A stretch of DNA of 59,436 bases, filler included, from Bipalium vagum (Eukaryota), in the NCBI GenBank assembly GCA_037834085.1. It is 3 parts of 3 records of this genome, joined end to end, with 100 filler letters (N's around TTAATTAATTAA, not from the genome) between each part and the next. Parts side by side here need not be neighbours in the genome. Positions count along the whole stretch, not along the records: positions 36,092 to 59,436 come from JBBMKC010209708.1; 2 more parts are not named here. One strand, given 5' to 3'. Of the stretch, positions 1 to 59,436 are shown in pieces. Under the pieces are notes generated by a model. The model worked only from the letters and a program-made list of their open reading frames with translations. It searched no databases and was not told the origin of the DNA. The translations under genes and the position numbers were made by a program. The stretch's first letter is position 1. Each line of letters opens with the position of its first letter.

Positions 1-1310
1 TATAAATATTTGCACAAATTTTATTTTATGTAATTAAAATATTGTTTGATAATTAAATTTTATCAAATGTTTTGTTGATTGCAATGCATTACATCAGTAC
101 TACATATAAATACTCTGTTTCACTTCATAAGTTCCTTTATCTTTTCTAAATCTAAGTTTTATTATGAAAAATTTATTTTAAATAAATAAAATAATAATAA
201 TATTTAATAAAATAATAATATTATTTTGCTGTTTCAGCATTGAATTTTTCAAAAAAATTGTATTTTACAAAGCAGGCCGGAGACTTCTCTAAACAGACAG
301 TTTCATTGTTGATATAATGCTAAAGACTTCCCCCTAGAATTTATTCATTTTAATTTTCAACCATTTTTGTCTCCTACACATTCTTTTGTTGATAAGGGAA
401 AACTGGAATTAATCAATAGTTAAATACTTTCTCAGTGAAAGTCAATAAATGATAATTTTAATGATGAGCAAGACCCGGTTTTGTTTAGATTCCAAAAATG
501 TAATAAAATCAAAAAGAATATTTTTTATTTCTCAAAATGTTTTAAAAATTCTCTTCGTTTGGTTCAGAAATAATGATTTCTGGAATATAGGTTTCAAGAA
601 ACTGGTGAAAAAATTGGAGGAGGTTCTAAATAATAACAAGAATTGCATTACAGATTGATTTTTCATTATTATTTGTAAACAAAAATATTTTATTGGTTAC
701 AAATAAATATTCAAAATCACCAAAAAGTTATGTTAATCATTTTGAAATAAATGGTTAATATATTAAATAATAAAGATAAAATTAGACCAGTCTTTTCTTT
801 TTAAAGTAATTCATCAGTTACCCTTACTAAAAGTGATTTTAGTAGATGATTTCAAACGAAAAGTATTTCAGTTACGCACTACCGAGAGAAATAGCTTCTA
901 TTTCTACTTTTAAGACAGATAATTAAATTTAAGTTAAACCCATTTTAATATTACGAATAGCTGAAACCGATAAATTGCAGTCTGCTTCGTTGTTCACTTA
1001 TTTTTTTATGGAAAAAATGGTCACATATTTACGAGAAGTAATTCTAAAATATCCAGACCGTTTACCAATAACGGTTGATATCGGTGTTACATTTTTCCAT
1101 TCTTGATCCATGGGAAAAGTGACAGATCTTTTTTCATGGACCGATTTTTTTTAGAGAATTTCTAAAATTTAAAATTAAAGAATATTTTATCCACATAAAC
1201 TTTAAAAATATTTAAAGGAATTTTAATATAATTTTATAAAATTTATCCAACCAATAAAAATTAAAATAATTAGTTGACGAGAAAAACCTTTCAAATTGAA
1301 ATTTTTATTA

Positions 1311-2657
1311 TTAGGTTATTCACAAAATAATATCGTTTTTGTCAGTCATTTATTAGACATTATTTTAGCAATTTATTTTTTGTTTTAAAGTGCTTATCAT
1401 ATATAATTTCATATCATATACCATTTCAATCTATATTTGTGTAAGTTATTTTCTTTCTTTTGGAGCTCTTTTTTGCCTCAATTTTCCTTGTAAGAATTTA
1501 TAACAGAATTGAATTTTTGGATTTATGTCAAACTCAAAAGAAATTACTACAGAAGTTTTGCCACACATAATTTTCGACATAGTACAACACCCAGAGTCGT
1601 CCAACTGTTTTTTAACATGTTACAAATTTACATATAATTCATAAATTGATTATTAAAATTTTTAAAAAGTAAAATAATTTTGTAAATTGATTATTTTATC
1701 TTTTAAATATGGAATATGTTTAATTACTTTGGAAAAGAAGAATTACGTGCATTTTCTTATACGAATTTAAACCGGGCCATTTAAGAGCGGAAGCCAATCG
1801 AAAAAATGGACAAGAAACAAACAAACGAATATTTCAACAATGTTTAAAAAATTTCTTAATGGAGATGAGACGATCGAAGATGATAAAAGTCATTAGCGAA
1901 AGACTAATCGAAAAGAACAAATTGAAGGCTTTGGTGGAGACCAATCCACATACAATTGTTGGAAAAAAGGATGTCTCTAAACACTTAGTAAATCAAAAAT
2001 TGAAGGTGTATCGAAAACCACTTATTTTGAGCAACAGTATTGATCTCTGGCTCAAACGCTTTGTGATGTATGATGAAAAGTGGACTATGTATGACAACAG
2101 AAGTCGCTGACCTCAATGGTAAAGCCATGATCAAGTTGCACAACAAATTTACATCAATAGTTTACGGTGGCTGTTTGATGGTCTGCGGCAGGTCTCATTC
2201 ATTACAATTTCTTAAACCCGGGCGAAATGTAGAGAAATATTGTTATGAAGATGACAAGATACACTTGAAACTTCGACAATATCCATCATTAGGCAATAGA
2301 AAAGGGCCTACTCTACTGCATAATAACACTCGGCTGCGTGTGGCACAAACTTCTTTACGAAAATTAAACTAGTTGAACTATGACACCCTTCCTCATTATA
2401 CCTTTCGCCCACTGACTATCACTTCTTTAAACATTTACATTTTTTTAGAAGAGAAATTGTTTCAGAAAGCAAGTTTATGTGAAAAAGGCCTATAAAGATT
2501 ACATCGATTCTAGAACTCCGGAATTTTACTCAACAAACATACATATACTTCTGTCTTATTTACTAAAGTGTGTTAAGTCGAATGGTTCTTATTTCAATAA
2601 ATTATGCTTTGTTTTTATTAAAATATAAAAAGCGACATTATTTTTTGAACGACCTAA
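1311..2657 (+). mobile_element. Decayed mariner (Hsmar1/cecropia-like)
   Basis: Imperfect TIR pair TTAGGTTATTCACAAAATAATATCG (1311) and CGACATTATTTTTTGAACGACCTAA (ends 2657). Frameshifted transposase fragments: FLYEFK.GH, YDEKWTMYDN, NRKGPTLLHNNTRLR. Confidence 0.85.
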
Positions 2658-2773
2658 TGTGAAAGTCATATTTGCTAAATTTTAATTGGTAGTGAAAACG
2701 TCCAGAAACATGTAGTTATTTTTAAGTAAATATTCTTAACACAAACCATCGTTGTCATTCTGATATTTGATAA

Positions 2774-5700
2774 TTATTTGGCTTGAGTAGCGGAAATTTC
2801 AAGGGAACACGATTCTACTCCCGAAGATGTTTGGGTTGCAGGCATATTAGAGTAAGAACTGGAGGAGATTGATGTTGTTGACTGCATCAACTTGTTTACT
2901 CTTTCGTTCAAGAGTAATAAAAATTGATTGACATTCCACTCAACTCCGCGGATGTTGTAATGTCGAGAAGATTGACCTGGATTTCCGTCAGTATATTTCT
3001 GTTCCAGTTTGACTTCCACTTCGCACAGTGATGCCAATTCTTCGAATGAATTTTTTGGAAGAATATCAGACAATTCAATGTTTTGTTCAATGATCCCCGA
3101 TGAAACAGTAGATAACTGCTGGGGTGATAATGCAACCGGTACGTAATTGTAGTTCGTCTGAGTTTGCGAAAGGAATTCAGATGAAGGGTAACCAGTACTG
3201 GTGGCCGTAGGAGGCTGAGCCTGATAAAAGCTAAACCCACTTGGATGGTGTTGAGGTAGAGGAGGAGAATATAATGAAAATGTGGCCGTAAAATCTGGAG
3301 GACTCGACATAAGAAAAATATCTTCTGTGTTAATGGTGCTGTGACCTGGTAATGACATTGCCCCAGTGCTACCTGAAGCAGGCCCTGTAGTATAGCCCTG
3401 GAGAAACGATTTTCATGGCAATAAATTTAATTTAAAAAAATTAATTAAACTATAGTAAATAATGAAATCTAAGTCGGATTAGAAACAAAAAAAAGTAAAT
3501 GAAAATCAAATCGATTTAAGTTTGACTGTTGTATTTTGTTTAAATGTAATAATTATTCATTTCAAGGTTATGTAATTATTGAAATTTATAATTAAGAATA
3601 TTGATGACAACCATGTTGAGATTGATTTATTTTAGCTTTTAATTATTATTATTCCTTAAAAACTAATTGTAAGCATCCTTACAAGACTTGAGATTCTTTG
3701 CCATATAATTTTATCAATTATAAACAATACCACAAAAAAGTAAAAGAACAGTTAAAATAACGATAGAGAAAAAGCATAAAAAGAAACCTGGAAGATAGGA
3801 TGTTGACTAAAATTATAACTGGAACCAGGTGAAAGCAATGTTGCATTTCCAAAAGAGGGCGGTGAAGCTCCATAAGCTGCTGTTAAAGTTCCGGGGCCGC
3901 TTGGTGGACCAGAAAACGTTCGATACGGACCACAACTGCCAGGCATTCCGAAGGCACTGTTAGATACTGATTGGGAAGCAACCGAGGCAGCTAAAGTTGA
4001 TCCTGGAGATGCAGAACCACCCAAGACAGACATATTTATAAATCCATATTTGTCCAAAACTTGCATTGCCGCTGCAATTTCCTGACTTGCTGAATCTGGA
4101 TATCCAGCACAATGCAAAGCGTTTCGCAAACTATCCATATTTAAGCTAGAACTGGTGCAAAATGAAGTTCCTAAAATAATTTTTAAAATTGAGATTTAGG
4201 GTTCGTTTCAAATAGGAATTATTGATAACCTGTAGCAGAACTTCCTGGCTGATTTGAAGATCCTCCTAAAATATTTTGAGAAGTTTGTTTACCGGTTACA
4301 AATGTAGCATGAGCTCCCAAAATTGGTTGAGGTCCTCCTGAAGCAACAGGACTCATGTGTGTTTGCAAGGCACCTACCGTTGGTGGTAAACCAGGTAACT
4401 GCACACCAATGGGACTATAAAGAACGGATGAGCTAATCTGATGAGAAGGTACTGAATGTGGTGGACTTGAATTCGCATAAGGGCTTCCTGTAGGATATGC
4501 ACTTGCCACAGGACCTTGTGCATCCGCATAAGAAATATTAGGACAGCTTGCAGACTGTGGATCTTCAGCTATCTTTGCAAGGATGGCTGATATGGCTTTA
4601 CGATTTTGTTCAGGTTCACCTGAGAATAAATCAAAGTCTCAAATAGTATTATGGACAATTATGGATATATTTACCCGCTATAACGATGCATCGCTCAGGC
4701 AAATTAACTTCACGACTCTTTTGTGAAATTTGGATAAATGCACCGCTGTTGTCTTTTATTTCTTTGATGAAGGCACCACCTTTGCCGATTATCATGCCTG
4801 CTGTGCTGTTTGGAACCAAAATCTTCACCTGGAACAGCTTATCAATAATTTAGAAATAAAACATTTTGATTGAATTAAATTGAACAAAATATCAGTTAAC
4901 GCTGAAAAGAGTATATTATTTTTACAGGTTCAATAAGATATTTCAGAACTAAGTCAGACACAAAGTATCAAACTTCACATCAATTTGGCTCCTATTGGTT
5001 TAAATCTATGATACCCTTTGAAGCTATTTCCAAATCCAATCATTAATATCAGGCTGATGTAAAATTTTTAACATTGAGTATTGAATTATTAATCCAATCG
5101 TTAAAATCAATCCATATTGAATATATTTTAGGCTGATTTTGTAAGAGATTAAACTTTTACCAGATAATGAAAAAAGCGAGAACTTAAAACTAGTGTACCG
5201 TGAAAGAAAATTGTACTACGAAATATTAAGGAACAGTTAGTAAGTCAAAGGCCTCATAAAAATATTAGGTATACAAATAATACAAATCAGATGAATTTAG
5301 TCCGGTAGAATAATTTCGTTTATATTGGATTAGAAAAAGAAAGAGCAGTTCTTAGTAGTCTTAGAATGAGTCTTTCTCAAAATGTTTTGATTTGGGTGCA
5401 AACAATGTGACTGAAAAGCCGGAATGATACTGCATATCTAGATTAGAACTTGAAGATTATTTTTATCGGAGTGAATGTTACTATTCTTAAGTGTATTAAA
5501 GGTGATTCTTCAGAATTGAGCTAAAGGACATTATTTTTACACCAATCCGATGATATTAATGAAAGTTGTTTTTTAAAAATTCTTGTACCTTTTGCAGTTA
5601 TGTATTGGATCAACATTTTATTGGAAGATAACATAACGCCCATTCACAGTATTATACATATTTAGTATCATATACTAAAAAATGTCACCATCTAATCAAT

Positions 5701-8700
5701 TATGACAAACGCGAATAATTTCGCAGTCAGTGATAACACATAGGTAATGAAGACAAAGCACAGACGACATTTATCGAAACAGATTCATAGAAATATGTCG
5801 ATGGAGATGACAATACACAAGGGGATTTTTTCAAAAAATAAAGTTCCATTGTTAAAAGTACTTTAGAAACCTTGAAAGGTCCATATGGAAACTCCCGAGT
5901 TTTAGCTCAGTTTCCTTATCATGATTCCCTATGAATTTTATCAAGAATTATATAGCTGATCGAAAAGGAGATCAGAAGGAACAATTATTATATAAATATG
6001 AGTTATTATTAGAGGTAAATTCTGTGTGATACAATATCCCCTTTAGCTTACATTTTAACATTCTCACACGTATTTATGGATTTGCCTTAGGAGAATGTAG
6101 ACTTTACAGCTGACTGAACAGTGCTACGTTGAGATGACGAACTAATTGTAAAGAAATGTGTTTCCATTAGGGAGATGATTTGTAACCTGAGCTCAAGTCC
6201 TGAAGCAACGGATGATTAGATTGATAGAAGAGGGAAAGGAAAAATCTTTTACATTCAACGAAACATGATTTTGTACACAAATTCACCATTAATTAAATCT
6301 CGTAAAGTTCTTTTCATAATTAGTTTTCTTAGTACATCAAAATATCTTCACATGTAAGATTTTAAACGGACGATGGAACCGGATTTAGAAATTGGTCAAA
6401 ACAAGAGCAAGACCAAATAACCAATAAACCTCAAAGAAATATAAAATACAAAAATATAAAGTGAAGACCTTTTGCATGACCAGTGCTGAACATATGATCC
6501 CTTTCGAGGAGCGTACATTTAGTAATTACACAAGCAGAAGGAGAACATCAATTCTAAATGTCTCCCAGTAAATTGTTGACTTTTACTCATTACAAAATGT
6601 TATTGAAACTATTTTAAAAACAAGAGATAAAATTTTTGCACAATGAGCTCAAATTAGTGTAAGTACCAGTGACTACTCTTACTGTATTGTAATATAAAAG
6701 ATTTCAAAGTAACAATAATGGACTATTGAACTTATTCAAACTTCCTACATAAAATACAAATTGTTGGATAGTACAGTCCAGGTAAAAGATGAGTTAGTTT
6801 AAAGGGAGAATTCTAAGCACTTTTTTCATGATAAGAAAATCATACATAAATCAAGCTTAATAGAAGTGGCTCTACTTTATGAGAAAGCAATATTTCGGAA
6901 TTGAGAGAGGTGCAACTTATGAGATGTCCAACAACCAAGACTACAGAGGGTATGTGTGGAAAATAACTTTGGCGGTTAAAGAACGTGTTGTTTTTAAAGG
7001 TGTGAAACTTTTTCACAACAGGTAGAAATAGTTTTTTTTGGAGTCATATTTATTTGCAATTATTTTATTGATATTTTATTCATCAGCCGATATAAATTTA
7101 TTGATTGGTAAAAATTATGTTATAATTTTTTAAAAAATATTAAACCACACAGAAAAATTTTATCCTGTTTGGAAACTAAATATAGATATTATAAGTGATC
7201 ACAAAACCTTTAACTATGAGCCAGATTCAATAGAAATCCCCCAAATCTAATATATACAGGTTTTTGGTGGTTTATGCAATAATAATAATTAGAAACATAA
7301 TTTTCAATTATGAAAGATTTGGAAACTGGAAAACATATACACGTATTTGCAAAAGGTACAGACTTACAATGAAATAAAAGAACTCAAAATGGTAATGATG
7401 ACGAAGAATGCTGTAATGGAATGGCAGAAAGCAATTGTCTTCCGATCAATGAAATTGTCACGATAAGTGCTATGAAAGAGACGATAGTTGTACAAAAGTA
7501 TATTATAAATATTTTTATGTTGTCCAATTTTTCAGCTTCTTTCTCTATAAGAAAATTTATTTTAAAAATGGGTTAGACTTAGTTTCTTATTTAGAAAGCT
7601 TACTGTACTGAACCGCTGTGTTTAAAATGTAATATTGTTAAATATAATTAAGATAACACTGTAAATTCTTTACTGAATGAAATCAATTCATTAAAGTATT
7701 ATTTTTCAACAGAACATCCATCAGCACTGTAATACAATTTTAAAGAGAAGTCATATGATTTTTGCACATTTCTGGTGATATTTATCTGTTTCTTCTTCGA
7801 TTGCACCTGTCAAATCTTTTAGGTTTTCTGATTATCCCACATAAACCACTGTATTTAGATATCTCCAAAAGAGGACATCCATGGGGAAAGGATGCAATCC
7901 AATGGAAAAATCCCTGGTCTCTAAATATACCTTCAATGAAATGTGTTGTTAAAAAATTTCTTAAGAACAAAAGCTCTTTCATGTTGAAAAATAAGTTTGA
8001 TCTTGTTCTCCGATAGAGTTCTCCATTTAAACTTAAATGTTATCTCATAAATGTTGCTCAATTCATCTGAGCTATTAGCAATACCATTATGAGTCGTTCT
8101 TCAATTGACAACATTATCCGAAATTGAATATGACATATCTAAGTGGGATTATATTAACTTATTAAAACAATTGAACACTTACATAAAATTTCAAAAAACC
8201 TATTTTTATAAAAAATTGTTTTAAAATCTGATGATTACTTGTTACACACCCTGCGTGATAATATATCATCTTGCAAAATAAAGTACTTGTAATTAAATTT
8301 TAAATATTAACTAAAGCAGAACTTTAAAATTAAAACTCTCCGTGGTTCATTACACTTCTCATAATAATAGTAAATAATAACAGAATAAAAGTTCGATTTA
8401 TTAACGACCTGACAATTGATATCATTGTTAAAACCATTTGTTAATTTGAATTTTACGCGAATATTTGAAAGTAGTTATTAATCAAGTAGGAGTTAGTTAA
8501 TTAGTTATTAATTTCACAATGGGCGAGTTTGACGCAGACTTTTTCGGTTTAGGCTGGGTATTCTATCGCAATTCGTTGGCTGACTTGTTTGTCATATTCA
8601 TAGATCCACGGTCTCACCATCAGTAAAAATACACTGCTTCGTTCAAGCATATCTTCAGCAACTTGTTTAAGATAATCTTCTTGAAGAAAATTCAATCCAT

Positions 8701-10643
8701 TCGGAACAAGTCGTGATGAGACCATTTGTAATTCCAAATGATTAAGAAAAATGTTCAGAATTGATTCGTGAGAGATTGCCAACTCATAATCCATCTTTCT
8801 TAAACTGGAATGACGATTTTGAATAACCATTTCCCTCACTTTGGCAATATTTTTATCATCTGAAGATACTGAAGTTCAATATGAACTAATTTTCGACATT
8901 CTTTGAATTCTTTATACCCCCAGTATATTCGAGTTTTTGATAAAACTGATTCTACATGTTTTGTGAAACATTTTCAAAGAGTCCCAACATGTAATTTCGT
9001 TTAAAAGACAAAATTTAAGACAGATTCTCTGTTATATAATTTCATTATTTTAAAAATCGATTGTATTTGAAAATAAATAATCATATTGATTTATTTAAAC
9101 AAACAGATTATTGGATTGCGATAAAATTTCACGGGTCAATTGAGCACATTTTTAGTAAGTTCAGGCAAGATTTTTTAATGTGGGTTTTTAAAAATAATAA
9201 TACCCGGTACATTTTTACAACATAAAATATAATTTTTTTTAAAGAAACAAAATCAATTTATTAATTTCGGAGTTCGTCTTTTTATCCTAAAATTTACTTT
9301 CATTTTTACGTTTTAAATAAATTTCATATTTTTTCATTAAAAAATCAATTTAATGGTTACCGAAAGTCAAAATCGATCAAGTGATTTTTTGCACTCTAAT
9401 TATTGATTTTTCACAATTTAAAAAAAAATAAAGGAAATAAATGTGAAACCGAATGGTATTCGGTGGAGAAATTGATTCCGATACAGTCTTTAATGACAGC
9501 CTTTTATTGTAATAAGTTAATCCTCTTTCAAAGTATAAATTGGTCTTTACACATTACGTTGTGATGTTGGTCCAGGTTGATCAATGTAATTGCTTAATAA
9601 GCAGTTTCCTTAGAAACGGTCGAGACTTATGAAACCCGTAACAAAATAAAACAGAGGAATTATGTATATTTATAAGTGAGGACTAGAAAATCCATTAAAA
9701 TATGATCCAAAAGTGTAAAGTATATACCGAGACATTCAAGAATCACATTACTCATACGGAACAGCGCCATGTACCAAATTGATGTGGTATAATTTTGTAA
9801 ACTGTCAAATAAGGATTTTTATAAATGTCATTCTTGTAAAATTTTTGATACAGGCCTGGAGGACATGGAGACTGGATATTATTATTGAGACCTGGAAAAT
9901 TCCATTAGGAACTGCATGACTCTAAACAACATACCAGGCCTTAGTTGACTGTAAATAAGTACTTCTCTCAATCAATAGACAGAGCCAATTCCGTGACTGA
10001 TAAAAGTTGATTAGACTCTATTTTGGGATTTAAATGAAAAAGAGTTAGTCCTGGAATACTTAATTATCACTGGTGGAAATAAATTTAATCAAAAGTTTTA
10101 GTTAAATTGAAGACCAAAGAAAAAATAACAATTGTTGGAACATGTATCAAAAAGTGTACCATCCTCTCAAATTGTAACAAGAAATTAATGACAAACAAAC
10201 TGATAATTATCGATATTAAATCAATAATTACCTAACCCCAACTTTCTAAGCCAGTTACATCTTCCTGGTGTCCATAACTTAATTGCTTCTTTTGAAAAAT
10301 GTAAATGGGGGTACAAAAAGGCAAATAATAAAATAATAATCAATAATTTTATTTTTATCGAAGAGAAATAAAAATTTCGTTCTCTCTGTTACATAAAGTA
10401 TATAACCAAGTTTCTCATAGCTCCAGTTTAATTTATATCACTATTTCAGACGACCCTCCCGACTCGGATGTGAGGTTTCCTGCACCTGTTTCTAGTGATA
10501 ATGTAATTCGTTAATTACTCCAATCACCCCTTTGATTACAAGAGAAAGAGAATCAAGTATTTATGGATCCATCAATCACTTAGACAAATATTCCTAATTA
10601 GTTTAGTGAAAAACAGATGTTTTATTATGTTTTTCATTTTCTT

Positions 10644-10676
<33 letters not shown>

Positions 10677-13600
10677 TAATCAAACCACTCAATGATCATT
10701 AAATTAAGCACAACACCACAATTGACACTTGTCTCGTCGTTAACTAATGAAAATTATAGAAATCCTTCGCAAATTACATCTGGATTGAAAAATGAAAATA
10801 TTTTTAGACCTAATAGGGGGGGAGCAAGGACACTTATTAAACTGGTCGTCGTAGGAAACAATTGGACCAGAGAATAATAACAGAATTTCGACACGAGAGC
10901 GTCGAGAAAACGAGACAATGACTCTGTCCACATTGTGTCTTGAGTTAGTGTAGAACCAAACAACATCAGTTGATCGATCAACAAGTTCACGAAATCGATA
11001 AAAGTCAGAAAGAAGCGATTTGAAACGTTCGACATCCGTCACTTATTTCAAAGGTTCTTTGCTCAATTTGACAGAATGAAATTAAAACAAAAACCAGCCA
11101 ATGAACAGCCTCAATGAAATTCCGGTAGTCAAGCGATGATGGAGCGCATAAAATGTGCTTTATTCTACTTTATAAGATTTATTGTTATTTGGTGCTGCAC
11201 AATGTCATTCATTGGTGATTCAATTGACATTTGTAAAGATCCTTGGCCACAATAATAAATGTGAGCTTAATAAACAGAAATAATGAAAATATTATTTTAT
11301 TTATTTATATTATCATTATGATTATTATTATGGGAAGGTGGTAATAATACATTTTGAAAATAGTCTTTGGGCTCACCTGTTTATGCCTGTCGGCGAGCAT
11401 TCTGTTGTCTGACTGGTTCTTGGAATTGGAGTCTGCCTTTTCGAAAATTTTGTCAATAATATAATTATGCATTTTGGTTATAGCCTCGACAGTACCCAGG
11501 ATCAGACACACGCGTTCAGTTGTTCCTAAATACGTCTATGTCAGTAGTATAGGTCTGTCACAGTTATTTTCGAAAAGTTTTAATGATTCCAAAGGAGTCT
11601 TTGAACAATTTCAACGAAACATTCAACGGTGTTAAGCTCATACCATAAATGAGGGCTTTATAATAATAATGATGATAATATTTTATTATTATTCACATGT
11701 ACTTTATAAAAGATATTTAACATGACCCCATTTAAGGATGCAACCGGTGTGAAATGTCGTCTAAAAGCTGTCAAAATCGGAGGCCGATAAAAATGATTTA
11801 GTTTCGAGACTCGACTTTCAATAATTTGTGTCAACTGTCTAGCCCATGTCTGTCACAAATTTTGTACCAAAATCCATTTTCGAGAATAAGGGAAGCGAAT
11901 TGGGAGAATCTTTTGCAACACCAGGCACACTGAGGGGAGATTACAGAAAAATTCCCGGTCCCGGAATTTAACGAACTGACATCTCCCCCGGGCCGTAGAT
12001 GATGAAATTCCCCACAATGAGTATAAACCATTTCCAACCAGTTCCGAGATTGCAATATATAAGTTACGGCCTTGTTAAAGTACCCGTACAACTTACTCCA
12101 ATGACAAATTGAACAGAGTAACAAATGGTTAAGGTACTGCACGAACTGTTTGTGAAACTAAAGCAGGTTTCATCACATAGTGATCAATGTTCTGTCAGCA
12201 ACGAGCTGTACTTGAGAAAAGCGCCGCCAGATGACCAGTTTCGTGGAATGAGATCAATCATTTCATAACACAATTAGCGCATTAAAACCGGAATATATCA
12301 CATTAAGCGCAATCCGGATTAAGCAGCATCAAAGGATATTTTACTTTGCGGGATTAAGTAAATGGAAATATAATCCATTCTTCTTCTTTTTCTTCTTTCT
12401 CTCTCCGTTTCCACAATATTTCAAAAATTTTATTTCATATTTTAATCTATTGATTTTACACAACAATTTAATTCCAACCGACACCGATTCTGGCTAATGT
12501 TGCCCCCATTTGATGCCTGGGACTATATCACCTTATAAAATCCATTATTTCAGGCGGCTCCCATCAAAACCGCTTTGAGATTCACTGCGGAATATACATT
12601 TCTCATGTTTATATCGATCAATTAAATTGGATACGTTCTCAACTGTTGATCTTGTTGATTACATGGAGCCTGAGAATTGTATGAAATCAGGTGTTGCAAA
12701 AACTGTTGTACCAAGGACAACCGCACCTGTTCAGATGTTCAGCTTTGTAAGTGCAGATCAGTTCTCACTTTTACACAGCTCATCCACGTCTGATTCAAAC
12801 AAAAATTTTGCAATACATTGATTACAGTGGTAAAAAACGATTTTCATCTATTTTGTTACTGGATTTTTTATTTTAAGCATCTAGGGCATTTTAATCCCAA
12901 ACCCGGCTCAACAATGCTGAAAGATTATTAAACTATCAGGAATCAGCTGAGCGACAAACACGGGAGAGAACTCAGAGAAGAATGAAAGATGGGCTATTTT
13001 AAGCACTAGGAACTCCTTTTAACGACGAACTGAAGGGGCACACCCTACAAGATTTCTCGTTTAATGGCTAAACCTTTTATATATAATTATTCGAAGCCAA
13101 AGCTTCGATTATATAAAGCTGATTAAATTTTTGGTACTGGTTCTGCTGGTTCCTATGCCAACAAACAATGAGAATTTTGTATAATGTCCAGGATCTCACT
13201 GTTCTTCTCAGACATAGAACAGAATAATTGGAAACGTCCTGGATCAAGGGTATTGAATAATTGGTTGATTGGCAAAAGTAATTAAGGTTATCTTAAATTC
13301 GATCTCTAAACGGTTTACACAACCTGTATTATAGATTATATCGAAATTGATGAGACCGAGTGAGAAAAGGCTAGACGTTTGGTAGGAGCCAGTTGGCTGG
13401 TAATTGGCATTGGAATTCACATAAAAATACCAGACAATCTCAATTTCGCATTATTGCGGTGATCGTTGCCGTCGTTATGGTGATGTTAAGGAGAAAAGGT
13501 GACCAGAATTCATAATGACACCTTTATTGAACTTGTTTCTGTTAATCGTAGCATTAATAGATTAATCTCGTTTGCAAACTAAACATTTTTTGGAAGGAAA

Positions 13601-14952
13601 CTGGAAAAAACACCCGAAGACATTGAAACGATCAGCACGAATAGATTCATCGAACATTGTATAATCAATAAAAAAAGCTTGATTACCGGTGATCAAAGTA
13701 AAGAATGATATTTAAGAGCTTGGAAAAGTCATTGAAACGAACTTCTCTTATCCTCCCTCTCTTGGTTTTCATTGTATTTTATGTCTTACTTATAAACAAG
13801 AATTTCAACAATCCCATTTCCTTTGATGTCATGGTAACAAAAAAGTCAAGGAAAGAGGTCTGTCAAAGTTTTCAGAAGAATAGTTCGATCAGTACTATCT
13901 TGTGATCTGATAATGTCTGAAACAAATTAAGTCCTCAATTTTGAACACTGAACACAGAAAGAGGCAATATTTTCTGTTCCTTTATATCAAAATTTCCGAC
14001 TTTGACACGTTTATCGTTGGAAGAGAGATTCGATGTCCTTGGCATTATTCAAAATAAATTGGGTAACTGACACATTGACTCTGTGATAAAGCCTTTTACT
14101 CAAGTTCTTGCTGGTACTTGTTCTTGATTAATGGTGCTCAGACACAAAATAATATTTATATTCCTGAATACGACGATGGTTGGAGAGTCACTTTTCTTCT
14201 TGGTTGTCACTTAAATCTTAGACACGAGAATCAGAGGAGCGACTACTTGAACTTTTCTGATACTGTGGTAACGAAACAAAGTCCGCTAGATTTCCCAGAA
14301 GAATATTTCCACTAGAACTGTCTTGACACGTCACAATATCTCACAAAAGACACAAAAATCTCTAACAACAAGAACAGAAAACAATAATATTGATTACTTC
14401 AACCCTTTTACATCAAAATCTCAAACTTCAACCGCCGATTGTCGGCAAAAAAAGAGAAAAAATTAACAAAATCAAAGGAGATGTTCAATAATATTCCAAT
14501 ATATTTGTCAATAATCAAATAATCGATAATAAAACTAAAATCTATATCCAATACAATTGATTGTGAAATTTTACACCGAACAATTGCATACCTGGATAGA
14601 AATCGTTGGCCTTGGACATTTTAACTTTTGCGCCGGTTTCTTTCTGAATCTGACCGATGGCCTCACCGCCTTTGCCGATGATTGCTCCAGCTGCAACCGA
14701 TGGCACCAGAATTTTGAAATGAACGTTTTCATTCACTGGAAAATCGATTTTAATTAATATCTGTGGTGAAAAGTTGAAATTCTATCAGCTGAAAATCGTT
14801 ACAAATCTCACAAAAATTAACTGTCATTTAATTTACAATCAAGACGCACAATTAGAACTTTTCATATTACTTCCCTGAGAACTTTCGTCCGACGGCTTGG
14901 ACCATCCTTCTTGTGAAAAATCGTAGTCTGATTCTTTGTCACTTCCATTCAT
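2774..14952 (-). CDS. nova: Nova/Pasilla-family KH-domain RNA-binding splicing factor, 7 coding exons, 641 aa
   Basis: Exons (minus): 14952-14871, 14735-14592, 11525-11377, 4828-4675, 4619-4230, 4170-3788, 3397-2774. All introns GT-AG with consistent phases; total 1926 nt. KH1 [53 protein letters not shown]; KH2 [24 protein letters not shown]; Nova-specific linker [35 protein letters not shown]. Confidence 0.93.
7700..8252 (-). mobile_element. Internally deleted Tc1/mariner (DD41D/DUF4817-like) relic in Nova intron
   Basis: CAGGGTG-type end at ~8252; N-terminus [11 protein letters not shown]; C-terminal [40 protein letters not shown]. Confidence 0.55.
8520..9222 (-). mobile_element. Truncated mariner 5' half in Nova intron
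   Basis: TIR-like TGTAAAAATGTACCGGGTATT; fragments QRICLKFC and [43 protein letters not shown]. Confidence 0.75.
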
Positions 14953-15509
14953 TTTATATTATCATGATCAGCTGAAATTGAATTCAATACATAAACAATG
15001 CGCGATTAAAACAACGAGAATAATATTTGTTTTATTTTATTTAATTATTATCGATCTGTGATTTGCAGTTTGTTTTAATAAAAGTTTTCAACAATTGATT
15101 TTATTGATTTGTAATTTTATTTTCAACAGAACTGTGCTAGTGGTATTGATCAATTCATTATTGAATTTTTATTCAGACATCAGATGAGCTTGACTAGATT
15201 CCAGTCTTCCGTTTCGATGATATTTGTATAAATGATAAGATTAAAAAGAAAAGGTAGTTGGAAAATAATGGTGTAAGATCGATAAAGTTAAAATATTATG
15301 AATATTTCTTGAAATTTATTTTTATTTGTGTTGTTCCGTTTTATTTTTTATTTAAAATTGTCAAAATAAAATCAATTTTACTTAGTATCGATCAACAGTT
15401 ATTAATAAATTGATTTTATTGAATTTTTTAATTTCAACAGATTTGTTACTGGTACTAATCAATTCATTATTGAATTCTAATTAACACATCAGGAGAGCCA
15501 ATAATTACA

Positions 15510-16660
15510 CTAACATGATTTTATCATGTTAGGGTTTTTCTTTACGGTACCGAATTCATTTAATACCAAATATATTTATTGGAAAAATCTCCGTAGAGTA
15601 CAGTTAAGTTCTTGTAAATGTCATTTTGAGTTATTAAAATTTGATAGATTTGAGATGCAGCGAAAAGTCGATCAAAAACACAATTTCCGCTACCTATTGA
15701 TATTTTACTTTAATCGAGGCCAGAAAGTTGCAATAGTGGTCCAGAAAATTTTAATGTTTACGAAGACATGTTTTGGTCTGAAAGATATTTTTACATTAAA
15801 TCTTCAAGACGCTCCACAGTTTTGTCGGTCATCCAATTTCGATGATGACTAATTGATCGCATTCATGAATGAGAACAGCTGTCAAACAAGCAGAGATTTT
15901 TCTGAGAGGATGAACAGCATTTCAAAGACAGTGCTCGCAAGCCAAAGTAAAAGGAGTATTGTTTAAACCGGGTGCTTGTGTGTCATATTGGCTGAATGAA
16001 AAAATTCAAAGAAAGTCGTTTAAAAATTGTTGTGCCAGATAACGAGCAACATATGACCACAGGGAACAGTTTCTTCAAAATATCATTACAGAGAATGAGA
16101 TCTGGCACTTGTATACAACCTTGGAGTATAATAAGGGGTGGTTGGCTCTTGATTGGACATAACGTTCAGACTTAAACAAGATTTGCATTTCAAGAAAATC
16201 ATGAGATCGGTTTGATGGAATTGTGTCGATCTCATACAATGAGAAATGATACAGAGAAAGCAGACAGTTTACAAGCACCTTTACATAAATCAATTGTTTT
16301 GAGTAAATGATATTATGAGAGAGAAATGGCAAGATAAAAGAGCCAAATTCATTTTTCTCCAAGATAGCGTGAACCACACACAATAAATATTATGTTAACC
16401 AGCCCTAAGAGCTAAAAGATATTCAACAACCCCCGTATTCCCCAGATATTTTCCAAATAGATTTTTATCTTGTTTACTTGCAGTCTAACCGGATGAAGGT
16501 ATTACTTTTGAGAAGAAAGGGAACCTAAGATTAACCAATTTTTTTGAGTAGATAAACAGATTTTAAGAATAAATATTTTTACAAACTGGTGGATAGATGA
16601 AAGAAGGCCCTAAATATAACGGAAATCACATTATCGATTGATTTATATTATAAGCGAAGT
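15510..16660 (+). mobile_element. Decayed mariner upstream of Nova
   Basis: MQRKVDQKHNFRYLLIFYFNRGQK N-terminus; decayed LQDS.PH and PPYSPD motifs near 16360-16450; many frameshifts. Confidence 0.8.
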
Positions 16661-16864
16661 ATATTGTATTGATTTAAAGAGATGAGGTCTAGACTAAATT
16701 TTCTTATATGTTATAAATACTATAAGAATATAAGAGTAATAGAAGAAAAAGGAGAAGACAGGGACGTCTAAGATCGATACGTAGAAGATCAATCAGATGA
16801 AGATAGAGAAGTACAAGAAAAAGAAATAGTTAAATAAGTAAGTATTTAAGAGTTCTAATATTTA

Positions 16865-17250
16865 GTAGGATATTCTTTTGATGTTTTGACCAATTGCAAT
16901 CTTTTTGGTATGGAGGATACAATCTTCTTGCATAGATTTGGAAAAAGCTTGTATCATCCATCTTGAACTGCCTTTCATAATCCTTCAACAGAGTTGTGTG
17001 CCATTGTTAAAAATTTTCTTTTTAGGGACACTTTCAATCGAATTCATGTCAGGATAATTTCCTGGCCTTGGTGGTTTTGACCCTATGTGGTGGAGCCAAA
17101 TAATGTTGAAAGATGAGTACGGTTTTTGGGAAAACTAAGCATTTACCAATTATGTTTATGTCATAAGGAATCTCTTTTTGATATTTCTTTGCGTTCATAT
17201 TCGTATTCATTTATGTAAGTATCTAATTTTGGAGATAAGGAAAATATTGA
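16865..17250 (-). mobile_element. Tc1 transposase 3' fragment
   Basis: PGNYPDMNSIE..KAVQDG..SIPKRLQLVKTSKEYP resembles the Tc1 WPxxSPDLNPIE C-terminus. Confidence 0.55.
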
Positions 17251-17694
17251 TTAATCACAATCATAAATATATCCAAATGACATTTTCTGAAAATTTGAAT
17301 TTCCAAAATTTAAGGTAAATTTTTATTTGTTTTAATAAGTCGATGTTATGGAATTCAATTGCGGTAGACTCAAGTTCCTTCAAGAAGAATGAGTGGAAAT
17401 TGTTTCACTGATAGGTCTGATGGAATCAGTTATATTAGTCAAATGGCATTTAAAATACTTGAATAGGAAAAGGATAGCTACAGCGAGGACAAGGAGGAAG
17501 ATTTTTGTAAAATTCAAATAGACTGGGAGTATCTGTGATCTTTGGATGTCTGGATAAATATGCAAAAGAAGTGAAATTTATAAAAAAGCACAATGTAGTA
17601 CGAAAATATCTTTAACTTTATTCATAAAAGATCCAAAATATTTATATATTACATGACGACGACTGCTAAAAGAAATTAACAATAATAAATTATT

Positions 17695-17910
17695 TCTTCT
17701 GACCTAATATCACTTGATTTCTTTCTCTGAGGACATCTGAAGACATATATATGTAGAAGGAAACCAAATGATATTCATGACCTGAAAGATATTATCCAAA
17801 CGGATGGAGCCAGAATACCACCAGATATGTGTCAAAATGTTGAATGAAATAACATTAATAATTGCTTACATAAAGGTTTTAAACCTAACGGTCATTTTGT
17901 AGAAAAATAT
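17695..17910 (+). mobile_element. DD41D/DUF4817-like transposase C-terminal fragment
   Basis: SDLISLDFFL*GHLKTYICRRKPNDIHDLKDIIQ..IPPDMCQNV. Confidence 0.65.
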
Positions 17911-18029
17911 TAATTTTTAATCAATGTTTCTAAGACAAAAATGTGCTGTATTATGCTAAATGTATAATCGTACATTATTACATTTTCAAATCGGATACTT
18001 ACTTTATACATACCATGTGTGCATAGATA

Positions 18030-18397
18030 AATGTTAATATATATACTAAATATATAACAACAATTCCTTCACCTTCAAACTCGAATATCTCTTTGCAAGC
18101 ATTCCTCATGCTCAAGCCTCTTTTCCAATTGTGGCGCAACAACACTCTGATTTCCGATTTTGTAAAAGTCATCTTAATCACAAAATTTGAAAAAATTATT
18201 TATGGAAATTCAATAACTTAGAGTCAATATTTCAATATTTAAACAAATCATAAATTGCTTCTTAAATAAAATTATATAACATTTTAAACATAAAATTATG
18301 TCGCTATTAAATTTTGAAAATAATGGTAAAACCTTATTTTTAATGTAAAATTTCTTTATAAGATTTATTTGAGCACGAACTTTTGAATCACTCTAGT
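18030..18397 (-). mobile_element. Mariner 5' fragment
   Basis: TIR TACTAGAGTGATTCAAAAGTTCGTGC; MTFTKSEIRVLLRHNWKRGLSMRNACKEIFEFEGEG. Confidence 0.75.
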
Positions 18398-19003
18398 AAT
18401 TATACATTTATAGCAAATAATATATTAATATAATACATAATAATATTATATAAAAATAAAAAGAAACTTTAAAAACACGAAAGTATACGGAAATAGTTTT
18501 TCTGAAAGATATTCCAATTTTTTGAGACAAATTCTGCAAGGGAAACCACTGAGGTTTTCTCCTAGAAACTCCTACCTTAAGCAGATGTCGCTCCCAATAC
18601 TTTCTAGAACCTGTCTGCATTTCTGTTGAAACTGTGATGGTGTTTTGCAGACTTTCCGTTAACTTTTTCCATTTTTGTCCAGATTTCTTTTTCTGCAAAA
18701 GTATTTTAGTTTTGTGTTGGGTTTAGTTTTTTGCAGAAACCATTTTCCGTTTACGAAACATTTTTCATTGAAATGAAGGTGGAAAATGTTTCTTTTACTA
18801 CTTCATAAAATTTTTTCTCGTCTGTGTTTTCTTCCAAGGTTTGATGATAAATATTTATTTTTAATAAAAGTAGTTAGCAATTAAATATCTAAATAATAAT
18901 AATTAAAATAATATTTAATTAATTAATAATACAGTCAACCCTGTTCAATATGAACACGAGCGTTCCAATTTTTTCAAATGTTCATATTAAAAAATAATAT
19001 GAA

Positions 19004-19103
19004 NNNNNNNNNNNNNNNNNNNNNNNNNNNNNNNNNNNNNNNNNNNNTTAATTAATTAANNNNNNNNNNNNNNNNNNNNNNNNNNNNNNNNNNNNNNNNN
19101 NNN
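19004..19103. other. Assembly gap with artificial TTAATTAATTAA linker (also 35992-36091)
   Basis: Both gaps are exactly 100 nt: 44 N, TTAATTAATTAA, 44 N. Confidence 0.9.
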
Positions 19104-19689
19104 TTTGATTTATAATTTACAAGTTAATGATTAAATGATTAATTTAAACAATGCAGAAAATTACTTTTCTAATTTAAAATATAAGATTTGTAACAAGTGG
19201 CGCACCCTGTATATAGTCCGGGTAAAGCACGAGTAAATACATACACGTGGAATTCTTTTGAAAAATTCCTTAAACGAAAACTGACTTTCAGGTATATAAA
19301 GTGATATTGTTATATGAGAAGATCCTATTTCATGTTGTAGAACTTATCCCCGAAATTTTCAGTGTTATTATTGGATGTGTTAACCCACTTTCCTTACCGC
19401 CCAGTCATAGGTCCGTCGGATTATTTTTACTTGTTTTGGATGATGACACATGATCTGTCGAAGTAAAGCTTCAAGAAAAATGAAAATGCAAAAGATGCAA
19501 GATTGTTGATAAGTTCTAAACCAAATCAATTTTTCTAATATTGACTTCATAAATCGTCAAAACTAAGAGAAAATGTTGCAATAGCTTTTCAAATTACTTT
19601 TTATTTTTTTTAAATGAATGTCATTTAATTTTTAAAACATAAAAAGCAAGATATTTAAAATAATGTCATAATAATTGGGGAATTTTTCT

Positions 19690-19929
19690 TGCATAGCTTT
19701 CATTTACTGCTTTCAAATGTTCGTTACTTACGCCATTAGCCGGTATTCCACGGTCATCATTTTCAGTACTGAAGTTACCACTTTCAAATTTCTGAAAATA
19801 TCTTTGTGTTGATCTTTCGCTTACAGAACCATGATCCCATTCAAGAATAATATTTCTAGTTGTTTCTGATGAATTATGGGGAAGCTTAAATTCATTAAGA
19901 ATGTAAACTCAAATATATTGTTCAGCCAT
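19690..19929 (-). mobile_element. Mariner HTH fragment (Hsmar1-like)
   Basis: VYILNEFKLPHNSSETTRNI..GSVSERSTQRYFQKFESGNFSTENDDRG. Confidence 0.7.
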
Positions 19930-20169
19930 GTCCTAAGAAATCCAAAATAAAATTTATTTTTAAATTGAACTAATTACTTTTAGAATTATATGAAACGCGA
20001 AATTGGCGTTCCAGTTGATATATTAACACAATTATTGTTATAAAGATTGATTGATTAAAAATCTTTGAAATATTATGTTGTTGTACAAATTTGCTGATAA
20101 AATTTGCTAAAATAATGTTTTTCAAAAACAAGTTTATCTGTTCTTCAAAATATAAACCACAATTCACGA

Positions 20170-20570
20170 TGATAAACCAAAGCCGCCAAAAAATCCTCGT
20201 TTATCAATGTTGATGGCCAACCTGAGCTAGAATGGTTTTCCAATTTTAAATCACCTTCGTTGAAACGCCTGAACCATTTTCCCACTGGTGTCTTACTTAC
20301 TGTACCAATACCTTCTCAATCACACAAATCTCGTCGATGATAACTCTGATTGTCTGGTCTTTCCTCCAATAATGGCGAAGTTTTATTAGTTTTTATTTAT
20401 TTTAATCATTCGTTATAAAAAATTTTATTGATATATTTAATTTATTGAATTACTATTATTTCAATATTACTTAAACAAGAGCATATATAAAAATGTTGAT
20501 TATAATCATAAATCATAACAATTTTTTAAAAATGCAATTTTTGTCTCCTAATTTATGCATCAACCTAATA
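20170..20570 (-). mobile_element. Mariner 5' fragment
   Basis: TIR TATTAGGTTGATGCATAAATT; KWFRRFNEGDLKLENHSSSG. Confidence 0.65.
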
Positions 20571-20681
20571 ATAAGACTTAATCCATCATTTCATGTGGGA
20601 CAATCTGATAATATAACTATTAATTAAATTTAAAGCACATAATTAAATAATTAAAATTCCAGAATAATAAATGGAAAAACC

Positions 20682-20750
<69 letters not shown>
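20682..20750. repeat. (TTA)n microsatellite
   Basis: About 23 perfect TTA units. Confidence 0.95.
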
Positions 20751-20752
<2 letters not shown>

Positions 20753-21914
20753 CATTTTTATATAATTTGCAAATTGATCATTATAAAAGTTTAAATATTA
20801 TTCAATTCCATCATTCTTTGAACAGGAAAGCAAAGTGGGATAAATGATAATCATAGATTTAACAAAATTCTACGATTATCTGAAAATCTTAGCTGACGAT
20901 GAGAATTAAATAAAGAATTAAATTTTTTGGAGAAATAATTGGATTCTATTTTGATATTAACTATGGAAAAAATAAAACAAATTATTTGATCAGTAAAACA
21001 ATGTCAATGGAATTTATATATAATTTCTTTTCAAAACAGGCAGACAGTGGAAAGAAATAATTAATTTACAACATAGCAGGATTAGGTGATTATAATGTAA
21101 TGTGAATTTCTAACAAAAAATAATATCCTGAAAACAATTAATTATTTTAATTATCATGGAACAGCTGTAGGTAAAATAGTATTGTGAACTGTATTGCAAT
21201 TTTCCTTGGAGATTTAGCAAGAGAAAATCTGAGCTCATTAGAGCGTTCAGAATAATGCCAGAATGATTTACAATACACTTACCACAGACTAAAGGTGTTT
21301 CCTTCATCCCTTTCTTTATATTGTTAATAAAAAATGGTAACGGGTCCATATTACAAGGAGTTGAACGCCATTTATGAATGTTATTTAATGAGAAGAATAT
21401 AATACTATTATAATATATTTATTTTTATTAATTTATATTAATTAAAAGCATCCATCTTTGTGCTGTCTCAGACAATTTATAATCCAAGTCAATATTAATA
21501 TTTGTTTTAATGAGTTTCAATTTTATTTTCCGAAATCGCGAAATTAATTATAGTATAAAATAAATAATTTCAGGCTACATATTTTACGGAGAGAAATTAA
21601 TGATATATCATTATTTTGTTATTTGTTATCTTCATTATGAATTGTTTGGGGAAACGAATTAAATTTTGTGGTCTGGTAAAGCGAATATTAAACAATTTTT
21701 CCTGGAGAATGTCTAACGTGAGCTTTTTTTAATAACTCTTTCGAATTATTCTTTGATCATTAAATATTATTTAATATTTGGATTTTTTCAGCTTTTGAGA
21801 GTCATTGGAATTTTTTAATTTTGTCCTGCCCGTGTATTTAATTGATTTTTCTTGTAAAAATTAGTCCGTTGTTAATTATGTGAACATTACTCCTCAGTAT
21901 GATAATAATATTAT

Positions 21915-22025
21915 TAATAGAATTATTATTATTATTATTATTAGAATAATTATTTTCAGTATTATCATTATAATATTGGTGTTATTATTATTATTACTAT
22001 TACTATTATTATTTTGTTATTATTA

Positions 22026-22060
<35 letters not shown>

Positions 22061-22082
22061 ATTATTATTATTATTACTAGTA
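21915..22082. repeat. Degenerate (TAT)n microsatellite running into an assembly gap
   Basis: Poly-TAT/TTA run; gives the spurious poly-I/L/Y ORF. Confidence 0.9.
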
Positions 22083-23208
22083 NNNNNNNNNNNNNNNNNN
22101 NNNNNNNNNNNNNNNNNNNNNNNNNNNNNNNNNNNNNNNNNNNNNNNNNNNNNNNNNNNNNNNNNNNNNNNNNNNNNNNNNNNNNNNNNNNNNNNNNNNN
22201 NNNNNNNNNNNNNNNNNNTTATTATTCTACTTATTACTCCAACTACTAAAGAATAAGAATTTTTTATTATATAATATATTTAAACGTATTTTTATTATAA
22301 TTTTTTTATTATATTTTTATTCATAATAATAATTATATTTTTATTAATAATAATTAATATATGTTTTTATTAATAATAATAATTAATTTAATTTGATTTT
22401 AATTTTCTAAATAGTAAATAAAATTTTCATCGAATTTGCAAAATATAATAATAATTATTTCTATAAGTAAATTTTCATTAATACCAGAGGCCATTTATGG
22501 AATTTTGGAAATAATCTTTCGTTAAGTCATTGGCAGCGAAGGGAATTTCATCCCCATCGAATTCTGTGATAACAGAAAAATTTTAATCGAATTTAAAAAT
22601 ATATATTTAATCAAGTAATGTTTTCCATTTGTAACTGACTCTGCAAGAAGAAATTTCCACCAAACAATAGTGCCACTCTCGTTGTGTTTATCGGGAAATC
22701 GTTTGTATATTAGGGTGGGGCCATATCTTTTTCTCTGTCAGTTTCAAACTGATCAGAAAAATTCGCTATTAAAACAATAAATTTATATCAACAGACAGTT
22801 TTACATGAGAATATTTGTTGTTTACTGAATTTTCCCCTACTTAATGAGATAATTTAAATATTATCACAATTAAACAAGTTTCGTTTGATCGATCTCTTAT
22901 TATAACAAAAATTTCGTTACAAAATTTCATTAATTATTTAATTTCAGTATCGAGTGCTCTTGAAAATTAATTGAAAGGATATTTTGTTTGTGATTTTCTT
23001 AATCATCATTAAATATTTTAATTATTTATTGATTTTTTTTAATTTAATTAATTTTTTTAATTTAATTTCACATTATCCTTTAATTAATCAATTAATCTTT
23101 TAATTACTTTAAGTTTTTAATAGATTTATTTGTTTGAAATGTATAGATTTTTTTTCAAAGATAATCTTTGACCAAATAGAATGGACTTTGCTTCTAGGGA
23201 ATAATGTA

Positions 23209-24393
23209 TTGGATTGGTGAGAAAGTTCGCGCGCTAATTAATTTTGAAATTTGAAAATCAAATTTTCATAAATTAATCATTCAGTAACATAACATATTTA
23301 ATAACATAATAGTCTCAGGTGACAATTAGAATATCATTATACAAGATAAAATTTCTATTTTCGTCATATTGTGTTTCATTTTGAAAAAGATAAGCATTAT
23401 ATTATTTATAAATATTATATTAATTTTAAAAGGTAAGCGAGTCTTCAATGGACATAGGACAATATTTAAAGTATATAGAAGGGATGCTTTAACAATACGA
23501 GTATGCCAAACATCTTTTACCAAACTCAGTTGTGGAGAATTCGATATGGACGACGCATCCGCTCCAGGTGCTCATCTCACATTGATCGAAATGCTATTAA
23601 GTCTATTTTCTAAAGGATTCGGGAAATTGCAACGATACTAAAGACATCGCATACAACGATAGAAAATACTGCGTAATCTGGAATTCGTTTCGCGACTGAG
23701 GCCAATTTCATTAATTTCAATACCAATTTCATTGCTGAAACGACAAGAAAACCGTCCATTCTTGAAGCAATTGGTTTCCAGTGATGAAAAGTGTGTGGTC
23801 TATGACAATGTTGGGTCTTCCCGATGATCCACCAAAGGCAGGAATACACTCCAAGAAGATCATGCTTTCTCTTTGGTGGGATTTTAAAGGTGTAATTTAT
23901 TACGAGCTGTTATCATTTTGCGAAACGATTAATTCAGATTTGTACTGCCATCAATTGACAAAAGTGAATACAATTCACGAAAATCGTCCAAGATTGGCAA
24001 ATCGAGATGGTGTTGTCTACCAACACAACAATTCCAGGCCTCATAATATCTTTGATCACCCTGAACAAATTATTGGCCCTTGGTGGGATGCTTTCCCACA
24101 TCCTTCATACTTATCGGACTTGGCCCCTACCGATACTCATTTTTTTGGTCGCTGCAGAATTCCTTAAACGAGAAAGCATTCAATGACGATGAGTCAGTCA
24201 GAAGGCACATTAACACCCTTCTTGCCAATAAACCCCGCAGTTCTACAAACGCGGCATCATGAATTTGGCGGAAAGATGGAGAAAGATCATTAATAATAGT
24301 GGTGAACATATGATTGATTAAATTTTTTTGTCAATAAAATATTTAGAATTTAATTTTTCATAAAAATGCGCACGAACTTTTTTACCAACCCAA
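23209..24393 (+). mobile_element. Near full-length decayed mariner (Mos1-like DD34D)
   Basis: TIR pair TTGGATTGGTGAGAAAGTTCGCGCG / GCGCACGAACTTTTTTACCAACCCAA with TA on both sides; KKIMLSLWWDFKGVIYYELL, HNNSRPH, HPSYLSDLAPTDTHFF. Confidence 0.92.
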
Positions 24394-24499
24394 TATATGT
24401 GTTCTGGCCAATAATGATCGGGCTAAAATGATAATGGGTGATGATATAAAATACGAAAACTTTTAAAGAGCTGCAAAGACTCATGACATTAAATAAACT

Positions 24500-25400
24500 G
24501 TTTTAAGAAGTGAAATAAATGAAGTGCGATAAGGTTATTTATTTTACAAACAAATATTTTTAATCACGCCATCTCATTACAAAATCAAGCGGACTTCGAA
24601 CGTTTTACCACAGTGAAATCTAACTGTTGGTGACAATATTCAGTCCTGCGCAATTGTTTGTCTTTGGTGGTTTGTCAATTATCCTTGTATTCCACACTTT
24701 TTAAAACACCCAAAAGTTTTCCATCGTACGACATTCGGGCAGGTTTGAAGGGTTATCAAATTTTTTTAAAAAATTGATATTTTCTCTCAAATAGGCAGTA
24801 GCAGATTAACGACAATGCCACTCCTTGTGAACAGCGATTTAGAAACACCCTTATTGGATAAACACATTGGACCACCATTCTTGACTTAAATATGGTAACT
24901 GGGCTGCTCTTGAAATTAATAGGAGTTGCAGATAAGTCACTTGAATAATATATGTTAATTCTCTGGATATTGTGCAGAGTAGAATAAAACTTGTCATCAA
25001 GAGGATTTTTTCGATTTTCCGCGATAACCGCCCCTATAATGTTTGAGTGACTTCTGTTGGTCAGTTCTCATTAATATCTTCATTTTAAAGTCTTTGACTT
25101 TAAAATGTTACAAATCTATCATTTTCCGCAATTAAATTTTCCGACAGCTCGTTTTGAAATATTTTCATTGTGGTCAAACATGGCTTGAAGGTCATTACTT
25201 GAGCAATCATGCCACTTCCTCCTTGATTTTTCGCGTGTATAATTCATTTTCAGCAAGTTGAATAATTTTAGATGGTGCATTAGTGTTTTTTTTCGTTTGT
25301 AAAAATCGGACCTGTGGTACTTTTTCCCTCAGCTCGATACCCTAGATAATAGTTTTTCACGCTATCTCTGTTGACCTCTTACTTTATCCTCATTATTTTA
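24500..25400 (-). mobile_element. Decayed DD41D/DUF4817-like Tc1-mariner
   Basis: Remnants resembling NxQNxRxW.xENP and the DFFLWG..KxxVY motifs; heavily mutated. Confidence 0.45.
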
Positions 25401-25789
25401 AAATATTTAAGATGATTAAAATAAATATTTAATCTATGTTGCACATGTTTAAATGTTTAAACCTTATACCAGGAACTTTGACAACTCTGGCCACAATGAT
25501 CCGATCTGGCTACTCAAAGTACCAAACGCCGCAGAATCGCCCTGGCTATTTATTTATGTGCTAGTAGTCTTAATGGGTTGCGGGAGCGTTGCTCCATTGA
25601 GCGCCAAAATTTCAAGATTTTCTGAATTATAAAAAACTTTTAAATGTGACGGATCATCTTTTTTATCTCCCCATTACATATTCATCTATTTTATTTTCCC
25701 CCATTACATAATCTCCTATTTTATTTCATAATAAATAACAAACAAAAATATTAATTATAAAAATTTATTAAATCAAAAATTGCCTTTTC

Positions 25790-26640
25790 ATTGTTTTTTT
25801 AATGTTTTGACGTCACATCCATTCCAACAAATAAGAAGACAAAACGCTGCCATATATACCATGTACCTTTCATGGCGATAACTTTGTTTTTTACACAACC
25901 CCATAAGCTTTCAATTCTTTGAGTGTTAGCAAAATTTTACGGATTCACAAAATTATATTTATCATTCACATTTAAGTGAATAAAATTATTTTGTTTAGAT
26001 AATTTGAAATAGCTTTTCCATTCGTCATTCATAATTATTTATCTTTTTTTGACAACCGATTGTATGATTGGTATTAAGGCTGAAGCGACTCGATTCTCCA
26101 CCAATTGAAAAAAAATAAATTGTATTGAACAATCAATTATCCCAAAACCCATAATTCGTGGTCTGGAGCCCTTTCTTTGTGATATTTTGGCTTGTGTCAA
26201 AATAATATAACTTTAATAAAATACCGAAATAGAGATTCGTCTATTTGAACCATTCTACCAGGTCCACCTAATATTGTTTTTTCTTGTCAAAATACAATTT
26301 ACAACAGATGCGCTTTTTTGAATAAAATTACAACACTGTGTTCATCGAAAGATCAGTATCTTGTATTGCAACTTTAACAGATCTTTCCTTGTCCCACAAA
26401 TACGCCAAGCATTTGTTTATATTAATTCTGGAATCTTCAAAAAAAGATTTTTCTCCTAATGGATATTTCTTTTTATAATTCTTGCATGCAATCTACATAC
26501 AACGCCATGCTAATTGGTCCTTATTTCTTGCATAGATACAAGAAATCATTGGTTTCTGAAAACAATCACAATCATCTATGACTATCATCAGCCCGTGCTC
26601 CCTAAACCATGAAATTGCTTGGATATGAGTGCCACTTATT
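25790..26640 (-). mobile_element. Merlin (IS1016/ISXO2-like) transposase pseudogene
   Basis: ILGGPGRMVQIDESLF, KPKYHK.RAPDHELWVLG, QLVENRVASALIPIIQSVV, NDEWKSY, NVNDKYNFVNP, NTQRIESLWG. Confidence 0.85.
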
Positions 26641-28729
26641 ATTATTATTATTTATTTATTTTTTCAAATTCCATATCTGAATATCATTTACTGCACACTG
26701 GACATTAAAATAATCATTACTTTATTTCACCCCAGGGGAAACTAAAAAAGATGATCCAATGTGACTTTAAATCAAAATAAATCCATTTTCACAATTAAGG
26801 TCTATTTACACATGTAGCACCCTTCACATTTTTATTGTATTTGTTCCCTGGTGAGAATGCATTTGTTATTATCATTAAAATATTACTAATTCCTTTTGTT
26901 TTTTTATTATTCTTACGGCTTTTGAAATTTTCCTGTACCAATCTTCTATAATTATCTTGGTTGAACAAGATAATTGAGACATATCATTTCAGAATTGATT
27001 CTTTCTACTTTTGAGATATTACCTTTCAACACGTCGATCTCTATATTAACCTCACTCTATTCACCAAAATAATACAGAACTTCAAGTCACATTTTTATCT
27101 TATACTAATTATACCCTACAACTTTAATCTAATGATAATTAGACTAAGTCTGTCTTTCTCTGCTTGATTTCATATCATATCAAAATGTATGAAAAATAAT
27201 ATATTTTACTACGCATGTTAATCTGAAATAATAATAAAAAAATTATTATTATTAAAACACTTTATATATTGATTTTGAAGTTATATTTCTGTTGCTTTTT
27301 ATCGTTTAAGCTTTCATTTCGAATAATTAATTAAATATGATAATAAAATATGATCTTATTATAATATTTTTACTTAATAACAATAAATAAATAATAATTA
27401 AAAATAAATAAAAACTTCCTATTCCATTATAAATTCTAATAAGATTTTCCTTATTTTACGGAAAAGCACTGATTAAACTATTTTTCTTAATTTTAATTTT
27501 CTGCTTTATGAATTTCAAAAAATAAAATTTCTTAAATTTAAAAATTTATATTATATTTTTATTTTTTCAAATTAATTTTTTAATTTTTTATTTAATAATA
27601 TTTTTATCTAAAATATTTTTATCCTATTGCGAAAATTCTCGAACCAACGTTGAATTCTGCGTTCATTAATTGAACCCAGTTTAAACTCGTACAAGGCAAT
27701 CACAAGAAAGTCATGTTTTTGCATTTTATATTGAATTGACGCTAAAGTCTAAAAATCAATGATTAATCATTAAAACAAATACATTAAGATATGGAGCGAT
27801 TTCTAACGAACAGGTTGATATATCATAAGGCAGGATTAAACCACATATAATGAGTAATTTCATGCCAAACCTTAATTTCAATAAATCCGACATTTTTATG
27901 TAACAATCTCACACTTTTGATTTTAGTTAAGAGCAGAGAATGAATGATTTTTTTTTAATTTAATTTTTATGAATAAAATAAATTATTAAATATTATCGAA
28001 TTGTAAATTTTTGGAAAAAAAAATTTTTTAATTTTGAAATTTTATATAATTATAAATTATAGATTTAAAACCTATTTTATCAATTTCCAATAATTTCTAA
28101 CAAATTTAATGGAAATTTTTTCAAAGTTTGTTTTAATTTGTTTTAAATATTTTCGTCAAATAAAGTAATTTTTGTTTTGTACAAAATTTTAGTTTTTCCT
28201 TTGGGATAATAATTTTAAAAGTTAGTAAAAATTAATCTACTTAAAAAGAAAAACTGTTATAATAATGGTGAAAGGGAATTATATAATTATAAAGTGAAGA
28301 AAAGAGGAATAATTAATAAAAGAAAATATTTTAAATTTCCATAAAAATTTTCCGTTCTAATAAATTTAATCTTTACTGTAAAAAGAGTTTATGGAGAGAA
28401 CTTAATCTATTTATACACAAATATTTTAAAAAGAAAATAATTACAACCAAGATATAATAAATATTATATAATATTTTTCAAAATATTTCAGGCAGAATTA
28501 AAGGAGTTTTTTTTTATTTTAATAATTTTAGGCCTCGCTGTTCAAATTGAGATAATCAATGGTTGGCAGTCTTTTGACAAAAAAAATCGTAAATAAATTT
28601 ATTGAACATTTTCATCCAACAAAACATGATGATCTCAAAAATATATATTTGTCAACCGAAAATAGAAAATTCCATGCAAAAATTCTCTTCTACTCTCATC
28701 CTTGTTTTATTCAATAAAAGATAAAAGAT

Positions 28730-29371
28730 GGGGTTTTAATAATAAACCAGCAATCCTGACAAAAAAAACCAATGGTTGAATATAGGTAAGGTGGCCAAAC
28801 CAGTTCCAAATAGAGAACGGTTCTCAAGAAATGTGCTATTGTGTATTTGGTAGAATTTCGAAGGCGTTATTCACTTTGAATTAATCCCGAACAAGACATT
28901 AGACGCAGAATTCTATTGTACACAATTAAATCGAATGTATGAAAGGATGCAGTCGAAAATACCTTAATTGGTTAATGGAAAACTGGTACTCTTGCTTCAA
29001 GATAATGCCAGAACACACATGACGAAGAAAACGCTTGAAAAAATCAGAAAATTGGAATCAGTTCAGCTTTTATCAGATCCAGCATATATCTTAAACTTGC
29101 TCCATCAGATTATAATCTTTTCTGAGTACATTTTGTCAAACAGCAAACTTTTAATGATTTGGACGAGGTTTGAAAAGAAATACCAAGGATTTTTGTGTGC
29201 AAAGACAAGGACTGGTATCATCGCTAGATGGAACTACTGGCAGATAGATTGTTTAGGACCATTGAGTCCAATGATCTTTTCTTTGAGATCTAATAAAAAT
29301 ATTTACTTTCTTTACTACGCTCTTCATTATTTCATTTTAAAAAATTGAGATTACTTATGAGTAAACCAAAT
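28730..29371 (+). mobile_element. Mariner 3' half
   Basis: NVLLCIW*NFEGVIHFELIPNKTLDAEFYC, LLQDNARTH; terminal TIR-like ATTACTTATGAGTAAACCAAAT. Confidence 0.8.
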
Positions 29372-31069
29372 GCTTTTTTTGCACTTTTTGTAATATTTGG
29401 AAATATTTTTGCATTATTTAATGCAAAAAATGCAATTGTGTTTAAATAATAATAACAAACATCTTTGTTTCCTCAGATAAACATATCAAAGAGCAAAAAT
29501 AGTGAGCTTTTTGTCATGAAATATTCATACGGAATTCTCATAGAATTTATTGATTTCTTAGAGGATTTCGATAAGAGGATTTAATTTAATTGGACGATCA
29601 TAAAGAAAATGAATTTTTATAAAGACCAAATAAATTTAAAGGAATATCTTAATTCAAGATTAAAGCAAATTTGATTTCCAAAAAATTATGGTATAAGAAA
29701 TTCCAAATATATCTCGAAGCGATTACTCCAATGTCATGGAATGTGCTTCAACTTTAATTCAAATCGAAAGATGTTTTTCAATGCTAAAAGCCATTTTTCG
29801 ACATTTTAAAACTAGAAAATCTCGGAAATATTTTATTTCCTCTTTTAACGGATTGAATAATACCGATACCTGTACAGTTGAATAAAGTTTTGTAATCCAT
29901 ATCTAATTTTTAATAAACATTTTTTCTAAATAGGTTTTTAAATTTTTGCAATATTTTTACAAAGTAATTACATCATTTTAGAATAATTTGCATTTTTGCA
30001 TTATTCCTAAGAAAATTGTTACTTTTTTCGAAAAAATTTGCAATTTTTTGGTTGCTCTTTTCATGACTAACCCGGATAATAATAAAGAAATACTTTTAGC
30101 TTCCAGAATGATATCAGTAAAAGAGTGAAGGATATATTAAAATTAGCACAGTAGAAAATAATAAAATTAATCGCCAAAATTCTAAATATTTTGAAATGAT
30201 TTTTATATTATTAACATCCAGTGGTCACAAATTTGAATATCCAATCAAATTTGATCAAACCATAAAAATCATTTATTTTTATAAATTTAAATGATATATT
30301 AAAATCTTATACATATATTTTTAAAATTAATAAATTCTATTATTTAAATTGTTAAATTTTACGAAACGTTTTATAAATTATAATAATTTATGATACAAAA
30401 TTAAAAAATAAAATATTCATTTAAATTTTGATATTTATTATTTTAAATATTATAATATTAATAAAAACAAAACATTATAATATAAATATGATATTAAAAT
30501 TGAAAATTCCCGTGGTCTGGTTGCATTCCTTATAATAATCAATAATACATCCCATCAAGAAATTTACATAGTTAATTATTCTACTCCTTGAAAAGATCTC
30601 TAAAGAAAAAATCTGAATATTGTTAAAAATCTTTTCAATGACTCAAGCCATTCAACGAAACAATTGTTCTCTTCTTATTCTTCATGACATAAAACTACAT
30701 ATAATTAGATTTATTAATTTGCTACTATTCATTTTCCTGTACAACTTTGTTTAACGGTGCGTTGAAAAATATAATTTTATTTTTCTAGTTTAATAATTTT
30801 TATAATAAATGAAAATTTTTTACATTTGATAATTAATTTCATAACAAAGAGTAAATTTTTTGTTGAAACTAATTCACTATTTTACTGAACTATTTTTAAT
30901 TTATCAATATTGAAAATTCCCGATACTTTCACAATTTTCGTGTTTAGAATACTCTCAATTGTTTTGTAATATAGATTTTTTTAAAAATTACTGTAAATGT
31001 AACTTGACAAAACCAAATTTTCAAAAATTAATACAAGCTTGATTTTTGCGTTTTGACCTCTTTAAAAAG

Positions 31070-31940
31070 GCGATATATAAAAAGTCAAAACAATTACATT
31101 AAAAAATTTTATGTAGAATAATTCCAATCATTCATAATAAAATTCTCCTCCAGTTTTGGCAGATTATGAATATCGTAATGACAAAAATTTTTTGATTTGT
31201 CCAAATCCACTAGTTCAGTCAAATTTGGACCTCCTCGTAATTATTAAAACTAGGTTGGGTAAAACATCCCATTTCAGCTGTTTTATCGTCTGAGCAACTG
31301 TTTTTGTAACATGAGGCCGAGAATTGTCATGGACCATTATTACCTTGTCATGTCTGTCAGCCCATTGTGGTCTTTTAGAAATTATTTCTTCGTTTAATCG
31401 TATAGGCTGTTGTTCATAACGGTTAGCATTAACTGTTTTACCAAATTTCAGTAATTTATGGTATAAAATACCTTTGTGATTCCACCATATGTTTAGAAGC
31501 ATCTTTTTCCCATGAATATCCCGTTTTGCTGTTGAGTTTGTCGGTTGTACAGGATCAACTCGCCATCATTTACGTTTTGGATTGCTGAAATAGATCTAAT
31601 TTTTATCTCCCGTAATTATGCGATGCAAGAATGATTTTCTTTTATTCTTTTCGAACAAAATGTTGCATATGGCTATCCGTTGCTGTTTATCTCTTTCCGA
31701 CAATTGTCGTTCAAATCAAAATTACCGTCCATGAATTGATTAAACCTGTTCCGACAATTTCTTTTGGCTAAATCATGGCTGTTATAAGTCTCTATCATTA
31801 ATTTATGCGTATCAATAGTATTTTTCTTTAAATGAAATAGGAAAAGCAATGCTCTTCGCATATATTGTTTTTCAGGTACAATTTCCGTCTTCTAGAACGA
31901 AAATTTTTAAATTATTTAAAAACTTGTTTACAAATTCTTA
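31070..31940 (-). mobile_element. Decayed Mos1-like mariner
   Basis: MRRALLFLFHLKK N-terminus; ITGDKN; LLNIWWNHKGILYHKLLK; HDNSRPHV. Confidence 0.88.
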
Positions 31941-31982
31941 CATTATTGTAGATAGCGCTTAGAATGTATAGAAAGTACTGTA

Positions 31983-32617
31983 CCATATTTTAGCGAAAAT
32001 AGTCAATGGGTTATATATTAAAAAAATTTTTTTCATCATAAAGTAGACTCTGCGGACTATACTCCACTGCGGGTTATACATGAAAACTTTAAATTGGTAC
32101 ATAAAAAATGTGTAATCAGTTATGAAATATAGTAAAACTTTGGTAAAATAAAATGAAGGATAGCAATTTTCAAATGGAATAATCAGTAGATTCATAATTA
32201 TACATCTTTTGAAAGCCGTGGACAATTGTTTCAGAAGTTATTTGATCCCATGCATTTGCTATCCATTTACAGATTTCGGAATAAAATGTTTTCCTTTGTC
32301 AGTCAGTCTTTGTATAAGAATGATTGTCTTTCATCATCCATTGTTCCAATTCTTCGCGAATCTTACTTTTAAATTGATTATTTCAAAAACCGTCAGTTTA
32401 AAATCGTTGTATATGATTTTCTTGTTTACATTATTACAAGCTAGTAAAATGTATATACTTCAAATGCTTATATGAAATATTATTGAGGAATCAATAAATT
32501 TTTACTATATTACGCAACACCGAAGAGTGCGGGCTATAGTCAAGTGCAGGCAATACAATAAATTTTTTTTGAAATCTGTCAACATTTATTCTGCGGGCTA
32601 TATTCGCTAAAATACGG
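31983..32617. mobile_element. Non-autonomous Tc2/pogo-type element (MITE-like)
   Basis: TIRs CCATATTTTAGCGAAAATAGTC / GGCTATATTCGCTAAAATACGG; internal GCGG(G/A)(C/T)TATA subterminal repeats. Confidence 0.75.
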
Positions 32618-32808
32618 TCCATTACTTTTTATACATTTTATTTAATTAATCATTTTCTTTTTTATATTACTTGTATTTTTTATAATAAATGTCTTAATTT
32701 ATTTTCAATTTTTTATTATTATAATTTAAATTACACTCGTTATTGTTTTAAAATTAAAATTTTTTTGGTTTAATAATTATAATCACTCTTGTTAGTTGAA
32801 AATTAATC

Positions 32809-32879
32809 GGAGATACCGGGATTCGATCTCGGGACCTTCACATGCGCATGCACTGCTCTGACTGCTGAGCTACATCCCT
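32809..32879 (-). pseudogene. tRNA-Ala(CGC)-derived sequence (tRNA pseudogene or SINE-like head), copy 1
   Basis: Minus strand GGGATGTAGCTCAGCAGTCAGAGC..GCGCATGTGAAGGTCCCGAGATCGAATCCCGGTATCTCC; A and B boxes present, anticodon arm imperfect. Confidence 0.75.
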
Positions 32880-33364
32880 GATTAATTTTCAATTTATCTC
32901 ACAACTCTTTATACAGAATTTAGAATTCAACAAACAAAATAACTTGATTTTCTTTCAATCTCAAAGGTACTGGTTGAAACCTGACAAGATTTCATGTCTG
33001 GAATCTCATTAGTAACTCTTAAAGAATTATAATTAAAGTTTATTAATTATAGGTTTCGAATTATTCTAGGCTTTATTTTCAATGGTAGATATTTTCTTTT
33101 TTCTTTTCTTAAATACTCTTTTATACATTGTTTTTACTTTTACACTAGGTTTCATTTTAATTATTCCAATTATAATCTTTTTAGGTATGTAAATATTGTA
33201 CATTTTTTAAAGAACTTTTGAGAAATATTGCTCGCTTTCGGGAATTTATTTAAAAAAATAAAATAATTATTACTTCTCACTGAAAACCAATAATTGCAGC
33301 AGAAATCATCAGGGAATGTAAAAAAGAATAAATAATATATCTTTAATATTCTTATTAAAAATAT

Positions 33365-33960
33365 TTATTTTATTTCCGTGGTTAATATGTGAAGCAAAAA
33401 TGGATTGATTTTGTTTCTAGATAGAAATGATGAACTCATCTCCATCCGCTTTGATTTATGATTCTCTTGGAGTTCATCAGGGACCCATTTATCCATTTTC
33501 TTTATCTTTCCAATAATTTTCAGATTCCACAAAACTCTTGCTAGACTAATACCAAGATCTTTTGCAAGCTGTCTTACTGTTATACATGGATTTTTTTCAG
33601 CGAGAAACTTAAGCTTTTCATTTTCCAGCAAGGTGTTAAAAAGTCCGCAACTTTTATTTTCAAGTATTGTATTGCTAAACCAAAATCTAATTTTGCGACC
33701 TTTCACAGTGTTTTGTCCAAATGTTTTGTTGATGTTTTCTGCAGCTTTCTTGGACTTATTACCATATTTGTATTCGTAAAAAAATAGAAGGCTACATTCC
33801 AAACTTTCATTTTAAAATAAATATTTTAACAATAGAGCTAAAATTAAATACTGAAAATATAAAACTTGTACTTTCAAATTATATCAATGACCTCAAAATA
33901 TATGAATATCTAAACAAACGATTATCTGAAAATCACATGTTTTGTATTAGCAACTTCATT
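33365..33960 (-). mobile_element. Mariner 5' half (Hsmar1-like)
   Basis: 145 aa ORF: FFYEYKYGNKSKKAAENINKTFG..KKMDKWVPDEL..NPFLLHILT. Confidence 0.85.
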
Positions 33961-36091
33961 ATTGAAAACATTACTTTGATGTTTTATTTATTTAAACTTA
34001 ATTCAAGGTTTGTATTATTAGGTTGCCAAGAAAGTAATTTCGTTTTTTATATGCATTACAAAACAAATTTTTTTAATCTTTATTATTTTAATATACAAAA
34101 TCTTTTGTGTTTATATAAAGTGCAAAAATAGCGCATTATTTAAATGAAATTTCATATTTATTCATGTATTAGTTTTTAATATTTTTAGATATGAAAATGT
34201 GACAAAACTCATTTAGACATTGTAACCCTTTATGAGTACCAAAAATAGCAATAACCCTGTTCTGACAATCAAAAGTTTATTGTTTAAAACTCCATCTCTA
34301 ATCAAATAATATTTCTTATACCCTCTTAATTAGTTAGATGTATTTATATATTCTTCTGGAATTGAATCAAAGCTTCCAATTTAAGATTCTCTTGTTGAAA
34401 ATGGATCTTAATATATATATATAACTGGAAAATTATAATAAAAAAATTATCTTACACTATAAATAATTTAGGTCCAAAGAACAGGAACTTGAATTTCAGA
34501 AAATACTTTCTTTACTTGTTAGTAAAAATATTTAAAACCCTTTCTTTTTTGTATTTTTAAATAAATTTTTTGTTTAAATATGTATGTGGGGTTATCAATT
34601 GTAGTAGAAAGAATCACTAAAAATTTTAATATTTCTTTTTTGGTTCTCTTGATCTTTATCAACAAGAATTTCGATGATTGTTCTCTTTTTACTTAAACTG
34701 AAAAATAAAAACTTTCTAAAAGCATTTTGATTTGTATAAATAATTAAATAAATTGGCCTCTATTTATATCTTCTGTTTCTCCTCTAACTGTACATTTAAT
34801 TCTTCTTACCCTTCGGCTACAGAATTCGTTTGTTTTAATTTAGAGAACCTCTCGAGTTTCTACTTCAAGAGAACATACCAATATCTCAAATAAAATAATA
34901 AAGTTTATTTATTTGAACCAGGTATCATATTCTACCTTGTATTCTTTGTGATTCAAGGTAAACGCATTAAAAATTTTGAGTTGTTCTTTTGTCATTCTAT
35001 CCTAGTATAGACTTTCTGGGTGTTAAGAAAAAGTAAAAAATAATAGTTTGCTACTTGAGCACACTTCTGATTGGTAGAGGCAGTGGGCACAATTATTGTT
35101 TATAAAGTCTACTCGAACCCAACAGAACCTAAGAAATATTTAAACTATTTGATTCATTAAATTCAATAATTAATATAATATTATTAGTTATTAATATAAT
35201 AAATATAATTATTCAGTATTTTATTTATTTATATGATAAAAATCGATAAACATAAGCTCCCTTCCACCACCTTTTACTCTTATATTTCTTTCTCCTTGAC
35301 TTAATTGATGGAACTTTTCTTCATTTGTTTTCTATCGTAGAATCATTCTGTGTTATCTAGTTGCTTTTCACTATAATACGCTGCGATATTCTACTTGTAC
35401 TTAAAGCCTAGAACTCATATGATTTTCTTTTTTTCTTGGTCATTGAAGGTATTGTAAAGGTAAAGATAGTTGAAACTTGTAGCTGTAATTAAAGAATAAG
35501 ATCTGACCAATCAGTTTTCAGCATTTTCAGAAATCTGGTTGGCTAATTGCACAACTTTGTATTTGGTAACATCTTGTAGTTTTTTTAATTTTTTAAATTT
35601 TAAAATTACTTGTATACTGGTAGACATAATTATTTATACTTAATGTTTCTTTAAGTGAATTTATCTCAATTAAGAAATTTGATGTTGGTTCAATTTTAAA
35701 AATATGTCTGTTGTTATCTTCTAGGTAGTGATATATATTTCTAAATTGGAAATATATTATTTTTGTAATTTTGATTGTCAATAATGAAATAAAGGACATA
35801 ATTTTTTATACCACTACAGTATCTTATAAGAAGAAAAGAAAGACGAGCCTAATTAATTATATTTCTTTTTTAATCAACAAATTGACCAACCTACTTCTAA
35901 AAGTTTTATACAGGTTAATAATTACATGTCGTTTTGTGTTATTTATCATATCTGCAGCCTGATTGATTTTCTGTCGCAGTTCAAGTAGGTTNNNNNNNNN
36001 NNNNNNNNNNNNNNNNNNNNNNNNNNNNNNNNNNNTTAATTAATTAANNNNNNNNNNNNNNNNNNNNNNNNNNNNNNNNNNNNNNNNNNNN

Positions 36092-36180
36092 AGTAAAAAT
36101 TTATACTAATTAAGTAAAAAGTTATACTTTTAAAGTAAAAATTTATACTAATTAAGTAAAAAGTTATAATTTTAAAGTAA
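36092..36180. repeat. 21-bp-unit tandem repeat beside a gap
   Basis: AGTAAAAATTTATACTAATTA and AGTAAAAAGTTATACTTTTAA alternate. Confidence 0.75.
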
Positions 36181-36560
36181 AAACCCTATATTGAACATTA
36201 ATAGTTATAATATAGGATTTATGTATTATTAAAATTCTTATATAACTAAGATATTTTTATAAATTTTATTATGTAGACAAAATAATATTTATATTAAAAC
36301 AAAAATTATGACCACCGAAATTATAAAAAACATAAACAACCAGACACGATTTTTAAAGAAATATGTGAAAATCATGGAAATTAAAGGTGAAATAAATGAT
36401 GAAATTTCCTGAAAATCTAGACATATTTGTTTAAACGATTTAAAGGTACGAGAACAGATAAAAATCTGACTCTTTCCAGAAAAACAGGACACCAAATCAC
36501 ATACAAAATTAAAACCGAGATTTTTCTAACATCCGATAAAACTACATGCAACTTACTGTA

Positions 36561-36650
36561 ACAAAACCGTACTACTCTTAGAGATCAATCAACCACTGAT
36601 TTAAACAAAACCGTACTACTCTTAGAGATCAATCAACCACTGATTTAAAC
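36561..36650. repeat. Perfect 44-bp tandem duplication
   Basis: ACAAAACCGTACTACTCTTAGAGATCAATCAACCACTGATTTAA x2. Confidence 0.9.
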
Positions 36651-38977
36651 AACGTTATATTTTATTTTTATAATCAATATTATTTATATTAAATTACAAT
36701 AGAAAAGGAACCTTATTATGTGTTATGATAAATTAAAATTTATAAAAATCTTTCACATTAGTTTTGAATTTCTATAATATGTCATCACGTGCCTTTAACA
36801 AAAATCATTGATTTAGTATGGCTTAAAGAACAGAGTTACAAGTTTTTTTAGAAATTTTTTTGATGCGCTTAAGTAGTAAATAGTCCCGTATTTCCCCGAC
36901 TTTTAAAAATAAAGTTTTGATCTGTTCACTAACATTTGACTTCTCAAAAAAAATTTTGTGCAAGATAAATGAAACTATTGCTGTTTTTCAAATATCACAA
37001 CATTTTAAATAAATTACAAAATTTAATAAAATGATCTAGTGGGACTTTTCCGTCTCCATAGTGAAAAATATAGAAAATCTTACATTTTAAAAATTCTAAA
37101 AAATTCCATAATTTACAATTTTAAAAAAAAATTAATTTTCCTGTTAAAAATGGATTTTAAATTTTTGACTACATTTACTTTAGAGAAAAATGAAAATAAA
37201 TTATTGATGAATTTCTCAATTTTGATTTTAACTATGTTCAAATGATATACATTTATTTTATTTTCTAATTTTAATTTACAAAAATTGTGTTATAAATGTT
37301 GTGAGGAATTATCTTTTAAAAAATAAGTCATCAAGTAAATACTACAAAACATGAAAAAATAAACAACAAATGCAATGGAAAAACAACAATTAAAAATGTA
37401 CGAAAAACGAAAATTTTTTTTTTAAATTTCAAGAAAAATGTTAATTTTTTTTATAAAAACTAGTGGCGATATACATCATAAATTACAAATATTATTTACA
37501 AAAAATTTTGTTTGTTTTACAAATTGTTTTACAAATACCCAGGCGATTTAGAGTCTATAAATCCTTTTAACAGAAAAAATCCAATTTTCAGCACTTGGAG
37601 TAAATATTGATAAAAGATTAGAAACTTATAAAAAAATTTATAGAAAATCCAAATATTTCTCCAATTCCAAAACCAGATTCAATCTCAATAAGAATAATAG
37701 ATCAGGCAGAAATGAACATAATGTAAAATTCAAATAATTTAAAAAACATATGTTGCAGATGTAGAAACTATTCATGAGATGAATAAAATTTAAATTTTTG
37801 GAAAAAATATGGAAAGCTAAATATTGACATTAGAGTACCGAGTTGTGGAGTTGTATAATACATAGCATAGTTATATGCAGTAAGTCGTTGGCTTTACTGT
37901 GTTGTACATTCTTTTTAACCTTCGTCTGGACTTGGTCCTTGATCAGCTTGAATAAGGACTGGGAGTTTTGTTGACTCGAAACCATAGAGATGGGAGAAAC
38001 TGAAAAGCGCAACCCAATGCAAACGCTGCAAATACGCGGTTAGTTAGTGACATCGTTCAGATGATCAGCTGACAGGCGTTGGCATTCCTTTTGCGGACAA
38101 ACACATGTTTTGACACTTACACGCACACGCACTACCATGAAAGACAGAGAGAGCACTTTGATAGAGAGCAGACACCGTATTCAAAAATATCAATCTGTGT
38201 CTAAGAAACCACACAAGCAGGCAGGCACAAAAGTGAGATTTTCTAATGAGGAATATAACAAATTGCTTTTCAATCAGAGCCCGACTTGTCAATTCTGCAT
38301 CTCTTCAATTAAGAATAGAGAAAGCCACTTCTGCTATTTTCCTACTAGAATCAATATTTCTTTACAACTTTCAAAACTAGAACTACAACTACAATTACTA
38401 CTAGTCAATGTTTCTCATCATAATGTTTTTATGGAAACACTGACTTTCGTATGGAGGCAAGTCACATCCATCACACAATTTATACAATGATACTGTAATT
38501 GTTGTAATAATTGCTAACTAGGTCATACAAATTTTGGTTGCTACTACTTTCATCAAACTACTACTTTGAGTTTCTTGTGTTCAATAAACTGTCATAACAT
38601 TTTTATGGTATAATATAATTTATCTCCCACACTAATTTGCAAGCGGTACTTATACGGATATTTTGTAAAATTTTTGAAGGATAGAAATAGATGAGTTTTT
38701 AATAAATGAATGATAACAATGATAGTTTAGTATTTTAATAAAAATGATTTATTATGTTAAAATTGTTGTTCTTTACCCAAAAAAGATCATATCGTTATAC
38801 TTATCATCTGAAACTAATTTATTTTATGAGTAAATTATTTAATTAATTTTTTTGATTATCATTCTAATCCTTTTCAGTCACTTTTAGAGAGAAACCATTT
38901 TAATTCAACATTATTTAAAGAAATTTAAATTATATTTTCAAGTAAACCTTTTACCCTGTGTTAGTTGAAAATTAATC

Positions 38978-39049
38978 GGCGATACCGGGATTCGAACCCG
39001 GGACCTTCACATGCGCATGGAATGCTCTGACCACAGAGCTACATACCCC
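38978..39049 (-). pseudogene. tRNA-Ala(CGC)-derived sequence, copy 2
   Basis: Minus strand GGGGTATGTAGCTCTGTGGTCAGAGCATTCCATGCGCATGTGAAGGTCCCGGGTTCGAATCCCGGTATCGCC; canonical B box GGTTCGAATCC. Confidence 0.75.
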
Positions 39050-39744
39050 GACTAATTTTCAGATATCTCACATCCCTCTCCTTTAAACCTCATACCAATA
39101 CCCTTAACCGCCCCGAGTCTCTTTACTTCTATTTCCATTCAATTCCTTTATATTTTTACTTCCAAGACCTCGTCTCATGGTTGGTGTCCTGGTGTGGTCG
39201 CCATGTTAGTTAACTCAATAATTTATTATTGTTGACTTACAATCTCTACAGAGTTTCCCTTTATTTGTAAATAAAAAGTTTAAACTGCTTTTAACTGTCA
39301 AAAAAGTGTTACCCTTATACTTTCTAAAATTAAAACTTCAAAATAAATAAAAATTTAAAGTAAAAAATTAAAATCTTTTATTATGTGAAAGAGAATATAT
39401 ATTAAGAAAAATCTTGTGCTAAAAAGATAAAAGCAAAGCAGTATCAAAAAGGATTACAAAAAATACTAAAAAGAAAGATCAGTAAAGCAAAGATCATATA
39501 AATAAGCAAACTTTAGAATCGTCTATTTTTTTCTTCATTAAACTGATTTCATTGTTATTCAGATGGTGGCCCGAAAATTTTGTTTGTTTCAAATCAATGT
39601 TGAAAAATGAAAGCTGTTCATTATTCATCAATTCATTTGCCAATTGAAAAGATTTCTCAGAAATCTGTAGCTCTGTGAACTGAAATTTTCATGAATCAGT
39701 AAAAATTCTTGAATTTAATATAAATAAAATATCTAAAATATTTT

Positions 39745-40560
39745 ATTGGTTGGGCGAAAGTTTTATCGTATTTCATACAAATTTTGAAATTGAATAAAAA
39801 TGTGAAATTTATTTAAAGCACTAAGGCATCTGTTACATAGATAATCTTTTTTTCTCCTAGAGTTATTATTCTAAAATTGGCAAATTTATGTGATTTTTTT
39901 GGGAAAATTTTACCAAATAATTTTTATATAACTGCATAGAATTTGACTGTGACCCACTGAGAGTTTTGGAATTTTATATAAATTATAATCTTATGGTTTC
40001 ATATTTTCACTGCTTATTCATGAACATTATTTTTCCTCCAAACTGGCTTAAGCTTTACCAGCCTACAAAGATGTGTATAATCCGTCATTACCGTGCTCTT
40101 ATGCAATTGTATTTATCACACCGGTTCTTTTTTAATTCAACATTTTCATATACTTCAAATAGATTTGGGATCCATCTTTAGATTTAAATATTTTTTTCTT
40201 AGCAATTTAGTAACTACTTATACGTTGATTTATCTTTCGGAATTATCGAAAATTTCATTGACTAGTCAGTAGGAGCGAGATGTATCTTTGATATTGAATT
40301 TAACAGATTTAAGGTGATTAAACAAAAATCGCGATCATTTTCAGAAAACTTTTAACATTTTTCTTGCATCTTGTATTGCATTCTTGTCCTTATTGAAATA
40401 AAGTTTTAAAATATAAAGAATTCCTTCTTTTGATGTTGTCATCAGTAGTTAAGAGACGAGTAAAATTAAAGTAAATGTTTTATTAAATATTCAATAATTT
40501 AGTTTACAATACGAGAATACTTAAAAATATCTTTTTTCAAATTATAATAATTAAATATAA
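39745..40560 (-). mobile_element. Decayed mariner
   Basis: TIR-like TATTGGTTGGGCGAAAGTT at 39745; N-terminus MTTSKEGILYILKLYFNKDKNA at ~40443. Confidence 0.65.
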
Positions 40561-42581
40561 TAAAGTAGAACCGGAATGTAATAGATTTCTTTTGAAGTCT
40601 GTCTTCCTTACTTTACTAATGAAATGACCGGGTGTAATGGACAATAAACATCACAAATTACAATTACATCCCTAATGTAAGAGATTACTATATCAATACC
40701 CCTTGAGTAAGTATAAGAAAGGACGTATAATATAGACCTCTATATTAACTAGATGTCTTCGTTCAAATCAAGAAAGTGTAGACAAAACCAATGTGTTCGA
40801 AAAGTAGGGCAAAACCAAGAAAAAAGTGACATTTTAAGCCATTTTTCAATTGGTCTTTCAATATTCCACAAAATAAAAGCCTGAGAAAGTGCTCTCCGTA
40901 AGGCATTTGAAACAAGTAAAAATTTTAAGTGCAAATGAAACAAAGTCAGCATTTACGAAGAATTAAAAAAGCACTTTCGCTTTGGTTTTATCAGGTATGG
41001 TCCCAAAATATAATTTTCAATCATCCTATCATTAAGGAAAAAGCACAACAGATGGCACAATCAATGGGGCACTGTATTTAATTTAGATGCTTTTATAAAA
41101 TACTTTAAAAAACTTCGCCTCTCTCACCTAATATTAAAAATTTATTTGGATGAAACTCCTCTAAAGAAAATAAAAATACAAATTATTTATTTTCAAACGC
41201 ATAAACCAATCTGAACTAATCGAACATCGAATGCATGTAAAGGTCTTAACAAGAATATTAATAAAAATAAAAATATATCAAGAGAATTTCGGAAAAAATA
41301 AAAATAAAAACCAATTAACACAAGTATTTGTTTCTTAATTATTAATTCTTACTAACAAAACGTTTCTCTATTTTGTTGGTTTTACACAGATACCAAGTGA
41401 TAAAAGGGCTGTAAGTTAAAAATCATCTAGAGGGTATAATGTAAAAATATTATTATTATTATTTATCATAATAATATTAAATTAATATTTAAATGTTTCT
41501 TAATAATAAAGTCGGTAAAGTAGTTACTAAACAAATTTTTTATCATCAAAAATAAAGATAAAATAACAAAACTATTCCAAATGTCCATCAAGATAATTTT
41601 GGAATTATCTTATCTTGAAGGGAATATTAATGGAAATAAAACTTATTTCTCTACCATCTCCTTGGTCAGTGGGCAAACGGATTTTTCGGTTTTCTATAGA
41701 ACCTCCTTTAAAAAAAGAATTCGGTTACGTCAGAATAATCCGAACTTTGTATTGTCTTAAATATTGATTTTTCAATTGTCACAAGACGTTAATTGTTTGT
41801 GAAACGTGAAGTTTTTCTCCAGAAATCTTGTTTCTCATTTGTGGATCATCAGAAAATTTCAGAAATCATTATTTTTTACACTGACATTTATTTTCCATAA
41901 TTCGTAAAGATTATACTTGGGTCCCATGGGGCTGGACTGTATTCAAGAGAACGGTATGAGCTTGACTAACAGTTCTAGAACTTTTCTTACCAGTCATCGG
42001 CAAAAAATGTTTTTTTTTGTAATATAATTGTTTTCATTTCTCCTATCATTATTAATTTATTAATCTCAATGAATATAATTTATTCTTTTCTTCGTGTTTT
42101 TAAATATTGATTATTTTTTTGTGATTTTGTTATATTATTGATCTTATTTTATTGTTACAGAAAAACAAGGTTTTAAATTATTATGTACTGTCAAAAATAA
42201 TTAAAGTTTGTGACTTATTGTATTGGTTATTTTTATAATGTCAAGAACTCAACAATTAGCGTATAAGTAAATCGAGAGCTCAGTAAAATCTTTGATTTTT
42301 AAATTTCAAAATCACCATTAAAATATTAATGACTAAAACCTTTTTTTCTTAAACTTTCTTTTTTCTTTTTTCTTTTATGGAAGCACTGTTAAGCAAATTT
42401 TCTGATAAGGGCATTATTGATAAAATTATTAATCATTCAAATTATTTATTGCATGTGCAAATATGAATTGGTAAAAAAATCGAAACTCCAAAAATCTTTA
42501 ACTTCAATAAAATTTTATTCATTACCTGGACATTAAAGGCACTTAGATTATGAAGTTGTGGGTCATCGAAATTCGTTGTAA

Positions 42582-45500
42582 TCAAATCATATGAAGAGTA
42601 AATGACAGGGGTTTTTTGTGCCACAAAAGATCTGAATTGAAATTTGTATAAATTCCACTACAAGAAAACTTGTACTTTTCCCGAAACAAGACCTCTGCAA
42701 CCCAAGACGCAACAAAATACAGCATAATTTGCGTTTTTAAATTTACGGGTCTTTTACTTGTGCAACTTGTAAATGTATTTTGAATCTTTTCAAATAAGAA
42801 CCCTCTGTGATTTGGATTGTTGAGTAAGTTCTGAAATAACTGAGAAAAAAAAAGATAATATAATATGTGAAAGTAATAGTTTCAAGTTATTTTTTAAATT
42901 CATATTTAATTGAAATATTTTAATGTTTATTTCTAATTTTTAAAACAATTTATAATAATATTTGCATTATCATTACGGAACAACTTAAATTTTATTAGAA
43001 TTCATTTTTTACAAACTTTTCAAATGACAAAATTACTCATAAAAAAGCCAGAATCCATGTAAATTATTAAACAATATTTCTTATATTTCATTCATCTCAT
43101 ATTAAGCAAATAATAAAGGAAATTGTTTTACTATTGCAAGTACATTAGTCTACACAGATTTGTATAGCAACATATCATCAAATGAGTTATCATGAAACTA
43201 CTTTTCTAAATTTGAAATATCTTTTATGAAATATTATCACTTTTTTGGCTATGGTATAGTCTCCCCATTTTTTTGGTTGGTACGCCACAATGGACTAATA
43301 AAAATTAAGCTTAAGGTTCAATAACCAATCAGATTAGGGTTAGGGATAAAAATTTTAAAAATTAGATTTATTATTATATTATTAAAATTATTCTTTTAAT
43401 TAGAGTTAGAACGAACAAATTATCTTAAATATTATTAGAATTAGGGTTATGGATTGATTTATCATTAAAAACCATAAAATGTTGTTAAAAATGTATAAGA
43501 TTTTTTTAAAAATTAGTTAATTTTTTTAAAGTATATTATTTTATTGAATAACTATTGTTACCATGTCAAATTTGAAATTTTTCAAGTGTTTTTTGATTTT
43601 TATTTGTCAATAACTTTTTTTTATTGAGTTAATTCGAAAAAAATTTTCAGTTTCGTAATAAGAATTTTACTTTCTTTTAGGAGATATATTTAAATTATCG
43701 AACGGGAGAGATACTATACCGTTACCTATTTTCATTTTCAATTAAATTTTTTCAACATTTACTTCACTGATCAACATTTTCTCAATATCAGAATTATAAT
43801 TTTATGTTTTATATGTATTTTGAACCAATGACAATTATTTATTTCCAAAATCACATTTTAAGCTTATATATAATAGACACTGAAAATCAGCCAACTGAAT
43901 TTCAGAATCAATTAAAACAGAGTATTTTAGTTGAAGTCTAAAATCGATTTGCTCTTCAACTGAATGATTTAGAAGTCATTCATTATTATTGATGGAGATT
44001 TTAAATGTTTTCGATTTTTGTACATGAGTTCAAGACAATTCGTCTTAATTCAGATATAGATGACCTTAAAAATTAACTGAAAAATTACTGATAAATTGTG
44101 AAATAAGATTTGATAAGATTAAAAATTACAGAAAAATTCGCATTGCAAAAGTTTCAAATCATCTATTCTCCTATAATTAAGAGATATTTTATAATTTCTT
44201 TATCTTAAAATATTGTGTAAAGTATATATTTTTAAGAAATACACAAAAAATAAAGTTTTATGTAAAAAATCTGATAAAAATATGAAAAATAAAAAGATTT
44301 TGAACTATATTACATTATTTAGAATAGGCAAACCAGTCTTGGATCATTACAAAAGTTACCATTTATAAGGGATATAGCTGAATAACAAATTAATCATAAT
44401 AGTGGCCGCAGAAAATAGTGTATTTTCTGAAAACGTTATTAAATAAAAAAATCTTTATTTCAAAACTTTTGACAATAAAATCAAATGATTGATTATAAAT
44501 TAATGTTTTAAAATTATTGATTTTATATTAAACCAAAAAATCGACATTTTTATTAAATCATTTCTGATAATACCAATTACAATTGAATATGGAAAATGGT
44601 TCTGGAAACTAAAATTGACAGGTAATTTACAAAATATTATTAATAAAGTTATTATTAATAAAAATATATTCATAATAATCAATATTAATTGCTAATTTTA
44701 AATTTTTTTCTTAATAAATATATTATTAATAAAATGAGAAAAATAAGAAAATTATTAATTATATTAAAGATTGTTTATTAATTTACAAAATATACTTAAT
44801 AAAATTATTAATAATAAAAATAAATATAATAAAAAAAACAATGACGATAAGAAAACAATTTCAATTAAGAAAAATAAAAAATTACTTCATCGTCAGCTTT
44901 AAATCTACAAGGTAATAAATGAAGATATGATGGTTTAGATGGAAGAGTTTCTAAAATTAAAGGACATATTTTGAAGCCAGTATTTTTTCGATGTAGACTT
45001 AAAGAAATTTGCAATTGAGTTAAGCAGCTTTTTGTGGATATGTAGTATGGATTCAATAAGATAATGATTAAATTGGCATCTTCAAATTCAGTCATGCTTT
45101 TATAACTTTCACTTTCGGGACCCATTGAACAAAATTTTATTTTCAAAGCTTAAAAGATAAACAATCAATATTTTAAAGTGACTAAAAATAAGATCAATAC
45201 TTACTATTTTTAATGCCTAATATAAAATATTTTAGAACATTAGCAATTGTAATATCATCTTCATGGAATGCAATTATAATATCCGTAGAATGTTTAGGAA
45301 AATTTAAAACCTGTGCTTCATTAATCATGGAGATAAGAATATTGTTCTTTTTAATGTTCCATAGAGATTTGAAAAACAGTCCACGGGCTTGTTTAGCAGC
45401 TTCTTCTAAGTCAATTTCATCCTATAAAAATTGTGAGAAAAATATAGAAAATTATAATTAACAATAATAAAGATATTTTTGTAAAAATTATAAAAAATAT

Positions 45501-48500
45501 TCTTTTCCAATAATTTTCCAAAAACAGTCATGGTGTGGGAGGATTCTCTTCAAATTTCAATAAATTCCAATAATTTTCCAAAAACAGTCATGGTGTGGGA
45601 GGATTCTCTTCAAATTTCAAAATCGAATCTTTCTTTTTTAACAAAAATGTTTCTGCTGAAAGTTTTAAGAATATGGTGAAAATCATGTCATTCCAACTTT
45701 AAAGCAAAATAGAAAGTTTAATAAAACTATTTTCCAACAAGATGGTGCAACATCTCATAAAACATTAACAACGCGACAGTTTCTTTACAAAAAATTGGGG
45801 AAAATCGTGTAGACAGTTGGGGCTTCCAATTTGTTTGGCTTTGCTATTCTCCAGACTTGACTCCAGTAGATTACGTACCTTGGCCATATATCAAACACAA
45901 AATTAATGCCGAAAATTTTCAATCAGTATCAGAACTGAAAGACAAAATAGAAGAAAATTACAATAATATACCGCAAATACTTCTAATCAATTGTGAAAAT
46001 TCAATACCAGAAAATAATGGAAACACATTTTGAATAAATATGTTTTTGTTAACCTCTGTAGCTGAACAATTTAGACTGGTCCATAAGAAATTATGCCTTC
46101 TAATAACAGATTTTCAGAAAGATAAAAGGCTGAAGTGGTTCCGACAACACCGGAACAACATATGGGATACATGAGTGGATATTGATGATAAATGGTTACA
46201 CTTACATTCGTTCAATCGCGAAAGTTATCGTGACAGTAGCCACAGAAAGAAAGTTCCTGTAATAAGCAAGACAAACATCCAAAAAATAATAGTACTAACC
46301 GCTGTGGAAAACTGAATTTGGAAAAAAGTTTAACGGTCTCCTTACCTAACCCAGACATCGTTAAAAATCACAAAAAGGGTGAAGTATACAAAGTTAATTC
46401 AACAATGACCTCGGACTCTTTTTACGAGGTCATTGATGCATAATGAAATCATGTCTGTAATCTGCAACAAAATTTTTTGGTGTCAAACAGTTTCCATCAA
46501 AATGGATAATGCCCGTCCACATGTTGGTAAAAAGAATGTGGAAAATTTAATTAAACATTAATCCAAAAATCACTGTTATAAATCAGCCGGCCAAATGTCC
46601 TAATTTAAACATCAATGACCTTGGATTCTTCAATTCCTTGAATAAGCGATGACAAAAATCTATTTGTAATGACCTAAACCAATTGTGGCCATATTTACAA
46701 GCTAAGTTTTGGTCTACCAAGAAAAACACACTCACTTCCCTATTTTATATGAAGTTTCGAATTGTGGATATGATCATTGTTTCAAAAGGAGCAGCATAGA
46801 TTAATATTAGCATTTTATCATGCATATAGTTTTAAAATACAAGTTTTCTTCATTTTCTTTTTATTCTTATAAATCCACTTTTATGACATGGAGTAAGTAA
46901 TTAGTTATTGCTTTTATAAATTCACAAGTATTTATGGGACAAACTATATAATCAGAAAATAAATGAACTTCAAGCAGAGCTTCAACATCCAGATATTTAC
47001 AAAAGATTTATCAAGTCTTTTACAAATTAAGTTATTCTTTTTAGTTAAAATAAGATTAAGTGTTCCAGAATTAAGATTCGAGTAATAATTGTGCATTTAA
47101 ATTGTAATTCACAAAACAGAATACAGCAACATAATAATATTATTATCGTTAATATAAAAGAAATTAAAATGAATGTAATTTTATTATTGTATCCAATGTC
47201 CTTTTTTTAAGAAAGTCAATTATCTGGTGATTGGAAAGTTTTGGTCACAAAATAAAACAGAATTTCATATTTTGCTATATGATGTTACCACAATGCAGTA
47301 AAACAACCATACAATGTTTTAAAAAAATTGAAGGGTTCATTAACTTCAGTTTTCTGTAATTTTTCATGAACACTTCATTTGTTGAACATTCAAATCAATT
47401 TTCTTCGGTTGTGATTTTATTCTATTCATATTTGTCCATTCTCAGCTGAGAATCTTCAACTGTATGAGCTTGGGGAACATTATGTTGATTGATTTGTTTT
47501 AGTACAAATAGTACTTTATGATCATTTAAATAATTTTTTTGGCATAGTGAAAGCGAGTTAAATCTGGCCAAAATATATCATTGATATTTTATGATATTTT
47601 ATACGTTCAACCTTTTTTTCGTACATAGTTATTCCTCATAATCATATCTTTCATAAAAGATAAAGTGATCTAAAATTTTTCATTTCAACATTTTAAAGGT
47701 TCTTGTGATATATTTTAGGCCAAACCTTTCCGACCACTTGGTGTGTCAGTTTCATAAAAAAATTTTATACTATCTTACATACCATGATAGAAGATTTTGA
47801 TCGATTCATATTTCCTGATAAAATTGGATTGATAAATGAAGTTAAAATCTCTTGAAAAAATGACAAAAAATGCAACGTTTGAGGTTCATTACTATCACTT
47901 GTAAGTTTTTCGAAACATGGAGTCAATATATTGAGAACAAAAAATGAGGATTTGAATGCAATGGAATTTTTATTTTTATTAATAATGTCTTGAATGTGAT
48001 CATTAGATATCCAAACAGGAAGGAGATGTGTCGAGAATTTAGGAGATTGATGTTGAGATAAGGCTAGGGCAAACTCTTCTTGGCACATTGTAGATTGAAA
48101 GTAGTTTTCAGAAAGAAAACTCACAATTAATTTACTGTTATTAATTGCATTGTACAGAGTATCCTGCCAAGCATAACCTTAAGTACAAAAGTATTTAATA
48201 AATTTGAACAATAAAATATATATAATTTTACCTGATTTAATTTTATCTTTATCAAAAAAAATATGTATATTCGGGAGGGAGTCTTGCAAAAATAATAAAA
48301 ATAAATTGACAATGTTGGAATCTTTATGAGAATACGAAATAAAGACATCAAAATTTTGAGTAGAAGACTTATTGACAACCTTTTCTTTTTGCATCTGACT
48401 TTTTTTGCTTAACTTCACTTTGTCTTCTTTTAAAATATCTGACAACGTTTTAGAAACGTGAGTGAATTTATCTTCAATATTTTCGTCATTACTTTTTACC

Positions 48501-51500
48501 CTTAATACAAAAGAAATATAAGAATCTTGAAGACAGAAGTAGGTACCGACAATCGATCCATTGGTTTAATGTCATGTACACAGGGAGACAATCAATGTCC
48601 ATCAAATAAACCGGAATTAAGATATTCCGATGAATTTTGTGTGATAAGCACAATGCTAAATTATAATATTCTACTGCCATTGGTGTTGCCAAAAAGCTTG
48701 GAGTTAAAAATACAACAACTCTAATGAAAAATATCAAAATGAAAACATTAAAATTATTTATATAAAATGTTTTCTTACTAAAATTGTAAAAGACTTATTT
48801 TAATAACCACTTATAATTTTAGAATTTCAAATGGTGTTCATAAATCCGAAGAATTTAGAATGTAAAACCATATTAAGAGTGTGATGCAAAATTATAAACA
48901 TTTTTGTTTAATATTATTGCAATCAATTAGAAGTTGGTTTTCCAGCATTTCAGAATTAATAAAAACTTTTATTATAGTTAAATACAATTTTAATTAAAAA
49001 TGACTGGGACAAAACTATAACTTCATTACAAGTTTCTTTAAAAAACATGTATATATATTTTTTAATATCTATACGTATGTTATATCCACAATATTAGGTC
49101 ATAAGGTATGAAATACCGTATTTTCCGAACTATAAGCCGCAACGGATTATAAACCGCACTCTGACAGTTTTCCACAGAATACAAAATTAACGTATAAGCC
49201 CCGTTAATAAAATACGAAATGTGAGGAGCTTAGACCCTTTTCGTATTTTATCAGTTTAAAAGAAATCTAATAGTAACAATAAATAATATATTTACCAAAT
49301 TTTTTTTATTAGTTTTGTAAGAACTCAGAAGTTTCATCATACTCAGAATTCTTATCAGTTACTTCATCTGAATCCACAGCGGAATTTTCTGTTTGTACTT
49401 CTCCTTGGACGTCAAAACTATTAAATATGCCTGCTTTAACAAAGCCGTTATTAATTGTTGATGTTGCGATAGTGTTCCAAGCTTCAAGAATCCATTCAAT
49501 TATTGTCACATAATCAACTCCTCACTGTTTACCTGTTAAAGTAAAAGTATGATCTCTTGAGGTCATCCACTGTTGCCAATTTTTTCTTAATTTTGCTTTA
49601 AATGATCTATTGACTGAAATATCAAGAGGTTGAAGAATCTTAGTCAATCCACCAGACATTTTAAATGAGATGTTTAAAGACTATTTATACAAACATTTTT
49701 AATTTTTATTGAAGTCAGGAAATTTTAAGAATTTTTAACATCAACGTACAGGTCGCATCGGACTATAAGCCTCAACACGTAAAGTATAATACATTTCAGG
49801 TTTTTGGGTGCAGCTTATAGTCCGGCCAATACGGTACATAAATTTACTAAAACATTTATTAAAGAATCTTTGACAATGAAAAATTTATTTAATCAAAGTA
49901 TACATTTCTACCACCTTGTTGGCAGCTTGGAGATGCCTTATCAAAATACTCAAGTTTCAGAGATTCGATGAATTACATAGTCACTTTGGACAGCCTCGAA
50001 GGAATGGAACCTTTTTCATTTTAAAATTATCAAATTCCTGAAAAAATAGGTCAGTAGGTGCAAGGTCTGGAGAATAATGTGGATGATCAACAATTTAATA
50101 CTATTTTGTTTTTTTCCCTTGTAATAACTTCAAAAATTCTGCTTAGATGCAGTTAGAGTATTTTCTTAATTTTTAAATTGAAAAGTTCTCACGCTTTGAT
50201 GATTTCAAGTCGTTGACATTGGAAAATTGCTTTCCACCAACATACACATTTCTAAGCTCCACTTTGCATACATTCTCAACAGGATTCAAATCTGGAGAAA
50301 GTGATGGTCATTATAAAAACGTTATTTCATTTTCATCATATCATACATAATTGCTTTTAGGTGAACAAGTGCATTGTGTTGTAAGAATAACAAATCTTAA
50401 CTACCAAATCTTTCAATTATGTTGACATAATGAGTTTTAAGCATTTTTCAATAGCCTTCCGCATTAAATGTTGTATCAATGATACTAATATAATTTTTTC
50501 CGAAATGCTCAAAAATCATCAATCTTTTGATTTACAAAATTCTTTCTTGCAAAGATTATGCTAGTAATAATCAAAGTCATCAGGGCCATCTTAATTGAAT
50601 TTTTTTCATCGTACACACCACCTTTGACATGGAAGATTCCAGATCATGTGGATTTTTGACCAGATTAGTGTCTTTAAGTTGTGCAGAATTTTTAATTGTG
50701 GAGTTGTGTTTTTTCATGTTTAAAGTTGCTTGACTTATTATGAACAAGAATAATATTTTTAAATAATTACCTATTTTAAACAAAAAGTTAATTATTCTGC
50801 AGTGAAGTTATAATGTTGCACCATTAATTTCAAAACAAAATATTAGTTTACAAAATATGCCTATCCTTTATTTATTAAAAGTTACTTTTTAAATTTGTAT
50901 TTAGTTTAATTTAATTAGATAGAAATATTTGATGATTTACTAAATATATATTTATGAAAATAACTAAAATAAAATGTAATAAGTAATAATTTTTTTATTC
51001 CATATTTTTCAACATTTTCTGAGTCACTGTTTTAAGATTGTTGAAGCACCATTTCAGATTGAATTTCTGTTAAAGTAATTATAGGATCTAAAAGTCGATC
51101 CTCAATAGTCAAGTCCAAATCAACCACTTCATCTTGACTAAATTTATCTATTAGATAAATACCAGTCATGACGTCAAAAAATATAGACCAATTATGGGTC
51201 TCCAGCTATATCAAAAAGAACGGCGATGAAGTGGTTCACACAATTTCACCAAGGCAGCTTTGAGTTGAAAGGTGCACTTTATTCTGACCGACCACTCGCA
51301 GACCATAAAATAGATTAAATGATTTTTTACACGCTTTTATCATGATAATTTAAAATGAAAAATTAAAAAAAACATATTTTTGTCTAAATCAAAAAAATAT
51401 GAAGAATAATACATTTACTAAGCCCTTGATAACCAAAACAATTTTATTTTTAAGTTATAATATTTTCTTACCAAATTATTTCAATTAAAGAAATTTTCGA

Positions 51501-54500
51501 ATATAAGGAATTTACTTTTTGGATTGAATCATATGACGCTCATTAACTGAACTCGTGTCACTTTTTAAATCATCGTCTTCAGAAATACATTTTAGCTTAA
51601 TAATAAATTTTTCTTCTGAAAATAATTTTGAAAAATGTTTCACTAATTTTTGAACAATTAATTCATTGACTTTCACATAAAGAAACAAAATATCCTTCTT
51701 TATGTCAAATACTTCATTAGCAAAAGGTTTCCAATTCATTTCAGATTTAAGTTTTGAGAACTCTTCCAAGGCTTCCTTGTCGTATTTCCCAATAGGGGAA
51801 TCACTCTTTTCTCTATAAATAACGATCTTCATACACTTTAAAGGCATGCCAGCAATGATCCACGATGAACAAGCTTTAACCATTGTTCTAATCATTATCT
51901 GTTTATTTGATCCCTAAGTTTAAATAATTTTACTTAAAGAAAAAGCATTTCGAAAATAAGTTTATTATTTAAATGTGACTTATGTATACATTGCATATAA
52001 AATATCTGAATGTTAAAAAGAAATGTGAAATATAAATAGTACGGTAACTCTAATCAATTGAAAATAATTTATTAAATAAAATAGATTGAATATGAAGTGC
52101 GCAAATGCAATATGTAGTCAAAAGTTTTATGAATTATCATCTGAAATTAAAGATTTAAAAGGATAAGTTTCAATATTTGTCGGAAACAACTGTTTTCACT
52201 CAAATTAGGAAAGGCAAACCAAAACCTTGGCAAAAATAGACTGATAACTAATAGTCACAGGAGAATAATAGATTGATGACATTAATACTCTTGTTGATTA
52301 GCTGTTTGGCTTAACATATGACAACTCAGAGTGTAGCCTGTTTGGCAGAAAAAATCAGTCTCATAATGGATTATCGGAGAATATTTAATAATAATAATTT
52401 CTGGATATTTTTTCTTTTATTTATTAATTATTATATCATTTAAAAATGAGATATATTTTCGAACAAACTTACACCTCCAACATTAAGCAACTGGTGATTG
52501 TGTTAGATTTTTGGAGCCAAGGGAAAATAACTAAGTCAATTATTTCAATATTAACAAGAGATGAACCGTAGCATTATTTTCACATAAAATATGAATAAAG
52601 TGTACACCGGAGACTATGGATCTCAGGCATATCTGGTTAATCAATATCCTTGTAAAAAAAATTGAATTCTAGCTGAATATCCATTTGTTTCTTTACATTC
52701 ATTGGCTTTTATGTAGTCTTTGTTTTAGAAATGAAAAACGTATATTAAAACAAAAGCTTATTTTAATTCAATTAAACAAAGTACTTTAATAAGAATTAAT
52801 GTGACAATGTACTAAAATTTCATATTAAACTAGTCAAGGTCATCTAATATCTAAGTACCAAAATGAATATTAACATGTCGTGTTTTAATATTTATAAGTT
52901 CATCTTAGCAACTAAATAATCACGATATCTTGGATAGGAAAAACTTATTTAATATACATAGTGGAAACAATAAAAAATTAATATTGAACTAAATAATTTT
53001 TAATTAATAATTTATTGATTTTATTATTTTATGGGGTTTTACAGAATCATATTTTTTAATATCAAATACATTTCTTACAAAGATTTTTTCTGCTTTACAA
53101 AAGTAGCGGGAAGCTTTATTACATAATTTCATTTACATAAATTAAATAAAAATTTAGATTTCATGAATAAAAAATTATGAGTGAAAAATAGAATGTAATG
53201 AAAGAAAGGAAAGAAAGAATTTCTGTGGACAAAAACCTTTTTGAACAATTAAAACGTTTATACAAAGTCAAACCAAAGAAAGAACTGCAACTAATCACCT
53301 TGTTAAGTAAAAATGCACTTTAACAGCTTTAAGAAAAATTGAAGATTGTGAACATGAGAGAGACTTGATATTTAAAAATTTTTAATATACAAAAAGCAGA
53401 AAGGAACACAATTAATAAAGATACCTTACATTCTGAAATACGTAAAATTATGAGGAATGACATTTTATTTACACAAGTTTGACGTAAAGAAAATTTATCC
53501 GTAAATCTTTCTATTTCACAGATATGTAGGGAAATGAAAGCTGTGGTATTAAAAAGGAAGCAATGAACAATCTATAAAGAAAAGCCTTTTATGCTATCGT
53601 ATTGAGAATGCGAGCATTTACAATACTGTTTCTTGATAAATCTTGATTTAACCTCAATACTTCAATTAATTATGGTTACACTTGTAGAAATCAAGATGCC
53701 ACATTATATCAGCCAAAATCCAAAGGTAAAAATCTTTCACTTTGCTCAATTATGTCACCTTCCGGATTTGAAAATTTTGAATTTCTTGTTAATTTATTTT
53801 TAGAGAATTGTCATCAAAGAGAAAATTTTAAAAATAATCCTGTTCTTATAATGGACAAAGTTAGATTTCAACATTACGCAGATGTTAAATAGCATTTACC
53901 TTATAAAATGTCCATCTACCTGTCTACTCACTAGATTTGAACCCTATCGAAAATGCTTTCACGTGCATCAAAATCGTTTGAATTTGATTAGACCAAGATC
54001 CTCAAAAAGAGAAGAACTACAAGGAATATTTCCCAAATTATTATGAGTTTAGGAGTTTTTTTACAAATACTACGAGTACTTTTGGGAATTGGTGAACGGA
54101 ATGTCAGAATCATCAATTAATATAAATGTTACATGTATGTACATTTTGTATGTTTTTCAATTTTATTTTTTAATACGAATTGTTATTTTATAAATGTAAA
54201 CTTTTATTTATGAAATGGACTGTAAATCCGAAAGTCTTGAAATACAGTGCCAATTTGATCAAAAACACCATTTCTGCAAAGATTTGTTATTTTATTTTAA
54301 TCGAGATCAAGAAGTTATAAGCGGTCCAGGGAATTTGTAATCATTAAAGAAATCATGTTTTGACCTGGACTACTTCACTATTACTATTGGAACAAGTTAT
54401 TCAAAAATTAACCTTTATGTACCGGTTTTCCATTCAATTTTGATGATGATCAATTGATCGCACCGATGACAGAGAAAAACTGTCAAAACAAATATAGATT

Positions 54501-59436: not shown

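Follow-up and report, generated by a model that had tools for sequence, protein, structure and literature searches.

A gene predicted on the minus strand of the window (the whole 59,436-nucleotide stretch of Bipalium vagum DNA that was analysed, filler included) encodes a macrodomain followed by three TIR repeats, and only the middle repeat, TIR2, carries the full catalytic set. The product may be a ligand-gated, NAD+-cleaving immune enzyme with one active site shared by TIR2 and TIR1, a reading that we hold as plausible though still short of probable. Cleavage of NAD+ by TIR2 is probable; we lean slightly towards a requirement for the DE face of TIR1 in this cleavage, whereas gating of TIR2 by a ligand of the macrodomain is credible without quite reaching an even footing.

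The gene model extends from 56129 to 42582 and comprises 10 exons and 804 codons in the order macrodomain-TIR1-TIR2-TIR3, with no stop or frameshift inside. All three TIR peptides lie in open minus-strand frames, and GT..AG junctions join them into one frame. The predicted exons and domains are:

56000..56129, minus strand: exon 1, ATG and start of the macrodomain, GDIT motif at 56063-56052; from homologue alignment
55801..55954, minus strand: exon 2, macrodomain
55595..55751, minus strand: exon 3, macrodomain, motifs CFE and PxxxTGxQ
51516..51913, minus strand: exon 4, end of the macrodomain, linker helix and TIR1 strand A, with the degenerate box DILFLY (51694-51677) and a degenerate BB loop
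48547..48720, minus strand: exon 5, TIR1 from strand C through strand E, with Y298 (48668-48666), Y318 (48608-48606), conserved DE-face motif (48584-48549)
48232..48500, minus strand: exon 6, TIR1 helix E, linker and TIR2 strand A with FISYSH (48349-48329), BB-loop Asp421 (48253-48251)
47783..48177, minus strand: exon 7, TIR2 from helix B through helix E, with Glu462 in the catalytic position (48076-48074), Trp483 (48013-48011)
45205..45421, minus strand: exon 8, linker helix and TIR3 strand A, DIIIAF from 45283; collinear with the homologue P0001
44886..45148, minus strand: exon 9, TIR3 with shortened BB loop, Gln676 (45017-45015)
42582..42839, minus strand: exon 10, TIR3 helix E, C-terminal helix and stop; last ~30 codons uncertain
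51725..56129, minus strand: macrodomain, residues 1-~210, exons 1-4; from Foldseek and VIA alignment of homologue models
48428..51697, minus strand: TIR1, residues ~220-362, pseudo-catalytic, DE face conserved
47825..48352, minus strand: TIR2, residues ~388-545, full catalytic set
42792..45286, minus strand: TIR3, residues ~605-735, which has lost its BB loop and, in the B. vagum lineage, the Glu

Exon 10 was chosen for its pyrimidine-rich acceptor, the strongest found, its phase 0 and its collinearity with P0001 to residue 774; a short in-frame exon at 44608 was dropped as last exon, since the one starting at 42839 matches P0001. The first-pass annotation had placed its three TIRs in 44886..51750, an interval that does hold the TIR repeats, but the gene is larger, with macrodomain exons up to 56129 and the last exon at 42839-42582. 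That annotation noted neither the N-terminal macrodomain nor the single-TIR relatives in bacteria.

Single exons match Pfam TIR_2 (E 6e-10 for the second half of TIR2, 0.006 for TIR1 and 0.007 for TIR3), and residues 1-751 of the joined model align with named animal proteins (E 2e-110); the TIR assignment is therefore not a chance result. Contigs of sequencing run X1 contain exons 1-9 with zero differing letters, X1 possibly being the source sample and hence not independent. A second run, X2, gave a 260-base low-depth match only, which carries no evidential weight. No paralogue was seen in the mapping of sequencing-run contigs, a mapping that also missed the spanning contig. Exon 4 found no usable match in the ESM Atlas, exon 5 no match among PDB sequences, and word-based searches with exons 7 and 5 no homologues.

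In helix C, the three repeats share a gap-free register, which at the position of Roq1 E86 reads TAT (Y298) in TIR1, GAG (E462) in TIR2 and CAA (Q676) in TIR3. The family profile also aligns to Roq1 without gaps, the second Glu of its CxEE motif falling on E86 (numbering taken from the printed chain). Excerpts of PMC13732033 name E86 as the catalytic Glu of Roq1 and call both this Glu and the BB-loop Asp crucial. By sequence alignment, the catalytic Glu is thus present in TIR2 and absent from TIR1 and TIR3, and the first-pass claim that only TIR2 combines it (48074-48076) with a FISYS box is borne out by the codons. So are its strand-A readings of DILFLY in TIR1 and DIIIAF in TIR3, next to DVFISYS at 48349-48329 in TIR2. 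The Glu adjoining Y298 (E297), which that annotation had considered as a possible catalytic residue of TIR1, corresponds in the sequence alignment to the non-catalytic E85 of Roq1, so that at sequence level the case named there as refuting the reading does not arise. TIR2 also has the BB-loop Asp and Gly of TIR NADases (D421, G428), kept in 59/59 homologous TIR2 repeats, where S-Y-x-H, F-x-D, G, W-Q, Y, S, C and E are all 100% conserved; the helix-C Trp found in Roq1 and AbTir is missing from it.

Among animal rows with a residue in the catalytic column, Glu occupies it in 65/66 TIR2 repeats and another residue, mostly Gln, in 63/65 TIR1 repeats; the bacterial single TIR has Glu in 8/8. Among 27 proteins below 60% identity, Glu is found in 27 TIR2 and 24 TIR3 repeats, and TIR1 has Gln in 22 and Glu in 2. 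Glu and BB-loop Asp occur jointly in 8/8 bacterial TIRs, 59/59 TIR2 and 0/64 TIR1 repeats.

The BE site consists of one TIR's BB loop together with a second TIR's DE surface (10.1101/2021.10.02.462850), and in AbTir W227 of the partner subunit binds adenine (10.1101/2022.05.07.491051), both as given in excerpts of these reports. Measured by likeness to the bacterial TIR, these two faces are parted between TIR1 and TIR2. TIR1 is the more similar repeat in only 1/59 proteins for strand A and 0/59 for BB loop and helix B, but in 54/59 for strand D, 59/59 for helix D-strand E and 56/59 for helix E, counts that, descending from a single ancient duplication, do not represent independent events. The same split is seen between the B. 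vagum repeats, in strand A and BB loop on one side and in strand D and helix D-strand E on the other. Reference-free identity within each class agrees: 0.64 in TIR2 versus 0.33 in TIR1 for the BB region, and 0.62 in TIR1 versus 0.23 in TIR2 for helix D-strand E. The strand-D aromatic, present in 8/8 bacterial TIRs, 57/64 TIR1, 4/59 TIR2 and 0/60 TIR3 repeats, aligns with the Trp of 7uxr 19 residues past the Glu, which equals the E208-W227 spacing of AbTir; in B. vagum TIR1, Y318 is aligned with W227. On this comparison, TIR2 has kept the catalytic face of the bacterial single TIR (strand A, BB loop, helix B and helix C) while its DE face drifted; TIR1 has kept the DE partner face and lost the catalytic one, and TIR3 has lost the BB loop. 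This division of labour between TIR1 and TIR2 appears to be kept from jellyfish to sea urchins. B. vagum TIR2 itself carries Trp483 at the strand-D position, so that it could self-pair in this protein.

The shared site could operate in the following manner: NAD+ would lie in a BE-type cleft, with Glu and BB loop supplied by TIR2 and the adenine-side DE surface (Y318) by TIR1. A spacer of 31-60 residues would permit TIR2:TIR1 pairing in cis, and pairing in trans is also possible. Since TIR1 and TIR3 are without a BB loop and most TIR2 repeats without an intact DE face, a capped pair would form rather than a growing filament. The idea in the first-pass annotation that a dead repeat supplies the partner interface fits the selective retention of the DE face in TIR1 and the sole full catalytic set in TIR2; its pre-assembled mini-filament of three TIRs is unlikely, given the BB loops missing from TIR1 and TIR3, and a capped pair fits better. 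More speculatively, the macrodomain, predicted to pack on TIR1, may bind ADP-ribose or an ADP-ribose-derived signal and switch the pair on or off, and TIR3 may be a scaffold or lateral partner. Several points weigh against the shared site: (i) TLR2 has a helix-C Glu too, although mammalian TIRs are mostly regarded as inactive (10.64898/2026.09.21.753143, in excerpt), so that the Glu alone is no proof of catalysis; (ii) for RRS1/RPS4, the nearest precedent, the best models with NAD+ bound that the excerpts describe place the BE site between two active RPS4 domains and not between an active and a dead one; (iii) B. vagum TIR2 has Trp483, and the helix-C Trp of Roq1 and AbTir is absent from TIR2. 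Covariation between domains (54-61 rows, four domain pairs) gave top scores that all lie within the range of shuffled controls, and a complex prediction of TIR2, TIR1 and NAD for the homologue P0014, run without alignment, scored 0.01, which is uninformative in either direction.

The N-terminal domain has the macro fold and resembles ADP-ribose-binding macrodomains (Foldseek E 1.9e-6 to macroH2A1.1; VIA Z 15-18), and the bacterial homologue model matches Af1521 (VIA Z 18.2, rmsd 2.5, 176 aligned); all predicted folds are those of the homologues P0014 and P0105, not of the B. vagum protein. The GDIT motif is kept, and its Asp (D24), presumably the adenine-binding Asp of macrodomains, is Asp in 62/63 animal and 8/8 bacterial rows. 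The bacterial macrodomain-TIR model forms one rigid unit (pTM 0.87), and its alignment includes animal macrodomain-TIR1 rows; the surface kept by TIR1, the repeat adjoining the macrodomain, may therefore be a macrodomain dock and not a partner face. TIR1 would then be a non-catalytic dock and brake whose D-E surface binds the macrodomain as in bacteria, and released TIR2 would be active through intermolecular TIR2:TIR2 contacts, for which Trp483 and the active:active BE site favoured in the excerpted RRS1/RPS4 models would speak. We consider this rather unlikely, as the D-E region of TIR2 is the least constrained part of TIR1 and TIR2 bar helix E (identity 0.23) and, with the strand-D aromatic in so few TIR2 homologues, offers a poor self-pairing face. 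A dock and a shared site can go together: a face first masked by the macrodomain could afterwards complete the site.

TIR1 and TIR2 as modelled in the homologue resemble known TIR structures with Z 14-16, the fold assignment of TIR3 being based on Pfam, secondary structure and the tree. The best matches of TIR1 are IL-1RAcP, Hydra TRR-2, MyD88 and MAL (Z 14-15), and TLR2, which has the same Glu, and MyD88 head the sequence matches. These likenesses would suit a non-enzymatic scaffold of the MyD88/MAL adaptor type, in which the TIR2 Glu is structural and the macrodomain only localises the protein to ADP-ribosylated targets; ecTIR-DC proteins have been hypothesised to be adaptors (PMC6321704, in excerpt). 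Such a role is improbable, since the fully conserved residues of TIR2 are the pocket set of the bacterial relatives and modelled TIR2 best matches RPP1, RPS4 and SARM1; the fusion to a macrodomain also suggests NAD+/ADP-ribose chemistry.

TIR3 keeps the Glu in 56/62 full-length homologue rows and 22/24 fragments. The pattern described in the first-pass annotation thus recurs in homologues for TIR2 and TIR1 but not for TIR3, and flanking of TIR2 by two Glu-less repeats is no general feature: it belongs to the B. vagum lineage and is shared with P0001, a protein of 55% overall identity whose TIR3 likewise has Gln and which is identical over a stretch of helix C. E-to-Y and E-to-Q are lineage-specific details rather than family features. 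The frequency of the TIR3 Glu could mean that TIR2 and TIR3 are both catalytic in this family, with the TIR3 Glu using a BB loop or pocket supplied differently and its site lost only in the B. vagum lineage. We regard this as quite improbable: the BB loop of TIR3 is deleted, its Gly position being gapped in 58/60; its strand A, with identity 0.30, is degenerate; and Macrostomum, Owenia, a scallop and one crinoid row have lost the Glu as well.

The macrodomain-triple-TIR family spans cnidarians, spiralians and ambulacrarians and is uncharacterised; a literature search outside the ecTIR-DC catalogue found no published description. In a quick tree, each repeat forms its own group (SH-aLRT 99, 94 and 97) that contains jellyfish, spiralians and ambulacrarians, and the B. 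vagum repeats fall into the matching groups on long branches (1.05-1.54). These branches, substitutions at positions conserved elsewhere (A295 for Cys; W55 and S56 in the macrodomain) and the lack of any listed B. vagum RNA run might suggest a dying gene or three separate TIR genes, a very remote prospect given the intact 804-codon frame, the collinearity with single animal proteins over residues 1-751 and the TIR3 residues shared with P0001.

Bacterial macrodomain-single-TIR proteins, likewise uncharacterised, comprise P0099 of Ca. Uabimicrobium, P0101-P0107 and L002 of Accumulibacter, and the animal triple-TIR protein likely derives from a bacterial single-TIR protein; the quick tree does not settle how the bacterial and animal TIR groups are related and thus gives no direction of transfer. 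Among PADLOC and NCBIfam models, none covers the macrodomain or reaches its own cutoff. Their neighbourhoods comprise 2 full loci, too few for a defence-island call. Matches were found in 1/400 and 1/401 sampled genomes, each the seed genome, with one further genome unscored; scanning metagenomes yielded a single TIR fragment, along with two distant loci that have the macrodomain only. In a broader scenario, which we consider doubtful, a bacterial macrodomain-TIR defence protein was acquired before the cnidarian-bilaterian split, its TIR was tripled and the BE-site halves were split between neighbouring repeats; the result would be a single-chain, self-capped, filament-free NADase with a macrodomain switched by an ADP-ribose-type second messenger and, in many animals, a prenylation membrane anchor, in effect a Thoeris-like TIR-macrodomain circuit in animals.

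To our knowledge, few animal TIR enzymes have been described: SARM1, TIR-STING and the recent TeTIR. If true, the shared-site reading would extend this list by an invertebrate TIR enzyme that is widespread, has a macrodomain sensor and is closely related to bacterial proteins, and may reveal an ADP-ribose-type immune messenger in animals. The two active-site faces parted into different repeats are a natural experiment, testable by simple swaps. According to excerpts of a 2026 paper, RRS1/RPS4 is the first TIR NADase shown to be heteromeric.

Among known systems, the ecTIR-DC proteins (Gerdol et al. 2017) are likewise conserved invertebrate cytosolic TIR proteins, some of them multi-TIR, but none of the placozoan drawings in the excerpts of PMC6321704 has a macrodomain, a comparison by description only. 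Type II Thoeris combines a ThsB TIR with a ThsA macrodomain sensor of an ADP-ribose derivative, the His-ADPR signal (10.64898/2025.12.03.692087, in excerpt); it differs in having two genes and a macrodomain that drives a membrane pore, whereas the present family has both domains in one chain in animals and bacteria. ThsA_Macro (PF20016) has no match at E 0.01 in 23 proteins, and the macrodomain model matches EcThsA with Z 11.2 (rmsd 3.3, 175 aligned) versus Z 15 for PARP14/macroH2A. SARM1/TIR-1 shares an animal TIR with helix-C Glu, a two-TIR active site and a nucleotide-sensing N-terminal regulator, but is built as ARM-SAM-SAM-TIR with a single self-assembling TIR instead of a macrodomain and three TIRs; Pfam scans of 9 window frames and 23 homologous proteins found TIR and no ARM or SAM domains. 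The catalytic Glu (Roq1 E86), BB-loop Asp (D45) and partner aromatic (AbTir W227) of the BE-interface NADases AbTir and plant Roq1/RUN1 map onto the family, but these form homomeric assemblies with both faces on every TIR. The paired plant TIR-NLR system RRS1/RPS4 resembles it in pairing one TIR that has the Glu and BB-loop Asp with a partner that has neither (PMC13732033, in excerpt); it consists of two genes with NB-ARC and LRR, neither of which has a Pfam match in 23 family proteins, and its site is modelled between two active TIRs, whereas the B. vagum locus is a single gene with the repeats in one chain and a dead repeat that keeps the DE face. The bacterial macrodomain-single-TIR proteins belong to the same macrodomain subfamily and have the same TIR motifs (profile E 2e-90 to 6e-60; identity to animal rows ~30-37%), but carry both faces on one TIR, where the animals have three specialised repeats.

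By joining minus-strand open frames at GT..AG boundaries, a gene of ten exons was obtained, running from 56129 to 42582 and comprising 804 codons with no internal stop; its predicted product is a macrodomain followed by three TIR repeats (TIR1 to TIR3). Five introns measure 45-56 bases and four 2.0-3.7 kb. Residues 1-751 of the product can be aligned with single animal proteins (E 2e-110 and 30% identity for the best of them). Exons 8-10 are matched in order, with 55% identity, by the unnamed 215-residue homologue P0001, whose 1222-base contig is presumably a transcript; this supports both junctions among these exons in a relative. The final 30 codons are uncertain. Intron 7 contains a perfect 60-base tandem duplication of 1.9 copies (45505-45620). 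The five N runs in the window (312 bases, at 19004-19103, 22083-22218 and 35992-36091) all lie outside the gene. AT-rich composition (GC 22-36%), scarcity of ORFs (only 14 of at least 100 codons), short introns and transposase relics point to an animal genome. The relics are decayed and, by contig depth, high-copy pieces matching Pfam Transposase_1, Mos1 HTH_48 and DDE_1, the DDE_1 piece sitting within intron 4 of the TIR gene:

23766-24164, plus strand, decayed transposase piece
31218-31565, minus strand, decayed transposase piece
33368-33811, minus strand, decayed transposase piece
49525-49680, minus strand, decayed transposase piece

Broken frames directly upstream of the TIR gene (56900-58100, minus strand) resemble a hAT-type transposase; Pfam searches with three pieces of them gave no match. 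A multi-exon KH-domain gene occupies 2777-14781 (minus strand; KH_1 matches at 14545-14781 and 4652-4849), which we take to resemble Nova.

In frames and gene model alike, the helix-C stretches, the strand-A boxes and the TIR2 Glu codon (48074-48076) read as the first-pass annotation had given them. In a gap-free alignment of the family profile with Roq1, E86 pairs with the second Glu of CxEE and D45 with the Asp of FxD; PMC13732033 gives these two Roq1 residues as the catalytic Glu and the BB-loop Asp. E462 and D421 of TIR2 are thus the predicted catalytic set. The corresponding residues are Y298 and K253 in TIR1, and Q676 and C638 in TIR3. The Glu beside Y298, which had been named as a possible catalytic residue of TIR1, aligns with Roq1 E85, not E86, and TIR2 too has a Glu at the E85 position.

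A search with exon 9 yielded 45 proteins, and a profile built from 17 proteins recovered 64 among 7987 scored candidates. The named members, nearly all annotated as 'uncharacterized', come from echinoderms, hemichordates, molluscs, annelids, nemerteans, a brachiopod, Macrostomum and the jellyfish Rhopilema; none of those listed is from vertebrates, arthropods or nematodes, which does not prove absence from these groups. The catalytic column was tallied over 68 animal rows (isoforms and partial models included), 24 TIR3 fragments and 8 bacterial rows, leaving out unrelated multi-TIR matches (P0025, P0037, P0038, P0039), short isoforms (P0046, P0049) and a TIR-less row (P0100). Among the animal rows, TIR1 has Q in 52, L in 6, K and E in 2 each, D, H and V in 1 each and a gap in 3; TIR2 has E in 65, R in 1 and a gap in 2; TIR3 has E in 56, D and N in 2 each, L and A in 1 each and a gap in 6. 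The fragments have E in 22, D in 1 and Q in 1 (P0001). By these counts, TIR1 appears to be a pseudo-enzyme across the family, with Tyr peculiar to the window's gene, and TIR3 usually has the Glu; its BB loop is lost, the BB Gly being a gap in 58/60. Of the earlier interpretation, the single catalytic TIR and the complementary pseudo-TIR (TIR1) stand, but the third repeat is a BB-less domain that usually keeps its Glu in the family. Glu occurs in the TIR1 column only in the Tubulanus rows P0006 and P0012, both without the BB-loop Asp there. Three TIR1 cysteines (helix C and DCR motif; C296, C305 and C338 in the animal homologue P0014) are strongly conserved, the first being absent from the window's TIR1. 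A C-terminal Cys-x-x-x, mostly CaaL/I/V, follows a long low-complexity tail in 34/68 animal rows and is a likely prenylation signal; the window's predicted protein ends without such a motif or tail.

In a quickly built tree (79 TIR domains, 138 columns, with many forks left open), every repeat formed a single group (SH-aLRT 99, 94 and 97). The jellyfish row has a place in all three groups, which likely dates the triplication to before cnidarians and bilaterians separated. The window's TIR1 adjoins a Macrostomum row, on long branches (support 82).

The N-terminal macrodomain and the bacterial kin had been overlooked. A Pfam scan of 23 proteins did not detect the domain; in an AlphaFold2 model of P0014 (pLDDT 79, pTM 0.53), residues 5-210 match the macrodomains of macroH2A, PARP14 and PARP9 by structure comparison, and the window's macrodomain keeps the motifs GDIT, CFE and PxxxTGxQ. 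Its residues 55-56 (exon 2, 55923-55918 region), close to the predicted ligand loop, are Trp-Ser, where 58/61 animal rows have Gly and 52/61 Ala, respectively; this lineage may select a different ligand. Eight bacterial proteins (339-626 residues) combine the same macrodomain with one TIR, and several similar bacterial clusters exist in the ESM Atlas, some annotated Macro plus TIR. Their distribution is patchy (1/400 and 1/401 sampled genomes, each the seed genome itself). A structure model of the bacterial homologue P0105 reaches a pTM of 0.87 and so predicts that macrodomain and TIR pack together. In Accumulibacter (6001-11628 of locus L002) the two genes after the macrodomain-TIR gene encode another TIR protein and a TIR-TPR protein, the latter similar, under cutoff, to FxSxx-system TPR proteins; this group is possibly a defence cluster, and at another locus (L001) the neighbours are housekeeping genes. 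A defence role of the bacterial proteins is what we infer. Two metagenome loci (L004, L005) match the macrodomain only, distantly (25% identity).

Full-text literature searches, with most subscription journals outside their reach, turned up no account of a family that joins a macrodomain to three TIRs; the catalogue of invertebrate ecTIR-DC families by Gerdol et al. (2017) may already list it by its TIRs, and the supplements of the TIR atlas preprint may include members.

In an alignment of 195 TIR domains, TIR1 and TIR2 were scored region by region against the bacterial TIR. TIR1 is the closer in strand A in 1/59 proteins and in BB loop/helix B in 0/59, and in strand D in 54/59, helix D-strand E in 59/59 and helix E in 56/59. 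Reference-free within-class identities (27 proteins under 60% identity) give the same picture: 0.33, 0.64 and 0.10 for TIR1, TIR2 and TIR3 in the BB region, and 0.62, 0.23 and 0.39 in helix D-strand E. These counts, like those of the strand-D aromatic below, stem from a single duplication and are evidence of long maintenance and not of repeated origin. The strand-D aromatic is present in 8/8 bacterial TIRs, 57/64 TIR1, 4/59 TIR2 and 0/60 TIR3; it aligns with a Trp 19 residues past the Glu in PDB 7uxr, presumably the AbTir relative BtTir, a spacing equal to AbTir E208-W227. In AbTir, the partner subunit's W227 binds the adenine (10.1101/2022.05.07.491051). The BE site of TIRs combines the BB loop of one domain with the DE surface of another (10.1101/2021.10.02.462850). 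Most likely, a single NAD+ site would be formed by the Glu and BB loop of TIR2 and the DE face of TIR1; NAD+ cleavage by TIR2 and this interface are predictions from sequence. The spacer from the TIR1 DCR Cys to TIR2 strand A has 31-60 residues (median 41, 60 rows); with a step estimated at 30-35 Å, this length would suffice for cis pairing. The macrodomain would likely gate the TIR2:TIR1 pair. With TIR1 and TIR3 lacking a BB loop, a strand of TIRs could not grow, and a capped pair fits better than the pre-assembled mini-filament proposed at first pass.

Alternatively, the surface that TIR1 has retained may serve as a docking site for the macrodomain rather than complete an NAD+ site. Against the shared TIR2:TIR1 site stand the window's own TIR2, which carries Trp483 at the strand-D position, the presence of the Glu in TLR2 too, and the models of RRS1/RPS4, which favour an active:active site (PMC13732033).
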